A stretch of DNA of 63,694 bases, taken from the NCBI GenBank assembly GCA_041651055.1, contig JBAZJW010000005.1, positions 1-63,694 on the forward strand. The letters are read 5' to 3'. Made by a program: the position numbers and the translations under genes. How positions within the stretch are numbered: position 1 is the stretch's first letter; the number at the start of each line of letters is the position of its first letter. Positions 1 to 63,694 of this stretch are shown here, one piece after another. The notes under the pieces were generated by a model that searched no databases, was not told the DNA's origin, and saw only the letters and a list, made by a program, of their open reading frames with translations. The DNA comes from Minisyncoccota bacterium. Its GTDB lineage: Bacteria > Patescibacteriota > Minisyncoccia > Phycocordibacterales > UBA5272.

Positions 1-8
1 ACCAGTTT

Positions 9-134
9 CCAGATGACGAACCTGCTCAGGCTTGCAAGGAAGAAGTACATGGAAACTGGTGAGGCGATAGTCACGTATGATGACGTTGTCATGGACGCCA
101 TTGAAGAACTGTGGAAGAAAGAAAACAAGTTCTT
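9..134. repeat. Left copy of 126-bp terminal direct repeat (= 63569..63694)
   Basis: Identical base for base by eye. It lies inside one continuous reading frame. nt 1-8 (accagttt) do not match 63561..63568 (tgcaggaa). Confidence 0.9.
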
Positions 135-360
135 CAACGACGACATCAGCACAGTGAGTGTGAACACCAGTGAGGAAAAGAACAGCAATCACGAGATGCT
201 GTTCCGAAGGCGCTGGAATAATCCCAAAGGGTTCAACAGCCCGTACTCGTACTTCGACGGGAAGCTAGTGCCGATAATGGTGGACGACAAAGGAAACATT
301 GTTTACCAGTACAAGCCATCACCTTACGAGCACAGGTGGCAGCAAGAGGGATTGCTATGA
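10..360 (+). CDS. C-terminal segment of the same radical SAM enzyme (10..134 duplicates 63570..63694); full protein about 457 aa
   Basis: The frame is open from the window start. MTNLLRLARKK at 13 is the internal Met seen at 63573. The stop is at 358..360. Confidence 0.75.
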   Translation, partial: QMTNLLRLARKKYMETGEAIVTYDDVVMDAIEELWKKENKFFNDDISTVSVNTSEEKNSNHEMLFRRRWNNPKGFNSPYSYFDGKLVPIMVDDKGNIVYQYKPSPYEHRWQQEGLL

Positions 361-887
361 ACAACATAATCATAGCAATCGGACAGTCAGGCAGTGGCAA
401 GACTACTTGGGTGAAGCAGAACTTTGTGGACGCTCACACCATTGAGAACTTAAAAGAAGGTTTAGTAAAGTATTGCAAGACCGACAGTGACTGCCTCTTG
501 TTAGGGCACTACAACGTGGGAATACGCACTGAGGGCACGGACACTCTAAGCTACAACGCAATTGACGAGGTGCTGGAGTTCATGTTCAATGAGGACAAGT
601 GCAATTACAGCACTGTTGTAGCCGAGGGCGACCGCATTAACAATGCCAAGTTCTTCCAGCGCATAGCACAGCAGTCAATGAATATTCACGTTGAATTGCA
701 TTATTTCAAGTGCGACCTTGCTGAATCAATGGAGCGCCTCAAGAAAGCAGGCTCGACCATAACAGAAACTTTCGTGAAGACGACAATGACCAAGAGTGCA
801 AACAATGCCAAGCTGGCACGTCAGTTAGGATTCAATGTGACCATTCACGACACTAACAGCAAACAACGTGGATTGTGGGGCATGTAA
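357..887 (+). CDS. P-loop kinase (candidate DNA/nucleotide kinase, 5-hmdU-DNA-kinase-like by context)
   Basis: ATGA overlap with the upstream stop. Walker A IAIGQSGSGKTTW is present. The C-terminus is QRGLWGM (PIP-like). Confidence 0.6.
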   Translation: MNNIIIAIGQSGSGKTTWVKQNFVDAHTIENLKEGLVKYCKTDSDCLLLGHYNVGIRTEGTDTLSYNAIDEVLEFMFNEDKCNYSTVVAEGDRINNAKFFQRIAQQSMNIHVELHYFKCDLAESMERLKKAGSTITETFVKTTMTKSANNAKLARQLGFNVTIHDTNSKQRGLWGM

Positions 888-888
888 A

Positions 889-1530
889 ATGTGCGGAATA
901 ATAGGTGCTCACATAAAAGAATTTAACGGCAACACCATAAAATTGTTGATTAACTTGTTTAATGAGAGCAAGATAAGAGGGTTGCACAGCTTTGGAATTG
1001 CGTACTACAATCACGAAGGACACATTTGTGTGGAAAAAAGTCACACACTGGACGCACTTACACTGGTTTCAAGACTTGCTGCGTTGAGCAACGGAAAGTT
1101 CATATTCCATTGTCGATACTCAACGAGTGGCGATTGGACTAATCACAACAACAATCAGCCCATATACCTTCTAGGCATAGGGGCAATTGCCGTTAATGGT
1201 GTCATATGCATGGACGACAAGGAGACAATGGAGAAAAAATACAATGTCGTCTTAGAGACTGCGAATGACGCTGAGATATTGTTGAAAAAACTTGAACAGA
1301 TGGAACTCATGTCGTTCATCAAAAATGAGTCATCAGCGAGCGTTGCAGCAACACTCCTGTCTGGGAATGATGTTTACGCTTTCAGGAATAACAAGCGTCC
1401 ACTATACATATACAACGACAACAAAGCCGAGAACAGAATTGCTGTTTCAACACTTGACATAATACTAAGAGCAGGCGGAAATAAAGATTGTGTCTCAATA
1501 TTAAAACCCTATAATATGTGCACACTATGA
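889..1530 (+). CDS. Stand-alone class II (Ntn) glutamine amidotransferase domain protein
   Basis: N-terminus is MCGIIG (Cys nucleophile after Met removal). Other motifs are RGLHSFG, HCRYSTSG...NQP, VNGVI and ANDAEILL. Confidence 0.75.
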   Translation: MCGIIGAHIKEFNGNTIKLLINLFNESKIRGLHSFGIAYYNHEGHICVEKSHTLDALTLVSRLAALSNGKFIFHCRYSTSGDWTNHNNNQPIYLLGIGAIAVNGVICMDDKETMEKKYNVVLETANDAEILLKKLEQMELMSFIKNESSASVAATLLSGNDVYAFRNNKRPLYIYNDNKAENRIAVSTLDIILRAGGNKDCVSILKPYNMCTL

Positions 1531-2582
1531 TACAAGCTTACAACAAAAAACGCTGGGAAAACTTTAAGCAATATTACAAGCTCATGCGCTACTCATGGGA
1601 TTGTGACCCAGCGTACCCTGCACTTAGGTACATCTGCGACAGGTATGAGTTGAACATGGAACAGCGTTACTGGATAGCATTCCTTTACGGTTGCACCTAT
1701 TGTGTGCCCACAACGTTTTACATTTACAACGAGTTTCCTGACTTTGAGAACGTCAGCATTGACAGGATGCAGAAGTGGTGGAAGGAAAACAAGAAGCGTG
1801 TCTTCTTCCAGTCAGACAGGGCGAAGATGAAAAACTTTGACAAGTTCATTCCTTGCGTGCAAAGTTATATGGAACTTATAAAACCTTGTGACAACAGCCA
1901 ACAACAACTCTTCTTTTCTCTCGAACAAGACTTGGAAAAATTATATGACATAACATACGAGAAAGCAGCAAAAATTTATTACTTCGGAAGATTCAGCCTG
2001 TTCAATTACTTAGAAGCACTCAACGAATTGACAGACCTGAAGATGAGACCTAGTATGATAAAACTTATTGATGCTGAGAGTTCACGCAACGGGCTTTGTT
2101 ACGCCTGCGGTGAGGACGACATGGTCACAATTCATCACGAGCAATCCGTTAAGCCGATTGACTACAAGTACTTAGCACTTGCAATGTGTGACTTGCTCAA
2201 AGAACTGCAGCAAGAAAACCCTGAGCTTAACGTGAACATATGGAACGTTGAGACAGTGCTGTGCGCTTACAAGAAGTTGTACTGGAGCACAAGGTACTTC
2301 GGTTATTACATTGACAGGATGCAGGAAGAGATAACACTTGCTGAGGAGTTCATTCCTAACGGGGTGGATTGGTCAGTGCTGTGGGACTTTAGACGTGAGT
2401 TCCTGCATCATTCCATGCTTGGAGAACTTAACAATTGGCGAGGAGTACGCCATGACAAGATGACAATATTTAAGAATACACAAAAATTTGTCAGTGTATT
2501 TGAGACAGTGCCAGATTTTGGTAACTTCAAAAAAAGTGTAACATTTGAAAAAATTGGTGACGTCTATGAACACGACCTTTAG
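1527..2582 (+). CDS. 351-aa helical protein; candidate aGPT-Pplase / amino-acid:DNA-transferase-like base-modifying enzyme (context only)
   Basis: ATGA overlap with the amidotransferase stop. It sits between kinase/GATase and GNAT. I can quote no diagnostic motif, so the call rests on gene neighbourhood. Confidence 0.35.
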   Translation: MIQAYNKKRWENFKQYYKLMRYSWDCDPAYPALRYICDRYELNMEQRYWIAFLYGCTYCVPTTFYIYNEFPDFENVSIDRMQKWWKENKKRVFFQSDRAKMKNFDKFIPCVQSYMELIKPCDNSQQQLFFSLEQDLEKLYDITYEKAAKIYYFGRFSLFNYLEALNELTDLKMRPSMIKLIDAESSRNGLCYACGEDDMVTIHHEQSVKPIDYKYLALAMCDLLKELQQENPELNVNIWNVETVLCAYKKLYWSTRYFGYYIDRMQEEITLAEEFIPNGVDWSVLWDFRREFLHHSMLGELNNWRGVRHDKMTIFKNTQKFVSVFETVPDFGNFKKSVTFEKIGDVYEHDL

Positions 2583-3105
2583 ACCTATACACGCAACAGA
2601 AAAAAGTGTAATAGAAACAATCTGCCAAGAAAGTGGAAACCCTGACATCAAGCAGTTTCCTAATTACTGGACACGATTCAAGAACTGGGAAAGCAATCCA
2701 CCATGCATCCTCATTGATGACGACACAAAGCGCATCATAGGATTCGCTGCATTCACAATGCAAAAGAAAGGCACTTATTGTAACTTCTACGCATTCTCAG
2801 TGCTTCCTGAATTTAGACGCATGGGGTACGGCGAACGAATTTGGAGATGCACATTATTGTTGGCGAAGAGCATGGGAAAGACCAGAATAAAGGCAGGAGC
2901 AAACATCAACTATTCAGGGTACGCATTCTTCACCAACAAGCTCGGATGGAAACCAATAGCAAAGAAGGGGAACGAGTACAGGTTTGACGCAAACATTACT
3001 GACGTGGAATGCATTGAAGATTTTAAGCGCATTGTCAAGAACCAAGACATTCCGCCTGATGATGAACTTAGTAAATATAAAAATATGGAGGAGTGCTTCC
3101 TATGA
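2566..3105 (+). CDS. GNAT family N-acetyltransferase
   Basis: GFAAFTMQ...FYAFSVLPEFRRMGYGERIW is a GNAT motif A-like R-x-x-G-x-G. ATG 2566 is in frame with the track ORF that starts at TTG 2545. Confidence 0.7.
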   Translation: MNTTFRPIHATEKSVIETICQESGNPDIKQFPNYWTRFKNWESNPPCILIDDDTKRIIGFAAFTMQKKGTYCNFYAFSVLPEFRRMGYGERIWRCTLLLAKSMGKTRIKAGANINYSGYAFFTNKLGWKPIAKKGNEYRFDANITDVECIEDFKRIVKNQDIPPDDELSKYKNMEECFL

Positions 3106-3290
3106 ACCAAGCACAATTCATGCAGAAGTACAGGAGCCTCACGCCTAATCAGAGAACCAGAACAGTGGTGACCATTGAACTTGAACACAACACCAACATA
3201 TTTGAAACGCCTTACAACTGGAATCAAATGTTCAATGAGGTCATACGAAAGACACAAATAGGCAAACAGCTTTTGGAGAAGCTACAATGA
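3102..3290 (+). CDS. Hypothetical protein (62 aa)
   Basis: ATGA overlap with the GNAT stop. The ORF is in the track (alternative start 3093). Confidence 0.5.
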   Translation: MNQAQFMQKYRSLTPNQRTRTVVTIELEHNTNIFETPYNWNQMFNEVIRKTQIGKQLLEKLQ

Positions 3291-3463
3291 CGAATTACAA
3301 AGAATATAGTGATGCAAAAGAAGCAATATCTCATTGTATCTCTAATAAGGAACAGGAGATAGCAAAAATAGAAATCGAAATTATAGAATTAAAACATACT
3401 AGACGAATGCTTGATGAAGAATTTAAAAAGAAACTTAATGAAAAACCAAATTTTATTGGATGA
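3287..3463 (+). CDS. Hypothetical coiled-coil protein (58 aa)
   Basis: Hand-translated MTNYKEYSDAKEAISHCISNKEQEIAKIEIEIIELK.... ATGA overlap with the upstream stop. It is below the track size cutoff. Confidence 0.45.
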   Translation: MTNYKEYSDAKEAISHCISNKEQEIAKIEIEIIELKHTRRMLDEEFKKKLNEKPNFIG

Positions 3464-3467
3464 TAAA

Positions 3468-5267
3468 ATGATTAACGAAGAAAACGCACTGATACTGGAC
3501 ATTGAAACCAAGACTATGTCCAGCAAGCCCAGTGGTGAACTGGACATTCACAGAGTCACTGGAATGTACAGTTATCCTCACAACAAGTTCATGCTCACAA
3601 TAGCCGTGCCTAACGTCCAGGCTGAGGTGGACGGGCACAAGGTCATAGTGGGGCACAACATTGAAGAGTACGACAGGCCAGTTCTTGAACGAGCAGGTAT
3701 TAGCTTTGATTACAAAATCATCGTTGACACGTTGCGCATAGCAAAGAACAGACTAAAACCTTTGATGCGTATAGACACCGAAAGTCATAGCCTTCAAGCA
3801 CTGGCTGAAATTCTCAATCTGAAAACTTTGAAGGGAGAAATTGATTACAAGATATTCCAGAAGCAGCCGAGTGAATGGACGGAGCAGGAAAAGGCAGAGA
3901 TTGTTAAGTACACCAAGGGTGACATTGAGGTTACCAAGGAATTGTTCGAGCTTTTTTACAACAAGTTCGTTGTATTCAGACAGTTCGTCAGTGAGAAGAA
4001 TCAGAAAAACTGGAGCTGGCTGACGTGCAGCAGTGGAAGTTTGAGCTACAAGATACTGTGCAACTTCGCAGGACTAGAAGAAAAGTATGCCAACAAAGAA
4101 AACCCTAGAGAAAAAGTTGGTGGGTTCGTCCTTGAACCAACAGGCGAAGAATACTTTGACGTTTGGTACTTAGACTTCGCTTCACTGTACCCTCAGATTT
4201 ACATGATGTTCAACCTGTTCGGCAACCCCACGCTTAGACCTGACTGCACTGACTGGTTCACTGGCAACAGCGTGTTTGAGATTAAAGGCAAATACGCCAA
4301 GGACAAGCCTCACATTCTAAGCTTGAAGTATGAGTACATGTTCAAGGAGCGCAAGAAGGTCAAGAAGTCCGACCCACCACTAGCGTATGCGTACAAGATT
4401 ATCCTGAATGGTGGCTACGGAGTTACACGTAGTCCAGTGTTTGAGAGCATTTTTTACGAGCACACAGGTGCTGATTGCTGCCGTATAGGGCAGAAGATGA
4501 ATCAGCTGATAGGACAATTCTTTGACGAAGCAGGATTTGACAGCGTTGCTGGAGACACAGACAGCAGGTTCTTGAAGTACAGGGGTTCAATGCCTATTCC
4601 CGAGCAGAAAAAGCTTCTTGAAGAAACGACCAAAAAGCTTATTGACTTTGTGAACGCAAACGTTCCTTTCCCTTCGTCAACGTTCGAGCTGGAAAACCAG
4701 ACGGGAAATGAGCCAGTGAAGTACATCAAGTTCGTCAAAGACAGAATCAAAAATAAGTTTTTGAAAAAGAATTACTTGTACGTTTACAAGGATGACAAGA
4801 CAGGAGCTAACAAGGTTGAGATTAAAGGAATGCCGATAATAAAGCATTCAGCAACAAAGGTTGGCAAGCGTGTGCTGGAAGAATACATCAAGCCCAAAAT
4901 TATTGCGAAAGGCATATGCGATTTTTCCAAGCAGGAAATCATGAAGAAAGCTGCAGAGATACTGAGTTTAGACATTAGTTTGGCTAGTGTCATGTTTAAG
5001 GTGAACGCTGCTAATACTTACAAGTCACAGACGTGCATTCAATACGCCATAAGCCAGAAGTTCTTTGGCGGAGAATCAGGAGTCATCCACCTGGTCAAGA
5101 ACAAGCGTGGCGGAGAAGTCAAGACTGGTGACGGCTATTATTGCTCAATGGATTATGCACGCACAAAACTTTGCTCCAGCGACATCATACTAGAGAAGCT
5201 GGAAAATGAGATTGAACCTTTCGTGACGCACAGAATTAATAATCAAAAAAGCTTATGGAATATCTAA
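3468..5267 (+). CDS. polB: Family B DNA polymerase with 3'-5' exonuclease domain
   Basis: ExoI LILDIET, ExoII HNIEEYD, ExoIII YTKGD. Pol motif A DFASLYPQ, motif B KIILNGGYG, motif C AGDTDS. The C-terminus is QKSLWNI. The start could also be 3411. Confidence 0.9.
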   Translation: MINEENALILDIETKTMSSKPSGELDIHRVTGMYSYPHNKFMLTIAVPNVQAEVDGHKVIVGHNIEEYDRPVLERAGISFDYKIIVDTLRIAKNRLKPLMRIDTESHSLQALAEILNLKTLKGEIDYKIFQKQPSEWTEQEKAEIVKYTKGDIEVTKELFELFYNKFVVFRQFVSEKNQKNWSWLTCSSGSLSYKILCNFAGLEEKYANKENPREKVGGFVLEPTGEEYFDVWYLDFASLYPQIYMMFNLFGNPTLRPDCTDWFTGNSVFEIKGKYAKDKPHILSLKYEYMFKERKKVKKSDPPLAYAYKIILNGGYGVTRSPVFESIFYEHTGADCCRIGQKMNQLIGQFFDEAGFDSVAGDTDSRFLKYRGSMPIPEQKKLLEETTKKLIDFVNANVPFPSSTFELENQTGNEPVKYIKFVKDRIKNKFLKKNYLYVYKDDKTGANKVEIKGMPIIKHSATKVGKRVLEEYIKPKIIAKGICDFSKQEIMKKAAEILSLDISLASVMFKVNAANTYKSQTCIQYAISQKFFGGESGVIHLVKNKRGGEVKTGDGYYCSMDYARTKLCSSDIILEKLENEIEPFVTHRINNQKSLWNI

Positions 5268-5280
5268 AAAGGTGACTACA

Positions 5281-6012
5281 ATGAAACTGAGCAAGTCAAA
5301 AGTGTTGATGTTTAAAGGATGCCCCCACAGGTACAAGGTGACAATAATTGACGGGTGGAAGCCTAACAAGGCTGCTGCTCAGTTGCAGAAAGGCATTGAC
5401 ATTCACGAGCACATAGAGAACGTCACCAAGGACGTGAAGAATGTTACAGAACTCAAGCAGAAGATTCAGGAGCGCACCATAAAGCGAGACCACGCCATTG
5501 ACATAATAAACTTTTTCGATTGGCAAAGCAAGAGGAAGCTGCCAGTGTTTGTCGAAGAATATTTTTTTGATGAGGAATACAACCTGTCAGGAAAGATTGA
5601 CAGGGTCGACATGGACAAGAATGGCGAGCTAGTGCTTATTGATTACAAAACTGGAAAGGGCAAGTGGCTTCCCAACGGACAGCCTGCTTGGGATTATTAC
5701 AGGTTCGAGCTTGCTGTCTACACGTACTTGTTCGAGAAGTGCACGAATCAGACCATTAGCAAGTGGGGAATTTATTTCACCACACAGAATGAGTACATGG
5801 AAGAACCCGTTGTCCGTGCTGAAATAAAAAAAGCCTTGGACACTGTTGTTGAAGTCAGGACACAGATACAAGAATGTATTGACAAAGATTCCTGGGTAAA
5901 GTGTCCCACGTACTTGTGCAAGTGGTGCGAGCTTTACTTGAATAAGAAGTGTGACGGCGGAGAAAGAAAGTTTAATGACGACTTTGACGACTCTGGAATG
6001 CTGGTGATTTAG
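5281..6012 (+). CDS. Cas4/RecB-like PD-(D/E)XK exonuclease with Fe-S cysteines
   Basis: N-terminal Cys in FKGCPHRY. Nuclease motifs GKIDRVD and LIDYKTGK. C-terminal CPTYLCKWC...KKC. GGTGA lies 5 nt before ATG 5281. Confidence 0.75.
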   Translation: MKLSKSKVLMFKGCPHRYKVTIIDGWKPNKAAAQLQKGIDIHEHIENVTKDVKNVTELKQKIQERTIKRDHAIDIINFFDWQSKRKLPVFVEEYFFDEEYNLSGKIDRVDMDKNGELVLIDYKTGKGKWLPNGQPAWDYYRFELAVYTYLFEKCTNQTISKWGIYFTTQNEYMEEPVVRAEIKKALDTVVEVRTQIQECIDKDSWVKCPTYLCKWCELYLNKKCDGGERKFNDDFDDSGMLVI

Positions 6013-6014
6013 AA

Positions 6015-6464
6015 ATGGTCAACGCAATAAAAAAAGGGAAGAGCTTTGAGCGTGAAGTGGCCAATTACTTGACCGCAAAAACTGGAGTCACTTGGCACAG
6101 AGTACCGCAAAGTGGAGCTTTCGCCACTGTGAATAACAGCAACGACAGCAGGTTCGATGGTGACGTGTTCACCGAGGACGAGCAGTTCAAGGACTTAGTA
6201 GTTGAGTGCAAGAGCAACAAGAATGATGTTGACCTGAACGTGCTGTTTAATCCTAAGAGCATGTTTTGGAGTTGGGTCGAGCAGACCGAGTTTGAAAGCA
6301 AGGACAAGAGGTGGTTACTATTCTTCAAAATAACACACAAGGGTTTCTTTCTCGTATCAAAAGGTACGGAAATCTTCGAACTGCTGGATTTACACACAAG
6401 CAGATTGTCAATAAAGAATGTATGGAACGGAGCGGAAACATTACAGATAATAAAAATAAGCTAA
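6015..6464 (+). CDS. hjc: Hjc-like Holliday junction resolvase (PD-(D/E)XK)
   Basis: KGKSFEREVANYL...SG...DGDVF...VVECKS matches the archaeal Hjc motif order. Confidence 0.65.
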   Translation: MVNAIKKGKSFEREVANYLTAKTGVTWHRVPQSGAFATVNNSNDSRFDGDVFTEDEQFKDLVVECKSNKNDVDLNVLFNPKSMFWSWVEQTEFESKDKRWLLFFKITHKGFFLVSKGTEIFELLDLHTSRLSIKNVWNGAETLQIIKIS

Positions 6465-6631
6465 TGCACAATGGACATACCAGAGTCCGACGTGGGCATT
6501 TAGTTGTAATAGGCTTCAATGAGAAGAAGTATTATATTATAGTGGACGAGGACAAGAGATTCCAAGGCTTTTATTCTGGCGATATTGACGAGGTTGAACT
6601 TCCTACTGGGTGGTCGTTTAAATACTGGTAG
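6464..6631 (+). CDS. Hypothetical protein (55 aa)
   Basis: ATG 6464 overlaps the hjc stop. It is in frame with track ORF 6311..6631. Confidence 0.4.
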   Translation: MHNGHTRVRRGHLVVIGFNEKKYYIIVDEDKRFQGFYSGDIDEVELPTGWSFKYW

Positions 6632-6689
6632 ATTAGCCTTATTTATATACTTTATAAGCATATATAAAGGGTATATAAATAAAAAAGAG

Positions 6690-6753
6690 AAAGATATATA
6701 TACTAGCTTGACTATTATAATAGTAGAAACAACGCTTGGAGGCGCAAAAAATG
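6690..6753 (+). promoter_or_regulatory. Early promoter plus conserved leader, copy 1
   Basis: The order is AAAGATATATATA, then CTATTATAAT, then GCTTGGAGGCGCAAAAAATG. It is near-identical to the copies at 9087 and 12601. Confidence 0.7.
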
Positions 6754-7593
6754 ACAAACGAAACAATAAGCACAACAGTTGAAGGCAAAGAAGTTATCTA
6801 CGACGTCAGGAACAAGTCCTGGACTTACGACGGCGTTGCAGAAGCCATAGTCGTCAAGCTAACACCTAGCTTGGCCTCAACAGTGAACAAGGCTCTCGAG
6901 AAGAACGTAGCCGAATATCAGGCCAGGATACTGGAAGAAGCAGCCACTAAGAAAGCAGCAGAGCTTGCCAAGATGCAGGAGCAGCTAGACACGTTCAAGC
7001 GCAGGGTAACACAGGCTTTTACTTATGTTGGATACACGCTCAAATTCGCCGACCTGACCAATGTCTGGGCTAGGGTGAACGAAGTCAGCGTCAGTAAGGA
7101 TAACATAAGTGCAGAAGTCAGGTACGACAGCAGCGTTTACCACAGTGGAAGCTTCGGCTCTTCACTGACTAATAAGCCGTGGATAGTCAGTTTTTCCTAC
7201 AAGAACATAAGATATACTACTCTGGAGAAGGCATTGGAAGCAGCCAAGACAAGGATTGACGAGAAGATAGCAGAGAACACTGCCAAGGTAGAAGCTAAGA
7301 AGAAAGAAGAAGACAGGGACGTTGAGACACAGGAGAAGCTTGACCAGTACGGAATAAAGCTAGTCACTGAAGTTGAGTACGGCAGGAACAGAAGCTACAA
7401 TTGCAAGCGAGCCGTCATAACAGTAGCCGAGGACAACGACCAGAAGTACGGCGTAGCCCTTAAAGGCAGCTTCGGAATGACAGACCTTGAAGTCGAACAC
7501 GTCAAGATAAGGGGAAGATTCAGCGCAGAGCAGTTTCAGAAGCTCGCGGAGTTCGTCAAAACACTCGACGTGACTCCAGTGTACGATTACTAA
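6751..7593 (+). CDS. Hypothetical protein (280 aa)
   Basis: ATG lies behind the conserved GGAGG leader. The track ORF starts at an upstream TTG. Confidence 0.7.
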   Translation: MTNETISTTVEGKEVIYDVRNKSWTYDGVAEAIVVKLTPSLASTVNKALEKNVAEYQARILEEAATKKAAELAKMQEQLDTFKRRVTQAFTYVGYTLKFADLTNVWARVNEVSVSKDNISAEVRYDSSVYHSGSFGSSLTNKPWIVSFSYKNIRYTTLEKALEAAKTRIDEKIAENTAKVEAKKKEEDRDVETQEKLDQYGIKLVTEVEYGRNRSYNCKRAVITVAEDNDQKYGVALKGSFGMTDLEVEHVKIRGRFSAEQFQKLAEFVKTLDVTPVYDY

Positions 7594-7609
7594 TTGGAGG
7601 CGATGAAGA

Positions 7610-7927
7610 ATGACAGAAAAAATAACAGTATTTGGAAAAGAAATTCGCAAGGGGCACTGCTCTTGCTTGCCAGCAAGGATAGTGGTCAAGAGATTCGACC
7701 ACTACATAATGTGCGATATAAGTAGTTTCTTCTCAACTGAGATGAAACCGAGCTACGACGGGCAGGGCAAGACCAAGGACATGGGCACGCACCTGACAGA
7801 AGACGAAATCATTAAATTCTTAGAAGAAAGCACAAGCTTTGAAACGTCAGAAACTGACCATGAGAAGCTGCTCATAATCAACACGCCAGAGTTCAAGATT
7901 GTTGTGATAGTGGAGGAAAGAAAATGA
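7610..7927 (+). CDS. Hypothetical protein (105 aa)
   Basis: It is preceded by TTGGAGGCGATGAAGAATG, a leader-like sequence without a TATA box. Confidence 0.6.
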   Translation: MTEKITVFGKEIRKGHCSCLPARIVVKRFDHYIMCDISSFFSTEMKPSYDGQGKTKDMGTHLTEDEIIKFLEESTSFETSETDHEKLLIINTPEFKIVVIVEERK

Positions 7928-8073
7928 CATACGCAAGAGACATAAAACCCGAGTACCTAACAGACACTTTTTTTGGCAAGGGCTTTGAAGCCAAGCTCAA
8001 GAAAGCAGAGAAGAATGAGAAAGACCTTGAAGTTGGAATATTTTTTAACGTCAGGGACATGAAAGAGGTGTAA
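7924..8073 (+). CDS. Hypothetical protein (49 aa)
   Basis: Hand-translated MTYARDIKPEYLTDTFFGKGFEAK.... ATGA overlap with the upstream stop. Confidence 0.4.
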   Translation: MTYARDIKPEYLTDTFFGKGFEAKLKKAEKNEKDLEVGIFFNVRDMKEV

Positions 8074-8075
8074 CA

Positions 8076-8210
8076 ATGACAACACAAGTTGGCGAGACTG
8101 CTTACAATCAAGACAGGCAGGTCATCGAACAGAAGACTCAGGAAGCCGTCCTGAGTCTCACTAAATCTTTATGTTCATCAAAGAATAACAAACGTTTTGG
8201 AGGAAACTAA
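8076..8210 (+). CDS. Hypothetical protein (44 aa)
   Basis: Hand-translated MTTQVGETAYNQDRQVIEQK.... It fills the gap before 8212. Confidence 0.35.
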   Translation: MTTQVGETAYNQDRQVIEQKTQEAVLSLTKSLCSSKNNKRFGGN

Positions 8211-8211
8211 A

Positions 8212-9066
8212 ATGACACAAAGAACAGTAAACAAGTTTACCAGCTTGGCCTACTTGAAAAACATTGGGCTGGAACTGGACATGGCGAAGGAACGACCTTT
8301 GTACTTGAGCGACAGCAAGAAGCTGGACAGCCACAAGGCAATACAGAATGAGGACACCAAAGAAATATGCTGTGTGACCAACACAAACTACACCCTGGTT
8401 CAGCATCGAGAGATGATTAACCAGGTGGTCAACACTTTGAGTGCACTGAACTTGGAGTGTTACGGCAGCGTGGTCAACATGGGAAGCAAGGTCTACGTTA
8501 ACGTCTTGTTCCCGAAGATGAAAGTGAACGACGACGCCAAAGGAATACACTTGGGTGTAAGGTTCACGAATAGCTTCGACTTGACTACAGGCGTGAATTT
8601 TAGCATGTACGGCATGAGGATAGCCTGCGACAATCAGATGTTGCTGAAGAACCTGCTGTTCGCCGAGAGGCGCAAGCACGTTGGAGAGATTGACCTGAAC
8701 GAGATGACAAGGACTTTCCTGGAAGGCGCTGTCACACAGGTCAAAGAGTTTGAGATACTCGTCAATGACTGCATCAAAGACAGCGTTGAATGGAAGTTGC
8801 TCATGCAGTTCTTGGAACAGAACGTTCTGGGCAAGAAGCACCATAACGAGATTGTGGCAAGAATCAACGATACTCTAAAGGCAGAAGGCAGGCGCAAGCC
8901 GACAAGGTGGGATTTGTACAATGCATTCACGCATTACTTGTCGCATGACACTTTGCTCAAGGACGGCATCATTGACTACATGGAAAAGAAAGCAGCCATG
9001 GTACTTGCTGAGCCACTCGAGAACTTTGTTGACCAGACCATTGAGCTTAAAGTTGAAGCTCAATAA
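8212..9066 (+). CDS. DUF932-like protein (phage/plasmid-associated family)
   Basis: YTLVQHREM...GSKVYV...LGVRFTNSFDLTTGVNFSMYGMRIACDNQM resembles the DUF932 core (nShDGs...R.vC.N) as I recall it. Confidence 0.5.
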   Translation: MTQRTVNKFTSLAYLKNIGLELDMAKERPLYLSDSKKLDSHKAIQNEDTKEICCVTNTNYTLVQHREMINQVVNTLSALNLECYGSVVNMGSKVYVNVLFPKMKVNDDAKGIHLGVRFTNSFDLTTGVNFSMYGMRIACDNQMLLKNLLFAERRKHVGEIDLNEMTRTFLEGAVTQVKEFEILVNDCIKDSVEWKLLMQFLEQNVLGKKHHNEIVARINDTLKAEGRRKPTRWDLYNAFTHYLSHDTLLKDGIIDYMEKKAAMVLAEPLENFVDQTIELKVEAQ

Positions 9067-9086
9067 TTTTTTTTATTTTTTATAGT

Positions 9087-9150
9087 AGAAAGATTTAAAT
9101 ACTTGCTTTACATTCCAATATTATAATAACGCTTGGAGGCGCAAACAATG
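9087..9150 (+). promoter_or_regulatory. Early promoter plus conserved leader, copy 2
   Basis: AGAAAGATTTAAATA, then ATATTATAAT, then GCTTGGAGGCGCAAACAATG. A T8 terminator-like run lies just upstream (9067..9082). Confidence 0.7.
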
Positions 9151-9486
9151 AATGAAACAACAAAGTTTGTCTTGACAGGAACACCAAATATAGGGTTTAA
9201 GCCTGAACAAGAAACCATTGAAGCAGAAGTTTCTGTATTCAAAGGAACTAATGAAGGGCTGTGCATAAAGTTCAAGATTGGCAACAGGGAAGTCGTAAGC
9301 ATAGCACCATTTTTCGACGGCGGTAACGTGCTCATCAGCAAAGGACTCAGTGTTGACTTTGATAGCCATGAGGCTTTTGGCCACAATCACCTGTCGCCGT
9401 ATGTGTATGAAGAGCTTACACAACTGCGTACTGACAAGGAAGCTATTGAACGCATTGGAGAAATGCTCAGGGGTGAAAGAAAATGA
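9148..9486 (+). CDS. Hypothetical protein (112 aa)
   Basis: ATG lies behind the conserved leader. Confidence 0.7.
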   Translation: MNETTKFVLTGTPNIGFKPEQETIEAEVSVFKGTNEGLCIKFKIGNREVVSIAPFFDGGNVLISKGLSVDFDSHEAFGHNHLSPYVYEELTQLRTDKEAIERIGEMLRGERK

Positions 9487-9698
9487 AACTAATACAACTC
9501 AAATATTTAATCAAAGATGCTAGAGAATCTGCAACTTTTGAGCGAGCCCATTTTTATGTTTTTGATAGGAATGGTGACAAGAAAAACACAGAACTCAAAG
9601 AAAGAACTAAGCTATATCGTGACGCCTGGATAATAAGCAGACTCGACAGAGCACTTGAGATGATAGAGAAAGAACAGAACAAGAGGAAGCTGAAATGA
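9483..9698 (+). CDS. Hypothetical protein (71 aa)
   Basis: ATGA overlap with the upstream stop. Track ORF. Confidence 0.55.
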   Translation: MKLIQLKYLIKDARESATFERAHFYVFDRNGDKKNTELKERTKLYRDAWIISRLDRALEMIEKEQNKRKLK

Positions 9699-9880
9699 AA
9701 CTTAAAACAATTTCGGTCGAGCACAAGGCTGCCAAGAACTACCGCAGCTACGGAGTAACCCTCACTGCAGAACTTGGAACATTCGAGGACGAGAATGCCT
9801 GCGTGAAAGAACTCCAGGCACGAGCAAGGAAGTATGTGGCAGAGCAGCAGAACATTGACGGGGGAATCGGCAGTGTTTAA
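9695..9880 (+). CDS. Hypothetical protein (61 aa), possibly the N-terminal part of a fused 9695..10208 product
   Basis: ATGA overlap with the upstream stop. It ends 16 nt after a G5 run (9860..9864), where the next frame is already open. Confidence 0.5.
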   Translation: MKLKTISVEHKAAKNYRSYGVTLTAELGTFEDENACVKELQARARKYVAEQQNIDGGIGSV

Positions 9881-10208
9881 TTTTCCCAATACCACGTCAC
9901 TGTTAGCTAGGCGTAACGAACTGTTCAAGATAGCAGACGACTCCAGCCAGACGCCTGAGCGCAGAGAAGCAGCACGCAAAGAAGCAGACAAGCTAACAGA
10001 ACAGGCAATGACGCAGGCACGGGAACAGGCCATGAAAGAACCTGTCGAGCCACTTACACAAAAACCCACTGAACCCAAATCTGTTCGTGGAAGCAAAATA
10101 ACTCACATTCAATGCGCCAAGTGCGGTGCTATGAAACCGATTTACGTTGACCGCTTGAACAAAAATCCAAGCAAGTACGTGAACTGGAAATGCTCAAAAT
10201 GCAGGTGA
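9834..10208 (+). CDS. Hypothetical protein with C-terminal zinc ribbon (start uncertain)
   Basis: CAKCG...CSKC at the C-terminus. It overlaps the previous ORF by 47 nt. Confidence 0.5.
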   Translation: MWQSSRTLTGESAVFNFPNTTSLLARRNELFKIADDSSQTPERREAARKEADKLTEQAMTQAREQAMKEPVEPLTQKPTEPKSVRGSKITHIQCAKCGAMKPIYVDRLNKNPSKYVNWKCSKCR

Positions 10209-10213
10209 AGACA

Positions 10214-10351
10214 ATGCTGAAACAGATGATACTCGTAGGTAATGAAATAGAAATACTTGAGAGAGCATTAACCTTTATGGAATCCGAGAAAGAATTTACA
10301 GAGGACGAAATGAGACTGTTTCGAAGAGCACACTACATTAATAAAGGGTGA
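10214..10351 (+). CDS. Hypothetical protein (45 aa)
   Basis: Hand-translated MLKQMILVGNEIEILERALTFMESEKEF.... Confidence 0.35.
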   Translation: MLKQMILVGNEIEILERALTFMESEKEFTEDEMRLFRRAHYINKG

Positions 10352-10356
10352 AACAA

Positions 10357-10521
10357 ATGGCAGAAGTTGAGAAAGCAATAGTTGAAGTGAACTTCACTCT
10401 GTTGAAGAGTGTGTTCGCAAACAAAGGCGTATGCATTTGCTCGTTAACACAACAGTGTCCTTGTAAGGATTTTGTGTTCAACAAGAAGTGCAAGTGTCAA
10501 ACGTTCAAGGTGCAACAATGA
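10357..10521 (+). CDS. Small Cys-rich protein (54 aa; CIC-x5-CPC-x9-CKC)
   Basis: Hand-translated MAEVEKAIVEVNFTLLKSVFANKGVCICSLTQQCPCKDFVFNKKCKCQTFKVQQ. Confidence 0.4.
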   Translation: MAEVEKAIVEVNFTLLKSVFANKGVCICSLTQQCPCKDFVFNKKCKCQTFKVQQ

Positions 10522-10673
10522 CCAAGATGACACTCCCATGGGCTAACAAGTTCAGGGAACTTGTAAAAAATTCGTCTAGTTCACCAGAAATAATTATGAA
10601 GTTCACCAAATATTGTGACGAACAAGAAAGAAAACTAATGGAGGCGTGGAAGAATGGCAAAAATAAAGTTTAG
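10518..10673 (+). CDS. Hypothetical protein (51 aa)
   Basis: ATGA overlap with the upstream stop. It is in frame with track ORF 10488..10673. Confidence 0.4.
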   Translation: MTKMTLPWANKFRELVKNSSSSPEIIMKFTKYCDEQERKLMEAWKNGKNKV

Positions 10674-11538
10674 GGAAGACTTGCGCTTGAGCAAGCACAA
10701 CAAAGAGCAGCTTCTTGTAATCAACAAGATTATCGAGGAGTATGCAGCAGAAGGCTACAAGCTGACACTCAGGCAGCTTTATTACCAGCTTGTAAGTCGT
10801 GACATCATAGCAAACCAAGTGCGTGAGTACGCAAAACTTAGCAACCTGTTAGTAAAGGGCAGGATGGCAGGCGTTGTAGATTGGGACGCAATTGAAGACC
10901 GTGTTCGAAGACCTTTCCTGCCGTACTGGTGTGAAGACGTGCCTGACGCAATCAATGACATTACGAACTCGTACAGGCTTGACCGACAGAAAGACCAAGA
11001 CACATACATTGAAGTTTGGGTTGAGAAGGACGCCTTGTCTGGTGTGCTTAGACGCATAACAAGTGAGTTCCACGTCAACCTAATGGTCAACAGGGGATAC
11101 AGTTCGTGCACAGCAATGTATGACGCTGCCAAAAGGATGAAGAACGCAATGTGTAATGACAAAGAATGTCACATACTGTACTTAGGCGACCACGACCCGT
11201 CAGGGCTTGACATGGTCAGGGACATCAGGGACAGACTCGCTGAGTTCGGCGTTGACGTCACTGTCAAAGCAATAGGACTAACGACAGAGCAGGTCAAGAA
11301 GTACAACCCACCGCCTAATCCAGCGAAGATAACAGACCCACGTGCTGGAGCATATATAAGAGAACACGGCAGAGTTTCGTGGGAAGTGGACGCCCTGAAT
11401 CCGAAAACGCTTCACGCTCTTGTCAGGTCAAACGTAACAGCACTGATTGACATGGACAAGTTCAACAAAATCGTTGAGCAAGAAGAAGAAGACAAGAAGA
11501 AACTGACAAGGATAGCCGTAGAATATGAGGAGGATTGA
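10654..11538 (+). CDS. Topoisomerase VI subunit A / Spo11-like protein without a B subunit ('Mini-A'-like)
   Basis: LTLRQLYYQLV gives a candidate catalytic Tyr in a winged helix. Toprim Glu in VWVEKDAL and the acidic cluster in YLGDHDPSGLDM. Confidence 0.5.
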   Translation: MAKIKFREDLRLSKHNKEQLLVINKIIEEYAAEGYKLTLRQLYYQLVSRDIIANQVREYAKLSNLLVKGRMAGVVDWDAIEDRVRRPFLPYWCEDVPDAINDITNSYRLDRQKDQDTYIEVWVEKDALSGVLRRITSEFHVNLMVNRGYSSCTAMYDAAKRMKNAMCNDKECHILYLGDHDPSGLDMVRDIRDRLAEFGVDVTVKAIGLTTEQVKKYNPPPNPAKITDPRAGAYIREHGRVSWEVDALNPKTLHALVRSNVTALIDMDKFNKIVEQEEEDKKKLTRIAVEYEED

Positions 11539-11542
11539 GAAA

Positions 11543-11746
11543 ATGACCGAAAAAGAATGTCCAGATTGTCAAGGAAGCGGATACGAAGAGTGCCCAACTT
11601 GTGGAGCAGAAGACATGCTCACTTGTGAAGCATGCGATGGCACTGGAGTGATTGAAGTTGAAGACAAGTGCCCAGACTGCGGAGCAGACACTGAAGAAGA
11701 AGTTGAATCCAGACGTGACGCAATGCCAGATGAAGGTGATGAATAA
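11543..11746 (+). CDS. DnaJ-type zinc-finger protein (CxxCxGxG repeats) with acidic tail
   Basis: Motifs CPDCQGSG, CPTCG, CEACDGTG and CPDCG. Confidence 0.6.
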   Translation: MTEKECPDCQGSGYEECPTCGAEDMLTCEACDGTGVIEVEDKCPDCGADTEEEVESRRDAMPDEGDE

Positions 11747-12174
11747 TGACGGATGAAACATTTGAACAAGCAATTCAAATGGGTGATGATTATTTACAAC
11801 ATTGTCCAAATGAAATTGAAAAACTAAGACAAGAACTGACCGACCTGAATGCTTCCATAAAAAACTTGGAAGATAGGCAGGTGCTGTCAAGGAATCTTTT
11901 AGCCAAGGGTGATGAGAGCTACGCCAATGAGAAGCTGGAACTCATCAACCAGATTGCACTGGAGAAGGACGGGGACAAGCCTAAGTTCAGCAACGAAGTG
12001 AAGCGCAATGCTAGATTCCAGGAGCTTATGGCCACTGGTCATCCGCTTCATACACTGAAAGCACAGCTTGAGGATGACAAGACAAAGCTAGAGTACAGCT
12101 ACAACGAACTGAGTTTTTTGAAGAGAAAGTTTCAGGTGCTGCTATTGATTAGAGGCACTGACGTTAATGTTTAG
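11746..12174 (+). CDS. Hypothetical coiled-coil protein (142 aa)
   Basis: Track ORF with ATGA-type junction. Confidence 0.6.
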   Translation: MTDETFEQAIQMGDDYLQHCPNEIEKLRQELTDLNASIKNLEDRQVLSRNLLAKGDESYANEKLELINQIALEKDGDKPKFSNEVKRNARFQELMATGHPLHTLKAQLEDDKTKLEYSYNELSFLKRKFQVLLLIRGTDVNV

Positions 12175-12316
12175 TTTCGTTTCAGGGCAGAAGGAGTGAA
12201 CCAGAAGAAATGTCCGACGACATCGTCACTGTTTGATAGCCTCTTCAGTGGTGTGCAGTCACGTTTTCTTTTGCGCCTCCAAATTCTGCCCTGTCATAAT
12301 CACTGAGGTAACTCAA

Positions 12317-12562
12317 ATGAAATGCAATCACGAAATAGCCCTTCACACTGGCAAGCAACTGGAGCAAGAATTGGCCGACGTTGACATAGCAGGAGACTTT
12401 AAGAAAACATTGACTGACCTGCTGACTTGTGGAAGGTGCAGTACTGTTGTAACCAACACGGGACAGTATGAGCGAGTGCCTAATGCCATGGCAGAAATAT
12501 ACGTGGAGAAGGGCATGTACAAGCGTTACAAGGTTTATAGGTTGAAGATTGAAGACTATTAG
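12317..12562 (+). CDS. Hypothetical protein (81 aa)
   Basis: ATG 12317 lies behind GAGGTA. The track ORF begins at an upstream alternative start that is unlikely to be used. Confidence 0.5.
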   Translation: MKCNHEIALHTGKQLEQELADVDIAGDFKKTLTDLLTCGRCSTVVTNTGQYERVPNAMAEIYVEKGMYKRYKVYRLKIEDY

Positions 12563-12600
12563 AGCCTCTATAAAGCTTGTTTCCGAGTGTGGAAAAGAGA

Positions 12601-12663
12601 AACATTTATATACTAGCTTGTCCTACTATTATAATATAAAAATGCTTGGAGGCGCAAAAAATG
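12601..12663 (+). promoter_or_regulatory. Early promoter plus conserved leader, copy 3
   Basis: AACATTTATATA, then CTATTATAAT, then GCTTGGAGGCGCAAAAAATG. Confidence 0.7.
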
Positions 12664-12855
12664 AATAAAATACAAATATCTGAAAACAAACGCTGGGAAA
12701 TGGCAGCCAGGGCAAACGACGATTTGGCAGATGCTCTAATAGAGAATAAGATGTCTAAGGACGACAAGGCAGCATTCGTTGACTGTTACAAAAAAGATAT
12801 ATGCAAGATGCTTTGGAACAAGGCTAGGTTGTGCCGAGAGAACGTGGTGAACTAA
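12661..12855 (+). CDS. Hypothetical protein (64 aa)
   Basis: ATG lies behind the conserved leader. Confidence 0.65.
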   Translation: MNKIQISENKRWEMAARANDDLADALIENKMSKDDKAAFVDCYKKDICKMLWNKARLCRENVVN

Positions 12856-12856
12856 A

Positions 12857-12982
12857 ATGAACTGCGAGCAATTCCTCAAGAAGCACAAGATGTTCTACAT
12901 GGAACTGTACGAACTAATCTTTGTTCTTACTCTGGCTGGATTTACCAGCCGAGAGATTCAGAAGTGGGCGGGGGTGTTCTAA
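12857..12982 (+). CDS. Hypothetical protein (41 aa)
   Basis: Hand-translated MNCEQFLKKHKMFYMELYELIFVLTLAGFTSREIQKWAGVF. Confidence 0.35.
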   Translation: MNCEQFLKKHKMFYMELYELIFVLTLAGFTSREIQKWAGVF

Positions 12983-12983
12983 T

Positions 12984-14189
12984 ATGACTGACTGGACTCC
13001 ATTAAGCCCGAGGTCTTGGCAAGCAGACGCCTATGCCAAGTGGGAAGCAGCACACTTTTCAGCAACCATTGAAGCAGGCACAGGCTCAGGCAAGACATAC
13101 TTGGGCTTGATGGTCAGGCACCAGTTTCCGACCAAGAAGCTTCTTGTTGTCGTGCCCACGATTCACTTAATGTACCAGTGGGACAAGGAGTTCAAGGGCG
13201 CATTCGAGGGCTTGTCAATAGGAATGGTTGGTGAAGGCTTCCACAATTTCGAGGAAGATATTACAATTGCCGTAGTGAACAGCATTCGTGAAGAAGACCT
13301 AAAAGTGTTTGAGATAGTCATTCTTGACGAGGCTCACAGGTACATGAGCATAGTCAACAGGCTTTTCTTGGAGCGCCACAAGTTTCCTATACTGATGGCT
13401 CTGACCGCAACCATGGAGCGTGAGGACGGACTTCACAAGTCATTCCTGGCCAACTACCCCTGCGTTTACAAGATTAGCCAGAAGGACTGCATTGACGCTG
13501 GATGGCTTTGCAAGTACTCAGTAGTTAATCTTCCGTGCCCACTTCTCCCAGCAGAGCAAGAAGCTTATGATTCCGCTCACGGGTTCGTTAGGGCTAACTG
13601 GCATAGGTATCAGACAATGGCTGGAGTCATGGCAGGCATGAGGCAAGGAGAAGGCACGGCATTCAATCTGATGAAAGCCATTTCTACTAGGAGAAGTGTA
13701 CTGCTTAACAGCGCAACCAAGATAGTCTACACTGCAAACCTAATAGTCAAGGAGCCGAACGTGAAGACAATTGTCTTCGGTGAGTACAAGAACGCTGCTG
13801 AGAAGCTTTACAAAATCCTGCAGAAGTACAACATTCCTTGCGCCATTTATCACAGTGGCATGGGAATGAAGAAGCGTCAGGACATGCTCGAGCAGTTCAA
13901 GGACGACAAGTTCAAGGTCATGATTAGCGTGAAGGCACTTGACGAGGGCTTGAACGTTCCAGCAGTGGAACGTGCTATCATCATGGGCGGTAGCAAAGTT
14001 GAGCGTCAGATGACGCAGCGTCTCGGCAGAGTCCTAAGAGGGCAAGAGAATAAGAAAGCCTTAGTCATCCAGCTTTACATTCCAGACACTAAGGATGAAG
14101 ACTGGACGAAGGCAAGAACCAAGCCATTCGAAGGAGCTGCCGAGAAGATAGTTTGGGCGAAGAGTTCAGTGCTTCCAGAAATGATTTAA
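12984..14189 (+). CDS. Superfamily 2 DEAH-box DNA helicase
   Basis: Walker A EAGTGSGKT, DEAH box ILDEAHR, motif III TATMER, motif VI QRLGRVLR. Confidence 0.85.
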   Translation: MTDWTPLSPRSWQADAYAKWEAAHFSATIEAGTGSGKTYLGLMVRHQFPTKKLLVVVPTIHLMYQWDKEFKGAFEGLSIGMVGEGFHNFEEDITIAVVNSIREEDLKVFEIVILDEAHRYMSIVNRLFLERHKFPILMALTATMEREDGLHKSFLANYPCVYKISQKDCIDAGWLCKYSVVNLPCPLLPAEQEAYDSAHGFVRANWHRYQTMAGVMAGMRQGEGTAFNLMKAISTRRSVLLNSATKIVYTANLIVKEPNVKTIVFGEYKNAAEKLYKILQKYNIPCAIYHSGMGMKKRQDMLEQFKDDKFKVMISVKALDEGLNVPAVERAIIMGGSKVERQMTQRLGRVLRGQENKKALVIQLYIPDTKDEDWTKARTKPFEGAAEKIVWAKSSVLPEMI

Positions 14190-14201
14190 AGAATTAAATA
14201 G

Positions 14202-14240
14202 CCTCTGTTAGCTTAACAGAGGATTATTTTTCTTTATTTC
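14202..14240 (+). terminator. Hairpin plus T-rich tract after the helicase gene
   Basis: CCTCTGTTA-gct-TAACAGAGG (9-bp stem) is followed by ATTATTTTTCTTTATTTC. Confidence 0.6.
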
Positions 14241-14241
14241 T

Positions 14242-14296
14242 GCTATATAGTTAGGTTTAAATATATGTTTACTATTATAATTATAGGTGAATACAA
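14242..14296 (+). promoter_or_regulatory. Promoter of the regulator/glycosylation operon, with CTATATAG palindrome
   Basis: The order is TGCTATATAG, TTAGG, TTTAAATA, ..., CTATTATAAT, ..., GGTGA. Confidence 0.6.
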
Positions 14297-14434
14297 ATGC
14301 CAAATGTGAATCTAGACAGGACAATTAATATTTCGGTCAGCGTACGCATTGACCAGTACAAGTGGCTCAAAGCTAACAAGTTCAACCGCTCAAAGCTTTT
14401 TCAGGAGTTCGTGGACAAGCAAATGAAAAAATGA
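14297..14434 (+). CDS. Ribbon-helix-helix (CopG/Arc-like) DNA-binding protein (45 aa)
   Basis: Hand-translated MPNVNLDRTINISVSVRIDQYKWLKANKFNRSKLFQEFVDKQMKK, which has a beta-strand then two-helix pattern. Confidence 0.5.
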   Translation: MPNVNLDRTINISVSVRIDQYKWLKANKFNRSKLFQEFVDKQMKK

Positions 14435-14649
14435 ATCAGGTAAAACTCAGGGCTATATCCAGCAGGCACGGCAACGAATCTTTCGGTGTAACTATCCCTA
14501 TTGAGATTGCCAGCAAATACGAAGGCACTTACTTTCACGTCACAGAACGTGACGGGTGTATTCTTTTAGTTTCAGGATGTCATGCAGAGGTGAAGAGGGA
14601 TGCAAGAGAAAATAAAATTGGGGTGGATGTCAGATTCGCCAATGTTTAA
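14431..14649 (+). CDS. AbrB/SpoVT-type (swapped-hairpin) DNA-binding protein
   Basis: The GVTIPIEIASKY pattern. ATGA overlap with the upstream stop. Confidence 0.5.
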   Translation: MNQVKLRAISSRHGNESFGVTIPIEIASKYEGTYFHVTERDGCILLVSGCHAEVKRDARENKIGVDVRFANV

Positions 14650-15811
14650 CACGGGCTTCTCGAGTATTAGCCGTGACCTAATCAACAGGCTTAACAAGAA
14701 GCCTCAGTATGATTGCAAGTATCTAGGGCATAATTACCAAGGTCAGGCACTGACACGGGGTACAAAGTTCATTGACGGAAGTGAACTTGACTTCGAGCTT
14801 CACGGCGGTGGAATGAAACCCTTTGCTCAGGACGTCATGAGTTGGTGGATTAAACAGCAGAAGCTTGACGTGTTCGGCGTCCTGTTAGATACGTTCATGC
14901 TTTACGGCAGTGACGGGTGGTTTCTTAGACAGGATACTAGCCCTGCAAAGACTATAATGTATTTTCCAAGTGACGGTGAAGCCTGTCTTCCAATCAACTG
15001 CGAGAACATTCTTAGGAAGGTTGACATGCCAGTGGCCATGAGCAAGTTCGCCAAGAAGCAGGCATGGGACGTTTACAAAATAAAGACGGAGTACATTCCT
15101 CATGCTGTTGACCAAAAGCTTTTCTTTCCATTCACAACGGAAGAAAGAATTGCGCTTAAAGCAAAGTGGGGCTTGAAGAACAAGTTTGTTGTTGGCACTG
15201 TGGCCAGGAATCAGCCACGGAAAATGCTGGACAGAACTTTCAAGGCATTCAAGATATTCGCTGAAGGAAAGGATGACGTGGTTTTGTTCTTGCATTCCGA
15301 CCCGAATGATATTTCTGCAGTATTTGATTCTTATCAGTTGATGATGCGGTACAACATTCAGAATAAGGTGTTGTTTTCAGGAGTAAAATATTTTAGAGGT
15401 CTTCCATACAAGGAAATGAACAGCGTATACAACATCATGGACGTTCACTTCTTGTCAACATCTGGTGAGGGCTTCGGAGTTCCAACCATTGAAGCTGCTG
15501 CTTGTGGAATCCCGTCAGTAGTGACAGACATTACCACCACGCAAGAACTCTTGGTTGAAGACGGGGAATGCGGACTTCCAGTGAAGTGCCTTGGCGGAGA
15601 ACTTGATACGCTAACTGGAAGCTGGAATGTTGAGCGAGGAGTAATGGACATTCTGGACGCAGCTAAACAATTGCAAAAACTTTATGATGACGCCAAGCTT
15701 AGAGCCAAGCTCGGCGAGAACGGAGTGAAGAAAGTCGAGAAGTTCTATGACTGGGAAAAAGTTGCGGATGACTGGGACAGGCTAATCAGGGAGAAGGTGA
15801 TGGAACTGTGA
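14600..15811 (+). CDS. GT-B glycosyltransferase, family 4-like
   Basis: STSGEGFGVPTIEAAACGIPSVV is an E-x7-E type motif. SD GAGGTGAAGAGGG precedes the ATG. Confidence 0.75.
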   Translation: MQEKIKLGWMSDSPMFNTGFSSISRDLINRLNKKPQYDCKYLGHNYQGQALTRGTKFIDGSELDFELHGGGMKPFAQDVMSWWIKQQKLDVFGVLLDTFMLYGSDGWFLRQDTSPAKTIMYFPSDGEACLPINCENILRKVDMPVAMSKFAKKQAWDVYKIKTEYIPHAVDQKLFFPFTTEERIALKAKWGLKNKFVVGTVARNQPRKMLDRTFKAFKIFAEGKDDVVLFLHSDPNDISAVFDSYQLMMRYNIQNKVLFSGVKYFRGLPYKEMNSVYNIMDVHFLSTSGEGFGVPTIEAAACGIPSVVTDITTTQELLVEDGECGLPVKCLGGELDTLTGSWNVERGVMDILDAAKQLQKLYDDAKLRAKLGENGVKKVEKFYDWEKVADDWDRLIREKVMEL

Positions 15812-16527
15812 TTATTGCAGCAATGATTTTTCAGAACTCCGAAGACTACATTGAAATGGCTTTGAAGTCAGTCATGACGTGGGCTGACAAGATAGTTCTG
15901 GTGAATGGTGGCTGCACTGACAAGACTCTGGACATTATAACACACCTTAGAGATGAAAGGTTTGTAATGATTTTTAATCCTTGGGATTCTAAGGACAAAG
16001 GCATGGACGGCAAGCAGCGGAATGTGTACTTGAAATATCTTCTGGAAAATCATATTGGTGACTGGTGCTTAGTCATTGACAGTGACGAAGTGGCGAGTGA
16101 TAGCTGCGTGTACCTTAAAAAGAATCTTGAAGAAGTGGAAGCGCAAGGAATCAATGTCATCAGTCCTAAAATGGAGCATTTCATGTACGACTTGAAGCAC
16201 GTTGACGCTTCAATGGACAAGCACTGGTGTCTTCACAGGCTGTTCAAAGTACAGCCAGGGCTTCACTATCCAGAAGTTGAGCACAACGTTTTAGAAGTGC
16301 CCAACATTAAGCATGCGCATACCGAAGGTATAACACTGTATCACTTAGGATATATTAGAGGATTGTTTAGTGTCATGAACAGGTACAACAAGAATCTAAG
16401 CAAGAGCAACATTCATACGCCAGAATTTTTAGACAGGTGGAAGAATCATCACATTCTAGGAACGTACCCTACAAGATTTTATAATGGTGAGTACCCTAGA
16501 GCAATGAAAGAATACTTTGGCATTTGA
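15808..16527 (+). CDS. GT-A glycosyltransferase, family 2-like
   Basis: IIAAMIFQNSEDYIEMALKSV...LVIDSDEV has a DxD-type motif. Confidence 0.6.
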   Translation: MIIAAMIFQNSEDYIEMALKSVMTWADKIVLVNGGCTDKTLDIITHLRDERFVMIFNPWDSKDKGMDGKQRNVYLKYLLENHIGDWCLVIDSDEVASDSCVYLKKNLEEVEAQGINVISPKMEHFMYDLKHVDASMDKHWCLHRLFKVQPGLHYPEVEHNVLEVPNIKHAHTEGITLYHLGYIRGLFSVMNRYNKNLSKSNIHTPEFLDRWKNHHILGTYPTRFYNGEYPRAMKEYFGI

Positions 16528-17081
16528 CGATGGACTACAAACAATCAGACTACAATGATGCGTACTGGGAAGGCAGGGACAAGATAGAGCCTAAACATTA
16601 CGTCATCTGTTCGGACATTTACAAGTCATTCATTCCGAAGACACTTCTTGACTTCGGCTGCGGAGCAGGACAATTGGTAAAAATTTTTAATGATATGGAA
16701 GTTAATGCGTTCGGTTATGAGCCTTCAAAAATTGCGAACACATACAAACGCTCTGGAAAAATTGATTCGCAGTACGCATTCTTAGATTATGATTTGATAA
16801 CTTGCATGGACGTGGCTGAGCATATTCCAGTTGTAGATGTTGATGAGTTCTTGTCAGAAATAAAAAAGGCTTCTGTCAGGGAAGAATTTGTTGTAGTGTT
16901 CAGCATTTGTTTCAGGGGCGACCCAAACTTCAAGCACGACAGCACTCATATCACCGAACGCACTCGAGAGTGGTGGGAATACAAGCTCAGAAGCAATGGC
17001 TACGATATACTAAAGACTCCAACTTTCTGGGCGTTTAATAATCAAATGATGGTCACAAGAATAAAGAAAGAGGTGGGATAA
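16524..17081 (+). CDS. Class I SAM-dependent methyltransferase
   Basis: Motif I LLDFGCGAGQL. Confidence 0.7.
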   Translation: MTMDYKQSDYNDAYWEGRDKIEPKHYVICSDIYKSFIPKTLLDFGCGAGQLVKIFNDMEVNAFGYEPSKIANTYKRSGKIDSQYAFLDYDLITCMDVAEHIPVVDVDEFLSEIKKASVREEFVVVFSICFRGDPNFKHDSTHITERTREWWEYKLRSNGYDILKTPTFWAFNNQMMVTRIKKEVG

Positions 17082-17082
17082 G

Positions 17083-17943
17083 TTGACGCAAAGGATTAGT
17101 ATACATATTGCAACGAAGGACAGGCATTCAGAGATTGCCTGCTTGTTAGTGAGTCTTCGCAGTCAAACATTTCAGGACTGGGACTTAGTGATTGTTGACG
17201 AGAGTCAGACACCATTGAACACTCACGTGCCCACAATGCACTTGCTTAATAGGCTGCGCTTGGAAGGTCACAAGGTCAACTTGATGCGCAATACAATGCT
17301 GTTAGGCGTGTGCCATGCTAGGAATATCTGCATTGACAACGATACTTTCAAGAATAAGCTAACACTAAGAGTAGATGACGACGTCATTCTTGACACTGAC
17401 TACATAGAAAAACTTTACAATGTTCTTGCGTCAGATTATGACATTGCTTCTGGAGTGACTCCATTAGTATCGCAGCCAGAGTTCATTAGAGAACCCAAGC
17501 GTCTGAACGGAATTGTCAATAAGATTGAGTACGACAAGGAAGGAAACATTGTCAGGCTTGATGATGACTGCGGAATGTGCTACGACGGATATGTTAATCA
17601 ACCTGACGCAGATGGAGATTGTCTGCTACCTTTTGATATGGTTGTTTTGCCAGCAGACCACTTCCGTAGTTGCGCATTATACAAGACTGAAATCACTGAC
17701 AAGGGCATAAGATATGAGTCTAACTTGAGCCCAGTGGGTTTCAGGGAAGAAAGTTTTTTCAGCCTCAGAGCAAGATACTTGGGTTGCAATATTGGCGTTG
17801 ACCTGTCAGCAAAGGCTTGGCATTTCATGACTCCTTCTGGCGGTTGTCGTTATCCCAATTATCAAGAACTTGTGATGCAGGACAACGAGCTGTTTATGAA
17901 ATGGTCAAAGGCTATGTTCAAAGAAAAAGGTGAGCCGAAATGA
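17083..17943 (+). CDS. GT-A glycosyltransferase, family 2-like
   Basis: ISIHIATKDRHSEIACLLVSLRSQTFQDWDLVIVDES...RVDDD. It uses a TTG start. Confidence 0.65.
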   Translation: MTQRISIHIATKDRHSEIACLLVSLRSQTFQDWDLVIVDESQTPLNTHVPTMHLLNRLRLEGHKVNLMRNTMLLGVCHARNICIDNDTFKNKLTLRVDDDVILDTDYIEKLYNVLASDYDIASGVTPLVSQPEFIREPKRLNGIVNKIEYDKEGNIVRLDDDCGMCYDGYVNQPDADGDCLLPFDMVVLPADHFRSCALYKTEITDKGIRYESNLSPVGFREESFFSLRARYLGCNIGVDLSAKAWHFMTPSGGCRYPNYQELVMQDNELFMKWSKAMFKEKGEPK

Positions 17944-18356
17944 TTAGAGTCACAGTGAGTGGCGGTTTCGACCCATTGCATATTGGACACTTGAGGATGA
18001 TGCAAGAAGCCAAGACGCTCGGAGACTACTTGATTGTCATCGTAAACAATGACAACTGGCTGAATAAGAAAAAAGGTTACACGTTCATGCCAGAAAATGA
18101 ACGGGTTGAACTCATTGAAGGACTTGCCTGCGTTGACGAAGTAGTACTGTCCAAGCATAAGCCCAACCCTGACGACATGAGCGTATGTAATGAACTCCGT
18201 GACATCCAGCCAGACATTTTTGCGAATGGTGGTGACAGGTTTTCTGACAATACTCCAGAGAAGAATCTTTGTGACGAACTAGGTATTGATACAGTGTTCA
18301 ATGTTGGTGGCGGAAAAATAAGGAGCAGTAGCGAACTTGTCAACAAATGTAGGTGA
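17940..18356 (+). CDS. Cytidylyl/adenylyl-transferase of the HxGH family (TagD / RfaE domain II-like sugar or glycerol-phosphate activation)
   Basis: SGGFDPLHIGHLRMMQEAKTLGDYLIVIVNND...ERVELIEGLACVDEVV. Confidence 0.75.
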   Translation: MIRVTVSGGFDPLHIGHLRMMQEAKTLGDYLIVIVNNDNWLNKKKGYTFMPENERVELIEGLACVDEVVLSKHKPNPDDMSVCNELRDIQPDIFANGGDRFSDNTPEKNLCDELGIDTVFNVGGGKIRSSSELVNKCR

Positions 18357-18362
18357 TGAACA

Positions 18363-19457
18363 ATGAAGCTTAATGTTATGGGAAACGTTTTCAGTCAGAC
18401 AGGATTCTCGGTTCATACAAGATTCTTAGCCGAAGCACTGCAGGACTCGGGCTATGACGTTGCCATTGAAAGCCCGAAGCACCCGAACTGGGAAATGCTT
18501 TGCCCTGATAAAATGTTTAAGATGTTGAACAAGAACTATCAGCGTGAGCCAACAATAATGATTACATCACCAGATTATTATAGGCTCAAGTGGGCTGACA
18601 ATCCTGAGAAGCTTATTGGATTCTGCATTTGGGAAGGAGACACTGTGCCTAAGTCTTGGACTAGAAACTTGGAATTGTGCGACCAGATTTGGGTTCCGAG
18701 CGAGCATGTAAAAAATGCTATTATGCATTCACTAAGTTCTGAAGAAGTTGAGGAGCTCGCGATTGTGGAAAAAATGTTTGTTGTTCCTCATGGCGTAGAC
18801 CTCAAACAATTCTACCCGAAGAAAGTGGAACGGGATGACCGATTTACTTTCGTAGCTGTTAAGGGTTGGGCTGAAGGGCTTAACGACAGGGGTGGACTCC
18901 AGTACCTAATTAGAGCCTTTGTGGACGAGTTTCAAGAGGGTGAGGCTGTTAAGCTTATGGTCAAAGTGAACGCTGTATACGGCGGTTCAGAAGAGCTTGT
19001 AGGCTCTTGGCTTAAACAAGCTGGTATAGAGAAGCTTCCGAGTAACGTAGAGCTAGTATTTAAAGACATTCCGTACTCTGAGCTAATAGATACCTATAAC
19101 AAAGGGGACGTCTTTGTATGCTCCACTAGGGGTGAAGCTTTTAATCTCGTAGGATTAGAGGCTATGGCTTGTGGGCTTCCAACGCTGCAAACAGGCTTTG
19201 GCGGTCAACTGGATTATATGACTCCAGGCAATTCTTGGTACATTGATTGTAAGCTCGAAGAGGTCACTCATAACAAGCTTCTTGAGGGAATCAAGTGGGC
19301 TACACCTGACCATGAAGACCTAAGAGTCAAGCTTAGATACTGCTTCGAACATCAAGATGAAGTAAAACAAAAGGGAATTCAAGCTTTGAAAGATGTTCAA
19401 GAATGGTCATGGAATAATTCTGCAGTGAAAGCAAAGCAGGCTCTTGATAAATTATGA
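18363..19457 (+). CDS. GT-B glycosyltransferase, family 4-like
   Basis: STRGEAFNLVGLEAMACGLPTL. Confidence 0.7.
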   Translation: MKLNVMGNVFSQTGFSVHTRFLAEALQDSGYDVAIESPKHPNWEMLCPDKMFKMLNKNYQREPTIMITSPDYYRLKWADNPEKLIGFCIWEGDTVPKSWTRNLELCDQIWVPSEHVKNAIMHSLSSEEVEELAIVEKMFVVPHGVDLKQFYPKKVERDDRFTFVAVKGWAEGLNDRGGLQYLIRAFVDEFQEGEAVKLMVKVNAVYGGSEELVGSWLKQAGIEKLPSNVELVFKDIPYSELIDTYNKGDVFVCSTRGEAFNLVGLEAMACGLPTLQTGFGGQLDYMTPGNSWYIDCKLEEVTHNKLLEGIKWATPDHEDLRVKLRYCFEHQDEVKQKGIQALKDVQEWSWNNSAVKAKQALDKL

Positions 19458-19529
19458 GTCTCAGAGAATGGACTTTGGGGGTGGTTTTAAGAAAGTTGCC
19501 ACTCCCTGAGACAAAAATATAAAAAAAAA
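19458..19529. terminator. Bidirectional terminator at the convergence point of the two gene arms
   Basis: Imperfect long hairpin with outer stem GTCTCAG / CTGAGAC and inner stem GGGGTGG / CCACTCC. It is followed by an A9 run, which is T9 on the minus strand. Confidence 0.55.
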
Positions 19530-19739
19530 TTATTTGCCCTGAAAGAACTTCAAGGCTGCATTCAACAATGCACTTGCCAATGGTATGACTATGTAGGCAT
19601 ATGTTCCCCAATCAATCTGTGGCAAAAGGTCTAGAAGAAACACTGCAGCAGTACCGCCGCAGGCAATTCCCAAGCCCTTCAAAATCTTCTTGCCGTCTTC
19701 CTTGTTTAACTTATACTTCGGACTTTCTTTACTTACCAT
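19530..19739 (-). CDS. Holin-like small membrane protein (69 aa, two hydrophobic segments)
   Basis: GLGIACGGTAAVFLLDLL and YAYIVIPLASALLNAAL. It is the last gene of the late arm, next to the peptidase. Confidence 0.45.
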   Translation of the reverse strand: MVSKESPKYKLNKEDGKKILKGLGIACGGTAAVFLLDLLPQIDWGTYAYIVIPLASALLNAALKFFQGK

Positions 19740-19745
19740 TTTTGT

Positions 19746-20375
19746 TCACCTCACAAGTGTGGCATGTTGTGCCCAACTATGTTCCTGATTGAACGTCCAC
19801 CACAAGTCATAATATTTCTTTAGTTCGCTATGCGGGACATTCTTTAAATAGTTTTCTATACTTTCTACTGGGTAATAACACCAGTCCAAGCAGTACCAAC
19901 GGAAATCGTCTTTCAAATAAATGACGTAAGCGTGCCCAACTCTCTTATTGGTTCTTGGCTCTAGCACATAACCGCAGGCAACTTTCCTGCGCCAAGCAGG
20001 AATATCAGCAGCGTCCATTAGTGTCATGAGCATTAAAGCTCCGTCTTCACAGTCACCAGTGCCCAACGCAAAGGTTTCTGCAGGTGACTGCCAGCGTTCA
20101 GGTTTGTTCCATTTAAGCATATCACTCTTGTACGATACACGCTTCATAACAGCTCTGAGACATGTCAGTGCTGCTTCATCATGGCTTTTAGCCTCACCAC
20201 TTATAGTATTGCCAAGTTCTTGTATTTCCATACAAGTGTCAGTGAGTGTTGTACGTATGTCAACAAGTTCTCCGCCAGTAATTGTCATGTATTTTATATT
20301 AGACTTTGGCCACTTATTATTCCAATAATTTTCAAATACTGAAGGAAACGCTTTTATTAACGGCGAAAAATTCAT
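19746..20375 (-). CDS. Transglutaminase-like cysteine peptidase (candidate lysin; Pei-like fold class)
   Basis: GTGDCEDGALMLMTLMDAADIPAWRRKVACGYV...GHAYVIY...WYCLD gives a Cys-His-Asp core in the transglutaminase order. Confidence 0.6.
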   Translation of the reverse strand: MNFSPLIKAFPSVFENYWNNKWPKSNIKYMTITGGELVDIRTTLTDTCMEIQELGNTISGEAKSHDEAALTCLRAVMKRVSYKSDMLKWNKPERWQSPAETFALGTGDCEDGALMLMTLMDAADIPAWRRKVACGYVLEPRTNKRVGHAYVIYLKDDFRWYCLDWCYYPVESIENYLKNVPHSELKKYYDLWWTFNQEHSWAQHATLVR

Positions 20376-20386
20376 TATGATTCACC

Positions 20387-21913
20387 TCATTTATAACCTA
20401 GCCATGCACTCCATATTTTTGGTGTGGGATTGTCAGTATCACTCTGCAAGTTAAATCTTATTTTTATAGCTATTCCTTCCACTGTCGGAACTGTTAACGT
20501 ATTTAATCCAATACCTTGCCATGTGCTACCATTGTCAACGCTGAACTCAAACGTGCAAGAGTTATAATCTTGCCCATGTATCCTAAGTTCCACACCAGTT
20601 ATTACTGCATCACTATATTTTGTTATACTTGTTGCACTGCCAGATGATTGTCCAGTATCTAACATGAGTGTACTATTCAATTCTTGTGTATTAGTGTGCG
20701 TAAATTGTGACGAACTTTCTTCGAAGGTGTAACATATTGCATCTGTGATGGCATTAGGATTGTTGGAGGCTTGTATGTTGCCTGTTATCTTATCATCTCT
20801 TAATGAAATAATATCCCATAATTCAGTGCCATTACGTTCATAAGAAAGTGTAGTTACCCAATTGGCAGCACTAATATTGTGAGTGAACTCTTGCACTATA
20901 TGAAGTCCTGAAATGTCACACCTCGGGCATTCACAGTAAATGCTTTGTCCTGGACGAAGTGTTGGAAGTCCATGAAGTACTGTAAGTGTTCCTTTGGTAT
21001 CTGTTACGTTGGAACTTCCAAGCTTTAGACTAACATCAGTCTCAATTGCTTCCTGTGAATGAAGATTGTTATCATTGACTAATAGGTCTTTCTGCCAAAA
21101 ACTAGCTATATCTGTGCTATCTTTTTTACTTTTAGCATAATAAAAATTTCCAGCACTTTCAACCTTGTCGCCAGTCATTATGATATTATTACGACGTTCT
21201 AGAAGGTCTTCACCATAATTATTCACTGCCGCAAGGTTCTGTCCTATGACTACACTCTCAGCAGTATTTATTTCTTGAGTGAACGTATGTATATCGTAAT
21301 CAAAATCTAAGTAGCCATAGTACCCTGCTTTGTTCAATGCATCACTGAATATTTTTGCAGGTTTTGCCCAAGTGTAATCTCTATAAATTAATGTGGTCAT
21401 TCCAGTGCTCATGTTAGTAGTTGTAAGAATACTAGAGAACCAGTTAGTGACCATAGAAGATAATAACACATATACTGTCTGGCTCGTAACACTCTCAACA
21501 ATTAGCCTGTCTTGAACTTCTGGAGCTTCCCTGCCTTCAAGTACCATAAAATATCCGTTGTTAGCATCAAAGCTTTTGAAAGGTGCATCGATTTTTCCTC
21601 TGAATATTTGATTAGTTGCATCTGTAAAATCTGCATAAATGTCAATTCTTTCTCCGCCCGTAATGATAGAGTTCCACTTACCTTCTGTGTTATCAATGTC
21701 AACAGTGAAAGTTCCAAAGCCTCGATTAAGAGTTTTTCTTGTTACAGAAATATTAAGCACATGAGGACTTGTAGAGCTTGCGAGGTCGACTTGAGTTCCG
21801 CTATGAAGCGTAACTAATACTTTTAATTTGGGCGTATAAGTAGAACGTGGAGTAATTACAATAACTTCATCATCATGAAAACTTCCAGAATTAGGTCGTG
21901 ATAGTGTTGCCAT
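20387..21913 (-). CDS. Tail/baseplate structural protein (508 aa)
   Basis: Called from its position at the distal end of the tail module. No motif was quoted. Confidence 0.4.
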   Translation of the reverse strand: MATLSRPNSGSFHDDEVIVITPRSTYTPKLKVLVTLHSGTQVDLASSTSPHVLNISVTRKTLNRGFGTFTVDIDNTEGKWNSIITGGERIDIYADFTDATNQIFRGKIDAPFKSFDANNGYFMVLEGREAPEVQDRLIVESVTSQTVYVLLSSMVTNWFSSILTTTNMSTGMTTLIYRDYTWAKPAKIFSDALNKAGYYGYLDFDYDIHTFTQEINTAESVVIGQNLAAVNNYGEDLLERRNNIIMTGDKVESAGNFYYAKSKKDSTDIASFWQKDLLVNDNNLHSQEAIETDVSLKLGSSNVTDTKGTLTVLHGLPTLRPGQSIYCECPRCDISGLHIVQEFTHNISAANWVTTLSYERNGTELWDIISLRDDKITGNIQASNNPNAITDAICYTFEESSSQFTHTNTQELNSTLMLDTGQSSGSATSITKYSDAVITGVELRIHGQDYNSCTFEFSVDNGSTWQGIGLNTLTVPTVEGIAIKIRFNLQSDTDNPTPKIWSAWLGYK

Positions 21914-24900
21914 TAGTCAATCACCACACATCCACCATATCCATCACCTGAATCTGAGCAATAGCTAGTCCACCAATTCCACCAAGCATAATAAGGTCGT
22001 CCTGACACGTTATAAAAATCTGCAAGTATATACACTGGATATTCTGAAGAATTGGTGACATTCTGCATAAATGCCTGTCTGCTATAATTAAGTACCACTG
22101 TTGATGATGCAAGTTTTGTTGTCTGATTCATTATATACATTGTTGTAGAATTCGTCATGTTGGTGGTATTTATGTAACCATCTGTTGCATTGGTTTGTAA
22201 ATACAAATCAATATTATGGTCAAATGCTGAGCTTGAAACATTCTGAATACTTAAATTTTTAAATCTGCTCATAACTTGTCCGTGAGGACTTACATTTTTC
22301 TGGCTTGAACTCATAGGGTTAAATAACATGTAAGTAATTCCTGTAGGAACAAATTCTACACTGAACGGGGAATAATAAATCATCATGGTTTGTGATTCAG
22401 AATATTCATCATTATGCCCAGTGATAGTAATATTACCAGTGCCTCTATATTTAACTCGTAAATCTGAAAATTGTATAGTGGTATTAGAATTATTCACAGC
22501 AATAGATTTATTACAATCTTCTGTAGAACAGTTAGAAAGATTAAAACTTGAATAGTTTAAACTAACATCTGCTAGTGTCCCAGTTGCAGTTAAATTCCAA
22601 AAAGTGAGATAGCCTTTACTAGTTGATAAAATATCAAATATTATTGGAACATCACATGTTGTGGTTGTATTACAAGTTGATGATTGTAAATAATTATTGA
22701 AAATATCACTATCTAAGGTAACAACAGTGGGCGTTGTTGAATTGTTTAAATCTCCACTGACATTGAATTGGTATGATATATTAGTTCCTACTTTCACGCC
22801 CAAATCAGAAACAGAATCGCTTGATACCTGCAAATCAACATAGTACATTCCCACTGGAAGCTCTGTCTGCGTGTTGGTCATATTTATCTTGTAACGTAAG
22901 TATTTTCCTGGATTACTAAATGTTAAGAAACTTTCATCTGTAGCCTCTTGCCAGTTAGTACCATTATCAGCTGAAACATATAATCTTACATCAGAACCTG
23001 CAGGTTGTAACTCACTAAAGTCTGGATAAACATTTACTATATCCTCATCACTTGATAATATAATATCTGAAAATGCTTCTGCACTTGTCTGATTATCTAA
23101 CCAATGATTATCTGTCTGTGAATAATTAATTCCTGCTCCACTATAATTTATCTGATAGAAGTAAACATAACCAACACCAGTTCCTCCACCGAAACCACAA
23201 TCAGCTCCATAACCATCCGCATATCCAAATGAATATCCTTTAATGTTTGTACCACTTCCTGGATTTGCAACAGTTTTTAGAAATACTCCATCTTTGTAAA
23301 CATATAATTGTGTAATGTCACTAGCATTATATCTAAAACTTAATACTCCTGAAGATGTAGAACTTGAACTACCATAACAAGATAGTGATATTACCTCAGT
23401 GTTAGGAAGTGTGCCTGCTGCATTGGTGACCAAATTTATGGATGCTATACCTATACCACTTCCAAAATTTCCCCAACACCCGTTTGATTCATACCCGTAT
23501 GCACTACAACTCATATTGTAATAAATGTCTACTCGTGTTTTTGTATTAAAATCCAAGCCTTTAGAATTTAAATGCGCATACTGCTGTGCTGTGTCAATAT
23601 AGGAACCATCTGAGTATGCTGTTGCACTTGATAACGTATATATAGTCTCATTAGAATCCCACTCGGCAATACCTTCACCGCCTTCATTATAATTCCATCT
23701 TCCACTTACGTCAGAAGTCATATCATCAAACACAAACGTTGGAAGTGATGTTGAATAATATGAGCCGTTGTTAGTGTCATCAAAATAACTATCATTGTAC
23801 CAAAGTTCTAAATAGTCTAATTCTATTGGATTTGATGCAGTTGCATTAACCCAAAACGTAATGTTATCTTGCATACTAGCAGCACTGCTTAAACGTATAT
23901 ATGTTGTATAGGTACTAGTAGCTGTAAAATCAACGTCTGTTAATGTTGTTGTATTATCATACCACCTGTTTTCAACAAGTGTATTATTATTTAAGTATCC
24001 TCTAAAAGTTACTTGTGTATTATTGTCGTTATCACTGTCCAGTGTTGTATCAAGTGTTGTGTCATAAGCATATATATCAACTGTTACACCAGTAAGTTCA
24101 CTCCAGTTTTTTGTATTGAATTCAAATGTACCATTATCTGTAATATTTATTTCTGATACTCCAGTACTAAACTCCGTTGTTTCAACGTATGGAATTGTAA
24201 AATTGTAATATAAGGGCAACGTTCCGCAAGTGTAATTTATTCCATAATCTTTAAGACTAATGTCTATACAAAATGTTGATGCATAACCATCTGATGATAA
24301 ATTTATGATTGGAGTTGTGAACATCTCCCATTTCTTTGTTGTATTATAATCTTCAATTTTAAAAACTAATGTAAAAAGTCCCAATATTCTTTCAGCACTA
24401 TAATTAATATTTCCAGAGGTATCAGTACAATTAATGTACCAATAATATGTGCCAGTAGTCAATAATAATGTAAACGTAGCATTACCCGATGAAGTATTTG
24501 TAGTGTTACTATTATTATTTATGTACAATGTACAGTTTCCAAAACTGTATGCGTCACTAGCTGTATAATTGAATACCACTTCATAACTTGTATTCGCATA
24601 TGCGGTTTCATTGGCAGGACTGTTTATTACTAACGACGGAGGATTATTATCAATAATTATCGTCATGTTTTGACTATTAGCTGAATCAGTGCCATCACTA
24701 CAATTTATCCAGAATGCCCATTGCCCATCGTCAATAGTAGAGTTAGCAACTAATGTAGAATATACAGACACATCTACACTATCATTAAATCCGTAATTAG
24801 TTCCGTTAACAAAAATTGAGCAGTTTAGAATGTCACTGTCAATATCGTCAGCTTCAAAATCAACAGACAGTGTATTATTTGTTGTTGCTGTATTATTAGT

Positions 24901-27900
24901 CATATTTACAATTGTAACATTTGGAACACTATTACTTACTGTAATCTGTTCAGAATAATTATATGGTGACGAAAACAGTTCATCAATTGCCTGAACGGAA
25001 ACATTTATTTTGTCAGTTTTAGAAAAATATGAATTATCTAAACTAGAATTAAGTATTGTTCCTGCAACTGTATTATTAAACGATTCACTAAAAATATATG
25101 TATCGTTGATGTACCAAAAAAATGTTATATTGCCAAGTCTTGAATAATAATTATAGTATGACGTATTAGCACCCAAGTATGAATTTGTATATACTGTTGT
25201 CAAATTAAATTCTGGAGCTGACACCAATATAGGATTAGTTGGATAAACAGTTACAACTGACGAATTGAGCCAAGAACTATTTGCTGTAATATTACTGGCC
25301 AAACATGAGAATGTCCAATTAGTGTCTACTGCTTGACTTGAAATAGTATTTATTGCGTACTCTACACTTTCTTGGAATGGTAATTTACTTGTATAATTAA
25401 CTTCTGCAAATGTTACTCTGGTAGAACCTGAACCATCTGAGCCTCCATCGTCAGCTTGTTGTTCTGTCTGGATATAAATATCTCCTGATAATGTATCAGC
25501 ACATAATAATTCATCTGTATTATTATAGACATAAACTGTATCTGCTGTTGTGTTTATGACAATAAGTAAATCAATATAATCCACAAGATACTGTACAGAA
25601 CAACCTGGAGTGCCACTACATAATGCAATACCACCCATGGCGCAAATATTATCAGTACCATTACTTATCTGTGTATACGCATAGGAATTAGAATTTAATA
25701 CTGCGGCTGCAAGAACTGTCATATTTTTTATTGTAACGTTTATTGCGTCAGGAGCATTAGATAATGTAGTAAAACTTATAAGTTGTTTAACACCACCAAG
25801 AATAGTTGATGCACCATCACCACCAGGATTAACAACAGAAGAATTTAAAACATTCAATCCTTCTGACAATGTTGATGTGCCAACAGGAGCGTCACCCCAT
25901 AATGTTGTATTGACAACCGAATCATCAAAATTATCGTAAGTATAATTTCCTATTGACGTGTAATTAATACTTCCAGAACTATTTAATCCGTCATCATTAA
26001 ACCATTCATAATAGAACCAATCTATAATGTCACCGTCAACATCTGTCGCATTACAATATCCTGTTAATGAACTATTGGTATATGCTGGGTCAGGAAGTAT
26101 TCTTGACGTATTTACAACAGCTAAGGAATTCAGTATTCGTATTGCAGAACTATTAATAGCAGTCCCATTGTGTGTTCCATTCTGTGGTGTTATCTGTATT
26201 ATTACCATACTGTCTTTTCTCACATTGGTAAGAGTTGTTATGTTGGTTGAATTTGCAAGTCCCGAACTGTTGTATACATCATTGATAAACCATGTAAAAT
26301 ATGAATCTGTTTCTGCGTCCTCGTCAACATCAGTTATTGTATAGTTAGGAATCAATACTGTATCATAATACGCTGTTGTTGGAGTAATATTTACATTGGT
26401 GACAACTGGTAATGTATCAGTCATCTGAATACAGTATTCTTCGGATTCATTTGAGTGTCCAAAATTTGAATCGTTTGCCCAAAACTTCCAGCATACTTCA
26501 GGCTTATGGGTGATATTTAATATTGATGTAACACTCACATTGATAGAAGCTGCAGTATTATTGATTACTGAAGAACTATTTGTCATTATGCCAGATATAT
26601 TTGACGCAAAAATATAATAACTAATATTTCCAATCGTATCTGTTATGGTGATATTTGTTATTAAGCTACTATTATATTTGAATGTATCATTAGATGTATT
26701 TTTTGCATTTTCAAAATATGGAGCATTAGTATCTTTTGTTATAGAATAATTTAAACTTGTACCTGTAATACCATCATTAATACACGCAACCCAGAAATAA
26801 TAATAACCATCTGATAACGTAGTGTTACTAGATATATTTGTTGGTGTATTATTCAATACAGAATCGTTTGTATTATATATAGTTCCATTAATTAACAACG
26901 AACAATTCAACGTTGCATAAATATTATCTGTTGCATTTATATAAGCCCACTGTATATTCTCATTTGCAATAGTGTCATTTTCTGGTGAAATAATAGTTAC
27001 TTCAGGTATAGAACCCAATGTGATATTTAATAATCCGCTAGTTGAACTTTCTGTCTCGACATTAAGTGTTCCATCAATACAAGCTATGAATAATTTATCT
27101 GATGATGACACCAACGCATCACCTGCAGCTAATGTGCACACATGACTATTTGTTCCTGTTGTTGAACAATTTCTACTGGTGCCCATCGTTGTCCAGTTTT
27201 GGTCTTCTTTATTTATTCTGCAATAAGCATTTTGTATTGTATTAAATGTTACTGTTGGAGTAGTGTCAATAGTCAATATTGATGTTGCCTCATTACCATT
27301 TCTCCAAGCAGTACTATTTTGTCCACTACTTGCGCTTGTTAAATTATATGTTGAATTATCTATTGTTGGAAATAAATAATCAAAAGGATATGCAAATCCC
27401 GCACCACTATTATACATATTTGATATTTCTGTTGCATTTAATGTTCTATTCCATTGTGCGAACTCGTCTATCGTTCCCTGAAACCAGTCATTATTTCTTA
27501 TGCTCCAAATGGCTAAGTAGTTTAATGTAGGCCATGCTCTTATAATATTTGCATCAGTAAGAGTGCTTTGTAATACTCCATTCAAATATAATTTACATGT
27601 GCCAGCAGTTCCATCAATTATCACCAAAATATGATTCCAAGAATTATTACTCAATACGCTACCATAAGTAAAAAGACCACCGCCTGTATTTAAATTTACA
27701 GTTAAATTTTCAGTTGCAGTTCCTCTTGTCATTATAGCCCAGTCACCCGCAGCCCAAGCACCATTAGAAGATGAAGCCACTATTGCATTATATCCAGCAG
27801 TTGTCCAGCCACCTATGCCATGTTTGTTTACCCATACGCTAACAGTCGTATTCGTGGTTTGAGCATTTGCTGAGTGGTTAAACCTCTGGTCTATTGCTGT

Positions 27901-28095
27901 GAAATTATAAGCCTGATTAAAGAATCCTGTAACGTTGCTTGGTGTTCCGAGCTTCGTGTATGTTTTTCCTACGTCGGCAGTTAGAACTCCATTGGTAGCT
28001 GAGTAGTATTGTATTAGTCCATCTGTTAATGCTCCCATAACTGAACTCGACAACATAAAAACAACAATGAACCAAAATAAAATTTTAAATTTCAT
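21913..28095 (-). CDS. Giant (2060 aa) secreted LamG/concanavalin-like domain protein, extremely rich in N-x-S/T sequons (adhesin/fibre-like)
   Basis: N-terminal signal-like MKFKILFWFIVVFMLSSSVMGAL. LamG pattern ...TVSVWVNKHG...WNHILVIIDG...CKLYLNGV...FQGTIDEFAQWNRTLNATEISNMYN. Sequons occur throughout. Confidence 0.8.
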   Translation of the reverse strand: MKFKILFWFIVVFMLSSSVMGALTDGLIQYYSATNGVLTADVGKTYTKLGTPSNVTGFFNQAYNFTAIDQRFNHSANAQTTNTTVSVWVNKHGIGGWTTAGYNAIVASSSNGAWAAGDWAIMTRGTATENLTVNLNTGGGLFTYGSVLSNNSWNHILVIIDGTAGTCKLYLNGVLQSTLTDANIIRAWPTLNYLAIWSIRNNDWFQGTIDEFAQWNRTLNATEISNMYNSGAGFAYPFDYLFPTIDNSTYNLTSASSGQNSTAWRNGNEATSILTIDTTPTVTFNTIQNAYCRINKEDQNWTTMGTSRNCSTTGTNSHVCTLAAGDALVSSSDKLFIACIDGTLNVETESSTSGLLNITLGSIPEVTIISPENDTIANENIQWAYINATDNIYATLNCSLLINGTIYNTNDSVLNNTPTNISSNTTLSDGYYYFWVACINDGITGTSLNYSITKDTNAPYFENAKNTSNDTFKYNSSLITNITITDTIGNISYYIFASNISGIMTNSSSVINNTAASINVSVTSILNITHKPEVCWKFWANDSNFGHSNESEEYCIQMTDTLPVVTNVNITPTTAYYDTVLIPNYTITDVDEDAETDSYFTWFINDVYNSSGLANSTNITTLTNVRKDSMVIIQITPQNGTHNGTAINSSAIRILNSLAVVNTSRILPDPAYTNSSLTGYCNATDVDGDIIDWFYYEWFNDDGLNSSGSINYTSIGNYTYDNFDDSVVNTTLWGDAPVGTSTLSEGLNVLNSSVVNPGGDGASTILGGVKQLISFTTLSNAPDAINVTIKNMTVLAAAVLNSNSYAYTQISNGTDNICAMGGIALCSGTPGCSVQYLVDYIDLLIVINTTADTVYVYNNTDELLCADTLSGDIYIQTEQQADDGGSDGSGSTRVTFAEVNYTSKLPFQESVEYAINTISSQAVDTNWTFSCLASNITANSSWLNSSVVTVYPTNPILVSAPEFNLTTVYTNSYLGANTSYYNYYSRLGNITFFWYINDTYIFSESFNNTVAGTILNSSLDNSYFSKTDKINVSVQAIDELFSSPYNYSEQITVSNSVPNVTIVNMTNNTATTNNTLSVDFEADDIDSDILNCSIFVNGTNYGFNDSVDVSVYSTLVANSTIDDGQWAFWINCSDGTDSANSQNMTIIIDNNPPSLVINSPANETAYANTSYEVVFNYTASDAYSFGNCTLYINNNSNTTNTSSGNATFTLLLTTGTYYWYINCTDTSGNINYSAERILGLFTLVFKIEDYNTTKKWEMFTTPIINLSSDGYASTFCIDISLKDYGINYTCGTLPLYYNFTIPYVETTEFSTGVSEINITDNGTFEFNTKNWSELTGVTVDIYAYDTTLDTTLDSDNDNNTQVTFRGYLNNNTLVENRWYDNTTTLTDVDFTATSTYTTYIRLSSAASMQDNITFWVNATASNPIELDYLELWYNDSYFDDTNNGSYYSTSLPTFVFDDMTSDVSGRWNYNEGGEGIAEWDSNETIYTLSSATAYSDGSYIDTAQQYAHLNSKGLDFNTKTRVDIYYNMSCSAYGYESNGCWGNFGSGIGIASINLVTNAAGTLPNTEVISLSCYGSSSSTSSGVLSFRYNASDITQLYVYKDGVFLKTVANPGSGTNIKGYSFGYADGYGADCGFGGGTGVGYVYFYQINYSGAGINYSQTDNHWLDNQTSAEAFSDIILSSDEDIVNVYPDFSELQPAGSDVRLYVSADNGTNWQEATDESFLTFSNPGKYLRYKINMTNTQTELPVGMYYVDLQVSSDSVSDLGVKVGTNISYQFNVSGDLNNSTTPTVVTLDSDIFNNYLQSSTCNTTTTCDVPIIFDILSTSKGYLTFWNLTATGTLADVSLNYSSFNLSNCSTEDCNKSIAVNNSNTTIQFSDLRVKYRGTGNITITGHNDEYSESQTMMIYYSPFSVEFVPTGITYMLFNPMSSSQKNVSPHGQVMSRFKNLSIQNVSSSAFDHNIDLYLQTNATDGYINTTNMTNSTTMYIMNQTTKLASSTVVLNYSRQAFMQNVTNSSEYPVYILADFYNVSGRPYYAWWNWWTSYCSDSGDGYGGCVVID

Positions 28096-29111
28096 TGTTG
28101 TACCTCTAATTTATGAACAGGTAAAATATAACTTTTATTTATCCATTCTATTATCCCATTTTTACAAATTATTTGTTCGTCAAATATTTTACAGCACGTT
28201 TCACCACCACTAGAAGAACATGCACCATCACAATTACCATCAATACATGAATCACAAATAACCCCATCATGATTTTCAGAACACATATATCCCTGTTTTT
28301 TAAAGTCAACTGTTTTATTATTAACAGTTAATATTTCTGAACAATTTTGCTTTATTGATGATATTATTTTTATTTCATCACCAAGATATATAAGTTCATC
28401 TTCAATAATACTACCATTGTCAGTAGATTTATTTACTATTATGTGTTCATATTGTGGTATAGTTTCATTATAATATGTTGTCACACCGATGCAATTCTTT
28501 ATTATTTTTTTCTGTGGATTATTCATTTCTATGTTAAAAATTTCATCGTTAATAATAGGCTTGTACTTTATTGTAAGCTTATCCTCTCCAACTAACTGAC
28601 GTACTTTTGCATAATAAGCTCCATTTTGCCATATTATTCTTATATTATGACCAAAATTTTCAGGACTAATAGCATCTCTTGTTGCTTCAGTGAATCCTTC
28701 AAGATTAGAATATTCTACCTGCAATATTTTTCCTTTGCAGTTCAAGCATCTTATAATGCTGCTAAGGGAGACAAAGTCAACCTTGTCCAGCATAGGATTG
28801 AAAACATAAGTTTGCTGTACAGTAATATTTGAAGCGTAAGTAACATTTCTTATAAGATGAAATTCAGTTTCTGAAATATTCTCATAGCCATGGCTTCTTG
28901 ACTTTGCTGTCATGAGCTTTGAACCATTGTAAAGTTTGACAGTTTCTGTTGCTCCGAGTTCCCACGAAGAATCTTCCCAAACGTAAAGCTTTGTGTTCGT
29001 GTCACTAACAACTATCTTAGCACCTTCAGGAAGCATAATGTATATTGAGACACTAAGTATAGTTAAGATTAAAAATCCTATTGTTATTTTTGTTGTATTT
29101 CCCATGGTCAA
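28092..29111 (-). CDS. Membrane-anchored/secreted Cys-rich protein (339 aa)
   Basis: N-terminal hydrophobic ITIGFLILTILSVSIYIML. C-terminal CSENHDGVICDSCIDGNCDGACSSSGGETCC. Confidence 0.6.
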   Translation of the reverse strand: MTMGNTTKITIGFLILTILSVSIYIMLPEGAKIVVSDTNTKLYVWEDSSWELGATETVKLYNGSKLMTAKSRSHGYENISETEFHLIRNVTYASNITVQQTYVFNPMLDKVDFVSLSSIIRCLNCKGKILQVEYSNLEGFTEATRDAISPENFGHNIRIIWQNGAYYAKVRQLVGEDKLTIKYKPIINDEIFNIEMNNPQKKIIKNCIGVTTYYNETIPQYEHIIVNKSTDNGSIIEDELIYLGDEIKIISSIKQNCSEILTVNNKTVDFKKQGYMCSENHDGVICDSCIDGNCDGACSSSGGETCCKIFDEQIICKNGIIEWINKSYILPVHKLEVQQ

Positions 29112-29479
29112 TCATATTGGTCTTGGATAATCGTCATATTGTAGCGAAGATTAGTTACTGTTGCAGCAGTTTTTGAATCATCAAAAAATGTTAAGTCTTC
29201 AACAATATAATTGCCATTACGTTCTGAATTACCGTCAGTATAAGCATGTTTAAGACCATCTCGTAATGCTCGTAAATCAGTGCGTGCTGAATCAATAGTT
29301 GTTGCGCTGCCAATTATTATTCCACTGATAACAAATCTAAAGTCCCAAGCGTCAGCAAACACCTCGTTCATCACAAGTCTTTTTCCAAGTAATTGTTTTC
29401 GAGTAGCAGGCACTGATGTTTCTAAAATATTTTCAGCATAGATAGTTACGCCGCCGAATGTTATTGTTGTATATGCCAT
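29108..29479 (-). CDS. Small tail protein following the tape measure (123 aa)
   Basis: Called from position. ATGA-type overlaps on both sides. Confidence 0.45.
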   Translation of the reverse strand: MAYTTITFGGVTIYAENILETSVPATRKQLLGKRLVMNEVFADAWDFRFVISGIIIGSATTIDSARTDLRALRDGLKHAYTDGNSERNGNYIVEDLTFFDDSKTAATVTNLRYNMTIIQDQYD

Positions 29480-31188
29480 TATGCTACACCTGTCACTCTC
29501 TTAGATTTTGATGAATTGTCAGTGGTGTAATAATTGTTAGTGACATTTCCACTATGAAGTGCAGGGTTGTAACCACTTCTTTTTGCAGATTCTGTTTGTG
29601 TCATATAAGTCTGTGTGCCTATATCCCAAACAACATTGCTTTGACTAGGGTCTCCTGTACTACTTCCTGAGCCACCTTTGTATGAAACGCCACCACTGCT
29701 TCCTCTTGAACTCTTACTACCACCTGAGCCACCTGACATTGCAACTTGAGCCTTGACCATTGCCTCAACGACCTTTCTTGTTTGGCTGTCTAATTGTTCT
29801 AAGCAGTTGCTGTAGCTTTCTTGCGCAGTGGTTGCTTTTATGACTGCCTTGACGTCAGCGTCCTTAGATATTATTCCTTCTTGGTAAAGCACTGTCATTG
29901 ACTTGACAGTTTCTCCCATGAGATACTCATTGTCCATAAGGTTAATCTTGGCTTCCTCGCTTTTCTTTATTGTGCGAGTGTCCGAGTCTATGGCTTCGGT
30001 GTGCTGCGTTGTCACGTCAGTACCTGTACCTCCACCGACACTTCCGCCACCAATGGTTGCTGCTCCGTTGAGTCCAGGAATGGCATTGCCCGTTACTGCT
30101 CCACCTGCTGCTTTTTCTGCCTGAATCTGTCCGTACTCTGCAGCCGTCATGAGTTTTCCACCAAAAGAACTTCCGCCTACACGCATTGCGTCCTCAGCGG
30201 AATATCCTGCATTAATGTAATCATTTATGTTAGCCCTTTTTGCTGCACTCATCTTGATGTCAGCAAAACTATCCGCAGTGAAAACATCTTTGGCAAGTCC
30301 TATAACATTACCAAGTTTTGCTCCAAGGTCACCGACCTTGTCAATCACCCATCCTATTCCTGTGAGCATTCCTGATAATACTTTGCCAGCAGCCTGCCCC
30401 AATGCTATCCAATCATCTTTGTGTTCTATCAATACATCAGCCAACTCAGTTAGAGTGGGAATTAATTCATTGCCTACCTGCACTTTAAGGTCTGAGAATT
30501 GTTTGTTAACCTTGGCAAGTTTTACAGAAAGACTTTCCTCAAATACAAGTCCGTTGTCTTCAATTGTTTTCTTCATGCCTTCAAGAGTAGCTTGCAAGAA
30601 TGCTTCTTTCTTTTGAGTTTCAGTAAGTGCTGCTGCCACTGTGCCGTGAACATTTGCATAATTTTGGTATGCTGCTTCTGCGTCCACTATTATTCCCAAG
30701 TTATCTAGTATAAGTTTGCTTTGTCTACCAACACCTAACGTTATGTCCCCAACTGCTTCCGTTACTGACCTTCCAGTGAGCTGTCCAAGAATCGCTGCTC
30801 GCTCAAAAAATTCAGGAAGCTTGTTCTGTTCAATTCCTAACGCAAGTGCCTTGTTAGCACTGGACATAAGTTCAAAATCTGTGACTGTCTCATGAGTTGC
30901 GTTGTTTAAAGAAACTAACAAGTCGTCACTGTTCTGTGCCATCTTCTTGAACTGTGCTGTCATTACTTCTGCATTAGCAGCAGCCTTAACGCTGGAAACT
31001 CCGAAGGTAAAAAGTCCTGCAGCTGCTGCTGTCAGTGCAATTCCTCCAACCCTTGCAGCCATGCCAAGCTTGGTCATGCCAGTTTCTGCCCTGTTAAAAG
31101 TGTCCGAGAATTGGTCGTACGCCTTGATGACTATTCCAACAGTGGCTCCGCCTACAATACCACTCATTAACGAATCACCAAGTCCCAT
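29479..31188 (-). CDS. Tail tape measure protein
   Basis: 569 aa, helical and Ala/Gly-rich with hydrophobic segments and Gly/Ser tracts. It follows the frameshifted chaperone. Confidence 0.75.
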   Translation of the reverse strand: MGLGDSLMSGIVGGATVGIVIKAYDQFSDTFNRAETGMTKLGMAARVGGIALTAAAAGLFTFGVSSVKAAANAEVMTAQFKKMAQNSDDLLVSLNNATHETVTDFELMSSANKALALGIEQNKLPEFFERAAILGQLTGRSVTEAVGDITLGVGRQSKLILDNLGIIVDAEAAYQNYANVHGTVAAALTETQKKEAFLQATLEGMKKTIEDNGLVFEESLSVKLAKVNKQFSDLKVQVGNELIPTLTELADVLIEHKDDWIALGQAAGKVLSGMLTGIGWVIDKVGDLGAKLGNVIGLAKDVFTADSFADIKMSAAKRANINDYINAGYSAEDAMRVGGSSFGGKLMTAAEYGQIQAEKAAGGAVTGNAIPGLNGAATIGGGSVGGGTGTDVTTQHTEAIDSDTRTIKKSEEAKINLMDNEYLMGETVKSMTVLYQEGIISKDADVKAVIKATTAQESYSNCLEQLDSQTRKVVEAMVKAQVAMSGGSGGSKSSRGSSGGVSYKGGSGSSTGDPSQSNVVWDIGTQTYMTQTESAKRSGYNPALHSGNVTNNYYTTDNSSKSKRVTGVA

Positions 31189-31193
31189 TTTGT

Positions 31194-31364
31194 TTATCTC
31201 CTTGCACTTTCGTAAGCTGCTGCTTTTTCTTCTTCACGCTTAATAAAAGCGTCAATTAAATAATTTATTTCTCGGTACGTGAGCTTTCCTATGTTGAAGA
31301 AGTTGTACCCGTGCTCGTGGAGGAACAGGATTGTTTGTTGTTCTCCATTAGTGGTTTTTTTTTT
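31194..31364 (-). CDS. -1 frame extension of the tail chaperone (GT-like product)
   Basis: Hand translation after a -1 slip in TTAAAAAAAAAACC gives TTNGEQQTILFLHEHGYNFFNIGKLTYREINYLIDAFIKREEEKAAAYESARR*. It stops 5 nt before the tape measure ATG. Confidence 0.6.
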   Translation of the reverse strand, partial: KKKTTNGEQQTILFLHEHGYNFFNIGKLTYREINYLIDAFIKREEEKAAAYESARR

Positions 31365-31801
31365 AACAACCATTCTTCAGCTTCTGTGAGCTTTACTTTG
31401 TCCTGCTCCACAGAAGGCTTTTGCTCAACGTCTAAGGAAACTGCTGTGAGCGCAGTTGATATTGCACTCATTGTTCCAGGCTTCATTGCTGCGTAGTCTT
31501 TCTCAAAGGAAATTTTTGGTTCCACAAGGTGTTCATCCAGTATTATCTTGTCTTGTTCTTTTGCTGGAAGTCCTATGAGTTCGAGCCACTTGCCACGAGG
31601 CGCAGGTATCATCTTCACATAAGGAGCAGATGACACCAAGACTTTTTCTTTAATCTTCTTGCCTTCGGGATATTCTTCCGTTGGAGGCAATGTTTTGTCC
31701 ACATAAGCAAAACGTTCCAGCATGAGCAACGGAACGTCCACTGGCAGTAACTGTTCTTTGTCATTCCTTTGAAACAGTGCAGTTTCTTTTGTTAAATACA
31801 T
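31289..31801 (-). CDS. Tail assembly chaperone (G-like, zero-frame product)
   Basis: It lies between the tube and tape measure genes. It contains the A10 slippery run at 31355..31364. Confidence 0.65.
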   Translation of the reverse strand: MYLTKETALFQRNDKEQLLPVDVPLLMLERFAYVDKTLPPTEEYPEGKKIKEKVLVSSAPYVKMIPAPRGKWLELIGLPAKEQDKIILDEHLVEPKISFEKDYAAMKPGTMSAISTALTAVSLDVEQKPSVEQDKVKLTEAEEWLLKKKPLMENNKQSCSSTSTGTTSST

Positions 31802-31820
31802 TTAATCCACCCCCAAATAT

Positions 31821-32804
31821 TTACCACGGATTGTACTTGACCACAGTGTCCGAAGCAACTGCTGAGCAGACCTTTGGCTTTATTGTTATGGTCTGTTCTT
31901 GTCCACCGCTGAATGTTGAAGGGTCGTCCATGGTTGGAATGTTGCATCCACTGAACGTCATGTTCAAGTACCTTGTTGCTGTTGGAGCAATTCGGAAGAA
32001 CATATTGAAGTCACTTCCGCCCTTGTAGTACTGGTCGTACAATGTCTTCGCCCAAGTGGTGTTAGCGTCAACCTTGAGTTCTACACTGTACTCACGATTC
32101 GTGGGGTACGGCAATGTCACATACGGGCTTCCGTTAATCCATGGTTCAGCCACAATTCCATTTGATATTTTTATTGTTGCTGAGTTTATCTCATTCATCA
32201 CTGTACCACTAGGCAGGCTGAACTGTGCATGCTGAGAAAGGTACGGCAGAGTTGTCGAAGCAGTCACTGTGGTTGCAGCTCCTGAGCCGTAGCCAACGTA
32301 CTGTGCCTTTGTCGCAATGTCTAACTTGACAGCGTCTCCTCTTGGAAGTGACATGGTGAACTCGTCAATCATGTTTCCATATGCTGTCTTGACATGATTA
32401 AGTCCTGTGTCACTGAATCTCTTAGCGTCTTCCAGTGTGAAGCTGTTGAAAGGAGCAGTTGTTCCTGACGTGAACGCATTGCTGCTGTTGTTGTTAGTCT
32501 CACTCATTACGTGAGTACTTGCTGTTCCAGAAGTATCAACGCAGCTTCCTAGAGCAAACGCAAGCATTCTCCAGTCTTGAGGATAACAACTGAATGCTGC
32601 ACTCGCTCGAGTGAGCGTTGGCACGTGCTGTGCAACGTTCCTTGATGCACCTTGCGTGTACCTGACATGCATTACTCCAGTTTCTTCTTTGATGTTCATA
32701 TTCTGAACCATTCCTAACCACTGCCCAGTTCCGCTCGCAGCAGCGTATGTTCCTGACTCAAAAATCATCGCAGATTGTGTTTGGTCTCCAACCATTCTTG
32801 CCAT
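31821..32804 (-). CDS. Major tail (tube) protein
   Basis: 327 aa, immediately upstream of chaperone/TMP, in the canonical siphovirus order. Confidence 0.55.
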   Translation of the reverse strand: MARMVGDQTQSAMIFESGTYAAASGTGQWLGMVQNMNIKEETGVMHVRYTQGASRNVAQHVPTLTRASAAFSCYPQDWRMLAFALGSCVDTSGTASTHVMSETNNNSSNAFTSGTTAPFNSFTLEDAKRFSDTGLNHVKTAYGNMIDEFTMSLPRGDAVKLDIATKAQYVGYGSGAATTVTASTTLPYLSQHAQFSLPSGTVMNEINSATIKISNGIVAEPWINGSPYVTLPYPTNREYSVELKVDANTTWAKTLYDQYYKGGSDFNMFFRIAPTATRYLNMTFSGCNIPTMDDPSTFSGGQEQTITIKPKVCSAVASDTVVKYNPW

Positions 32805-32819
32805 TTTCCTACACCTCGT

Positions 32820-33278
32820 TTATGCATTACTTGTGACAAACTTGTGAGTCACAGTAAATATTCCACTATGTATTCCATGTTCTCCTTCCTCATCGACAGG
32901 CACAAATGACGATACAGCAAAATCGTAAAGATTTCCTGGAATGCTTCCGCCTGAGCCTGTTTGTTTAGTCCGAAGATAATTAAATACTGAATCAGAAAGT
33001 ACGTCACGCTGCTCGACAGACTGTGACCATATTCTAATTTCGGTCGTGATTATTGTCCACATGTCAGTAGTGTTCTGCCCTGCGCTGTTAGCTTTGAATC
33101 CTATGTTGCGGACTGTGATGACAGGGTACAAAACATTCCTGTTAGGGTACGATGTCATTATGAATTTTAGGTTTCCAGTTCTTTTGGAAGATATGGGGTC
33201 TGTTACTCCGCTGTTCAGAAGAAGGTCACGTATGAGCAATACAGTGTCGTGAATTATTGTACTATTTCCCACAGCCAT
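32820..33278 (-). CDS. Tail terminator/completion-like protein
   Basis: Called from position. It is the first gene behind late promoter copy 1. Confidence 0.4.
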   Translation of the reverse strand: MAVGNSTIIHDTVLLIRDLLLNSGVTDPISSKRTGNLKFIMTSYPNRNVLYPVITVRNIGFKANSAGQNTTDMWTIITTEIRIWSQSVEQRDVLSDSVFNYLRTKQTGSGGSIPGNLYDFAVSSFVPVDEEGEHGIHSGIFTVTHKFVTSNA

Positions 33279-33333
33279 GGTTTACCCTTCGTCTGCAGCC
33301 ACAGACAACCTATCTCTATCTTACCTATACAAG

Positions 33334-33361
33334 CATTTAAACTTTAAGTTGTGCTATATAG
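33334..33361 (-). promoter_or_regulatory. Late promoter, copy 1
   Basis: The minus strand reads CTATATAGCACAACTTAAAGTTTAAATG. Confidence 0.7.
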
Positions 33362-33781
33362 TTAAGTCCTATAATCTTGAGCCTCTAAGCCCGTTGTAGA
33401 GGCTTTGAATTTTTGGTTAAGCCTATCCGCTATTATCTCATTAATCCTGTCCCTATTGCGCTCTAAACTGTTCCAGAAGTGCCTTCTAGGGCTTAGTCTG
33501 GACGTGCCATACTCTAAGAAGGGAGCGTATTCTACGTTGGTATGAACGTGACCTACACCCAGGTTCACGGTAGATTGAACGCTCTGCATGAAGCGTCCTG
33601 TATCAACGCTCCTTGTTTCAGACTTGGCACCTGAAATGCTCTTGACAATTTCTCCTTGCAGAAACATGGTTGCCTGAGACACGCCCTCATTAAGCTCCTT
33701 CTCAACACGCTTCAGTTCTTTATTCAAGAAAGAAATGGCTGCTGCCACACCCACAGTTTCAATGCCAACGTTACCTGCCAT
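33362..33781 (-). CDS. HK97 gp10-like head-tail connector protein
   Basis: VEYAPFLEYGTSRLSPRRHFW resembles the gp10-family signature. Confidence 0.55.
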   Translation of the reverse strand: MAGNVGIETVGVAAAISFLNKELKRVEKELNEGVSQATMFLQGEIVKSISGAKSETRSVDTGRFMQSVQSTVNLGVGHVHTNVEYAPFLEYGTSRLSPRRHFWNSLERNRDRINEIIADRLNQKFKASTTGLEAQDYRT

Positions 33782-34218
33782 CAGAACTCTCCGGGGAAGC
33801 TTCCAGTGTTCAACTTCCTGACGTAGACCTTCTTGTAAATGTCAGTGCCTTGAACGTTCTGAATTATTGCCCCGTCAGGAAGTGCTGCAAATATTTCTGT
33901 AATGGAAGTTCCACTTATGGAAATCTTGACGTGAGCACCACTGAAGTTAATTGACGGATTAAAGAACATCTTACGGTCATCAATCTGAATCTGTCCTTGC
34001 TCTAAGAGCTTGAAATCCTGACCACCAGTCCTGCCCATGCCAACAGGGAAGTCCATGGCGTAAGCATACTGAGTTGAGCCAGAAGCCGTTAAATAATTCT
34101 GGTCGTAAGCAGTGCCTGAGTAAGTTGGAGCATAATGCTTAACCTGCATTAACCTTCCATACAGCGCAACATTTCCAGAAAAATCTAAGGCAAATTGCTG
34201 ACCTATATTAAGCACCAT
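33781..34218 (-). CDS. Head closure/head-tail adaptor-like protein
   Basis: Called from position in the connector block. Confidence 0.4.
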   Translation of the reverse strand: MVLNIGQQFALDFSGNVALYGRLMQVKHYAPTYSGTAYDQNYLTASGSTQYAYAMDFPVGMGRTGGQDFKLLEQGQIQIDDRKMFFNPSINFSGAHVKISISGTSITEIFAALPDGAIIQNVQGTDIYKKVYVRKLNTGSFPGEF

Positions 34219-34229
34219 GGTCTAACAAC

Positions 34230-34400
34230 TCACTTGTGCTTGCGCTCAAGCTTTTCTTCTTTACTGTCAGCCTTGTCGAACTTGCTCTTTTCTGAAACAA
34301 GTTCATAATTGCCAGTGGCCAAAAGCCTGTCCACTTGCTCATCAGGAACGCTGATAACTTCAACATGCTGATGTGGACTGTTTCTTAGTAATTCTTTCAT
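34230..34400 (-). CDS. Hypothetical protein (56 aa)
   Basis: Hand-translated MKELLRNSPHQHVEVISVPDEQVDRLLATGNYELVSEKSKFDKADSKEEKLERKHK. Confidence 0.4.
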   Translation of the reverse strand: MKELLRNSPHQHVEVISVPDEQVDRLLATGNYELVSEKSKFDKADSKEEKLERKHK

Positions 34401-34410
34401 TAGCAACACC

Positions 34411-34791
34411 TCACAATGATTGACGATAATTTATGTTTGTTCCGAGGTCTTTAAGTTCCTCGTTGGCCTGCACTAAGTAATCATCCGCTGCAGACTTGGC
34501 ACTTGACGTCTTGCCTTTATTCAACGTAAATTCTCCTATGGTAACGGAAGCTGCGTCCGTGCCTTCAAGTTCCATACTCGATAGCACATTGGCACAAGTG
34601 AAATGCAGTATTGGTGGAATGTACTTCTCGTCCACGCTGGACAAACTAAGCGTGGCTCCAGTGTACCTTTGAACCCTGAGCCTAGCCATGTCAATAGTGT
34701 TCGTCATGTTAGTTCCACTTATGCGCTCAGGAACGTCAGGAATCTCAATATGAACCTGCGCTATGAACGAACCAGTATTCCAATTTGCCAT
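34411..34791 (-). CDS. Head-tail connector (gp6-like) protein
   Basis: Called from position. 126 aa. Confidence 0.4.
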   Translation of the reverse strand: MANWNTGSFIAQVHIEIPDVPERISGTNMTNTIDMARLRVQRYTGATLSLSSVDEKYIPPILHFTCANVLSSMELEGTDAASVTIGEFTLNKGKTSSAKSAADDYLVQANEELKDLGTNINYRQSL

Positions 34792-35015
34792 TATCCCTTA
34801 CCCCCGAACATTGCAAACATCTTAGCACCAACCCAAACAATGAACGCTCCAAAAGTTCCAGCACAAACAGTTGCGAACCCTATGATTCCAGTGGCCTTCT
34901 GCCTGAACTCAGTGTTGAGCTTCTCTTGGCACTTGAGTTCTCTAAGGTCTTCGTGCATGATGTCTAGCTTCACACTTATTGTATCAAGAGTTATTCTTGT
35001 CATTTGGGAACACAC
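34791..35015 (-). CDS. Small protein with C-terminal transmembrane segment
   Basis: GIIGFATVCAGTFGAFIVWVGAKMFAMFGG. Confidence 0.5.
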   Translation of the reverse strand: MCSQMTRITLDTISVKLDIMHEDLRELKCQEKLNTEFRQKATGIIGFATVCAGTFGAFIVWVGAKMFAMFGGKG

Positions 35016-35314
35016 TCTTCTGCATTACAAATCCACTGCTGCACGTTGTTGCTTTCTGAGGTAAGCATAACGTCATCAATAACTAAAGCCCAGCCATTCC
35101 TGCAAAGTTTATTTCCAACTTTGGCATTTATGCACTTTCCGTTATCAAGACCATAATATTGCTGAAGACTTGTACACTGCATCACTGTCTTACTGCTGCT
35201 GCAATAATAGACATTATCATCAGTAAGCTTTATTCCACCAAGAACTATCAGTCCTGCTAGCAGAGCCGAAAGCAAACCAATGCCAATCGTTTTTTTCTCA
35301 ACCATCATAAACAC
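35000..35314 (-). CDS. Small N-terminally anchored Cys-containing protein
   Basis: IGIGLLSALLAGLIVLGGI, then 7 Cys. Confidence 0.5.
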   Translation of the reverse strand: MFMMVEKKTIGIGLLSALLAGLIVLGGIKLTDDNVYYCSSSKTVMQCTSLQQYYGLDNGKCINAKVGNKLCRNGWALVIDDVMLTSESNNVQQWICNAEECVPK

Positions 35315-35315
35315 C

Positions 35316-35909
35316 TCAGTCTAATGAACTTGTTTTCCAAACTTCTAGTATTATGCTCGGGACAGCAGGACTGTAACCAGTGGCTGCTGTGTAAGGCATG
35401 GTAGTTCCAGCATCGTCCGTTGCAATCATCACGTTGACCCAATCATCTGTTCCCAAGTCTAAAGTAAGCGCAACCGCCAAAGGAACCTCAAGAGTGGCAC
35501 TTGAAAGGCACATCTTCGTGTTCGAATTAGGAACATCCGTGTTGTTAATTCTGAACCAAAGCTCTGCGCACTTGTTCACGGTGTCCGTCGTGAATATTGC
35601 GCTCACTGCAAAAGTATAGTGTCCTGCAACGTCAATGGTGATATTCTTTCCATTTTCTAAACTCAGCTGATATCCGCTGAAATTGCTGAAGTTAGAATAG
35701 TACGCTGTTGATGCACTGCCCAAAGTCTGGGTTGTCAAGTCATAAAAAGTGGCATGAGGGTTGTATCTTGTGAAGTTACCATCAATCTGAACGTTACCTA
35801 TCACTTCAAGGTTTCCGTCAATGACCATATCATCTCCAGATTGCGTGATAGAAGCATACGCTACTGCACACAACAAAGCTAAAGCAAAACAAGCGATTAC
35901 CCACTTCAT
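35316..35909 (-). CDS. Signal-peptide protein (197 aa)
   Basis: MKWVIACFALALLCAVAYASI. N-x-S/T sequons are present. Confidence 0.6.
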   Translation of the reverse strand: MKWVIACFALALLCAVAYASITQSGDDMVIDGNLEVIGNVQIDGNFTRYNPHATFYDLTTQTLGSASTAYYSNFSNFSGYQLSLENGKNITIDVAGHYTFAVSAIFTTDTVNKCAELWFRINNTDVPNSNTKMCLSSATLEVPLAVALTLDLGTDDWVNVMIATDDAGTTMPYTAATGYSPAVPSIILEVWKTSSLD

Positions 35910-36628
35910 TCAACCGTCACGCTCCCGCCTTTGATTATGAAATTGGTTCCATATATTTCAAACTTGCTGATATTATAGAGGTCAGCAGTTAGAGTGACTG
36001 AGCCAGAACCATTTACCAAAACTGAGTTTCCTAAGACATCTATATTAGTGTTCAGAGTGCAAATGTCTCCTGCTTTGATGTTCCACGCACCACTTGAGTA
36101 AGTGCAAGAACTTGCTCCTGTTGTGTTGTCATACCAATACATACTTTCCTCATACAAAGGAATACTGCCAACATCGGCAGATAACATTCTCCAGTGAGTT
36201 CCGTTCCAGCAGCGCCACTCAGTAGTATCTCCTCCAGTGTAATCACTGTAAGCATAAACCATGATAGGGTCTGCCCAGCAGTCTCCCAGACTTAAATTTT
36301 CAACGCCAGCAGTGTCCTTAATATTCCATACACTATTACTTGTGGCATTTACAGGAACAGAATAATTAATGTACAAATAAGTTTCTTGTCCACTGGCTGC
36401 ACTGCCTGAACTTGACCAGTTACCATCGAAAACATAAGAGCAATTATGCTCTCCAGCGTCATTCCAAGTTCCACTGCAAGTATAAACTCCAGTGTATTCA
36501 AGCCCGCAACTACCATCTCCAGCCGTTGAAGCATTTGCCGTTTCCTGATAGCACCAAGAGCCTGCAAAGCTAATAGCTGACGCTAGTATTAAAAAAAGAA
36601 ACCAATAAAAAATTTTTAAGTATTGCAT
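35906..36628 (-). CDS. Signal-peptide protein (240 aa)
   Basis: MQYLKIFYWFLFLILASAISFAGS. Sequons and Cys/Trp-rich. Confidence 0.6.
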   Translation of the reverse strand: MQYLKIFYWFLFLILASAISFAGSWCYQETANASTAGDGSCGLEYTGVYTCSGTWNDAGEHNCSYVFDGNWSSSGSAASGQETYLYINYSVPVNATSNSVWNIKDTAGVENLSLGDCWADPIMVYAYSDYTGGDTTEWRCWNGTHWRMLSADVGSIPLYEESMYWYDNTTGASSCTYSSGAWNIKAGDICTLNTNIDVLGNSVLVNGSGSVTLTADLYNISKFEIYGTNFIIKGGSVTVE

Positions 36629-37722
36629 ACGTTCATCACTCCTGTTCCATCAGGGCTTCTCAAAATGAGACATGTGGTGTTTGTAGTAATGCTCGCATTA
36701 TTGGCGAACCATATTACTTGGTTAGAACCTGTCATGTTTAGCTGTCCACCCAAATCCTGATTTGTTGCGTTCAAGTAAGTGATTCCAGTAACATTCTTGC
36801 TGTTCATAACTATATTGCCAGTCATAGTTCCGCCAGCAAGAGCAAGATAGCTAGATTTGTCCGCACTCCAGTTTCCGTGGTTAGCAACTTGCTCAGCAAG
36901 AGTATAAAGTCCATCAGTACACGTTATACTGTCATTCACTGTAGTCACTGCGCTGTTTGCTGGACAAGCTGCTGGATAAGTGTGCAAGTCTGACCATATT
37001 AGTGCGCCACTAAGATTCGTTGCACTGATGAACGCCGCACTTGTTATATTGAAGCCTGTAGCGTCAAGATTCTTCTCAAGATTCGTAGCGTACAAGTTTG
37101 TTGTATACAGATTGAGCCAATACAATGATGACGTGCCAAGACCAAAAGTACTGTTTATTCCTGGGTTTACACTTCCGTTCACACTCATGGTTGTGACATT
37201 AGCAACTATCTCAGTTCCTAACACTGTAAGATTTTTTCTTACTATAAGATTAGACGTTATATCCATGCTGCCAGTAAGGTCTAGGTCACCAGTATCTCTG
37301 TTGAGTCGCATGGCCACTGTGCCTGCAGTATTTGTCCATCTGAAATCTGTCTGATTGTCAGTGTCTTTTATCTCAAACCACCTTGACGCTGATGTAGTAT
37401 TTCCTGTGCTGTCATTGGTCACTAAGTACCATTTGTAAAAACCTACGCTTAATCCTGTAACTGTAACATTCCTCCACGTTGCATTAGTGACTGTAGCTGA
37501 CGTGTTGTATACTGGAGTATTATTATTTACAGCACTTAAAAATAGCCACGTTGTCATTCCACCGCCAGTTGCTCCTACTGAAAGTGTTGGTGTCCAGTTG
37601 AATAACATACTTGTGCTAGTTTGTTCTGCAAGATTGGCAGGTGCGGTAAGTGTATAAGAGACACTTGCAAATGCTATCGGCATGCAAAGCAGAAGCATGA
37701 TTGCTATTATTGAAAGTTTCAT
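36616..37722 (-). CDS. Signal-peptide protein (368 aa)
   Basis: MKLSIIAIMLLLCMPIAFASV. Many N-x-S/T sequons. Confidence 0.6.
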   Translation of the reverse strand: MKLSIIAIMLLLCMPIAFASVSYTLTAPANLAEQTSTSMLFNWTPTLSVGATGGGMTTWLFLSAVNNNTPVYNTSATVTNATWRNVTVTGLSVGFYKWYLVTNDSTGNTTSASRWFEIKDTDNQTDFRWTNTAGTVAMRLNRDTGDLDLTGSMDITSNLIVRKNLTVLGTEIVANVTTMSVNGSVNPGINSTFGLGTSSLYWLNLYTTNLYATNLEKNLDATGFNITSAAFISATNLSGALIWSDLHTYPAACPANSAVTTVNDSITCTDGLYTLAEQVANHGNWSADKSSYLALAGGTMTGNIVMNSKNVTGITYLNATNQDLGGQLNMTGSNQVIWFANNASITTNTTCLILRSPDGTGVMNVCNT

Positions 37723-37865
37723 AGTTTCACCTGCCTTCCCTTATGATAAAAGTCCCCATTGTCCTTGACTTCAAAGACAGTGAAGCCTCTAAAATCTTTT
37801 ATTATGAAAGAACCATCCTGAACTAATGATTCACTTGTTGCTCTTGCCTGTTGGATATTGCTCAT
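37719..37865 (-). CDS. Hypothetical protein (48 aa)
   Basis: Hand-translated MSNIQQARATSESLVQDGSFIIKDFRGFTVFEVKDNGDFYHKGRQVKL. ATGA overlap with the next gene. Confidence 0.4.
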   Translation of the reverse strand: MSNIQQARATSESLVQDGSFIIKDFRGFTVFEVKDNGDFYHKGRQVKL

Positions 37866-37871
37866 GGCTAA

Positions 37872-38201
37872 TCACCACGCCCAAACCCTAACAACCTGCG
37901 AGTCCGTATTGCTCCTGAGCCAGCAGCCACTCCTGTTCACTCCGTCAAAAGTGAGTGAATCGTTAGGGAAAATGTCTGCGTGGAAAGAAGTTCCACTATT
38001 GAAGCTTAATTGTCCTACGCTGGTTCCTGAACTTGCAAGTGCAAACCTTTGGCATTCTGTGTTTCCGTGAGTGCCGAAGCCAGTGTTAGTACCTGAGAAG
38101 TCAACCCAGTTCCAAGCTGTACCTGAGTTAAGTGGGCAGCCTGAATAAAACATTCGGTCAGAGCCGAAGTACTGATATTTCTTATCTTGCAATCCTTGCA
38201 T
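37872..38201 (-). CDS. Hypothetical structural-module protein (109 aa)
   Basis: Track ORF. Preferred over the overlapping 38015..38248. Confidence 0.45.
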   Translation of the reverse strand: MQGLQDKKYQYFGSDRMFYSGCPLNSGTAWNWVDFSGTNTGFGTHGNTECQRFALASSGTSVGQLSFNSGTSFHADIFPNDSLTFDGVNRSGCWLRSNTDSQVVRVWAW

Positions 38202-38269
38202 TGTCTAAACACCTCGTTTGATTTGTTAGCGGTGAACCCGAGTGCCACTCGCTCGAAAGTATTAAAAAA

Positions 38270-38716
38270 TTATGGTCTGTATCTAATTACTATTTGAGGA
38301 TTTGCCAGTGCTGTTGCCGAAGCTGCCTTGGTGGCAGTCAGTGTGAGCACGTCACCTTTTGCTAACACGGCATACTGTAAGTAATTGGTTCCGCTGCCGT
38401 TATCGCAAAGACTGTCTAAGCCAGCTGCAGTGAGTGCTCTTCCGCCATTGCCAGTATTGTCACTGTCTGTATTGAATGCTGTGCTTAGCAAGTTATTGCT
38501 CTGTGTTGTGTTTGCTACTTGGATAGTCCAATGGTTGTCTGCATGAGCTGCAATTGCTGTAGTGACTGATAGTCCCATGTCAATTATTTCGCAAGCGCAA
38601 GGTGCAACAAAGACCACCATTGAGTTGGTAGCGTCAACGCTTGTTGAATCTCCTTCTTCCTCATGAAAATTAACTATGTGATACTGGTCATTTCCACCAA
38701 GTCCGCCTCTTGTCAT
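38270..38716 (-). CDS. Hypothetical structural-module protein (148 aa)
   Basis: Track ORF. Confidence 0.5.
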   Translation of the reverse strand: MTRGGLGGNDQYHIVNFHEEEGDSTSVDATNSMVVFVAPCACEIIDMGLSVTTAIAAHADNHWTIQVANTTQSNNLLSTAFNTDSDNTGNGGRALTAAGLDSLCDNGSGTNYLQYAVLAKGDVLTLTATKAASATALANPQIVIRYRP

Positions 38717-38717
38717 T

Positions 38718-38972
38718 TTAGCACCTGCTCTTCATTGCCTTACACTTAGGACACTTGTAGACTGTCTCAAAAGCGTCCTTCTTGAAGACTTCCATAGTTG
38801 TCTTGCACCTGTTGCATACTTGTTCTGCCTTTGGAATGGCAAATACTTTTTCCTCAACAGGCTCTGCAACCTTCGCCACGACTGGCTCTGCTGTCTGTGT
38901 CTTGACTGGTTCGTCAATATCACAAATTGTCTCAACTTCCTCTTCAACTTTTCTTTTAGGTATTTTAAGCAT
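38718..38972 (-). CDS. Zinc-ribbon protein (84 aa)
   Basis: CNRC...CPKC. Confidence 0.5.
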   Translation of the reverse strand: MLKIPKRKVEEEVETICDIDEPVKTQTAEPVVAKVAEPVEEKVFAIPKAEQVCNRCKTTMEVFKKDAFETVYKCPKCKAMKSRC

Positions 38973-39023
38973 GATTGTTCACCTCGTTAATAATGAAAAA
39001 ATAAAAAATTAAAAAAAAAATGT

Positions 39024-40064
39024 TTAAGCTGCTCTGTAAATGTAGCCTGTGTCTCCTTCAGTGTCTGCTTCACCAAAGTTTCCAGACAAGAACATTGTTG
39101 CTGGAACCTTAGCGCCTGTGCCTGCTGCCTTGAAAGTCAGAAGACCTGCGCCCTGAGTTGCGCAACCAAACATACAACCTGCGAGAGTTCCTGTGCATCC
39201 AGTAAAGTCTGCATAGATTGCATTGGTTCCTGAGCCGACGGCTGGCTTTATGTCAAAGTCGCAATTTCTTACGATGAGACCTAATATTCCAGAGCCACCG
39301 CCTTTCAAGAACAAGTGGCAATCAACCGAAGCTCCACCCATGAAAGTGCAGTCTTCTATAATGACGTCCTGTGGCTGTGTAGTGCTAGTTCCTTTAAGGA
39401 CTACACCACCAACGTTCTTGTAGAATGTGCATCCAGATATGAGTATCTGCCATGCGTTTCCTGCGCTGCCCCACTGGATTGCTCCGCCCGTGGCTGCGTT
39501 TGTTGCCGTTGTGCCCACGCAGTTCTTGAAGTGACAGTTTACAATTGTGGTTCCGAATGCTGCCTTCGCTGCATAATCATCGTCGAAGAGTATTCCACCA
39601 CCAGTTCCACCATTGCCGTTGATTCCCAAGTTTGCTATCAGGCAACCAGGTGCTCTAATGGCAATTATTGGGCTTGTGGTTGTTGTTCCAACTTTCAACT
39701 GTGGAAGTCCACCCTGAGTTCTTCCCCTGCTGACTCCGATGAGTGCAAGGTTAGAAGTTGCGTAAGGAATTATTATGTTCTCTGAGTAACTCACTGGGTC
39801 GCCAGTGTAGTCAGTGTGTGTCTGTGCTGCAACGTAGACCACGTCACCTGCGCTTGCCGCAGTGACTCCTTCCTGTATTGTGATGAACGCTTCATCCCAA
39901 GTTGTGCCGTCACCAGAAGCTCCAGTTGCCTTGCTCGCATCAACGTACCAAACATTTCCTGCACCGCTGACCATTACTGGATTAGCTACATTGCCAGTTA
40001 CCTGCCCGCTAACGTCAAGGTCTTTGACCTTAAAGTTGCTCCTTCTTAATCCGCATTTTGTCAT
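39024..40064 (-). CDS. Right-handed parallel beta-helix (pectin-lyase-fold-like) protein
   Basis: GTTWDEAFITIQEGVTAASAGDVVYV is followed by repeated G-x-x-hydrophobic-x-N-C/N turns (NCHFKNC, ISGCTFYKN, IEDCTFMGG, VRNCDF). Confidence 0.6.
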   Translation of the reverse strand: MTKCGLRRSNFKVKDLDVSGQVTGNVANPVMVSGAGNVWYVDASKATGASGDGTTWDEAFITIQEGVTAASAGDVVYVAAQTHTDYTGDPVSYSENIIIPYATSNLALIGVSRGRTQGGLPQLKVGTTTTSPIIAIRAPGCLIANLGINGNGGTGGGILFDDDYAAKAAFGTTIVNCHFKNCVGTTATNAATGGAIQWGSAGNAWQILISGCTFYKNVGGVVLKGTSTTQPQDVIIEDCTFMGGASVDCHLFLKGGGSGILGLIVRNCDFDIKPAVGSGTNAIYADFTGCTGTLAGCMFGCATQGAGLLTFKAAGTGAKVPATMFLSGNFGEADTEGDTGYIYRAA

Positions 40065-40119
40065 TATGATTCACCTACTCGTTCGTTTTTATTACTTATT
40101 GAACACAGCCTCTTGGACT

Positions 40120-40180
40120 GCAATTCGGTGTTTTTCTTGAAAATGAAAAACAAAAAAATAAAAAAATTAAGGTAACAACT
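40120..40180 (-). terminator. Oligo-T terminator after the capsid gene
   Basis: The minus strand reads TTAATTTTTTTATTTTTTTGTTTTTCATTTTC directly after the MCP stop. Confidence 0.6.
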
Positions 40181-41044
40181 TTACGAGGTTGTTATTGTAC
40201 AGACTGCGTAATCCCTGATTAGCTTGACTGCAATTCTCTGTGAAAGGACTGCTCCTTCCATGTCGAATGTTTCAAGGCTGAACTTCTTCAGGGTTACTGG
40301 TCGCTTCTCGGCTATGGCGTAGGCGTGTGCCCTGTCAAACACGAAAGCGTACTTGCTGTAAGTGGTTGAAGGAGCTGCGTTTGTGCTAAACCTGTACAGC
40401 CTCAAGCCGTAAATGGTTCCGAGGAAGCCGTTTCTGTTGACTTCGTCACTGCCGTGCTTGTCTGCGTCCATGAAGGTGTCAATCTGCCTTATGTCCGAAG
40501 CAACTTCGTTGCCCAGGTACATTGTGGTGGCTTCATAGTCGTTGTCTTCAAGGTACTGGATTGCCCTGGATATGTTAGCAATGGTTATTGCTGCACCGCC
40601 AGTGACAGAGTCCGAAGCGCCGTAGAGTGCAGTAAGGATGAGCTTTGTCTCATTCTCTGCGAATCTCTTGCCGAGTGTCCTGACACTTCTGTCAAGCATG
40701 TTCCACTTGGCGTCTTCCAGCATTTCCTCAGTTATCCTGACGGCAACGCCGTACTTCTCAGGCTTGATGTTTGTGGTTGACCACGTGGGTTTGTCCAGCC
40801 AGAACTCTGCGCCTTCCGCAATAGGTCTAACCTTGCCTGTGTTCACGTCGTCAAGGTCAACATCTATGCTTGAGCCTGGAATCTGTGCTGCGCCGAAATA
40901 CCATCCAGCTTCACTCCTTGGAAGGAGCTTCTTGTCCACTTCGTCGATGAGGACGTCGTAGATTTTCCTGGGTATCAGAAGCTGTCCTTCTGTGGCATCG
41001 CCCTGGTCGATGTACTCTTTTAGATATTTGTAGTCAGTTGCCAT
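40181..41044 (-). CDS. HK97-fold major capsid protein
   Basis: Size, position after protease/scaffold, and ...GKVRPIAEGAEFWLDKPTWSTTNIKPEKYGVAVRITEEMLEDAKWNMLDRS... (E-loop/P-domain-like pattern). ATG 41044 lies behind GGGTGA. Confidence 0.8.
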   Translation of the reverse strand: MATDYKYLKEYIDQGDATEGQLLIPRKIYDVLIDEVDKKLLPRSEAGWYFGAAQIPGSSIDVDLDDVNTGKVRPIAEGAEFWLDKPTWSTTNIKPEKYGVAVRITEEMLEDAKWNMLDRSVRTLGKRFAENETKLILTALYGASDSVTGGAAITIANISRAIQYLEDNDYEATTMYLGNEVASDIRQIDTFMDADKHGSDEVNRNGFLGTIYGLRLYRFSTNAAPSTTYSKYAFVFDRAHAYAIAEKRPVTLKKFSLETFDMEGAVLSQRIAVKLIRDYAVCTITTS

Positions 41045-41049
41045 TTTGT

Positions 41050-41487
41050 TCACCCGTGGAAGTCTACAACACAGAAACCGCCTGACGCTGCTCCCGTTAT
41101 TGCACGACCTATTGACCTGCCGCCGTCCTGCGTTATTGTAACGCTGCCGACCGCTGCCACTGCGTGAGTTCCCAGTGTGCCAACCTTGGCACTAACCAGT
41201 ACGTCACCACAAGCTGGAACGACGAATGCTCCCCTTGTTGCTACGCCAACCAATGCACCGCTTGCAACGTTCTTGAGTGCCATTCCTAAGAACTGGTCAC
41301 CAGAAGCTGCCAGCGCAACTGTAACTTCAGTTCCTGCAAGGCTTGTCGTTCCTGAATCAACAATGTTGTCTGCGCCTGAAGAAAATACTAGCTGTCCGCC
41401 AGATATTACTTCCATTGCGTAGCACGATATGATTCTCGGCACTGTTCCGTCAAGAACAGGCACTGCTCCGTTTGGATTCGCTGTCAT
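41050..41487 (-). CDS. DUF2190-like head decoration/cement protein candidate
   Basis: 145 aa, Gly/Ala/Val-rich, between protease and MCP. Family assignment is from memory only. Confidence 0.35.
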   Translation of the reverse strand: MTANPNGAVPVLDGTVPRIISCYAMEVISGGQLVFSSGADNIVDSGTTSLAGTEVTVALAASGDQFLGMALKNVASGALVGVATRGAFVVPACGDVLVSAKVGTLGTHAVAAVGSVTITQDGGRSIGRAITGAASGGFCVVDFHG

Positions 41488-41492
41488 TTTGT

Positions 41493-42470
41493 TTACCTCT
41501 TTATGGGGAAGCTTCCGTCAGCGTTGGGCACCATGAACAGTGACAGCTTTCCAGACTTTGAAGTCTCGACAGCGTAATTGTCATGAGCCATAACCTTCTC
41601 GGTCGTTGTCCCGTTGTCTACTTTTCCCTTTGTTGCTCCCAACATTTTTTCCATCTCCTGAACCTTGCTCTTCAGAGCAGTGTTCTCGTTCTCCGTTGCA
41701 ACCTTTTCGGCTACAATCTTGTCCATTGCCAGCTTTTCCGCTGCAACCTTGTCAGCTTCTGCTTTTTCAGCAGCTGCCTTCTCAGTAGCAACTTTTTCAG
41801 CTGCAATCTTTTCCGCTGCGACCTTTTCCGCTGCAAGCTTTTCAGCTGCAACTTTGTCTGCAGCCAGCTTTTCAGTGGCAAGTTTTTCGGCAGCAAGTTT
41901 GTTTTCTTCTTCCATTCTTGCTACACCTCTCTCGGTATTTTCGTCTATTATCTTCTCACCGATTAACTGGAACTTCTCTATTATATCCGTAATCTCTGCT
42001 TCGGTGAGAGTTGATTGTAATTGTTTGAGGTCTAAGCTTTCCACAACATCACTGGTCTTGCCCTCGTCAGTTTGGATATTAGCTGACGCAACTCCAGGAG
42101 TTGGCGTTGTGCTTAGTTCCAAGTAGTGTATTCCTTTTGCATGCAGGAACTCGTCGTCTTCATTTTCTCGGACTAGCTGCTTGACCATTGCACCAACGCT
42201 GACTTTCAAGCGCCTGTCCCTTATTTTTTGGACAACGCCAGTGCCGTCTTCCTCAACCCAGCCTTCGTAGTGTTGCTGCCCGTTCTTAAAAGTCTGATAC
42301 TCAACCTTGCCTATGCTGTTGTCCGTGGTGGCTTCGTGGTCTTTTATTATTGTCACGCCAGCAAGAGTCTGGCTGCCTTGTTCGAGTTCTTCAGCAGTAT
42401 ACATTATCTTATTCCTGCTCATGCCTGCTTCGATAGCAAGCCCTTTGACCTTGAACTTTGTGCCGTTCAT
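41493..42470 (-). CDS. Prohead protease (HK97/S78-like) fused to a repeat-built scaffold domain
   Basis: N-terminal ...IIKDHEATTDNSIGKV...KVSVGAM gives His and Ser motifs. Fourteen K-h-A-A-E pentads follow. Confidence 0.65.
   Translation of the reverse strand: MNGTKFKVKGLAIEAGMSRNKIMYTAEELEQGSQTLAGVTIIKDHEATTDNSIGKVEYQTFKNGQQHYEGWVEEDGTGVVQKIRDRRLKVSVGAMVKQLVRENEDDEFLHAKGIHYLELSTTPTPGVASANIQTDEGKTSDVVESLDLKQLQSTLTEAEITDIIEKFQLIGEKIIDENTERGVARMEEENKLAAEKLATEKLAADKVAAEKLAAEKVAAEKIAAEKVATEKAAAEKAEADKVAAEKLAMDKIVAEKVATENENTALKSKVQEMEKMLGATKGKVDNGTTTEKVMAHDNYAVETSKSGKLSLFMVPNADGSFPIKR
41691..41900 (-). repeat. 14 tandem 15-bp units encoding (K-[LVIA]-[AV]-[AT]-[ED]) pentads
   Basis: aa 191-260 read KLAAE KLATE KLAAD KVAAE KLAAE KVAAE KIAAE KVATE KAAAE KAEAD KVAAE KLAMD KIVAE KVATE. 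Confidence 0.9.
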
Positions 42471-42694
42471 TCTAAGACCTCTGCGTAACCACTAAAGTTG
42501 ACTCTGACATTCTCAGCCACAACAACATTCTTGGTTTCTCCAGAAGTTGGTGCTGTGCCAAACTTTTTCTTGTAGGCGTCAACTGCAACTGCGTACATAT
42601 CACTTTCCGTGTATGATTTGCCAGTTCTCGGATTCTTTTGTCCAGAAAGAGTCTTCTTTATTGAAGATAGCATGTCGTCAAAAGCTTTTGGCAT
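42467..42694 (-). CDS. Hypothetical protein (75 aa)
   Basis: First gene behind late promoter copy 2. Confidence 0.55.
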   Translation of the reverse strand: MPKAFDDMLSSIKKTLSGQKNPRTGKSYTESDMYAVAVDAYKKKFGTAPTSGETKNVVVAENVRVNFSGYAEVLE

Positions 42695-42733
42695 TAAATG
42701 TCACCTCGGATTTAGGTTCTTAGGTCAGATTAG

Positions 42734-42761
42734 CATATAAACTTTAAGTTGTGCTATATAG
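42734..42761 (-). promoter_or_regulatory. Late promoter, copy 2
   Basis: The minus strand reads CTATATAGCACAACTTAAAGTTTATATG. Confidence 0.7.
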
Positions 42762-42766
42762 TTTTT

Positions 42767-43126
42767 TCAGCGTGTTATGAGTTCTATGTGCTGACGTTGC
42801 CTGCTAGTAGAAGCATTGTTTCCCCTAACAGTAACTGGGTCAACGTCTTCTCCTTCAATTCCGCCTCTGGAAGTTTGAAGCCTATTCTCTATGCCCTGAT
42901 AGTTTGGAAGTGACTGTTTGCCACTACCTGAATAATCATCCCAGTCTCCAACGACGTGAATGTCTTCTTGGTCTAAAACATCGTTGCCACTATTGCAATC
43001 ATGTTCAACATCGTCATTATCTGGAGAAACAACTACACGCATGTTGCAGCGTGGACAAATGAACACAGACCTTCGTCCGTGAATTGTGTCGTCACTCATT
43101 TTCTTCCTTTCTTCTTTCCACCGCAA
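42767..43126 (-). CDS. Hypothetical zinc-finger-like protein (119 aa)
   Basis: FICPRCN...HDCNSGN. Confidence 0.5.
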   Translation of the reverse strand: MRWKEERKKMSDDTIHGRRSVFICPRCNMRVVVSPDNDDVEHDCNSGNDVLDQEDIHVVGDWDDYSGSGKQSLPNYQGIENRLQTSRGGIEGEDVDPVTVRGNNASTSRQRQHIELITR

Positions 43127-43136
43127 GGCATTCCAA

Positions 43137-43319
43137 TCAACTCCATATCTTGGCGTTTATCTCTTCGTGCTTCTTCATTGCACAGTCACCGCACACCCAC
43201 TTACCAGCCACTAAGCACAACGCAGTTTCTTTAGGCTGAGCACAGTTAGGTGCTTGGCAGTCAGGACGCTTGCGCATCCCAAATGCTGGCTTGACTTCTT
43301 CCACAAAATCGTCAGTCAT
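43137..43319 (-). CDS. Small Cys-rich protein (60 aa)
   Basis: CQAPNC...CGDC. Confidence 0.45.
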   Translation of the reverse strand: MTDDFVEEVKPAFGMRKRPDCQAPNCAQPKETALCLVAGKWVCGDCAMKKHEEINAKIWS

Positions 43320-43537
43320 CTTTTCTTCCCCCCATGCTGTTTTATTTCGTCAGTAATGGCAGTTCTTAACATTTCTTCAAGCTTTGAATCACTTATTGAT
43401 ACTTGCAAAAAATCGTCACTGCTGTAACGCTCAGGGTGTATGGTGTGTTCTAAAATCTTTGGCCTGTACAACAGATTGTTTTCGTCAATGTAAAACAGTT
43501 CTCCATGATAATAAACTTCTGTAGTTATTCGTGCCAT
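43316..43537 (-). CDS. Hypothetical protein (73 aa)
   Basis: Track ORF with overlapping junctions. Confidence 0.5.
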   Translation of the reverse strand: MARITTEVYYHGELFYIDENNLLYRPKILEHTIHPERYSSDDFLQVSISDSKLEEMLRTAITDEIKQHGGKKR

Positions 43538-43538
43538 T

Positions 43539-45620
43539 TTATTCTATCACTGGAATCCATGCGCATCTACAAGCAACGTGTGCTGGAAGCATGTTACGTG
43601 CTTCACTAAGAGGCAATACTTTGTTACTGAGTCCTAAACAAGTGGGGCAAGTCCTGTCCGAAATGGCTGCAATCCATTGCACCTTCTCGACGTTTCGGTC
43701 TTTGTACGTCATTAATGCTCCTTCTGCTGCTGCCCTGACTGTCTCCGTTCTTGCAATGGTGTAAGGTCTCACGCTTGCACTGGCGACAATCTTTGCCCTG
43801 CCGTCATCGTACCTTTCCACTTCGCCGTCCTTAACAGCAAGAAGGTCTCCAGGTCTTACCTCATTCTTTATGCTAGTGGCAATCTTGTTGATTGATTCTC
43901 CGTTGTCGAAGCCACGCCTTATTATTTTTCGCAGCTTCTCAACCTGAGTGTCTGATAACTTGCCGATTTCTTCTTCGAACTGGTCTTTCGCTGCTAAGAA
44001 AGGAAACGTGTCCTTGTCGACAAAGCTTAAAATGTTATTCTTGAACTCGTTGTAGTCAAAGCCCACCCATTCCTTGATTGAATAATCTAGTGACAGGTCT
44101 TCAAACAGCTTGTCTGGTGATACGTCTTTGCACGTGCAATGCTCAATCATTTGCGAACCAACTTCTTTGGCCTTGGGCTTTTCTGCAGGCTCTCCTTGTT
44201 TGCGCACTGGGAATCTTGCACCTGGACTGTTAGCACTTCCTGGAACTGCAGGCAGTGCCTGAGCGTCCTTACGTGCCTTTTCTTGTTCAATGCTTTCTTC
44301 ACGCTCACCAAGTTCTAACAACTCGTACAGCCTGTCTTCCAGTTTGAATCGTAAGTCGTCACTTATGGTGAACACTTTAAGCATTTCAGTAATCCTTATT
44401 ACTTCCTCATTGACGTCTTTCTTACTAGGCTTGCCCCAGACAAAGTCAATGTTGGCTCCAGTATTTATTGGTGCAGTGACTCTTGCAAAAATGTCTTCCT
44501 CAACAATTTTTTCAATGTCAATCTGGAATGAGTGAGCACGCTTTTCGAATGCTTCTTTCTGCTCAGCTGCCAGTCCTTCAGGAATGCTTCCGTAACCCAG
44601 CAAGACTTCAGGGGTTTGTGACGTAACACTAATCATTTCAAGGTCGTGCTCTAGCACGGCAGTGAACTTGTCACCAACATTGCCGAAGTCTATTACTTTG
44701 AAGTCAACGTAAGGGTCGGTGCTCCATTCTTGTTTCTCATTCATGAACTCCATTGTCTTGCCGAATGCCTCAACGGATTCGGCAGTTGGAACAATGCCTT
44801 TTTCGGCGTCACCGAGCTTTGCCCAAAGTGGACTGTTAGCCTTGCGCTTGAGAATGGTATGCATGTCCTTGCGTGCCTTGATGAAATCGTTGATGATGTG
44901 AAGCATTGGATAAATTATTCCGTTGCCGTAAGCATCATCACCAATCTGGTTTATTGCTAAGTGAGCAATCTGGTGAGGCTCGAATGGTATTGGAGACTCA
45001 CCAAACAATGTAGGGTTGTACTGATAATACCTTTCAAGCTTTCCCTTGTCATTGCGGGCGACGAACATATTCCTACTGCAAAGAACTTTCATTTCCATCG
45101 GTGCACTTTTACTGGTCGCACCACCTAGTTCCATGAATGAGTTGCCTGTGAGCAATGCTTCTTTAATCCACTTCCTGAGAAGGCTCTCGAAATGATTGTC
45201 CTTGACAAACTCGTCAAGAACTTTCTGTACGTTAGCATCGTCTGCTTTTATTGTAAACCCATTACCGACAATGAAGTCCACGTACTTGTCAACAATTGCA
45301 GTGACCAGTCCGAACTTCTTGTACATCTTGAGAAGGACTTCAAAGTTGAACGGGTGGTCAATGGCATTCTTTAAAATGTCCCCTCTGAACTTTATTTTGT
45401 CGTCAAAGACTTTTCCCCTGAACTCCTCAAATATGGAGTTTATTCCATCACCATTGCATATTTTGCTTCCATGCGAGAATACAGAAATGGACGAGGCTGC
45501 TGCACTTGGTGCAGAGGTGTTTGTTGTAGGACGTGAGACCTCGGGTATTATAGTATTACTATGCTCAGTGATTGTAGGTGTCTTTAGATTTATGGTAAAT
45601 AGCGCACACACGTATAGCAC
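43539..45620 (-). CDS. Portal protein fused to a Mu-F/SPP1-gp7-like head morphogenesis domain
   Basis: The C-terminus ...ARTETVRAAAEG...DRTCPTCLGL...PAHVACRCAW is the MuF-family ending. The N-terminal ~450 aa sit in the portal position after terminase. The start is probably GTG 45611, behind GAGGTG. Confidence 0.7.
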   Translation of the reverse strand: MLYVCALFTINLKTPTITEHSNTIIPEVSRPTTNTSAPSAAASSISVFSHGSKICNGDGINSIFEEFRGKVFDDKIKFRGDILKNAIDHPFNFEVLLKMYKKFGLVTAIVDKYVDFIVGNGFTIKADDANVQKVLDEFVKDNHFESLLRKWIKEALLTGNSFMELGGATSKSAPMEMKVLCSRNMFVARNDKGKLERYYQYNPTLFGESPIPFEPHQIAHLAINQIGDDAYGNGIIYPMLHIINDFIKARKDMHTILKRKANSPLWAKLGDAEKGIVPTAESVEAFGKTMEFMNEKQEWSTDPYVDFKVIDFGNVGDKFTAVLEHDLEMISVTSQTPEVLLGYGSIPEGLAAEQKEAFEKRAHSFQIDIEKIVEEDIFARVTAPINTGANIDFVWGKPSKKDVNEEVIRITEMLKVFTISDDLRFKLEDRLYELLELGEREESIEQEKARKDAQALPAVPGSANSPGARFPVRKQGEPAEKPKAKEVGSQMIEHCTCKDVSPDKLFEDLSLDYSIKEWVGFDYNEFKNNILSFVDKDTFPFLAAKDQFEEEIGKLSDTQVEKLRKIIRRGFDNGESINKIATSIKNEVRPGDLLAVKDGEVERYDDGRAKIVASASVRPYTIARTETVRAAAEGALMTYKDRNVEKVQWIAAISDRTCPTCLGLSNKVLPLSEARNMLPAHVACRCAWIPVIE

Positions 45621-45650
45621 CTCGTCCTAAAGCTTAAAGATGATAATGGA

Positions 45651-45677
45651 TATAAACTTTAAGTTGTGCTATATAGC
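45651..45677 (-). promoter_or_regulatory. Late promoter, copy 3
   Basis: The minus strand reads CTATATAGCACAACTTAAAGTTTATAT. Confidence 0.7.
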
Positions 45678-45679
45678 AT

Positions 45680-46987
45680 TTACCTTAATGTAGGAGCGTA
45701 AGAAACATTCTGACTGCATCCCCAACAAGCAAGTGCCAGTGCGTCAGGATAATCATCAAACCCGTACTCACTGTGGTGCAACTTCAAATCCCCGTTTCCC
45801 ATAGTCTCATAGCGCAAGTCCCTCAATTGCTCAATAAGCTTCCTGTTGTTAGGATACTTGATTCTGTTGTTTTCCATGAGCACTTTTAGGTTGCTGTAAA
45901 TATCAATTTTTTCTTTTATTGTAAACTTACAGCCCACTAGCCTTCCAGGGATTGCCACGTTAAGCTCATCATACACTCCAGCGCCTAGTCCGTTCATGTC
46001 CACAAACACTTTTTGGAATACGAACTGAGAATCTAAGAACCTGACTCGACCGCTCAACTGCACTGTAGTGTTAGTCACCCACGATTCTATGTAAACCACT
46101 TTGACCTCGTTGTTAAAAATGTTGCGCTCAATGACAATGATGACTGATTCGTCCTCGCCCATGCGAGCGCAGTCAACCCCAAGATAATAAATATGCCTCG
46201 GGTGCTCACGCTTCTCAATAATCTTTATACTCTCGTCCACGCAGTTCTTGATAAGGTCATAACTGAAGTAGCTGTCTGCACTTTCTAAGAACTCAGCAAG
46301 CCATTCCTGCCTGAACTTGTCCTTGGGCGTCTTGCCCCTTGCCTCATCAATTTCTTTCTTGTCCAAGTACGGATTGTCGTAGCTCGTGAAGTGCCAGCTC
46401 TCGTAATCGTGATTGTGTTCCTTGTCAATTCCTAGAATGTAAAGTTCGTAAAACCAGTTCTTGCCAGTGGGTGTGCTGATGAACACCGCCCATCCTTTCT
46501 TGTCCGCAATGGTTGGCCTGAGTGCTTCCCACCAAACATCACTCTTAATCTTACTGGCTTCATCAATTATCAAGAAGTCCAGACCTTCACCAATAAGGGA
46601 TACTGGATTGTCCGCTGACTTGCCAAGCACCTTGCTCCCATTGTGGAGTTCAATCATCATGCTGCCTTTACTTAGACTGCTGCTCTTGACTAACCACGGG
46701 AAGTACTTGTTGAACCCCCAGTATATCTCCCTGAATACCTTCTCGGCCAGCTCGTAGCTCGGAGCCACAATCCAGCCCATCTGGTCAGGCTTGATGACCA
46801 TTGCCTTCATCGCTTCTCTGGAAGCCGATAGTGACTTGCCCCAGCGTCTTCCACAAGTCATAAGCCTGAAACGAGCAGTAGAATTATGGAACTGCTGCTG
46901 CCCAGCGTGAGGCACGTACTTGGACTCAGTGAAAAACTTTTCCTGATTAAAAACGTACTGTGTGCGCTCTATTGCTTCAACAGTCAT
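45680..46987 (-). CDS. terL: Terminase large subunit
   Basis: Walker A-like CGRRWGKS, Walker B LIIDEAS, and a C-terminal nuclease-length domain. It lies directly upstream of the portal. Confidence 0.8.
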   Translation of the reverse strand: MTVEAIERTQYVFNQEKFFTESKYVPHAGQQQFHNSTARFRLMTCGRRWGKSLSASREAMKAMVIKPDQMGWIVAPSYELAEKVFREIYWGFNKYFPWLVKSSSLSKGSMMIELHNGSKVLGKSADNPVSLIGEGLDFLIIDEASKIKSDVWWEALRPTIADKKGWAVFISTPTGKNWFYELYILGIDKEHNHDYESWHFTSYDNPYLDKKEIDEARGKTPKDKFRQEWLAEFLESADSYFSYDLIKNCVDESIKIIEKREHPRHIYYLGVDCARMGEDESVIIVIERNIFNNEVKVVYIESWVTNTTVQLSGRVRFLDSQFVFQKVFVDMNGLGAGVYDELNVAIPGRLVGCKFTIKEKIDIYSNLKVLMENNRIKYPNNRKLIEQLRDLRYETMGNGDLKLHHSEYGFDDYPDALALACWGCSQNVSYAPTLR

Positions 46988-47295
46988 AGTTCTTCATCCT
47001 TTTTTCTATCATCTTCTCTAAAGTCCCCACGTTGCATCTTAAAAGTCTCCATCTCGAGTATCAATTTAGTTTTCTTGAATTTTACAAACGCATGACCATT
47101 ACTATAACACCACCTAAGTGCATCTAATAGTATGAATACTTCAGCCATGTTCATGTCTGTCTTTATCTCTCCCACTGAAGTTAAATAAATGATATCTCCG
47201 TTAATAGCTTGTTTTACAACTTTTTGTTGAGACATGCATAGTAATGTAGAACGCAACAAATTCGTTACTAATAATATGTCAGTATCAGGTTTCAT
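46984..47295 (-). CDS. Hypothetical protein (103 aa; small-terminase position)
   Basis: Called from position only. Confidence 0.35.
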   Translation of the reverse strand: MKPDTDILLVTNLLRSTLLCMSQQKVVKQAINGDIIYLTSVGEIKTDMNMAEVFILLDALRWCYSNGHAFVKFKKTKLILEMETFKMQRGDFREDDRKKDEEL

Positions 47296-47498
47296 TTTTT
47301 GAGTCTACGTTTTATGAGCATCCTGAATGGATACCTGATAATCTCGACAATACCAACTACTATGGTCAGTATGAGTATAAACAATATTGCAGCGCATGCC
47401 CAAATAAGTGACTCTGCTATTATCAACGGCACAGCAATTATGACCAGTACCAAGATTGCTAAACACAATAGTATCAAAGTAATTATCATTTCATTCAC
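47292..47498 (-). CDS. Small integral membrane protein (68 aa)
   Basis: IITLILLCLAILVLVIIAVPLIIAESLIWACAAILFILILTIVVGIV. Confidence 0.55.
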   Translation of the reverse strand: MNEMIITLILLCLAILVLVIIAVPLIIAESLIWACAAILFILILTIVVGIVEIIRYPFRMLIKRRLKK

Positions 47499-47499
47499 C

Positions 47500-48159
47500 T
47501 CATTCTGCTACAATCCAAAAATCTGTTTCTCCATCTATCACTTCAATGACCTTCCAACCACTTTCTTTAAAGTACCAAATGGCTTCGTCTTTAGTCCAGA
47601 AGTGCAAAGAACAATTATTGTCACTGTTCGTGATGTATGCTTTCGCATAATTCTTAAATTCTCCCCTATCTTTCAATAAGTCTGGGAACTGAAACATTCC
47701 CCTGCCGCAAGGAGCTAAGTAGTGCCTCAAGTTTTTGAGGATATAATAAACCTTGTACTTGTTAACATGCTGGAGCACGATGTGACTGTACATTTTCGTA
47801 ATGCAGTTTAGTGCAAGTACTGACTCACCTATTCCAGTGCAGTGGATAATGCTGACGTTGTCAATGCCTTCCAGGTACTTCTTGCTCAGTGACACCATTG
47901 AGTTGCTCACGTCTAGTCCCATTACTTGCTTGCAGTCTTTAGAAATGTGTTTGGCTAGTCTTCCAATTCCTGCGCCGTAATCAAGAACAATGTCGTCCTT
48001 GTTTATTTTCAAAGTTTTCGTTATGAACTCTGCGTCCTTATTTGTGTTCTTGTTAAAATCATCTTCAGTGCGTGCTCCCCATACTATCTTACTCATGGCG
48101 TCTTGAGATTCGTTGATGTTCTTCCAGAATATTTCTTCAGGGTCGTAGTTGGTCATCAT
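47500..48159 (-). CDS. Class I SAM-dependent methyltransferase
   Basis: Motif I VLDYGAGIGRL. Confidence 0.7.
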   Translation of the reverse strand: MMTNYDPEEIFWKNINESQDAMSKIVWGARTEDDFNKNTNKDAEFITKTLKINKDDIVLDYGAGIGRLAKHISKDCKQVMGLDVSNSMVSLSKKYLEGIDNVSIIHCTGIGESVLALNCITKMYSHIVLQHVNKYKVYYILKNLRHYLAPCGRGMFQFPDLLKDRGEFKNYAKAYITNSDNNCSLHFWTKDEAIWYFKESGWKVIEVIDGETDFWIVAE

Positions 48160-48380
48160 TTCTTTTTACCCCCAGAAGTTTTTATTGGTATGAACGATAG
48201 TGTCACAGTGGTATTACTAAAAGGATGCGTTATGGACACTGTCCTGTTAGGCATTGGCGTAGTATACGGCATGGGCGTTGTTGTAGGACAGAATGGTACT
48301 GGCTTGTAATTCTTGCACCTAAATCTAAACTCACAGTACTCGCAGTTCTTTTTTTGTTCGAAGCATGGTGGAGTTATCAT
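48156..48380 (-). CDS. Small Cys/Pro/Thr-rich protein (74 aa)
   Basis: CFEQKKNCEYCEFRFRC. ATGA overlap with the methyltransferase. Confidence 0.45.
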   Translation of the reverse strand: MITPPCFEQKKNCEYCEFRFRCKNYKPVPFCPTTTPMPYTTPMPNRTVSITHPFSNTTVTLSFIPIKTSGGKKK

Positions 48381-48397
48381 TCTTTATTCACCTCTAA

Positions 48398-48480
48398 TAG
48401 CAGGGGGAAGATTCGAACTTCCGCACTCTTTCGAGTCCAGGTCATGAGCCTAGCGGGATTGACCACTACCCGACCCTGCT
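48398..48480 (-). tRNA. tRNA, anticodon CAU (Met/Ile2-type), with A1:U72 pair and an atypical 14-nt extra arm
   Basis: Hand-folded. Acceptor AGCAGGG/CCCTGCT. D stem GGG/CCC with loop ...AGTGGT.... Anticodon stem CTAGG/CCTGG with loop CTCATGA (anticodon at 48444..48446). Extra arm ACTC-GAAA-GAGT. T arm GGAAG-TTCGAAT-CTTCC. Discriminator A, no encoded CCA. Confidence 0.75.
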
Positions 48481-48498
48481 GAAAATATTAAAAAAATT

Positions 48499-49098
48499 TT
48501 AGTTGGTTGACGGGTTGAACGCAGGCGTCTGCATCTTTGTTCCAACAGCCATCTTTTTGTGTTCTTCACCAACAACCGAAAGATTCTCAGCTGAAGACGA
48601 AGCACTTATCTTCTTCTTACGCTCCTCAACGAACTTCTGTTCCTGAGCGAGTTCTGCTTCGTTCATGTCACTCTGGGCTATGCTGACAGTGCACCCGTGC
48701 TTGTACGGCTTGCAACTGTAGCTAGTATTCACGACTAGCTCGAACCACACGTCACCGCCTTCACGCCTGCGCATGTTCTTGCGCTCAACACCAACGACTT
48801 CGAAGTAGTCCTTGTGCCCGTACTTGGCAAGGTCGAATGATGCAACAAGGTCTAAGAAGGGCTTCTCGGTTTCTTTGAAGTCACGATTGTAGCGCAGCTT
48901 GAGTTCGTTGTACAGTGTCTGCTTCTTCATCTTGAACTCTTCCAGTGCGCACTTCCTGCAGAACGGCAGGTGCTTCTTCACGTACTCCTGAGCAAATGTG
49001 TTGCACTTGTCCATGAAAATGTCTTCCGCTGTTACTTGTCCTGGCTGATGTCCTTCTTCTTCCTGCTCCGCAGGAGTCATTGCTCGTTCAATCCTCAT
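48499..49098 (-). CDS. Hypothetical protein (199 aa)
   Basis: ATG lies behind GAGGTGG. Confidence 0.6.
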   Translation of the reverse strand: MRIERAMTPAEQEEEGHQPGQVTAEDIFMDKCNTFAQEYVKKHLPFCRKCALEEFKMKKQTLYNELKLRYNRDFKETEKPFLDLVASFDLAKYGHKDYFEVVGVERKNMRRREGGDVWFELVVNTSYSCKPYKHGCTVSIAQSDMNEAELAQEQKFVEERKKKISASSSAENLSVVGEEHKKMAVGTKMQTPAFNPSTN

Positions 49099-49492
49099 TT
49101 TCTTCCACCTCTGGTTTGTTTACTATTAGCCCCATGTCTTCTAGCTTGTCCACTATCTCGTAGTAGTTCTTCTCTTCTGGAACGGACACTGTTATCGTCT
49201 TGGGCAACTGAGTTGGTGGTGCGACCTTCACGCCGTCCTTGAGCTGTTTCTCGCAGACTTCTATGGTGAAGTTTATTTCTTTCATCTTGTTCTCTGCTGC
49301 CTTGAGCCTCTTGTTGTATTCTCTGCGCTGCACTTCAACATCTACAGCAATTCCTTCACTAAGCATTAGCTCTGCTTGGTGCTTGACGAACAACATCTCA
49401 TCAAGTTCTTGCTTAGTAGATATAAGCCTGGTCTTTATTATTTGCTGCTCCTCAGCATCCAAGGGGCGCATTTCAGGTTTTTCTTCACTCAT
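49088..49492 (-). CDS. Hypothetical coiled-coil protein
   Basis: ATG 49492 lies behind GGAGGA. The track start at 49510 has no SD. Confidence 0.55.
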   Translation of the reverse strand: MSEEKPEMRPLDAEEQQIIKTRLISTKQELDEMLFVKHQAELMLSEGIAVDVEVQRREYNKRLKAAENKMKEINFTIEVCEKQLKDGVKVAPPTQLPKTITVSVPEEKNYYEIVDKLEDMGLIVNKPEVEENED

Positions 49493-49823
49493 TCTTCTCA
49501 TCCTCCACATCTACTTCTTCACAGTTCTTGTCCAGGTCAGTCTTGACAGAAATCTTAACTTTGTAGTCTTCAAAACTGTCCATATCCTCAATGAGCACGT
49601 CTTCGTTGCCATTAAAGAAATGTTCTTCAAAGTCTCCAGTATCAAAAAATCCTTCTATATGTTGAACAAGTGCTTTATGCATATCTATTGCATACCCAGC
49701 CCTAAATACTCTAAGCTCAAACTTCTTTTCTGAAGTTTCAAAGTTTTCATCACTTTGTCCTTCTTCTGGGAAGACTTCATAATTGTCTTCACTCTCAACT
49801 ACAATCGTTATTATACTTTTCAT
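49485..49823 (-). CDS. Highly acidic protein (112 aa; 33 D/E vs 11 K/R by hand count)
   Basis: ATG 49823 lies behind GGAGGG. Confidence 0.6.
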   Translation of the reverse strand: MKSIITIVVESEDNYEVFPEEGQSDENFETSEKKFELRVFRAGYAIDMHKALVQHIEGFFDTGDFEEHFFNGNEDVLIEDMDSFEDYKVKISVKTDLDKNCEEVDVEDEKNE

Positions 49824-50787
49824 TTTTATTCCCTCCAAGTTTGTAATGTTGACAACAGTCCACTGTATTGCACGGGCTTCGCATGTTGTCGAAACTAGCA
49901 GCTTCTAACTGGCCAATAAGTGACCTTCTCGCCACGCAATCGTCCAGTTCGCTCAGTGACGTACTGTCAATATGACCTAATACTAGCTCATTCTTGCTGT
50001 CCAGGCAACAAGCGTACCATTTCCCATCTGGATTCAGGAACGCTTCTGTTTTCACACGATTTATTTGTGGACACTGCTTGCTCTCATTCTTGAGCTTATG
50101 TTCTAAGAACTTGTCACGCTCCGCCCACAAGCATGGAATGATTCCTTGCACAACGTCCTTGTCGTTTATCAAGAACTTGATGCAGTTAATGGTGAGTTGC
50201 GTATAGTCTTGTCCTTCAGTGTAAGAATGTGCAACCATTCCCATTTTCTGATTAAGTACTGTCGCTGCAACATTCTTGTACATTACTGGGTCAATGACGT
50301 TCACTTCAATGGTGACTTCTCGTGTCTTGTGAAGTGCTGTCCTGAGCATGAGGAAGCCAGTGAATTGTTCCCATGCTTTGTAGAAGTCCGCATTCTTTGC
50401 GAGCTTATACTGTTCTGGGATTATGCTGTCGATATTGCACACGACCTTGTCCACTAGCTTGTCGTTAAGAATGGTATTCCACTGTTCTGTCGTACTGGAC
50501 AAGAAGTTGGTGAATAGCACAACAGTAACGTCTGGCAGGTAGTAGCGCACTGCTTTAAGGAATGCTATTATTTCGGCGTGCAGGAAGGCGTCACCATTCT
50601 CGCCTATTATTACTTGGTCTATTTTCTTGTTGTGCCTCTGATTGTAAATTATTGCTTGCCTTAGAACAATTTGAAGCGTGTCTTTACTCATGAATGTTTC
50701 TTCATTACATGCTCCCCTGTCTTTAGGACAGAATATGCAGCTTGCACTGCACTTGCTCGTCAAGCTCAGGTTGAGGCTTCGTATCAT
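49795..50787 (-). CDS. Radical SAM enzyme with Cys-rich C-terminal (SPASM/twitch-like) extension
   Basis: CX3CX2C cluster LTSKCSASCIFCP. C-terminal CPQ...GKWYACC...CNTVDCC. Confidence 0.7.
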   Translation of the reverse strand: MIRSLNLSLTSKCSASCIFCPKDRGACNEETFMSKDTLQIVLRQAIIYNQRHNKKIDQVIIGENGDAFLHAEIIAFLKAVRYYLPDVTVVLFTNFLSSTTEQWNTILNDKLVDKVVCNIDSIIPEQYKLAKNADFYKAWEQFTGFLMLRTALHKTREVTIEVNVIDPVMYKNVAATVLNQKMGMVAHSYTEGQDYTQLTINCIKFLINDKDVVQGIIPCLWAERDKFLEHKLKNESKQCPQINRVKTEAFLNPDGKWYACCLDSKNELVLGHIDSTSLSELDDCVARRSLIGQLEAASFDNMRSPCNTVDCCQHYKLGGNKNEKYNNDCS

Positions 50788-51005
50788 AGTTTCAGCTCTG
50801 TCTGGTCTATGACTATTGGCTCGTTTTGTTCTATGCTGAGTATTTTCTCCAGTTCGCCTTCCAGTCCTACTAGCCTGGAGACCTTGTACAATCGCTGCAC
50901 GTCCACTAACTGATAGTGTTGCCCGTCATAAAGTGGTGTGTGCGTTTCCACGTTTATGAACTTGTTGTTGTACCCGTCATATTCTGCTCGTATTGTCATA
51001 GTCAC
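50784..51005 (-). CDS. Hypothetical protein (about 71-73 aa)
   Basis: Track start is GTG 51005. An ATG at 50999 is also possible. It overlaps the radical SAM start. Confidence 0.5.
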   Translation of the reverse strand: MTMTIRAEYDGYNNKFINVETHTPLYDGQHYQLVDVQRLYKVSRLVGLEGELEKILSIEQNEPIVIDQTELKL

Positions 51006-51160
51006 ACCTCTCCTGCTTCAAAAGAAATTCTCAATCTTCCACGCTTGCTTCCTTTCTCAATGGTTAGTGTTGAAGGGATTATTCTTTTTGTTGCTGCTTC
51101 AACTTGTGCAACAGCAGAACTGTATAGTCCTATACTTGCCAAATCATCTGAAAAACTCAT
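51002..51160 (-). CDS. Small ORF (52 aa) between methyltransferase and radical SAM genes
   Basis: Hand-translated MSFSDDLASIGLYSSAVAQVEAATKRIIPSTLTIEKGSKRGRLRISFEAGEV. ATGA overlap with the methyltransferase stop. Confidence 0.45.
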   Translation of the reverse strand: MSFSDDLASIGLYSSAVAQVEAATKRIIPSTLTIEKGSKRGRLRISFEAGEV

Positions 51161-51753
51161 TTGTTAATCACCCTCAACAATGTTATTAACGACGCAAGCC
51201 TGTCCTCGAATATTATATTCTTGACGTATGTTTGGTGAACAACTTCTAAGCCCAAATGGTACGCCCACTTTCGCATCTGCCACATTGTAGGCACGTTCAC
51301 GTGTTCCTTGTCGCAACTGAACAACTGGTACTCGCTGTATGCTGGAGTGGCAAGGAAGATGTACCCGTTCAGCTTGGCCACTCGTTTGAGTTCTCTGAGC
51401 ACGTCCATGGGTCGCTCGGTGTGTTCCAGGGCGTGAGAGCAGAACACAAAGTTTATGCTTTCTCCAGCGAACGGAAGGTCGTTCATGTCACCTTTCATTA
51501 CACTGTTGCAGTTTGGGTGAATGTCAATTCCCATCCAGTTAAATCCTTGCTTAATGAAGAATGGTCGTGTTGTGTCGTCCCTGCAGCCAACGTCCAGAAT
51601 GGTTGCCTCGTTGTTCTTGTCTTTGACAATTACTTTGCGGAAGTACCTGAGCACATCGAGCAAGTGACCTTCTGCCTTGCATATTTGAAGGTCTTGCTTT
51701 TCTTCCTCAGTGTACTCTGCTGGAAAAACAATAGTGTTTTCTTTGGTTATCAT
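51157..51753 (-). CDS. Class I SAM-dependent methyltransferase
   Basis: ILDVGCRDD...GIDI...FVFCSHALEH (Methyltransf_11-like). Confidence 0.65.
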   Translation of the reverse strand: MITKENTIVFPAEYTEEEKQDLQICKAEGHLLDVLRYFRKVIVKDKNNEATILDVGCRDDTTRPFFIKQGFNWMGIDIHPNCNSVMKGDMNDLPFAGESINFVFCSHALEHTERPMDVLRELKRVAKLNGYIFLATPAYSEYQLFSCDKEHVNVPTMWQMRKWAYHLGLEVVHQTYVKNIIFEDRLASLITLLRVINK

Positions 51754-51756
51754 TTT

Positions 51757-51945
51757 TTACCTCAAGAATATTCTCATTATCTTCGGACGTATATCGTTCC
51801 ACAACTTTGTCTTGTGTTGTCTTTCGTATTTTAACATGCAAAGTGAGTATAGTTTCAGGTCATAAAACACCGCAACATCTCTAAGGACAGAATCGTCAAG
51901 AGCAAACAACGTGTCCAATGGGTCAACTTCTGCATAGTCACTCAT
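51757..51945 (-). CDS. Hypothetical protein (62 aa)
   Basis: Track ORF. Confidence 0.5.
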   Translation of the reverse strand: MSDYAEVDPLDTLFALDDSVLRDVAVFYDLKLYSLCMLKYERQHKTKLWNDIRPKIMRIFLR

Positions 51946-52126
51946 TTTGTTTTACCTCTTTGGTCTTGAATACTGTGATGTCCGCCTTCTCTTCGGCTTG
52001 TTCCAGGCTGTCGTACAGGAACTTAATTTTGTTCCTGCTGCTCAGTGCGTCCCTGTCGTTCACTGTCAGGCTGGCACTCGGGAGCGTCTTGTCGCTGGGT
52101 TTTATTTGGATTCTTAGTTTCATCAT
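51938..52126 (-). CDS. Hypothetical protein (62 aa)
   Basis: ATG lies behind AAGGTGAT. It overlaps the 3' 104 nt of the upstream ORF. Confidence 0.45.
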   Translation of the reverse strand: MMKLRIQIKPSDKTLPSASLTVNDRDALSSRNKIKFLYDSLEQAEEKADITVFKTKEVKQNE

Positions 52127-52547
52127 TAATCACCTTGTCATAAAACTTTTCGAACTGGTCTTTCACTTGAATGTCCATGTTAATGTTCAAGTTCTTCTTC
52201 ACGCTGGGGTAGTATTCCTCTTTGATTTTCATGAGGCAGTCCATCATGTACTTGCAGTCTTGCGGGTCTTCCGCCCATTGCCTCATCACGTTGAAAATGT
52301 CCTGAAGCCTTTTCAAAAGAATATTCTCATCAAAGATTTCTATGCCGTACACTCTGCTCTTGGCTTGAAGTATTGGTACGGGACAGAGTTGGTCAGGATT
52401 GTACTTTGGAAGCTCTAGGCCAAGTGCACACTTATTAGAGGCTAACACTGGGCACGATGCGCACTTCGTTCGGCTACACTCCTGCATTAAGCTCTTGAGC
52501 GTTTCTAGTTGGACGTGGTCAAGAACGGAGAAGCCTTGCGAGAGCAT
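52023..52547 (-). CDS. Cys-cluster protein (first gene of the minus arm)
   Basis: ECSRTKCASCPVLASNKCALG...LCPVP. The C-terminal 30 aa are low complexity and overlap the next ORF. Confidence 0.5.
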   Translation of the reverse strand: MLSQGFSVLDHVQLETLKSLMQECSRTKCASCPVLASNKCALGLELPKYNPDQLCPVPILQAKSRVYGIEIFDENILLKRLQDIFNVMRQWAEDPQDCKYMMDCLMKIKEEYYPSVKKNLNINMDIQVKDQFEKFYDKVINDETKNPNKTQRQDAPECQPDSERQGRTEQQEQN

Positions 52548-52595
52548 CACATCGTTAATTATTAATCACCTCAAATATAAAAGAACAGAAATATA

Positions 52596-52620
52596 ACAAA
52601 TATATAAACTTTAGGATGTT
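52596..52620 (-). promoter_or_regulatory. Promoter of the minus arm (origin-proximal)
   Basis: The minus strand reads CCTAAAGTTTATATATTTG. This is the same AAAGTTTATAT core as the late promoters but without the CTATATAGCACAACTT upstream element. Confidence 0.55.
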
Positions 52621-52831
52621 TCAGCATGCGCCTGTTATACGGCTTCATCAAACTAATCAAGGTCTAATCAAGCTGCAAATCCTGATAAAAAAAGTTAGTA
52701 AAAAATAAGGTACCAATTTTTTACTCTGTTTTTATAAAAATTTTTATATTTTGATATATAATAAATCTATATTCTAAGAAATATATTTTCTAAAAATATC
52801 GTCTGAGTATACAGGTTCGCTTCGATTTTAC

Positions 52832-52864
52832 TAAAGGTTTTATGCTAAAAAGAGGGTAAGGAAC
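52832..52864. repeat. Origin inverted repeat, left arm
   Basis: TAAAGGTTTTATGCTAAAAAGAGGGTAAGGAAC. Confidence 0.8.
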
Positions 52865-52971
52865 AAAAGTAGTGTCCGTACTTCTATATAATTTTTTTAA
52901 AAGAATATAAAACAATATATATTTTTATATATGTATAAATTTTTTTATACAATACATGGTGTCAGTTCTCG

Positions 52972-53003
52972 CTCCTTACCCGTTTTTTGACCTAAAACCT
53001 TTA
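52972..53003. repeat. Origin inverted repeat, right arm
   Basis: The reverse complement reads TAAAGGTTTTAGGTCAAAAAACGGGTAAGGAG. It shares TAAAGGTTTTA, AAAAA and GGGTAAGGA blocks with the left arm. Confidence 0.8.
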
Positions 53004-53127
53004 ATTTTTTGTCCTCTTTAAATACTATCCCTAACGTAAAAACCAAAATTATAACAATTTCTTTTTACTTAAAACGCTTTTATATTCTACGAAATATATT
53101 TTACAAAACACTATTTCGGAGAATATA

Positions 53128-53162
53128 AAAATTTATAAATAAGCTTATATTTGGGTTTTTTC
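53128..53162 (+). promoter_or_regulatory. Promoter of the plus arm; probably a leaderless transcript
   Basis: AAAATTTATAAATA sits about 24 nt before ATG 53163, and there is no SD. Confidence 0.55.
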
Positions 53163-53408
53163 ATGGAAACAAAAGCAATCCTCATAAAAATTCCAGAAAG
53201 TGAGCACAGCTTCCTGCGTTCTAGAAACTACAACGTGAGTGCTCTGCTGCGCACTCTTGTCTCCAGCTTCGTGATTGAGCAGAATCAAAAAGAAATTATT
53301 GAAGCAGAAAAAAGAAGAAAAGAGGAATTGATGTATGCTACCTACACCAAGCCTGAACCCAAGCTTAATACCGAACCTGAACCTGAAAAACAATTGCCAA
53401 CTGACTGA
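53163..53408 (+). CDS. Ribbon-helix-helix-like DNA-binding protein (origin-proximal)
   Basis: METKAILIKIPESEHSFLRSRNYNVSALLRTLV fits a strand-helix-helix pattern. Confidence 0.45.
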   Translation: METKAILIKIPESEHSFLRSRNYNVSALLRTLVSSFVIEQNQKEIIEAEKRRKEELMYATYTKPEPKLNTEPEPEKQLPTD

Positions 53409-56124
53409 GCCTCGTCACTTGATAAGCGAAATCAGGAAGTTCTATGACTACTTTAGTCCGCACGAACTTTGGTGCATGCGGTACAAGCAAAAAGAAAACC
53501 CTCACATAATACAAGTTCATTCCTTCGAAGAATTTCTCAGGGCAATAGCTAAGTACAACAACAAGGAAGAAATGTGCTGCGTGTACGCTGGAGTGAACCC
53601 GTACAAAACTTGGCGCTTGAACGAGAACGTCACGCACTTGAAACAACTTTTCTTCGACATTGACTGCACCACTCAGGAAGAGTTCGACGAGATTCAGAAA
53701 CACGCTGAAGAGCTAGGAATGAGGTGGAGCAAGCACATCAACTCAGGGCGTGGCAAGTACCTTCTGTTCCCAGTTACGCCCACTGAGATAACGGACACTA
53801 ATCGTGACGACATTTACAACCTGACAGCGAGCCTAGTGGATTACTTTAATGAGAAGTTCAAGGCACTAGACGCAAGGTGCAAGGACGTCAGTCGCATCAG
53901 TCGTGTTTGGGGCACTGTGCATTACAAGAATGTCATTGAGCACAAAGGCAGCCCCTTGCAGTGTCAAATAATAGCGGAGCAAGAAGTTAGCCCTGAGCAG
54001 ATGTCCAAGAACTTAGAGGTCGCTCAGGGCATTGCAGCAGGGCGCAAGCACGAGTACAAGCTATTCAACGACAACACAGTTGGCGAGTGTTACGCTTGCG
54101 ACAGTGTGCTAGAAAACCCGCTTCCACCAACAGTTAACAACGGGGAGAGCAGCACGGGATTCAACGACAGGCTAGGAAAGAACCTTGCCATTTACGCTTG
54201 CAGACTGCACGGGCGCAACGGACTAGAAATGGTCAGGAAGTGCTACTCAAGCAGGGACAAGAATCCGAAGGAAGCTGACGGGTGGTTCAAAAAAGCAGAG
54301 GGCGACCCTGACTTTAAGCTGAACTGTTACGAAATAAAAAATTATCTTGAGGAAAATTATCCCACAGTGTTCAGCACTCAGTGCAAGCGTTGCATGAGAG
54401 AAAAAAGGAATAGAATAATTTACACTGACGAGCCTGACGCAATGCGTGAGCTGAAAGAAAAGTACAAGGGCAGGCTGAAGTTTTTTATTGCTGATAAGGA
54501 AATGTTTGACGGCATTGTAAGCCCGAGTGAGCAAGGTGACGCCAAGCAACTGTACATCATCGGAAACATTTATCAGCGCAACAACGGAAGGGCAAACCGC
54601 AACTTCCAGCGAGTGCTGAACATGGAAGACATTGAGAATAATAATTCTAATTTTGAAATGTTTTACTTCGGCGAGCCACTCCCTGGAAGGAACAGGGAAG
54701 TTGTGAGGTACGAGCGTGCAGGATTCTACCGTTACGAACTGAAAGAAGGTGACCGCAATTATATTTTGCTTAGTGAGAAGAAGATTCCGTACGGAGAGAA
54801 CATCATCAGGGGAATGATTACCGAAGTGAACGGCAAGTACACCATTGCAGAAGGCGTCAGCCTTAGAGGAACTCAGCAGGTAGTATTCGTGTTTGACCAC
54901 AAGCCCAAGCTGGCAGAGGTCAACAATGATGACGAACTGTTCAAGCTCGTGGACTTCACTGAGCAAGAACTAATCGACACCATTTACTCAAAGCTGGACG
55001 GTAACAGGCTGGTGACTTTTAGGCAGCCAGCATTCATCAATACTTTGGTACTCTCGTGGCTTTTCAGTGGCAAGAAGAATTATCCGCTGCACGTCAACAT
55101 AGTAGGCCAACCTCACTGCGGAAAAACAGAACTCTTAGAAAGGCTTAGTGAGTTGATGAACGAGGAGATTATGGACTGCGGTGGCAGCACTATTAAAAGT
55201 TTGATTCCTAGTTTTCACGGGATTGCTCCAGAAATTGGTGCACTGTTCAGGAGCAGGAGAGTGTGCATGCTTGATGAGCTCATCAACATGCTGGCCAGGA
55301 CTGGAAAGAAAAGTGAGGAAACCAGTGACATGTTCATAACGGCCAATAATATATTGGAGCATAAGAAGAATCACAAGTTCGGCTCAGGCAAGGGTAACAT
55401 CATGATGAGCATGCACAGCAAGGTCATCGCAGTTAACAATCCAGCAACGGGCAAGACCATAAAAGAAACGTTCAAGATAATGCCAGAGGCATTCATGGAC
55501 AGGTTCCTGCCCGTAAGGTTCAGTTCCAATTACAAGTTGTACGTGAGCAGTGGCAACTACGTTGAAGACAAAGCCAAAACCATAAAAAAGTTCACGTTCC
55601 TCAGCATAACGGACTATCTTAACAATTTCATGGTTGACATTGACAAGAAGCGTTACGACGAGTGCCTTAAAGAAATCAAGCCACTGGTTCCAGAGGAGAT
55701 TCAATTCTTTTTTTCCAGCAGGACGTCGTCCCACCACATGCAACTGATTCTTGACGGCATTATCAAGGTCAGGTGCCTGCTCGAAAAAGACAGTTCGTGG
55801 GTAGCAACTGAGCGTGATTACGCAAAGTTCACGAACTGGCTTCGAGACTGGGTGAGGTGGTGGTGGGACGACAAGCTCCCGCAAGGCAAGACCATTACCA
55901 GAGTGCTTAATGACGAGCAAAAAATCATTCTGGAACTCGTGGGCAATGGACTAGGAAGAATAAAACTTTTCAAGCTACTGGAAGAGCGCAACATTGAAGC
56001 CAAGTACAACCTAAAATTCCTTTACGACAATGGTGTGCTAAGCAATGACGAGAACAACATCTTCCCACTCATCAACACTAACGAGAGTGAAGTCAGCATT
56101 GAAGACATGGACGTGAGAATATGA
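53335..56124 (+). CDS. Archaeo-eukaryotic primase (PrimPol) domain fused to an SF3 (D5-like) helicase
   Basis: AEP motifs LFFDIDC, SGRGKYLLF and RVWGTVHYK. Walker A VGQPHCGKT and Walker B CMLDEL. The start is uncertain (ATG 53335 overlaps the upstream gene; TTG 53419 is possible). Confidence 0.8.
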   Translation: MLPTPSLNPSLIPNLNLKNNCQLTEPRHLISEIRKFYDYFSPHELWCMRYKQKENPHIIQVHSFEEFLRAIAKYNNKEEMCCVYAGVNPYKTWRLNENVTHLKQLFFDIDCTTQEEFDEIQKHAEELGMRWSKHINSGRGKYLLFPVTPTEITDTNRDDIYNLTASLVDYFNEKFKALDARCKDVSRISRVWGTVHYKNVIEHKGSPLQCQIIAEQEVSPEQMSKNLEVAQGIAAGRKHEYKLFNDNTVGECYACDSVLENPLPPTVNNGESSTGFNDRLGKNLAIYACRLHGRNGLEMVRKCYSSRDKNPKEADGWFKKAEGDPDFKLNCYEIKNYLEENYPTVFSTQCKRCMREKRNRIIYTDEPDAMRELKEKYKGRLKFFIADKEMFDGIVSPSEQGDAKQLYIIGNIYQRNNGRANRNFQRVLNMEDIENNNSNFEMFYFGEPLPGRNREVVRYERAGFYRYELKEGDRNYILLSEKKIPYGENIIRGMITEVNGKYTIAEGVSLRGTQQVVFVFDHKPKLAEVNNDDELFKLVDFTEQELIDTIYSKLDGNRLVTFRQPAFINTLVLSWLFSGKKNYPLHVNIVGQPHCGKTELLERLSELMNEEIMDCGGSTIKSLIPSFHGIAPEIGALFRSRRVCMLDELINMLARTGKKSEETSDMFITANNILEHKKNHKFGSGKGNIMMSMHSKVIAVNNPATGKTIKETFKIMPEAFMDRFLPVRFSSNYKLYVSSGNYVEDKAKTIKKFTFLSITDYLNNFMVDIDKKRYDECLKEIKPLVPEEIQFFFSSRTSSHHMQLILDGIIKVRCLLEKDSSWVATERDYAKFTNWLRDWVRWWWDDKLPQGKTITRVLNDEQKIILELVGNGLGRIKLFKLLEERNIEAKYNLKFLYDNGVLSNDENNIFPLINTNESEVSIEDMDVRI

Positions 56125-56228
56125 CACTCGACAAGTTCATGAAAGCACTTTTGTTATTAGTGCTTGGTGAAATGACTATTGAAACAGTGGCGTTCATAAC
56201 GTGCCCACTGTGGTGGTGGATACTATGA
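56121..56228 (+). CDS. Tiny hydrophobic protein (35 aa)
   Basis: Hand-translated MTLDKFMKALLLLVLGEMTIETVAFITCPLWWWIL. Confidence 0.35.
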   Translation: MTLDKFMKALLLLVLGEMTIETVAFITCPLWWWIL

Positions 56229-56371
56229 CAATGGATTATTCGTTAATAATATTTGCAATTCTGTGCATACTAGGCATTGTAGCAATAATTTTGATAACTC
56301 CATTTTTGGGATATGTTGTTCACAAGTATTGGGACTGGGCGGACGATTTTATTGATGAACACTTGAGGTGA
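56225..56371 (+). CDS. Small membrane protein (48 aa)
   Basis: Hand-translated MTMDYSLIIFAILCILGIVAIILITPFLGYVVHKYWDWADDFIDEHLR. Confidence 0.4.
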   Translation: MTMDYSLIIFAILCILGIVAIILITPFLGYVVHKYWDWADDFIDEHLR

Positions 56372-56376
56372 AAAGA

Positions 56377-56499
56377 ATGGGAAAACATAGAAAGTGGTAT
56401 TATCCAAGGCACTGTAACAAACCTATGATTGTTATAGATGATTTCGACAAAAGTAAAACTGTGACTATGAAATGTGAAGTGTGCGGTCACAAACTTTGA
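56377..56499 (+). CDS. Small zinc-ribbon-like protein (40 aa)
   Basis: Hand-translated MGKHRKWYYPRHCNKPMIVIDDFDKSKTVTMKCEVCGHKL. Confidence 0.35.
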   Translation: MGKHRKWYYPRHCNKPMIVIDDFDKSKTVTMKCEVCGHKL

Positions 56500-56639
56500 G
56501 GTCAAAAGATATAAACTATTGCAGAGATTGTGTGAACTTCGGAGTATGTGAATCTGATTATGTATGTAAAAAGGATTCACTTGCAGGAGAATGTGACTAC
56601 TTTGATAAGCGTGTTTTTTGTGGTGAAAAGAATCAATAA
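56496..56639 (+). CDS. Possible small Cys-rich protein (47 aa, TTG start)
   Basis: Open frame ...NYCRDCVNFGVCESDYVCKKDSLAGECDYFDKRVFCGEKNQ. There is no ATG and no clear SD. Confidence 0.25.
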   Translation: MRSKDINYCRDCVNFGVCESDYVCKKDSLAGECDYFDKRVFCGEKNQ

Positions 56640-56674
56640 CTTTGAGGTCAAATGTTATTATATGAGGTGAAAAA

Positions 56675-57088
56675 ATGATGAAGAACTTGAATGTTGAACT
56701 GCCTAAGAAGGCAGAAAAAAAGATTGATGGGCTAGTAATATATAATGAACGCCCGAAAAAAAGTGTATTGGAAAAACTTCTTTGGTGGATGAAGTTTATT
56801 GCAGCCGTGCTAGTGGTGTGCGCTGCAGTGATGGTGTACACTGCAGGCTACGCATCAGCGAGTGAGTATCATGCAGCGAGCAACGAGCCTGTAAGGTTTT
56901 GCTACCTGTTAGAAGAAGACGCTAACGGGTGGACTAGGTGGTGCACTCCTGACAACGCACTGTACAATGGCAAGGGCTACAAAGTGTTTGACCTTGAATG
57001 GCTTGAGACTCCTTGCATCAACAACATTGACTGCTGGGAAAACAAGAACCGCTGGGCACTATGGATAATCAATGCAATGGAGGACTAA
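56675..57088 (+). CDS. Membrane-anchored Cys/Trp-rich protein (137 aa)
   Basis: TM segment FIAAVLVVCAAVMVYTAGY. SD GAGGTGA. Confidence 0.6.
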   Translation: MMKNLNVELPKKAEKKIDGLVIYNERPKKSVLEKLLWWMKFIAAVLVVCAAVMVYTAGYASASEYHAASNEPVRFCYLLEEDANGWTRWCTPDNALYNGKGYKVFDLEWLETPCINNIDCWENKNRWALWIINAMED

Positions 57089-57089
57089 A

Positions 57090-57305
57090 ATGAACAAAGC
57101 ATACAAGGCAGAACTTGAAAGGCAGATTAAGAGCCGAACTGTTAGCATGTGGCTTTGGGCACTCGTGTTTATTGGTGGAGTGCTTTTGTCTGCTTCAATA
57201 ATTTTTGCAGTGATAGGCGTTCCGTTGATTATCGTTGCGCTTATTTTTGCGTACCGTGCTGAGAACAAGCGCAAGAGTCTGAGCTTAGAATTGTTGAAAG
57301 GGTGA
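57090..57305 (+). CDS. Small membrane protein (71 aa)
   Basis: MWLWALVFIGGVLLSASIIFAVIGVPLIIVALIFAY. SD GGAGGA. Confidence 0.55.
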   Translation: MNKAYKAELERQIKSRTVSMWLWALVFIGGVLLSASIIFAVIGVPLIIVALIFAYRAENKRKSLSLELLKG

Positions 57306-57330
57306 GGATATTATAATACTGCAGAAGCTA

Positions 57331-57404
57331 AATCTTTATATACTTGCTGTTGTTTAGCTTTTGTAGGTATCATCCAAAACTAACCGCAAACGAGGTGTAA
57401 CCAA
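57331..57404 (+). promoter_or_regulatory. Promoter upstream of 57405
   Basis: AATCTTTATATACTTGC resembles the early TATA context. SD GAGGTG lies before the ATG. Confidence 0.5.
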
Positions 57405-58211
57405 ATGGAAATACAAAACACATTGTCAGATGTTGATTCAGAAGTTGATTATATAATATCTCATTCTTCGCCTGTCCAGAGTTTTGACGGGGTTAATATA
57501 AGTAACAAGACCAGACTCAATGCTGAGTATGGCAAAACAGCAAACAATGGAGGAAATAAAATGACTGAACCAAACTATCCGCAAACAGCGGAACCAAAAA
57601 CAGAACTTAGCCTTGACGCAGACGACCTGAAGATAGCACAGGAAGTCAGTGAGGACGCCCCCAAGAAGAAGCGCACTGACGACAGCACCAGAGAACTGGG
57701 CATTGACGAAATGGGCGGACAGTGGATTAAGAACCCTGTCGTTGGAGAATCTACTGAGATGTTGACCATTGAGAAGGTCATGGAGAACAAGAAGATTGAT
57801 GCCAAGCGAGCAGACGGGCAGGCATTCAAGACCAACCTGAGCAGCGTGGACTACAAGATTGACATCTACACGGACAAAGGAATCTTCTGCCCTTCATGCT
57901 GGGAAGTCTGGGGCAAAGTAAAGGCTGCCATTAAGAAGAACAAGGACTTGACAGGCCAGGTCATCAAGGGCACGAAGTTCAGCGTGAAGCACGTCGTGAA
58001 CGGGCTGTACGCTGCCAAGCCAGCAGCAGAAGTCAGGAAGCTCTTAGAACTTCCGAACACTCCCGAAGGACTTGCAGCAGCGGAGAAGGCAGTGCAGGAA
58101 GCCAAGGACGCGCAGAAGAACAAAAAGTGCTACGAGGTCACTTTGTACGTGCAGAACCCTGCCAAGACGCAAGCAGCAGGCGCACCAGTATTTGACGAGT
58201 TCAAGTATTAA
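57405..58211 (+). CDS. Hypothetical protein (268 aa; alternative start 57561)
   Basis: Track ORF. It ends in ...PVFDEFKY. A second good SD, GGAGGAAATAAAATG, is at 57561. Confidence 0.6.
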   Translation: MEIQNTLSDVDSEVDYIISHSSPVQSFDGVNISNKTRLNAEYGKTANNGGNKMTEPNYPQTAEPKTELSLDADDLKIAQEVSEDAPKKKRTDDSTRELGIDEMGGQWIKNPVVGESTEMLTIEKVMENKKIDAKRADGQAFKTNLSSVDYKIDIYTDKGIFCPSCWEVWGKVKAAIKKNKDLTGQVIKGTKFSVKHVVNGLYAAKPAAEVRKLLELPNTPEGLAAAEKAVQEAKDAQKNKKCYEVTLYVQNPAKTQAAGAPVFDEFKY

Positions 58212-58217
58212 TTTTTT

Positions 58218-58319
58218 TTATTGAGTTGTATGTAAAAGGAATCCTTACATGGTAACGTGTAAGGGCGAAATGCTTGTCCGAGCCCTCGTTGAGAGTTCCT
58301 TCATAAGACAACTCAATAA
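58218..58319 (+). ncRNA. Structured intergenic element (about 100 nt) closed by a 12-bp stem
   Basis: TTATTGAGTTGT (58218..58229) pairs with ACAACTCAATAA (58308..58319). Internal hairpin ATGTAA...TTACAT and stem GGGC/GCCC. It sits just after a T8 run. Confidence 0.35.
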
Positions 58320-58355
58320 TTATTATCAAAAAATTAAAAACGGAGGAATAATAAA

Positions 58356-59192
58356 ATGGGAGCAAAAACTAAGACAACGAATCTTTTAGCATTCTTGAAG
58401 AAAGTGACTTTCAACAACGCCCTGAACGACATCCTTCTGGACTTTCGGGCTGATGGAGTTCACGTCAGGGCAATGAGTTCTAACATCTTGTTCAGTGAAG
58501 GACTGCTCAAGAAGAGTGCGTTCACTGAGTACGAGGCAATAGGCAGAGTTGGAATACCAAACTGCACCAAGCTCGTGAACCTGCTCAAGACCAAGAAAGG
58601 CGACATCCTTCTTAGCAAGACAGCTGATGGAAAACTGTGCTACGCTGTTGAGACGAGCGCAGCGCACATTCCACTTTGTGAGGACAAGTTCGTGAGCAGC
58701 AACGTTGAGGAGCAGCCACCATTCATTCCAAACCTTGACGCTGGGTTCAACCTGACCTCAACTGAGTTCAAGAAGATACTCACTGACTGGAACACCATTG
58801 GAAGCAGCAAGATTGAAGTCATCAGTGACGGAAAGAGCCTAACATTCAGCACTGAGGACGACACTGGTTACCAAGTTGCTGAATCCTTCCCAGTCAAGTA
58901 CACTACAGGCAAGACACTGCTAGGACTTTGCTTGAAGGACGTCATGAAAGTGGCTGAAGGAAACCTTAACGTGACTTTCAAGTTCACCACTAGCGACAAG
59001 GACAACCTGCCATTGAGAGTGAGGGAAGAACGTGAGCACTACACTGTCGACCTAATCATTGCGCCTTTAGACCCTGACAGTGAGACGCACAAGAAAGCGC
59101 AGGAAGAAGCAAAGAAGAGGCAAGACGCTCAGGATGCAGAAGAAAAAGCAGAAGCTGTTGCTGCAAGTGAGGTGGACTCTGATGGGCAGTGA
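58356..59192 (+). CDS. pcna: PCNA-like sliding clamp with acidic C-terminal tail
   Basis: About 250-aa two-domain-length core (...DILLDFRADGVHVRAMSSN...FSTEDDTGYQV...) plus an acidic tail. It is adjacent to the RFC homologue. Confidence 0.6.
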   Translation: MGAKTKTTNLLAFLKKVTFNNALNDILLDFRADGVHVRAMSSNILFSEGLLKKSAFTEYEAIGRVGIPNCTKLVNLLKTKKGDILLSKTADGKLCYAVETSAAHIPLCEDKFVSSNVEEQPPFIPNLDAGFNLTSTEFKKILTDWNTIGSSKIEVISDGKSLTFSTEDDTGYQVAESFPVKYTTGKTLLGLCLKDVMKVAEGNLNVTFKFTTSDKDNLPLRVREEREHYTVDLIIAPLDPDSETHKKAQEEAKKRQDAQDAEEKAEAVAASEVDSDGQ

Positions 59193-59263
59193 GGATTACG
59201 ATGAGGATGACGTTTACGATGAGGACAGCACAGGACACGATTTTGAGGACGAGGTGAACTGAC

Positions 59264-59392
59264 ATGCGTAAATACATCATAAAATTCACTGATGGACGGC
59301 TTAGTGACAAAGAAATAAAAGCCGAAAATATTGCGCATGCGAAAACAATGGCCAGAGTTAAGTATGGCTTTTGTGTAGTGAGAGCGAGGTGA
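59264..59392 (+). CDS. Hypothetical protein (42 aa)
   Basis: Hand-translated [42 protein letters not shown]. The leader CGAGGTGAACTGACATG is repeated before rfc. Confidence 0.4.
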
Positions 59393-59399
59393 ACTGACA

Positions 59400-60284
59400 A
59401 TGTGGATAGAAAAATACAGACCTCACAAGTTTGAGGACGTGCAAGGCTTAGACCCTGAACTTCCCAAGCTGGTAAATGATGACATGCCTCACCTCATGTT
59501 CGTGGGCAAGGCAGGCTCAGGCAAGACCACTACAGCACGAATCATTGTTGACGTGCTAGGCTGCGACTGCTTGCGCTTGAATGCTTCTGATGAGCGAGGA
59601 ATCGACGTAATCAGGGACAAGGTGAAAGACTACGCTAGGACTAGGAGCAGCAACGGAAAGTTCAAGATAGTCTTCCTGGACGAAGCGGACTTCCTGACCA
59701 AGGAAGCTCAGATGATTCTTAGAGGAGTCATTGAAGCGTACCACACAAACTGCAGGTTCATCCTGACGGGCAACTACATCACTAAGTTCGACGACGCTAT
59801 CAAGAGCCGTTGCAAGCAGTTCAGCTTCAACACACAAAGCAATGAGCAAGTGGCAGCGTATCTTGACAAAATATGCTGTAACGAAAACGTATGCGCTACA
59901 CGCGATGCACTCGAGAAACTCGCTGCCAAGTACAACCCTGACATCAGGACAATGCTGAATGAGCTAGAGACACTGGCCAAGAAAGGCACGAAAATAATGC
60001 CTTCAATGATTAGTGAGGAAGACGACAGGGTTGCCGAACTTGTGAAGCTGCTGCAGTCAGGGCAGATGAGCAAGGCAAAGAAGTGGATACTGGACAGCTC
60101 GTTCGACATTCACTACGTGCTGAACCTGCTCAACACTTACTCGTGGAATGCTGCTTGGGACACGCCTAAGAAGTTGAAGTTCTGGGAAGCCCTGGGCGAA
60201 ACGGAGTTCAGGATGGGACTGAGCGTTGACGAGGAAGTGCAGTTGTCGAGTGGTCTTGTTAGAATGTACAAGGCGCTGATGTAA
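59400..60284 (+). CDS. rfc: Replication factor C small-subunit homologue (clamp loader AAA+)
   Basis: [16 protein letters not shown], Walker [10 protein letters not shown], Walker [11 protein letters not shown], sensor SRC in AIKSRC. Confidence 0.85.
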
Positions 60285-60285
60285 A

Positions 60286-60696
60286 ATGATTTATTGTCCA
60301 CGTTGTGGCTATACAGAATCTACCAATTTAGGACTTGCGATGCCATGTCCAAATTGTATAAGTGCAAGATTAGAAAAACCAATATTACAGGTGAACCAAA
60401 TGGAAACAAAAAGCCGTTATGAAGTAGTATCAGACCTTGAAGCTAAGAAGCGAGAGCTAATCAAGGAGCGCAGTGGCCTGAAGGACACGCTGCTTGCCAA
60501 GCAGAAGAACCTGAAGAACATTGAGCGACAGAAGGCAGACACCATAGTCCTGATTGACAGGCAGATTGACGACCTCAAAGATGACATAGCAAACTTTGAG
60601 AAGACATTAACAGAGCGAGAAGCGACCATAAACGAGCTCATCAAGAGTGTTGATGACAGCCTTGGAAGATTCAGCAAGCTCACTGAATATAAGTGA
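60286..60696 (+). CDS. Zinc-ribbon plus coiled-coil protein (136 aa)
   Basis: CPRCG...CPNC, then heptad-rich sequence. Confidence 0.55.
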   Translation: MIYCPRCGYTESTNLGLAMPCPNCISARLEKPILQVNQMETKSRYEVVSDLEAKKRELIKERSGLKDTLLAKQKNLKNIERQKADTIVLIDRQIDDLKDDIANFEKTLTEREATINELIKSVDDSLGRFSKLTEYK

Positions 60697-60814
60697 TGCT
60701 CATAGAAAACAAAAAACCAAATTTGACTCCCACCTATGAGAACCCAATATGACCTAAAGATGGTTGTATGTAAACTAGAAAAAATAAAAGTGGGAGATTA
60801 ATTTTTTTTATTGT

Positions 60815-60900
60815 GGAGAGTTACCGAACTGGCGAACGGCTGGCAGCGACGCTTATCAAAACAGGAAGCCAGATGGCAGGTTCGATTCCTGCACTCTTCA
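60815..60900 (+). ncRNA. tRNA-like element with intact acceptor, D and T arms but a 23-nt 'anticodon' loop
   Basis: Acceptor GGAGAGT/ACTCTTC, T8 A9, D arm CCG-AACTGGCGAA-CGG, stem CTGGC/GCCAG enclosing AGCGACGCTTATCAAAACAGGAA, T arm GCAGG-TTCGATT-CCTGC, discriminator A. Confidence 0.5.
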
Positions 60901-60991
60901 TTATTGCTCACCCGTAAAAAACGCATAAGACGGCTAACCTTATGCAAGGTTGTGGCGGATTGTGGGCTTTTATAATTTAAGGAGAAAAAAG

Positions 60992-61258
60992 ATGGAAGTT
61001 GAAAAAAAATACTTGAGACCTAAACAAATGCAAGTTTTTAATAGTATGGAAAAAGGTAAGTGGTATAATGCATACAATTTGCATATTCCGAATGCTCACA
61101 AAATTCTTGTTGCACTTTACAATCAAAATATGGTGGACATGGAAGATGATAATTCTGGAGAAAAATTTTTCAGTAATAACATTCATCACAAATTTAAAAT
61201 AAAAGATGATGTCACAATTATAAACAATATTCCAAAAATTAAAAAACGAAAGATTTAA
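60992..61258 (+). CDS. Hypothetical AT-rich small protein (88 aa)
   Basis: ATG lies behind GGAG. The C-terminus is Lys-rich. Confidence 0.5.
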   Translation: MEVEKKYLRPKQMQVFNSMEKGKWYNAYNLHIPNAHKILVALYNQNMVDMEDDNSGEKFFSNNIHHKFKIKDDVTIINNIPKIKKRKI

Positions 61259-61308
61259 ATAGAAGCTTTACAATTACTATTATAATAAAAAAGTGAGGTG
61301 TAAAAAAG
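61250..61308 (+). promoter_or_regulatory. Early-type promoter (TATA plus CTATTATAAT)
   Basis: AAAGATTTAAATA...CTATTATAAT...GAGGTG.... Confidence 0.6.
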
Positions 61309-61614
61309 ATGACAACATTAATTTTGGAGGCGCAACGCAAAGAGATACTAAGCCGTGGCGGACTGCTTCAGTCAGTGTTTGGTGACATGTCACCAGAAGA
61401 AGCACTAACAAGGCTTCAACAACCGCAAGAGCCACGCCCGATAATTCTGAGAAGACGATTTTCTGACCCACTGTTTGCACGCAAGCTGCTCGTCATGAAA
61501 GACAACGTCAGGCACAAGTTTAGACTGCAGAGAAAAATAAAGGACGTTGACAAGGAATACAAAGCACTTCCATATTATGGAAGACAAATTGAAGTTATCG
61601 AGGTGCACAGATGA
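61309..61614 (+). CDS. Hypothetical protein (101 aa)
   Basis: Track ORF behind the promoter. Confidence 0.6.
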   Translation: MTTLILEAQRKEILSRGGLLQSVFGDMSPEEALTRLQQPQEPRPIILRRRFSDPLFARKLLVMKDNVRHKFRLQRKIKDVDKEYKALPYYGRQIEVIEVHR

Positions 61615-62084
61615 GCGGAAACATAATGGACGATTTGAGACAGACAGCTTCTGGCATTCCGCCAGACCCCAAGATGTTCTTCATCCTTAACAGGTGGTTC
61701 AGCAATGAGCCCACCAATGCAGAACTTTGTGAGCGCCTTGACAAGTTCAGCAGGGGCAGGGCTAATCCTGAACTGCTTTGCAACATGCTGGCAAGGGGAG
61801 TTAACAAGCAGAAAACATTCATTCCTTACATCAAGAAGGCCAAGGACGAGGACGAAGAGCTTGTCGAAGAACTTAGACGATACTACGGAATGAGCACTCA
61901 CGAGTTCGCAGTGCAGCGCAAGTACATGAGCATTCATGACAAGAAGCTTCTTGCTCAGGTCGCAACGGCACTGGGTTGGGACTCTAAGAAGTGCAAGGAC
62001 TTCGGCGTTGAGTACGTCAAGCCAGAAGTAAAGAAGCTACCCAAGACCAAAGAGCCACAGGGCAAGAGCCTATTTAACTTTTGA
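61611..62084 (+). CDS. Hypothetical protein with C-terminal PIP-like tail (157 aa)
   Basis: It ends in PQGKSLFNF, close to the PolB tail QKSLWNI. Confidence 0.6.
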   Translation: MSGNIMDDLRQTASGIPPDPKMFFILNRWFSNEPTNAELCERLDKFSRGRANPELLCNMLARGVNKQKTFIPYIKKAKDEDEELVEELRRYYGMSTHEFAVQRKYMSIHDKKLLAQVATALGWDSKKCKDFGVEYVKPEVKKLPKTKEPQGKSLFNF

Positions 62085-62091
62085 GGTCGCA

Positions 62092-62226
62092 ATGGTCAAG
62101 TGTGCTAGATGCAACAGGGAAATGAAGAACCCCGAGAGCATTGAGCGAGGCTTCGGAATTACTTGCTGGAAGAAAATGCACCCGAAGCCAGAACAGAAGT
62201 TACTATCAGATTTTAATGAGGTGTAA
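62092..62226 (+). CDS. Small zinc-ribbon protein (44 aa), DUF6011-like pattern
   Basis: Hand-translated MVKCARCNREMKNPESIERGFGITCWKKMHPKPEQKLLSDFNEV, which fits C-x2-C...G-x-G-x-x-C. Confidence 0.4.
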   Translation: MVKCARCNREMKNPESIERGFGITCWKKMHPKPEQKLLSDFNEV

Positions 62227-62229
62227 AAA

Positions 62230-62577
62230 ATGGGATTGTTTGACGACAAGACGATTGAGAAAATGCGTGAAGACAAGTTCAACAAAGCAATAGCGGAAGG
62301 CATGAGTTTGAGGGACGCTGAAATGGCATTCCACACCAGTGATGAGATACCACAGTCCGCAATCAAGGGCGTGAATCCGCAGCCGTTGAAGATTTTGTTC
62401 TACTTCAAAACAGCTCCAGAAGTGGAACTCGTGAAGAGGCACTTCAACGTTCTTGAGTACGTTGAACTCAACACTAGCGACACAGAGTTGTTGCTTAGAC
62501 TTTTACTTGCACTGGAGACGGGAATAATAAAGGAGGATGACTTGCCATGCTTGAAGAAATCAGAAAATCAGCTCTAA
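62230..62577 (+). CDS. Hypothetical protein (115 aa)
   Basis: Track ORF. It overlaps the radical SAM start by 31 nt. Confidence 0.55.
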   Translation: MGLFDDKTIEKMREDKFNKAIAEGMSLRDAEMAFHTSDEIPQSAIKGVNPQPLKILFYFKTAPEVELVKRHFNVLEYVELNTSDTELLLRLLLALETGIIKEDDLPCLKKSENQL

Positions 62578-63694
62578 GGTGGGCTGAGAACAACCAGGAC
62601 AAGACCTGCACGAAAGGTTGGTACAACAGTCCTAGAATTAGCAGTGAGTTCATGGACTGCTCAACCCCGTTCAGCTTTGACCTGTACAACTTCTGCTCAT
62701 TCGGTTGCTTGTACTGTTTCGCATACTACAGCAAGGCAAACAATCCGAGCGTGGCGCACAACAACAAAGCAATGGAACTGAAGAGCGTGAACGTGGACAA
62801 GATACTGGACATTTTCGAAGGCAAGTTCCCGAACAATATTTACTACAAGCACTTCATCAAGAACCGCAAGGTCATCCACATTGGCGGACTGGCGGACAAC
62901 TTCTGCAACTTCGAGCGCAAGAACAAGCGAGGACTGCGCATAATCGAGTACCTGCTCAAGACGGGCTACCCAACAATCATCAGCACCAAAGGTGACTTCC
63001 TCAGCATTCCCGAGTACGCTGAGATGTTCGAGAAGTACAAGGACACTGCCAAGATGGCAATTCAGTTCAGCATAATAACTAACAAGCCAGAACTTGCAGC
63101 GCAGATTGAAGTAGGAGCGCCTTCGCCTGTACGACGCATGGAGATTCTCAAGCAGATGCATGCTTGGGGTTACTGGACAATATTGCGCCTCAGACCTTTC
63201 CTCATAGGCGTGAGTGATAGAGACCTGGACGGGTTCCTGCAGTGCATGAACACTTACGACATTGACGCAATCAGCACTGAGTTCTACTGCTTAGATATGA
63301 GGGCGAAGGAAGAAGACAAGAAGCGTTACAAGTGGATGAGTGATGTTTGCGGATTCGACATCATTGACTATTACGAGAAGTTGTCGCCTGCTAGTAGAGG
63401 CACTTACCGCAGGCTAAACAGGAACGTAAAAGAAAAGTACGTGAAGAAAATGTACAAGTTCTGCGTTGAGAATGGAAAGCACTTTGCCATAAGCGACCCC
63501 GACTTTAAAGAACTCAACATGAGTGGCTCTTGCTGTGGTCTCCCTGATGACTGGAACTGGTGCAGGAACCAGATGACGAACCTGCTCAGGCTTGCAAGGA
63601 AGAAGTACATGGAAACTGGTGAGGCGATAGTCACGTATGATGACGTTGTCATGGACGCCATTGAAGAACTGTGGAAGAAAGAAAACAAGTTCTT
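62547..63694 (+). CDS. Radical SAM enzyme, SplB/spore-photoproduct-lyase-like (N-terminal 382 codons; runs off the window end and continues at 135..360)
   Basis: ATG 62547 lies behind AGGAGG. It carries a CX3CX2C cluster CSFGCLYC in ...FDLYNFCSFGCLYCFAYY.... The frame is open to the window end and in phase with 13..360 through the repeat (63573 = 13). It is absent from the ORF track because it has no stop inside the window. Confidence 0.75.
   Translation, partial: MLEEIRKSALRWAENNQDKTCTKGWYNSPRISSEFMDCSTPFSFDLYNFCSFGCLYCFAYYSKANNPSVAHNNKAMELKSVNVDKILDIFEGKFPNNIYYKHFIKNRKVIHIGGLADNFCNFERKNKRGLRIIEYLLKTGYPTIISTKGDFLSIPEYAEMFEKYKDTAKMAIQFSIITNKPELAAQIEVGAPSPVRRMEILKQMHAWGYWTILRLRPFLIGVSDRDLDGFLQCMNTYDIDAISTEFYCLDMRAKEEDKKRYKWMSDVCGFDIIDYYEKLSPASRGTYRRLNRNVKEKYVKKMYKFCVENGKHFAISDPDFKELNMSGSCCGLPDDWNWCRNQMTNLLRLARKKYMETGEAIVTYDDVVMDAIEELWKKENKF
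63569..63694. repeat. Right copy of 126-bp terminal direct repeat (= 9..134)
   Basis: Same as the left copy. The offset of 63,560 nt gives the genome period. Confidence 0.9.

Follow-up and report, generated by a model that had tools for sequence, protein, structure and literature searches.

The DNA analyzed here, a stretch of 63,694 nt referred to below as the window, is a viral genome carrying an operon (positions 14297 to 19457) whose best explanation, held with about even confidence, is cytoplasmic glycosylation of proteins independent of an oligosaccharyltransferase, most likely on virion proteins. The hallmark genes of tailed double-stranded DNA viruses in the window, which encode TerL, a portal-MuF protein, the HK97 MCP, the tail tube protein, and PolB, bear out the attribution of this DNA to a virus in an earlier note. 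The genome, approximately 63.6 kb in size, is complete, as indicated by a 126-nt overlap between the ends of the window. The operon and its flanking elements are as follows.

14202 to 14222, both strands: hairpin with a 9-bp stem followed by a T-run, just 3' of the helicase gene
14256 to 14263, plus strand: TATA-box-like octamer TTTAAATA, 34 nt 5' of the operon's first ATG
14297 to 14434, plus strand: 45-aa open reading frame whose stop overlaps the following start (ATGA)
14431 to 14649, plus strand: 72-aa open reading frame that overlaps the GT4a start and is kept directly 5' of GT4a in relatives
14600 to 15811, plus strand: GT4a, GT-B-fold glycosyltransferase of family GT4 (retaining type) with E290x7E298, which serves as the module's conserved anchor
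15808 to 16527, plus strand: GT2a, GT-A-fold glycosyltransferase assigned to the GmaR/SunS/ThuS subgroup, with D91xD93 (PF13704, PF00535)
16524 to 17081, plus strand: MT, class I SAM-dependent methyltransferase (PF13489) with a GCGAG motif
17083 to 17943, plus strand: GT2b, generic GT-A/GT2 glycan-elongating transferase with DDD98-100 (PF00535)
17940 to 18356, plus strand: NT, HxGH nucleotidyltransferase (CTP_transf_like; PF01467, 62.9 bits) with H14-I-G-H17
18363 to 19457, plus strand: GT4b, GT-B/GT4 glycosyltransferase with E258x7E266, a paralog of GT4a
19459 to 19480, plus strand: weak hairpin and T-run directly after the GT4b stop codon

The six open reading frames from GT4a to GT4b that the earlier note had described as a unit were all found on the plus strand at exactly its coordinates, with their motifs intact and its family calls confirmed, but the operon is larger than it proposed and comprises eight open reading frames. 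The junctions of the six genes are, in order, GTGA, TTGA, a 1-nt gap, ATGA, and a 6-nt gap, and the two small upstream open reading frames are translationally coupled to GT4a, so that the transcription unit begins earlier. Both are kept in relatives, with a 53-aa open reading frame at the position equivalent to the first in loci L099 and L100. The 45-aa protein had no significant Pfam match and resembles a ribbon-helix-helix protein as judged by eye only; the 72-aa protein, in which Thr21 and Ser48 are invariant and an SGC motif is frequent, had no significant PDB or Pfam match, and its GVTIPxxIA motif appears AbrB-like, again by eye only. A putative TATA-like promoter would serve the operon: in addition to the octamer and a Shine-Dalgarno-like GGTGA 8 nt ahead of the first ATG, the motif TTTAWATA occurs 16 times versus 5.5 expected, a count reached in none of 100 shuffles, and it also lies 32 to 63 nt 5' of the first genes in other blocks. 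The hairpin at 14202 to 14222 forms a terminator-like boundary 5' of the operon, and convergent tail and lysis genes start at 19530.

The relatives share a scaffold of GT4a, GT2a-MT, and GT2b-GT4b, the order of which is kept in 24 related islands, and two variable slots within it hold exotic sugar-tailoring genes, mostly those encoding NDP-sugar tailoring enzymes. The window contains the minimal version of the module, with NT as the sole extra gene. Distal-tail genes always adjoin the module, in either convergent or codirectional orientation. The GC and GC3 contents of the operon match those of the genome, and no other gene compared among the relatives is as well conserved as GT4a, which exceeds PolB, the nuclease, and the tail tube protein (41 to 56% identity for GT4a versus 23 to 35% for PolB and 24 to 39% for the tail tube). 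These values speak against an island in the sense of an accessory acquisition; the module is a lineage core with variable slots and not a recent import.

GT4a matched PF00534 (58.5 bits) and phrog_2170 (E = 5.6e-38) and has at least 760 metagenomic homologs, the best 120 of which are nearly all 47 to 57% identical to it; mean column identity is 62%. The GT4a profile matched the chlorovirus protein B736L (PDB 3oy2) over its full length, and the predicted model of GT4a (pLDDT 89.5) had the same structure as its top match (E = 1.4e-20), so that both sequence and predicted structure place B736L as its nearest relative. B736L is an ortholog of PBCV-1 A546L and is itself without known function, but chlorovirus capsids are glycosylated by virus-encoded soluble glycosyltransferases, including A064R, a fusion of two glycosyltransferase domains and a methyltransferase domain (PMC9614988). 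Homologs of GT4a in cultured bacteriophages, although only 24 to 28% identical to it, adjoin genes for a GT2 enzyme and a SAM methyltransferase within head-gene modules, in the order MCP-GT4-MT-GT2-neck in phiPsal1 and portal-x-GT4-GT-MT...protease-MCP in S-CBS4; one of these two phages infects a cyanobacterium and the other an actinobacterium. Comparison by hhalign of the GT2 enzymes and methyltransferases of these phage triads with those of the window gave no significant specific relation.

GT2a is proposed to be the protein-priming enzyme. The only PDB GT-A structure matched by its sequence was the glycosyltransferase domain of GmaR (profile E = 8e-15; single sequence E = 8e-8), which transfers GlcNAc to flagellin (PMC9638930), and its sole NCBIfam match was SunS, with a score of 22.7 versus an equivalog cutoff of 350. 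The top six PDB neighbors of its predicted model (pLDDT 93.1) were all SunS or ThuS peptide S-glycosyltransferases (E = 4e-13 to 6e-12, TM 0.64 to 0.69), with the matches below them at E values of 6e-9 or higher and TM of about 0.5. GT2a would thus belong with the direct polypeptide glycosylators GmaR, SunS, and ThuS and not with the GT2 enzymes that act on lipid-linked sugars, a kinship to SunS and GmaR at the level of subfamily and fold (about 19% identity), and GT2a is without the TPR or peptide-binding domains found in those proteins. GT2a and MT form a single fused protein, with MT as the C-terminal domain, in 19 of the 24 islands of relatives that were compared. The window contains a natural split at the linker that leaves the two halves collinear and preserves the LDFGCGAG motif; the split is also present in L099 and L100, and further variants have genes inserted between the two halves. 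GT2b is kept in 19 of the 24 islands, immediately 5' of GT4b or close by, and GT4b aligned with GT4a over its full length by hhalign (99.6% probability, E = 2e-24).

The best full-length PDB match of NT was the Thermoplasma protein 3glv, and NT is 62 to 73% identical to cellular proteins of DPANN archaea (Nanoarchaeota and Woesearchaeota) and of CPR bacteria. It looks host derived; orthologs were present in only 4 of 28 related loci and at differing positions, which places NT in the variable part of the module. The cellular homologs adjoin genes for a PF01050 mannose-6-phosphate isomerase cupin, GH130 mannoside phosphorylases, a HAD phosphatase, or NDP-sugar dehydratases, and NT adjoins a GHMP kinase gene in viral relatives. 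On the basis of the neighborhoods of the cellular homologs, NT is probably a sugar-1-phosphate nucleotidylyltransferase acting on a hexose-1-phosphate such as mannose-1-phosphate and not on glycerol phosphate. The earlier suggestion of a methylated glycan made from a self-activated precursor holds as far as glycan building and methylation are concerned, given the fusion of MT to GT2a in most relatives, and activation by a virus-encoded enzyme is plausible; the proposed ADP-heptose or CDP-glycerol type does not hold, with NT scoring 72.5 versus a cutoff of 181.5 for TIGR02199 and 49.3 versus 165.4 for TIGR01518, and neither a GT9 heptosyltransferase nor a TagF-type glycerophosphotransferase is present.

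None of the six operon proteins contains a transmembrane segment, and no polytopic proteins of the flippase, oligosaccharyltransferase, polymerase, or priming/phosphoglycosyl transferase type were found in the 25 islands or in the whole window. Without membrane components, the chemistry must therefore occur on an acceptor accessible from the cytoplasm. Of the targets that the earlier note had offered, direct glycosylation of the virus's own proteins in the cytoplasm is favored because of the likeness of GT2a to GmaR, SunS, and ThuS and the absence of membrane machinery. The operon would be self-contained, encoding soluble enzymes only and transcribed from its own TATA-like promoter. The host-derived NT would convert a host sugar-1-phosphate, most likely mannose-1-phosphate, and an NTP to an NDP-sugar, adding to the donors available where host metabolism is poor. 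Acting in the cytoplasm on a viral protein, GT2a would place the first sugar straight onto a Ser, Thr, or Cys side chain. GT2b, together with GT4a and GT4b, which are B736L-like paralogs, would lengthen the product to a short oligosaccharide, and MT would methylate one of its sugars. As a point against this reading, the virion proteins of the window bear no obvious glycosylation tails except a short S/T run at the C terminus of the protein encoded at 31289 to 31801.

The host of the virus is probably a DPANN archaeon. This assignment draws on metagenomic binning, in which genome-sized contigs with GT4a were grouped with Woesearchaeota, Pacearchaeota, and Nanoarchaeota and also with Heimdallarchaeaceae, and on indirect signals, namely, an RFC-like clamp loader encoded in the window, a PCNA encoded by one relative, the TATA-like motif, and a sequon pattern in which enrichment occurs without D/E at position -2. 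Against an archaeal host, relative L005 carries a bacterial-type Pol III alpha, and the homologs of NT are equally close in CPR bacteria.

The main rival, which we consider unlikely, is that the soluble glycosyltransferases and MT remodel a dolichol-phosphate-linked oligosaccharide of the host at the cytoplasmic face of the membrane, in an Agl-like manner, after which the host flippase and AglB would pass the virus-specified glycan to N-x-S/T sites of secreted viral proteins and possibly of the host S-layer. The saturation of signal-peptide proteins with such sequons, as first pointed out in the earlier note, was confirmed and exceeds the expectation derived from amino acid composition: the protein encoded at 21913 to 28095 has 136 sequons versus 53.4 expected (z = 14.1), and enrichment was seen at 28092 to 29111 (z = 3.9), 35906 to 36628 (z = 3.5), and 36616 to 37722 (z = 4.5), with only z = 1.8 at 35316 to 35909. 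All five proteins bear a Sec-type signal peptide or an N-terminal transmembrane segment, and cytoplasmic proteins have z values of about 0. Sequon-enriched secreted proteins also adjoin the module in L022, L024, and L028, directly abutting GT4a in L022. For a route through N-glycans, the enrichment in the window and in these relatives is an equally natural fit or a better one, which counts against the favored reading. Archaeal agl clusters have the same mix of genes as the operon (GT2, GT4, SAM methyltransferase, nucleotidyltransferase, and NDP-sugar enzymes), the host is likely archaeal, and the reduced metabolism of DPANN archaea would be a reason for a virus to carry sugar-donor genes. PglA is among the structural neighbors of GT4a, and GT4a matched PglJ and GT2b matched AglG and PglI, but these sequence matches are weak (E = 1e-3 to 1e-2) and far under the family cutoffs. 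Sequon richness may merely reflect an archaeal host, with viral glycan genes unneeded. The operon may have a link to the N-x-S/T proteins, but none has to be assumed. Priming transferase, flippase, oligosaccharyltransferase, and membrane-anchored glycosyltransferase are all absent from the 25 islands and the window, GT2a groups with polypeptide glycosylators, and homologs of GT4a occur in phages of a cyanobacterium and an actinobacterium, hosts for which we know of no general oligosaccharyltransferase N-glycosylation pathway.

It is improbable that the module acts together with a secreted ConA/LamG giant protein on the glycans or adhesins of the infected DPANN cell, changing attachment to a partner cell or blocking superinfection and leaving virions undecorated. 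A survey of groundwater viromes found glycosyltransferases and ConA/LamG proteins to be common in CPR/DPANN viruses and read them as agents of surface modification (PMC11310336). The window does encode a 2,060-aa protein with a Laminin_G_3 domain and a signal peptide, and NT is nearly host-like, but the module is a strongly conserved core component of the lineage with a set position by the tail genes, unlike sporadic cargo, it is without export or membrane components, GT2a is of the protein-glycosylating type, and the open reading frames examined included no recognized integrase or lysogeny genes, making a benefit from surface conversion harder to see if the virus is lytic. Considerably less probable is a glycocin-like system in which the 72-aa protein or another small open reading frame product is the substrate of a SunS-like GT2a and the other enzymes elaborate the product, even though the nearest structures to GT2a are those of glycocin S-glycosyltransferases and a small open reading frame is always translationally coupled 5' of GT4a. 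The variable slots do contain genes for radical SAM/SPASM and B12-radical SAM enzymes, a frequent component of peptide-maturation clusters, but the same families are found in a cellular NDP-sugar cluster, and the variable genes are overwhelmingly for NDP-sugar tailoring. A leader peptide, protease, and exporter are all absent, the 72-aa protein resembles a DNA-binding regulator by eye, and we know of no glycocin system that uses anywhere near four glycosyltransferases. The glycosylation of DNA, kept in view by the earlier note, is the least credible: the enzymes would add sugars to hypermodified bases and so shield viral DNA against nucleases of the host. A cluster of the thymidine-hypermodification type lies at 336 to 3105 and encodes a PF18751 kinase, a PF18724 amino acid:DNA transferase, a GNAT, and a GATase-like protein; the operon directly follows the replication genes on the same strand, and T-even phages glucosylate their DNA with GT-B enzymes. 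However, the operon is 11 kb from this cluster and has its own putative promoter and terminator, and relatives keep the scaffold beside wholly different DNA modification genes (GTP cyclohydrolase I, MazG, and many N6/N4 methyltransferases in L002; dCMP deaminase and ThyX in L005), with no ADDT homolog in any of 91 related loci. DNA alpha-glucosyltransferases were distant structural matches of GT4a (rank 38 to 40, TM about 0.5), GT2a is SunS/GmaR-like, and no DNA glycan known to us needs four glycosyltransferases together with branched or methylated sugar tailoring.

Phage-encoded glycosylation of virions is established in mycobacteriophages, according to Freeman 2023 as cited in PMC12363180. 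Systems of this kind are known from mycobacteriophages and the chloroviruses of algae; none is known from archaeal tailed viruses. With direct cytoplasmic glycosylation of proteins, the acceptors would most likely be the virus's own structural proteins, giving the virion a virus-specified glycan coat whose composition would vary among relatives, because the two slots of the module carry interchangeable sugar-tailoring cassettes.

The operon at 14297-19457 is almost certainly a soluble glycan-building module of the virus. The six-gene glycosylation island described in the earlier note was recovered with the same boundaries, all on the plus strand, as a tight and partly overlapping operon (successive junctions GTGA, TTGA, a 1-nt gap, ATGA, and a 6-nt gap). 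Profile searches confirmed the family proposed there for each gene, and the catalytic motifs are intact in all six products: the two GT4-type (GT4a and GT4b) and two GT2-type (GT2a and GT2b) glycosyltransferases (GTs), the methyltransferase (MT), and the nucleotidyltransferase (NT). The unit is larger than these six genes, with two small ORFs added upstream.

Features of the operon and its immediate flanks
14202-14222, hairpin with a T-run, after the helicase gene
14256-14263, TTTAAATA within an AT-rich stretch, followed by a GGTGA ribosome-binding site
14297-14434, plus strand, 45-aa ORF, ATGA-coupled to the 72-aa ORF
14431-14649, plus strand, 72-aa ORF, overlapping the start of GT4a
14600-15811, plus strand, GT4a (PF00534, 58.5 bits; phrog_2170, E 5.6e-38; E290x7E298)
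15808-16527, plus strand, GT2a (PF13704 and PF00535; D91xD93)
16524-17081, plus strand, MT, class I SAM methyltransferase (PF13489; GCGAG)
17083-17943, plus strand, GT2b (PF00535; DDD98-100)
17940-18356, plus strand, NT, HxGH nucleotidyltransferase (PF01467, 62.9 bits; H14IGH17)
18363-19457, plus strand, GT4b, second GT4 (E258x7E266)
19459-19480, weak hairpin after the GT4b stop codon

The two small ORFs are conserved in position among relatives and, by eye only, resemble RHH- and AbrB-type DNA binders; neither has a meaningful Pfam match at E ≤ 1, and a profile of the 72-aa ORF matched nothing in the PDB. Rfam searches found no RNA element within the unit, the only hit in the window being a tRNA, and a scan for sigma-70 promoters returned sites at chance level (14 versus 9.8 expected), with none on the plus strand upstream of the unit. 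Both the GC content of the unit (0.435 versus 0.425 for the genome) and its GC3 match those of the genome, so the unit is not a compositional island.

By its gene content, the window is the genome of a tailed double-stranded DNA virus.

Viral hallmark genes in the window
3411-5267, PolB
20387-21913, YQBQ-like baseplate protein
29479-31188, tape measure
31821-32804, tail tube
33362-33781, Neck1
40181-41053, HK97-type major capsid protein (MCP)
43539-45620, portal-MuF fusion
45680-46987, TerL
59400-60284, RFC-like clamp loader

Because the last 126 nt (63569-63694) repeat positions 9-134, an assembly overlap, the genome is probably complete, circular or terminally redundant, at ~63.57 kb. No cultured relative was found, the closest TerL matches being at ~31% identity (Halogranum virus HGTV-1 and Thermus phages), and a DNA-level search with the island returned no cultured phage. 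Facing the operon from the end of the tail module, the minus strand at 19530-20375 carries a 69-aa ORF with two transmembrane (TM) segments and then a transglutaminase-like cysteine peptidase (PF01841), which may be a holin/lysin pair; the peptidase is kept in the related loci L002, L014, and L018. Upstream of the terminase gene, also on the minus strand (47500-51753), are a radical SAM/SPASM protein (49795-50787) and two SAM methyltransferases (47500-48159 and 51157-51753), which could act in protein, DNA, or sugar modification and whose genes flank the sole tRNA of the window (tRNA-Met, 48398-48480).

Several indirect signals (binning, PCNA, a TATA-like motif, sequons, and NT identity) indicate that the host is probably archaeal, most likely a member of the DPANN. 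Orthologs of GT4a occur on genome-sized contigs (61 and 63 kb) that binning places in Pacearchaeota and Nanoarchaeota, and further orthologs are binned as Woesearchaeota and Heimdallarchaeaceae, metagenomic assignments that are not proof of host. One relative contains a PCNA gene. The motif TTTAWATA is enriched 3-fold across the window (16 occurrences versus 5.5 expected, a number reached by 0 of 100 shuffles) and lies 32 to 63 nt ahead of the start codon that opens a gene block (for example, at 9094, 12605, 14256, 57335, and 61254 on the plus strand), a pattern consistent with archaeal TATA-box promoters. NT is 67 to 70% identical to proteins of Nanoarchaeota and Woesearchaeota, with homologs from CPR bacteria equally close. 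A caveat to an archaeal host is the bacterial-type Pol III alpha of one relative, L005 (3268-7527), which also has ThyX and dCMP deaminase; L002 (131-1355) instead has PolB, GTP cyclohydrolase I, MazG, and five N6/N4 methyltransferases. The GT4a proteins of L005 and L002 are 54 to 56% identical to that of the window, yet their replication and DNA modification genes are very different, a contrast that points to modular mosaicism and perhaps to hosts belonging to different domains.

At least 760 GT4a homologs were found at E ≤ 1e-5, many on contigs of 50 to 66 kb; among the best 120, nearly all are 47 to 57% identical, and seven closer relatives reach 65 to 85%. At least 594 IMG/VR contigs carry a relative, matches that needed an alignment of GT4a homologs, since a scan with the single GT4a sequence returned nothing. 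The order GT4a, GT2a-MT, GT2b, GT4b is fixed in 24 related islands, and GT4a retains 41 to 56% identity across relatives, versus 23 to 35% for PolB, 28 to 34% for the PD-(D/E)XK nuclease, and 24 to 39% for the tail tube. This scaffold is interrupted by two hypervariable slots, one after GT4a and one after MT.

Gene families in the two slots (counts are loci among the 24 related islands)
B12-binding radical SAM enzymes, 15 loci
Small SAM methyltransferases, 13 loci
Extra GT2, 13 loci
NDP-sugar epimerase/dehydratases, 11 loci
Second radical SAM family, 9 loci
Split E1-like TPP enzyme pair with cupin, 4 loci
UDP-Glc/GDP-Man dehydrogenase, 3 loci
Also present: GHMP kinase, YerE-like TPP enzyme, and HNH-type endonucleases (identified by eye)

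In the window the module takes its minimal form, with NT as the sole extra gene, a layout also seen in the closest relatives, which come from two independent metagenomes and whose GT4a is 76% identical; NT orthologs are present in 4 of 28 related loci, at differing positions. ORFs resembling HNH-type endonucleases (CxxC...HH...CxxC by eye) lie in or beside the slots of L003 (4791-5477), L014, L017, L025, and others (clusters C21 and C23), and an annotated HNH endonuclease follows the GT4-GT-MT triad of cyanophage S-CBS4. It is possible that such endonucleases drive cassette exchange. The module adjoins distal-tail genes in every case, either convergent and downstream of it (the window, L002, L014, and L018) or on the same strand upstream of it (L020, L022, L024, L027, and L028). 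No description of this lineage or module was found in the literature searched.

GT4a is modeled with the two Rossmann domains of the GT-B fold (pLDDT, 89.5), and its top PDB matches are all GT-B/GT4 enzymes. GT4b aligns with it over the full length (hhalign, 99.6%; E, 2e-24), and by this alignment the two are paralogs; GT4b scores 37.9 bits to PF00534, and both proteins exceed the Pfam gathering cutoff of 26.4. E290 and E298 of GT4a are invariant in the alignment of its homologs, and GT4b has the corresponding E258 and E266. The nearest solved structure to GT4a is chlorovirus NY-2A B736L, both by a full-length sequence-profile match and by fold (E, 1.4e-20; TM score, 0.75 to 0.77), at an identity of about 18 to 20%. 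B736L is an ortholog of PBCV-1 A546L, a soluble GT-B enzyme that binds GDP-mannose and has no known acceptor (PMC9614988). The GT4b profile gave only generic GT4 matches in the PDB, which are uninformative on the acceptor.

A few cultured phages encode homologs of GT4a (24 to 28% identity over 77 to 99% of its length), and in these the gene lies in a head-gene module, accompanied by GT2 and SAM methyltransferase genes. The order is MCP-GT4-MT-GT2-neck in the actinobacteriophage Pontimonas phage phiPsal1, where the triad comes right after the MCP gene, and portal-x-GT4-GT-MT-HNH ... protease-MCP in S-CBS4, while in Tetrasphaera phage TJE1 the GT4 gene lies with nucleotidyltransferase, epimerase, and methyltransferase genes upstream of the terminase genes. 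The GT2 and methyltransferase of S-CBS4 and phiPsal1 were considered as orthologs of GT2a and MT and rejected (hhalign not significant and no tblastn hits); the triad is therefore a family-level parallel only.

GT2a exceeds the Pfam cutoffs for PF13704 (32.8 bits; cutoff, 27.5) and PF00535 (29.8 bits; cutoff, 23.3) and has a predicted GT-A fold (AlphaFold pLDDT, 93.1). The only GT-A structure that it matches by sequence in the whole PDB is the GT domain of Listeria GmaR (E, 8e-15 by profile and 8e-8 by single sequence), an enzyme that transfers GlcNAc to flagellin (PMC9638930). Its only NCBIfam match is the SunS peptide S-glycosyltransferase (TIGR04195), at 22.7 bits against an equivalog cutoff of 350, and the top six PDB neighbors of the model are SunS and ThuS (E, 4e-13 to 6e-12; TM score, 0.64 to 0.69), with the next folds at E ≥ 6e-9 and TM scores of about 0.5. 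GT2a is thus predicted to work like the SunS/GmaR enzymes yet falls outside the SunS family. At 239 aa it contains no TPR domain; in relatives, a methyltransferase domain comes after it instead. To our knowledge, all characterized members of the SunS/ThuS/GmaR subgroup glycosylate polypeptide side chains in the cytoplasm. In contrast, GT2b (PF00535, 40.6 bits; DDD98-100 invariant among its homologs) matches ordinary glycan-elongating GT2s, and its profile found only generic GT2 structures in the PDB, which say nothing of the acceptor.

In 19 of the 24 related islands, GT2a and MT are a single fused protein of 404 to 474 aa, whereas the window encodes them as two proteins, divided cleanly at the linker. 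L099 and L100 show the same division, as do L018, L027, and L028, where other genes have been inserted between the two parts. A frameshift error was rejected as its source, since the split is common to two independent metagenomes and some relatives have genes between the halves; it is therefore genuine.

The earlier note took NT to supply a precursor of the ADP-heptose or CDP-glycerol type, and neither assignment is borne out. NT scores 72.5 bits to RfaE domain II/HldC (TIGR02199; equivalog cutoff, 181.5) and 49.3 bits to TagD (TIGR01518; cutoff, 165.4), with no partner gene of the TagF/TagB type. The window contains none of the heptose pathway partners (GmhA, heptose kinase, GmhB, and GT9 heptosyltransferase), and neither it nor the related islands contain a Glyphos_transf-type gene. 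The closest full-length solved relative of NT is a 143-aa Thermoplasma protein (3glv). Stand-alone cellular homologs of NT in Nanoarchaeota, Woesearchaeota, and CPR bacteria are 62 to 73% identical to it, versus 32 to 51% for the NTs of other viral islands, and for this reason NT looks to have been recently acquired from a host.

The genomic neighborhoods of NT homologs suggest a different substrate. In one Nanoarchaeota genome and one Paceibacterota genome, the cellular homolog lies beside a stand-alone PF01050 mannose-6-P-isomerase cupin and GH130 enzymes, with a HAD phosphatase also present at the Nanoarchaeota locus; GH130 includes mannoside phosphorylases that release mannose-1-phosphate. 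The viral NT genes of L005 and L009 adjoin a GHMP sugar kinase gene and are also accompanied by a cupin. On the strength of the cellular neighborhoods and the viral GHMP kinases, NT is probably a sugar-1-phosphate nucleotidylyltransferase acting on mannose-1-P. Heptose-1-P is a possible substrate, as the kinase and cupin beside NT make a heptose-type route possible in L005 and L009, and CDP-glycerol is an unlikely product, since a TagF-type transferase that could use it is lacking. A 728-aa GT4 beside the cellular NT homolog in Nanoarchaeota was rejected as the origin of the GT4s of the virus, to which it shows no similarity at E < 1e-8. In a Nanoarchaeota metagenome-assembled genome (GCA_042571825.1; L096 6001-12438), a 70% identical NT heads a cluster of an NDP-sugar dehydratase, a sugar-nucleotide dehydrogenase, a B12-radical SAM enzyme, and methyltransferases, which belong to the same families as the viral cassettes at only 29 to 33% identity. 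This hints that DPANN cells and these viruses may draw on a common pool of sugar-tailoring genes.

The earlier note had also described signal-peptide proteins saturated with N-x-S/T sequons in this genome, and this held, although for the protein at 35316-35909 the excess over shuffled sequences is only z = 1.8. The 2,060-aa protein at 21913-28095 contains 136 sequons versus 53.4 expected from shuffles (z = 14.1), and those at 28092-29111, 35906-36628, and 36616-37722 have z values of 3.5 to 4.5. All of these proteins carry a Sec-type signal peptide or an N-terminal TM segment; cytoplasmic proteins have z values of about 0. A sequon of the bacterial PglB type was rejected because D/E is not enriched at position -2. 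The minus-strand pair at 21913-29111 (the 2,060-aa protein, with a Sec signal and a ConA/LamG domain, and a 339-aa N-terminally anchored protein) lies between the tape measure and baseplate genes, a position usually occupied by Dit and Tal, and has a GC content of 0.31 to 0.33 and a GC3 of 0.22, versus a genome GC content of 0.425. Equivalents occur beside the module in L022, L024, and L028 (z = 4.2 to 8.3), one of which, in L022, directly abuts GT4a.

Between the neck and head genes (35000-37722, minus strand) are four consecutive small to medium ORFs with Sec-type signal or TM N termini, two of them sequon enriched (z = 3.5 and 4.5); none of the four has a Pfam family, and those at 35316-35909, 35906-36628, and 36616-37722 have no PHROG. 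A 346-aa Cys-rich protein beside the MCP gene (39024-40064, minus strand), with zero sequons and no Pfam family, has repeats that by eye resemble a right-handed beta-helix and is a possible head fiber or decoration protein, a candidate glycan acceptor or binder. In the tail-chaperone position between the tail tube and tape measure genes, a 170-aa ORF (31289-31801, minus strand) ends in the S/T run SCSSTSTGTTSST, and no other structural-module protein has an obvious tail of this O-glycosylation-like kind; no convincing S/T-rich C-terminal tail, as in glycosylated mycobacteriophage proteins, was found on the MCP or tail tube.

With respect to what the module glycosylates, TM segments are absent from all six proteins, and no polytopic protein is encoded in 25 islands or anywhere in the window, so a flippase, oligosaccharyltransferase, polymerase, and polyprenyl-phosphate priming transferase are all lacking. 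This soluble-only enzyme set, the polypeptide-priming type of GT2a, and the viral and head-module affinities of GT4a favor direct cytoplasmic glycosylation of proteins, most plausibly the structural proteins of the virus itself, a statement that in its full form we regard as having about an even chance of being correct. The main rival, remodeling of the host dolichol-linked N-glycan, would account for the striking sequon-rich secreted proteins that recur beside the module in L022, L024, and L028 and for an agl-like mix of genes; host supply of AglB/PglB, the flippase, and the polyprenyl-phosphate priming GT is conceivable, none being encoded in the window or 25 islands. We nevertheless consider it unlikely given the total absence of membrane components, the SunS/ThuS/GmaR affinities of GT2a, and Agl/Pgl matches that are marginal and far below the family thresholds (AglG, 15.6 bits against a cutoff of 440; PglI, 15.4 against 500; PglJ, 18.2 against 500). 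Overlapping with this rival is a proposal from survey work (PMC11310336), in which the GTs and LamG proteins of DPANN and CPR viruses serve to alter the surface of the host; a core, highly conserved module fits poorly with it.

The earlier note had left room for DNA glycosylation, linked to a base modification cluster. That cluster (336-3105, plus strand) is of the thymidine hypermodification type and encodes a PF18751 P-loop nucleotide kinase 3, a GATase_6-like protein, a PF18724 amino acid:DNA transferase (also a weak aGPT-Pplase3 match), and a GNAT acetyltransferase. It stands apart from the operon as a unit of its own, 11 kb away, the same scaffold stands beside different DNA modification genes in relatives, and DNA alpha-GTs are only distant structural matches of GT4a (ranks 38 to 40; TM score, about 0.5). 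This is unlike the pattern expected of T4 alpha-GT/beta-GT-type DNA glycosylation, with specific similarity to DNA GTs and linkage to genes for hydroxymethyl-pyrimidine synthesis. DNA as the acceptor is accordingly very improbable, and a glycocin-like small-protein target is a long shot. Direct protein glycosylation can be extended to a bolder proposal that is possible but doubtful, in which these viruses would be the first archaeal tailed viruses with autonomous, oligosaccharyltransferase-independent protein glycosylation. Priming by the SunS/GmaR-like enzyme would take place on virion proteins or, ahead of their export, on secreted proteins of the tail module, and the fixed four-GT/methyltransferase scaffold would build the glycan. 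The two recombination-prone slots, with their B12-radical SAM, SPASM, TPP-enzyme, and dehydratase cassettes and HNH endonucleases, would then generate "virion serotypes", an O-antigen-like diversity of virus particles across an abundant uncultured DPANN-infecting lineage.

Glycosylation of their own proteins by virus-encoded enzymes is an established trait of the giant viruses of algae and amoebae and, since recently, of mycobacteriophages; no report of it in archaeal tailed viruses was found in the literature searched. One of the traits that mark autonomous protein glycosylation, soluble viral GTs without signal peptides or TM segments, is found here. For mycobacteriophages Che8, Corndog, and Myrna, phage-encoded virion glycosylation was established by Freeman et al. 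2023 (PMC10527164), according to the account in PMC12363180, which describes soluble GTs that glycosylate capsid and tail-tube proteins in the cytoplasm without a host oligosaccharyltransferase. The present virus likewise is tailed and encodes soluble GTs, linked in that account to structural genes. It differs in the fixed arrangement of its four GTs and methyltransferase around exchangeable sugar-tailoring slots, in its SunS/GmaR-like priming enzyme, and in its probably archaeal host; the module lies between the replication and tail modules rather than after the MCP gene, and glycosylation is here predicted from the gene content. Chloroviruses (PBCV-1 A064R, A061L, and A546L; NY-2A B736L) also encode soluble cytoplasmic GTs, which build the capsid glycan, and A064R, a GT-GT-methyltransferase fusion that adds and then methylates a terminal rhamnose (PMC9614988), parallels the GT2a-MT fusion of the relatives in architecture. 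B736L/A546L is the closest solved structure to GT4a, although those are giant viruses of eukaryotes and the identity is low.

Among cellular systems, GmaR (by sequence) and SunS and ThuS (by structure) share with GT2a a GT-A domain with DxD, and they add a sugar in the cytoplasm straight onto a polypeptide side chain. In contrast to them, GT2a has no TPR/peptide recognition domain, carries or neighbors a methyltransferase domain, is embedded with three further GTs, and lies far below the SunS equivalog cutoff. Archaeal Agl and bacterial Pgl clusters resemble the module in their GT2 and GT4, SAM methyltransferase, nucleotidyltransferase, and NDP-sugar enzymes, with sequon-rich secreted proteins in the same genome, but the module has no AglB/PglB, flippase, dolichol/undecaprenol-phosphate priming transferase, or TM-anchored GTs. 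The Clostridium difficile type A flagellin locus (cd0240 to cd0244) likewise combines a protein-priming GT, a cytidylyltransferase-type enzyme, and a methyltransferase, for a small decorated glycan on a structural filament protein, but needs a TagF-like phosphotransferase to use its CDP-activated group (PMC10714395); none is present here, so a phosphodiester decoration of this kind is unsupported. As in O-antigen, capsule, and S-layer clusters, conserved flanking or scaffold genes surround hypervariable NDP-sugar tailoring genes, the cassettes of the viral relatives comprising B12-radical SAM, SPASM radical SAM, E1-like TPP pair, epimerase/dehydratase, and dehydrogenase genes; unlike those clusters, the module is viral, encodes only soluble proteins, and lacks Wzx, Wzy, Wzz, and any ABC exporter.

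We know of almost no characterized viruses of DPANN archaea, and the lineage that has this module as its hallmark gene set, widespread and uncultured viruses of ~55 to 66 kb, apparently infects them. Survey literature files such genes under "cell-surface modification AMGs" (PMC11310336); because the architecture is conserved among relatives, we argue for a more specific, virus-centered role. The kind of system, virus-encoded autonomous glycosylation, is already known. New are its occurrence in a lineage of tailed viruses that is abundant, uncultured, and probably DPANN infecting, the arrangement of four GTs and a methyltransferase as a constant scaffold around two exchangeable sugar-tailoring slots, and a SunS/GmaR-like priming enzyme that most relatives have as a fusion with a methyltransferase. 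If the virions are coated with cassette-variable glycans, the module would provide a concrete mechanism for diversification of host range or of defense evasion, GT2a-MT would add a protein-priming GT subfamily related to the glycocin and flagellin enzymes, and the islands would be an enzyme source for rare methylated or branched sugars.

Follow-up and report, generated by a model that had tools for sequence, protein, structure and literature searches.

A low-GC tail-tip cassette of a probably archaeal tailed virus encodes a giant, sequon-rich protein with a predicted export signal

Exported proteins can be encoded within phage tail regions, as in the case of lambda Lom and T5 Llp. To our knowledge, and in the reviews consulted, no tailed virus is described as adding Sec-exported proteins to its own tail. 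Glycosylation in the cytoplasm is known for the chlorovirus capsid protein and for the STIV capsid with its A197 transferase, and HMW1C acts in this compartment on the N-x-S/T sites of Haemophilus HMW1. Hydrophobic segments are also present in tape-measure proteins. By terminase (32%) and by capsid protein (26%), the isolate closest to the virus analyzed here is the haloarchaeal Halogranum tailed virus 1. The window, by which we mean the whole 63,694-nucleotide stretch of DNA, holds the entire genome of a tailed virus, assembled as a circle of about 63.6 kb; its completeness is indicated by an end repeat of 134 nt and by a second assembly that is rotated. Its genome has a terminase, a portal with a MuF domain, an HK97-type capsid, a tail tube, and a tape measure, and the virus is probably archaeal and siphovirus-like. 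One of its tail genes has, judged by sequence, a secreted and sugar-coated look that is odd for such a gene.

This gene follows the tape measure, 123-aa, and 339-aa anchored protein genes and precedes those for the 508-aa hub and a transglutaminase-like peptidase:

29479..31188, minus strand, tape measure protein of normal GC (PHROG 3779 'tail length tape measure protein', E 6.8e-7)
20387..29479, minus strand, low-GC, putative tail-tip cassette of four co-oriented genes, overlapping or abutting
29108..29479, minus strand, 123-aa protein after the tape-measure gene, base 29479 being common with the tape-measure stop codon
28092..29111, minus strand, 339-aa, predicted signal-anchored protein with an N-terminal transmembrane segment, a ~175-aa all-beta module, and a Cys-rich tail
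21913..28095, minus strand, 2060-aa giant with a predicted signal peptide, LamG, Ig-like repeats, a unique middle, and a conserved C-terminal module
20387..21913, minus strand, 508-aa hub or Tal-like tail-tip protein of cytoplasmic type, by a weak Pfam match and synteny
19746..20375, minus strand, 209-aa transglutaminase-like cysteine peptidase just outside the island (Pfam Transglut_core, E 2.1e-7)
14600..19457, plus strand, glycosyltransferase, methyltransferase, and cytidylyltransferase island (Pfam GT1, GT2, methyltransferase, GT2, CTP_transf_like, GT1)

The sequence-only reading had proposed a low-GC island from two spot counts, both of which a recount reproduces (G+C of 18/60 at 24421-24480 and of 30/60 at 40261-40320), and a full sliding scan and GC3 comparison bear it out. 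GC is 0.338 over 20387-29479 versus 0.439 in the rest of the genome; 1-kb windows range from 0.305 to 0.389 between 20 and 29 kb and from 0.368 to 0.488 elsewhere (mostly 0.41-0.49), and the island lies about 12 standard deviations below the other 9.1-kb windows (n = 365, GC 0.421-0.458, standard deviation 0.0086). GC3 is 0.218, 0.215, 0.217, and 0.269 in the 123-aa, 339-aa, giant, and 508-aa genes, respectively, compared to 0.36-0.69 in nearly all genes outside; since the shift occurs at synonymous sites, it is not a by-product of N/S/T-rich proteins. In a 300-nt profile, the borders are sharp and coincide with gene boundaries. While the position of the island stands, its right border does not lie at 29111, as first read, but at the tape-measure stop, 29479, and it therefore holds four genes rather than three, the 123-aa gene included. 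Stop and start codons of adjoining island genes overlap, the giant's frame sharing 4 nt with the 339-aa stop and 1 nt with the hub start. Neither flanking repeats nor mobility genes were found around the island.

Within the giant, we distinguish the following parts:

28030..28095, minus strand, signal-peptide-like N-terminus, aa 1-22 (MKFK, then ILFWFIVVFMLSSS, then VMG before AL)
27421..27870, minus strand, LamG/concanavalin A-like domain, aa 76-225 (Pfam Laminin_G_3, PF13385)
26236..27318, minus strand, first Ig-like repeat block, aa ~260-620, from sequence matches to giants
24136..24873, minus strand, second Ig-like repeat block, aa ~1075-1320, likewise from matches to giants
21916..24441, minus strand, family-defining C-terminal module, aa 1219-2060, all-beta, multidomain, and lectin-like, ending in YCSDSGDGYGGCVVID

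The start of the protein, MKFKILFWFIVVFMLSSSVMG followed by AL, contains its sole hydrophobic segment (KD19 2.28), preceded by a positively charged n-region and ending with V at -3 and G at -1. Hydrophobicity, charge distribution, and the -3/-1 rule, on which our call is based, thus predict a Sec-type signal peptide, as the sequence-only reading had it; a hydrophobicity scan of the whole protein found no C-terminal anchor. The N-terminal LamG domain, also noted earlier, matches Pfam above the cut-off (E 1.9e-14; 54.5 versus 27.6 bits). The first Ig-like block matches the giant of the viral locus L027 (E 4e-63) and the cellular-type giants P0004, P0010, and P0008 (E 1e-24 to 3e-22). For the second block, with scores summed over repeats, the Woesearchaeota giant P0002 comes first (E 8e-63), followed by the JGI metagenome giants P0003 (E 3e-61) and P0004 (E 1e-48) and then by L027.

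An exhaustive phmmer search with the C-terminal ~840 residues matched 150 or more sequence clusters (E <= 1e-10 for 96), and nearly all of the listed matches sit at the C-terminal end of their protein. Identity over this module is 48% for the giants of L027 and L028, 35-39% for L026, and 34% for L031. Family members share the all-beta module of ~800 aa, while their N-terminal and central parts vary and consist of sugar-binding or adhesion modules (LamG and Ig-like repeats, with Kelch or sialidase-lectin modules in relatives). The usual polarity of a fiber is reversed, with the conserved part C-terminal and the variable part N-terminal, which counts against the tail-tip role proposed below. No Pfam or PHROG family was found for the module. 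The giant is shown to be a resident viral gene of a large family without annotation in either resource. The AlphaFold2 model of the module (pLDDT 86.1) has as its best PDB match a tail chain of the archaeal siphovirus HFTV1 (9h4p_BD; Foldseek E 1.6e-5, probability 0.99), followed by L-type lectin and GH16 jelly rolls and by baseplate or tail-tip proteins of phages; the matches further include LamG-like proteins from tailed viruses of haloarchaea. All these likenesses hold at the domain level only (TM 0.1-0.4).

The genomic setting is conserved as well. In all seven related viral loci inspected, the gene immediately upstream of a homologous hub (identity 30-71%) encodes a giant of this family, and the succession of tape measure, ~120-aa protein, and giant recurs in the three loci that reach far enough upstream (L026, L031, and L033). 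The gene order recurs in an eighth locus, L029, around a giant that is only marginally related (E 3.6e-12, 14% query coverage; pairwise, 27% identity across 301 C-terminal-module residues). Counting this locus, orthologues of the 508-aa protein follow the giant in 8/8 loci, at 27-71% identity. The synteny, together with a below-threshold Pfam match to YQBQ-like baseplate hubs (E 5.7e-4) and a match of a profile of six orthologues to 7aef_q (E 0.0057), supports the earlier assignment of this protein to the tail. The hub has no signal and no surplus of sequons (7 versus 7.5 expected), and the 123-aa protein likewise lacks both a signal and a sequon excess. The latter has homologues at the same position in L026 (126 aa, E 2e-33), L031 (120 aa, E 2e-11), and L033 (122 aa, E 1e-9) and may be a distal-tail or adaptor protein. 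Around the cassette, the tape-measure protein is 43% identical to its L026 counterpart; the 209-aa peptidase (GC3 0.39) also follows the hub in L026, L027, and L028 (31-53% identity) and is possibly a lysis or envelope-cutting enzyme. Orthologues of the glycosyltransferase island adjoin the tail tip in L026 too (33-46% identity), and we regard it as a candidate source of a virus-specific glycan.

The 339-aa frame more likely starts at the ATG at 29105, giving 337 aa as in the ENA record. Its single N-terminal hydrophobic segment (KD19 2.44 at aa 9) and 12 Cys agree with the signal-anchored, Cys-rich protein described before, and it carries 11 sequons versus 3.9 expected. In the AlphaFold2 model, residues 25-200 are well defined (pLDDT ~90) and the remainder is not (<50); Foldseek relates the module to YidC periplasmic P1 and galactose-mutarotase-like beta-supersandwiches (E 5e-4 to 1e-3, TM 0.3-0.4). 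YidC bears this fold right behind its first transmembrane helix, on the periplasmic side, much as the module here follows the anchor. In 17 one-piece family giants, the N-terminal ~200 aa are homologous to residues ~8-200 of this protein (E down to 2e-45), so that an ancestral one-piece giant may have been split in this virus into the anchor protein and a giant with its own cleavable signal.

The giant contains 136 N-x-S/T sequons versus 53.4 +/- 6.1 expected (z 13.5), spread over its whole length as had been noticed, and the excess is unchanged under shuffling in 20- or 40-residue blocks. The reversed motif S/T-x-N, used as a control, is not enriched (44 versus 53 expected). Across the family, sequons stand at a median of 2.45-fold above expectation, the high-GC relative L028 included. 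An N-terminal hydrophobic segment is present in 93/103 full-length members, and 84/96 follow the positive-inside rule, the flanking charge averaging +1.5 before the segment and -1.46 after it. Three further proteins of this genome are predicted to belong to the same exported class:

35316..37722, minus strand, three more signal-peptide proteins (368, 240, and 197 aa) in the head-tail region of normal GC

Their N-termini are MKLSIIAIMLLLCMPIAFA before S, MQYLKIFYWFLFLILASAISFA before G, and MKWVIACFALALLCAVAYA before S, and they contain 21 versus 9.9, 10 versus 3.8, and 5 versus 2.7 expected sequons, respectively. Small residues occupy -3/-1 in four proteins (V-M-G in the giant; A-F-A, S-F-A, and A-Y-A in the small ones). 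The domain of the 240-aa protein recurs within giants P0018, P0083, P0076, and P0020. In locus L020, a 480-aa anchored protein is encoded after the capsid gene. The sequon excess of this genome is largely confined to its five signal-bearing proteins, which hold 183 sequons versus 73.6 expected, compared to 88 versus 97.3 in the other 59 open reading frames. These statistics suggest that the giant is N-glycosylated.

We propose, with slightly better than even confidence in the whole, that the island is the tail-tip, host-recognition cassette of the virus. The giant, a resident viral adhesin, the 339-aa protein split from it, and the three small signal-bearing proteins would be exported via Sec with the N-terminus inside and the bulk outside, would fold outside the cytoplasm with disulfides, and would be N-glycosylated on their sequons by the host oligosaccharyltransferase, the glycan possibly being shaped by the adjacent viral glycosyltransferases. 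The hub is made in the cytoplasm, and neither it nor the 123-aa protein has a signal, so that docking of the giant to the hub would have to await loss of the membrane barrier and take place in the space beneath the S-layer or following lysis; with these two proteins, the tail could also be complete without the giant. The low GC would stem from a swap in which all four genes were exchanged as a unit with a low-GC virus of the same clade, although no donor was found.

The tail tip is the most likely end site of the giant, with display on the infected cell alone nearly as likely. In this non-virion alternative, a serious rival though less probable than our own reading, the giant, the 339-aa anchor, and the three small proteins would be late glycoproteins remodeling the surface of the infected cell. 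The second option of the sequence-only reading, a protein exported to the cell surface and glycosylated with the aid of the viral glycosyltransferase island, is of this kind. All of the export and sequon evidence applies to this case, a minimal tail tip of hub and 123-aa protein alone could suffice, signal-bearing proteins are also encoded away from the tail tip (at 35316-37722 here, the 480-aa protein in L020), and Lom and Llp are phage precedents. However, the giant sits immediately upstream of the hub in every locus inspected, the stop and start codons of the two genes overlapping; as an exclusion factor, a protein of 1000-3000 aa with a conserved 800-aa module would be costly; its fold is matched best by a virion tail protein; and no other candidate receptor-binding protein was recognized in the genome. 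An ordinary cytoplasmic tail fiber is improbable. Its hydrophobic N-terminus would be buried or membrane-piercing rather than an export signal, yet charge predicts an N-in/C-out orientation throughout most of the family, four proteins bear textbook cleavage motifs, and Cys-richness fits an extracytoplasmic protein. Its sequons would be unused or glycosylated in the cytoplasm by viral glycosyltransferases, as the tail-module position, the adjacent and conserved transferase island, and the chlorovirus, STIV, and HMW1C cases would allow, the tape-measure proteins being precedents for the hydrophobic segment; but the sequon excess follows signal presence within one genome, and no GT41/HMW1C-type enzyme was seen among its transferases.

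As to the origin of the island, the sequence-only reading had first suggested a captured host adhesin. Sequence comparison does identify giant surface proteins of DPANN archaea (Woesearchaeota, Nanoarchaeota) as the closest named relatives, and no named homologue of the LamG or Ig-like parts lies outside this group. The cellular giants are equally sequon-rich (z 8-22), the Ig-like blocks are closer to them than to nearly all viral family members, and the best-match gene, from a genome bin of Woesearchaeota, adjoins another giant surface protein and has no viral genes in its vicinity. The resemblance therefore stands, but capture of a whole gene, reused as a fiber and marked as foreign by its low GC, is very improbable and largely refuted: cellular similarity is limited to LamG (~aa 20-370) and the Ig-like blocks, with 26-39% identity over roughly one third of the protein; the last 840 aa occur widely and are specific to viruses; distant viral relatives carry the gene at the same place; neither repeats nor mobility genes were found at the flanks; and the Woesearchaeota gene has a GC3 of 0.39, not 0.22. 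Nor is low GC supported as the mark of a host gene, since it extends over the 123-aa and hub genes, which have ordinary L026 orthologues. Exchange of single domains with host surface proteins is a more tenable, if tentative, idea. The island's GC3 (0.22-0.27) is that of the capsid genes of 24 relatives (median 0.216; median locus GC 0.324), so that it resembles the norm of the clade rather than a host insert. Local mutational or selective pressure, such as tuning of codon choice to late expression or to export, or rapid evolution of genes for host range, is a doubtful alternative. In its favor, the 123-aa and hub genes differ from L026 to the same degree as the flanking tube and tape-measure genes do (42-45% identity), an evenness that would also fit local composition drift within the lineage, no donor was found, and the giant has the lowest GC3 among its neighbors, by a much smaller difference, in L026 (0.37 versus ~0.45) and L027 (0.315 versus 0.37-0.45). 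Against such pressure, the GC drop is sharp at gene boundaries, the cytoplasmic 123-aa and hub genes are affected as much as the exported ones, the L028 counterparts are GC-rich (GC3 0.56-0.61), and the three exported proteins at 35-38 kb have normal GC3 (0.35-0.44). A chimera joining a low-GC virus fragment into a higher-GC genome is scarcely credible, even though the sequence was assembled from a metagenome and similar samples contain related low-GC viruses: gene overlaps span both borders in one continuous operon, the region is present in two assemblies (63,701 and 63,694 nt) with different break points, and synteny agrees with that of relatives.

If the giant acted on the infected cell alone, it might keep progeny from being lost on debris by masking or occupying receptors, or serve in superinfection exclusion or in gluing infected to uninfected cells. 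If, as we propose, the island is an exchanged tail-tip cassette, its low GC would record the swap of a host-range module between related viruses and not the capture of a host gene.

Two lines of evidence on the 2060-aa giant protein pull apart: synteny, gene overlap and fold assign its gene to the tail tip, while signal, topology, sequon statistics and Cys content mark an exported glycoprotein. From its sequence, we propose that the giant is an exported, N-glycosylated viral adhesin. Its gene follows the tape measure in the tail module and belongs to a low-GC island laid out as follows:

~20380: left border of the island, between the hub gene and a transglutaminase-like gene
20387-21913, minus strand: putative hub, a 508-aa YqbQ-like tail protein
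21913-28095, minus strand: giant, 2060 aa
28092-29111, minus strand: 339-aa protein
29108-29479, minus strand: 123-aa protein
29479: right border, at the tape-measure stop codon

The borders of the island are sharp and coincide with gene boundaries. Its GC content is 0.338 (20387-29479) versus 0.439 in the rest of the genome, where other 9.1-kb windows range from 0.421 to 0.458 (sd 0.0086). The compositional deviation noticed in the sequence-only reading is thus borne out, and both of its spot G+C counts proved exact on recount; the island it described is real, with four genes rather than the three it listed. The low GC sits at third codon positions (GC3 of 0.215 to 0.269 per island gene, against 0.36 to 0.69 in nearly all remaining genes), and amino acid composition is therefore no explanation. 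Accordingly, we discarded the idea that low GC is a by-product of an N/S/T-rich protein, since GC3 drops alike and the hub and 123-aa genes share the drop. The island genes overlap or abut, with common bases at 29479, 28092-28095 and 21913, which indicates that they form a single transcription unit, with the tape measure located upstream. At the flanks of the island, direct or inverted repeats were limited to short, chance-level matches. Two small ORFs of very low GC lie beyond the main island, at 60950-61258 (GC 0.275) and 46984-47295 (GC 0.333).

The giant had been read as a possible captured host adhesin. Whole-gene capture is not borne out: its cellular matches are limited to LamG and Ig-like modules, at 26 to 39% identity over 5 to 43% of the protein. 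The best of them is a Woesearchaeota gene with a GC3 of 0.39 that adjoins another giant surface protein, and the long-range relatives of the giant are viral only. Also arguing against capture, the low GC covers the 123-aa and hub genes, and these are ~45% identical to their orthologues in the related viral locus L026, much like the flanking tube and tape-measure genes (42 to 43%). However conspicuous, a low-GC island does not have to stem from capture of a host gene; in this case, its composition matches that of the virus's own relatives. The 24 loci with capsid proteins 48 to 62% identical to that of the window are mostly low-GC (median locus GC 0.324, median capsid-gene GC3 0.216), and the related loci L029, L031, L033 and L034 have GC contents of 0.32 to 0.34. 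Therefore, the island has the composition typical of the clade, and it is the genome backbone that stands apart. An exchange of the four-gene tail-tip cassette with a low-GC relative is the most economical reading, cassette exchange being the usual way of host-range reshuffling in tailed viruses; a search for the donor found none. Local drift in composition might have produced the same island instead of such an exchange. On a smaller scale, it is plausible that single Ig-like modules were exchanged with host surface proteins, which is no more than a hint of a DPANN host.

The window is a complete tailed-virus genome. Its last 134 nt (63561-63694) repeat the first 134 nt (1-134), showing a circular or terminally redundant genome with a unit of ~63,560 bp, and a public ENA copy (ERZ27247363, k141_3129174, 63,701 nt) is a rotated version, broken within the hub gene and starting at about position 21059 of the window. 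The genome carries genes for the large terminase, a portal with a fused MuF domain, an HK97-type capsid protein, the tail tube and the tape measure. It also has genes for a family B DNA polymerase, an RFC-like clamp loader and a helicase, as well as a thymidine-hypermodification gene set and a glycosyltransferase island. A tail sheath gene was not recognized in the window, and no integrase or transposase was seen among its scanned ORFs. Other features of the genome are listed here:

336-3105, plus strand: likely thymidine hypermodification set (P-loop nucleotide kinase 3, glutamine amidotransferase-like protein, amino acid:DNA transferase [ADDT], GNAT acetyltransferase)
39024-40064, minus strand: 346-aa G/T/A-rich protein with 11 Cys and no Pfam match, directly after the capsid gene; could be a head decoration or fibre
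48398-48480, minus strand: single tRNA-Met gene, at 83 nt longer than usual
49795-50787, minus strand: 330-aa Cys-rich protein (15 Cys) with a match to the SPASM iron-sulfur domain; possibly a radical SAM maturase

Among isolates, only Halogranum tailed virus 1, a haloarchaeal virus, matches both the terminase (32% identity) and the capsid protein (26%). Taken with the genome content and the evidence from the giant, this points to a probable archaeal host. The capsid protein and a 10-sequence alignment of the C-terminal module of the giant (aa 1219-2060) gave no provirus and no binned relative among 185,579 species genomes, and thus no host name by that route. Neither the island nor 20 kb of structural genes matched any of 50,697 phage records by megablast. 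Within IMG/VR viral contigs, a pattern search for hub relatives found none, and one for the tail tube confirmed two stretches from which no locus was obtained. One relative carries an anaerobic ribonucleotide reductase and its activase, indicating anaerobic hosts.

Related loci were collected through hub homologues (three loci) and through homology and representative searches (four more).

Related viral loci: match to the hub; giant; other features
L028: hub 71% identity; giant at least 636 aa (cut); high GC
L027: hub 62% identity; giant at least 1734 aa (cut); GC 0.39
L026: hub 45% identity; giant 1326 aa; 54.6-kb contig
L031: hub 30% identity; giant 2976 aa; intein-containing polymerase B
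L029: hub 27% identity; giant 2038 aa, marginal relative; uniformly low GC
L033: hub E 3e-45; giant 1381 aa; intein-containing polymerase B
L034: hub E 3e-58; giant 1777 aa; 711-aa signal-bearing LamG protein before the giant

All related loci extending into this region carry the tail-tip cassette. A family giant lies directly upstream of a homologous hub in the window, its public copy L001, L026, L027, L028, L031, L033 and L034. L029 has the same gene order, but its giant has a different C terminus and matches the C-terminal module weakly (27% over 301 residues); it was counted as supporting synteny, not as a family member. In L026, L031 and L033, the loci reaching far enough upstream, a post-tape-measure protein of ~120 aa precedes the giant; in L034 the giant comes after the 711-aa LamG protein, and the L027 and L028 loci end before that region. 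Our 123-aa protein showed no homology to the longer post-tape-measure proteins of the capsid-gene relatives, and a "Dit-like" label would thus follow from its position. For the hub, the Pfam YQBQ match (E 5.7e-4, 19.8 bits) is below the cut-off of 27, the precomputed YQBQ matches of the L029 and L031 hubs are graded "weak," and a profile search against the PDB gave 7aef_q at E 0.0057. After the hub, the window, L026, L027 and L028 share a transglutaminase-like cysteine peptidase (19746-20375 on the minus strand in the window), which could be an envelope-cutting or lysis enzyme. The intein-containing family B polymerases of the relatives are found at 26838-28931 in L031, 21606-24146 in L033 and 15063-17378 in L034.

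From its N terminus, the giant consists of a signal, a LamG domain, two blocks of Ig-like repeats around a unique middle region without matches and the C-terminal module of ~840 aa. The LamG domain (Pfam PF13385, aa 76-225, E 1.9e-14) scores 54.5 bits against a curated cut-off of 27.6, and the precomputed PF13385 match is identical; this above-cut-off profile match places the giant, at the level of sequence, in the LamG/concanavalin A-like lectin superfamily. Over its C-terminal 840 aa, the giant shares 48% identity with its L027 and L028 counterparts (across 660 to 840 aa) and 34 to 39% with the giants of L031 and L026. When 1.84 billion representative proteins were searched exhaustively without a profile, at least 150 clusters matched this module, 96 of them at E ≤ 1e-10. 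Among the matches listed, all but a few have it at the C-terminal end of proteins of typically 1000 to 3000 aa; giants from six loci are included, and one member is annotated "viral metagenome." No model in Pfam or PHROGs covers the module, PHROGs gave no match for the giant, the 339-aa protein or the 123-aa protein, and profiles of the module found no match among PDB sequences. The variable regions of the relatives' giants carry LamG, Kelch and sialidase-lectin domains. We regard these giants as a large, unannotated, new viral family marked by a conserved C-terminal module of ~800 aa.

The structure of the C-terminal module, modelled from a 41-sequence alignment, is all-beta and multidomain (pLDDT 86). 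Its best PDB match is a 953-residue tail chain of Haloferax tailed virus 1 (HFTV1; 9h4p_BD, E 1.6e-5, prob 0.99), which is partial (434 columns, TM ~0.1). It is followed by jelly rolls of the lectin type (Emp47p, GH16) and by phi812 and lambda proteins of the baseplate or tail tip, which share generic lectin and Ig folds; a comparison with predicted viral structures gave LamG-like proteins of haloarchaeal tailed viruses and minor tail proteins. All of these are domain-level similarities (TM 0.1 to 0.4), which agree with a sugar-binding tail protein without proving one. The HFTV1 tail tip (PDB 9H4P) is likewise an archaeal siphovirus tail tip with beta-rich sugar-binding domains. The HFTV1 study describes a hub, gp44, with a C-terminal carbohydrate-binding domain, as well as tail fibres, and proposes binding to S-layer glycans (Sci Adv 2025, PMC12494034); chain BD may be this hub or another of the tail proteins. 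However, HFTV1 has no detectable sequence similarity to the giant, which is 2 to 3 times larger and encoded separately from the hub, and a term search of the HFTV1 paper (PMC12494034) turned up nothing on signal peptides in tail proteins, whereas the giant has a signal-like N terminus.

This N terminus has an n-h-c layout, with MKFK followed by a hydrophobic core and VMG before AL at the putative cleavage site (V at -3, G at -1). It is the sole hydrophobic segment of the protein (KD19 2.28), and by hydrophobicity, charge and the -3/-1 heuristic it resembles a Sec signal. A class III (pilin-type) signal peptide was rejected because no K/R-G/A motif precedes the hydrophobic stretch. Of 103 full-length family members, 93 begin with a hydrophobic segment, and the charge pattern (positive-inside) gives an N-in/C-out topology in 84 of 96. 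The giant has no C-terminal anchor, its last 60 aa being free of hydrophobic segments (maximum KD19 0.15), and a C-terminal hydrophobic segment is found in only 2 of 109 members.

The giant contains 136 N-x-S/T sequons, compared to 53.4 expected from composition (z 13.5), an excess that holds under local shuffling while the reversed motif is flat; both the signal and the sequon richness reported in the sequence-only reading thus held up. Across the family, the median excess is 2.45-fold. Low GC is not its cause, since the giant of the GC-rich L028 has 5.0 sequons per 100 aa at a GC of 0.48. The genome encodes three more signal-bearing proteins elsewhere:

35316-37722, minus strand: three signal-bearing proteins (368, 240 and 197 aa) with textbook signals ending in A-x-A and normal GC

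These lie between the head and tail-connector genes, and two of them show a clear sequon excess. Altogether, the five signal-bearing proteins of the genome have 183 sequons versus 73.6 expected, and the other 59 ORFs 88 versus 97.3; the 123-aa and hub proteins show neither signal nor sequon excess. Sequon selection thus tracks the export signal in this genome, apart from a small non-signal ORF (5272-6012) with 4 sequons versus 0.9 expected, which are tiny numbers. Archaeal N-glycosylation occurs on the external face of the membrane (AglB pathway), and such tracking is expected if the proteins reach that face. A limited literature search for exported or sequon-rich tail proteins in tailed archaeal viruses found none described.

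The 339-aa protein, with 12 Cys, has one N-terminal transmembrane segment without a cleavage motif. In 17 one-piece giants, the first ~200 residues match residues 8-200 of this protein (E down to 2e-45). Its modelled core is a beta-supersandwich (pLDDT ~90), a fold known from many carbohydrate-active enzymes and from YidC, where it comes after the first membrane helix, on the periplasmic side. By these matches, the 339-aa protein is a detached N-terminal module of the giant, which in the window is therefore present in two pieces, an anchor protein and a giant that has a cleavable signal of its own. L034 has a comparable two-gene layout. A frameshift or sequencing error splitting one giant does not explain this arrangement, since the second ORF has its own complete signal peptide and L034 shows the same layout. 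In addition, a domain of the 240-aa signal-bearing protein (35906-36628, minus strand) recurs inside giants of related viruses. Modules shift between the giant and small exported proteins encoded separately. In L020, a capsid-gene relative, a 480-aa protein (2470-3912) with an N terminus of the same anchor and supersandwich type (E 1.4e-10) is encoded between the capsid gene and the connector genes, a hot spot shared with the three small signal-bearing proteins of the window.

By analogy, the giant would work like a modular phage receptor-binding protein while also resembling the exported glycoprotein spikes of non-tailed archaeal viruses. Siphophage receptor-binding and tail-associated proteins (Tal extensions, lambda gpJ, phi812 baseplate proteins and the LamG-like minor tail proteins of HVTV-1, HHTV-1 and Streptomyces phages) are likewise encoded downstream of the tape measure, are LamG/Ig/lectin mosaics and belong to tail-tip cassettes exchanged whole between relatives. 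However, they have neither signal peptide nor sequon excess, and their conserved, tail-binding part is usually N-terminal, whereas the giant is conserved at its C terminus and has an anchor or export signal at its start. DPANN archaea have giant surface proteins (HYY70_04080 of Candidatus Woesearchaeota; a PGF-pre-PGF protein of Nanoarchaeota) that share with it an N-terminal signal or anchor, 4 to 8 sequons per 100 aa (z 8 to 22) and Ig-like repeats (Big_13, Big_7) with LamG, at 26 to 39% identity to its repeat blocks. Nevertheless, among the cellular matches compared pairwise, only the protein P0009 aligns with any part of the C-terminal module, the best match lies in a cellular setting beside another giant, and some have C-terminal anchors, unlike nearly all of the viral family. 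Tail fibres are not known to carry export signals, and a C-terminal anchor is usual in archaeal surface proteins. Judged by its predicted features, the giant therefore fails one defining feature of each class.

Also comparable are HRPV-1 VP4 and SSV1 VP4, the exported, N-glycosylated spike or fibre proteins of non-tailed archaeal viruses. These adhesins use the Sec pathway and receive N-glycans from the host machinery, as predicted for the giant, but their viruses assemble at or bud through the membrane, and they have no homology to it. Lambda Lom and T5 Llp are exported proteins encoded in phage tail regions, and PblA and PblB of Streptococcus mitis phage SM1 are tail-fibre-like proteins that double as cell-surface adhesins, reaching the surface after lysis. 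They are examples of how the product of a tail-region gene may act at the cell surface and a fibre protein may function away from the virion. In contrast to the giant, Lom and Llp are of small size, PblA and PblB lack a signal peptide, and none of the four is sequon-rich.

Tails of tailed viruses are taken to assemble wholly in the cytoplasm, and secretion or N-glycosylation of their receptor-binding proteins is not expected. We consider it slightly more likely that the giant attaches to the hub after the membrane barrier falls than that its role is purely at the cell surface. Extending this to a widespread clade of archaeal tailed viruses that complete their tail tip outside the cytoplasm is a tentative proposal, which we judge rather unlikely. 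Under such a scheme, the giant adhesins and some smaller decoration proteins would be exported by Sec, N-glycosylated by the host and retained on the membrane or beneath the S-layer, and they would dock to the cytoplasmically assembled hub only on membrane breach at lysis.

A glycosyltransferase island adjoins the tail tip:

14600-19457, plus strand: GT1, GT2, methyltransferase, GT2, cytidylyltransferase, GT1

L026 has orthologues of five of these six genes beside its tail tip (12823-19054), there on the same strand and with extra methyltransferases; no cytidylyltransferase orthologue was found in that island. From its proximity, the viral glycosyltransferase island could supply or edit the glycan of the giant, which makes virus-directed N-glycan editing directly testable.

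Two-compartment assembly, if true, would be a route not known for any tailed virus, and virions would carry host-type or virus-edited N-glycans on their receptor-binding proteins. The C-terminal module and the hub provide a ready marker for finding such viruses. With at least 150 clusters in public metagenomes, this tail-tip protein family combines export signals with a strong selective sequon excess. Either glycosylated adhesins join tails outside the cytoplasm, or large glycoproteins that remodel the surface are routinely encoded in tail-tip operons, and either outcome would change how host recognition is annotated and studied in uncultured archaeal viruses.
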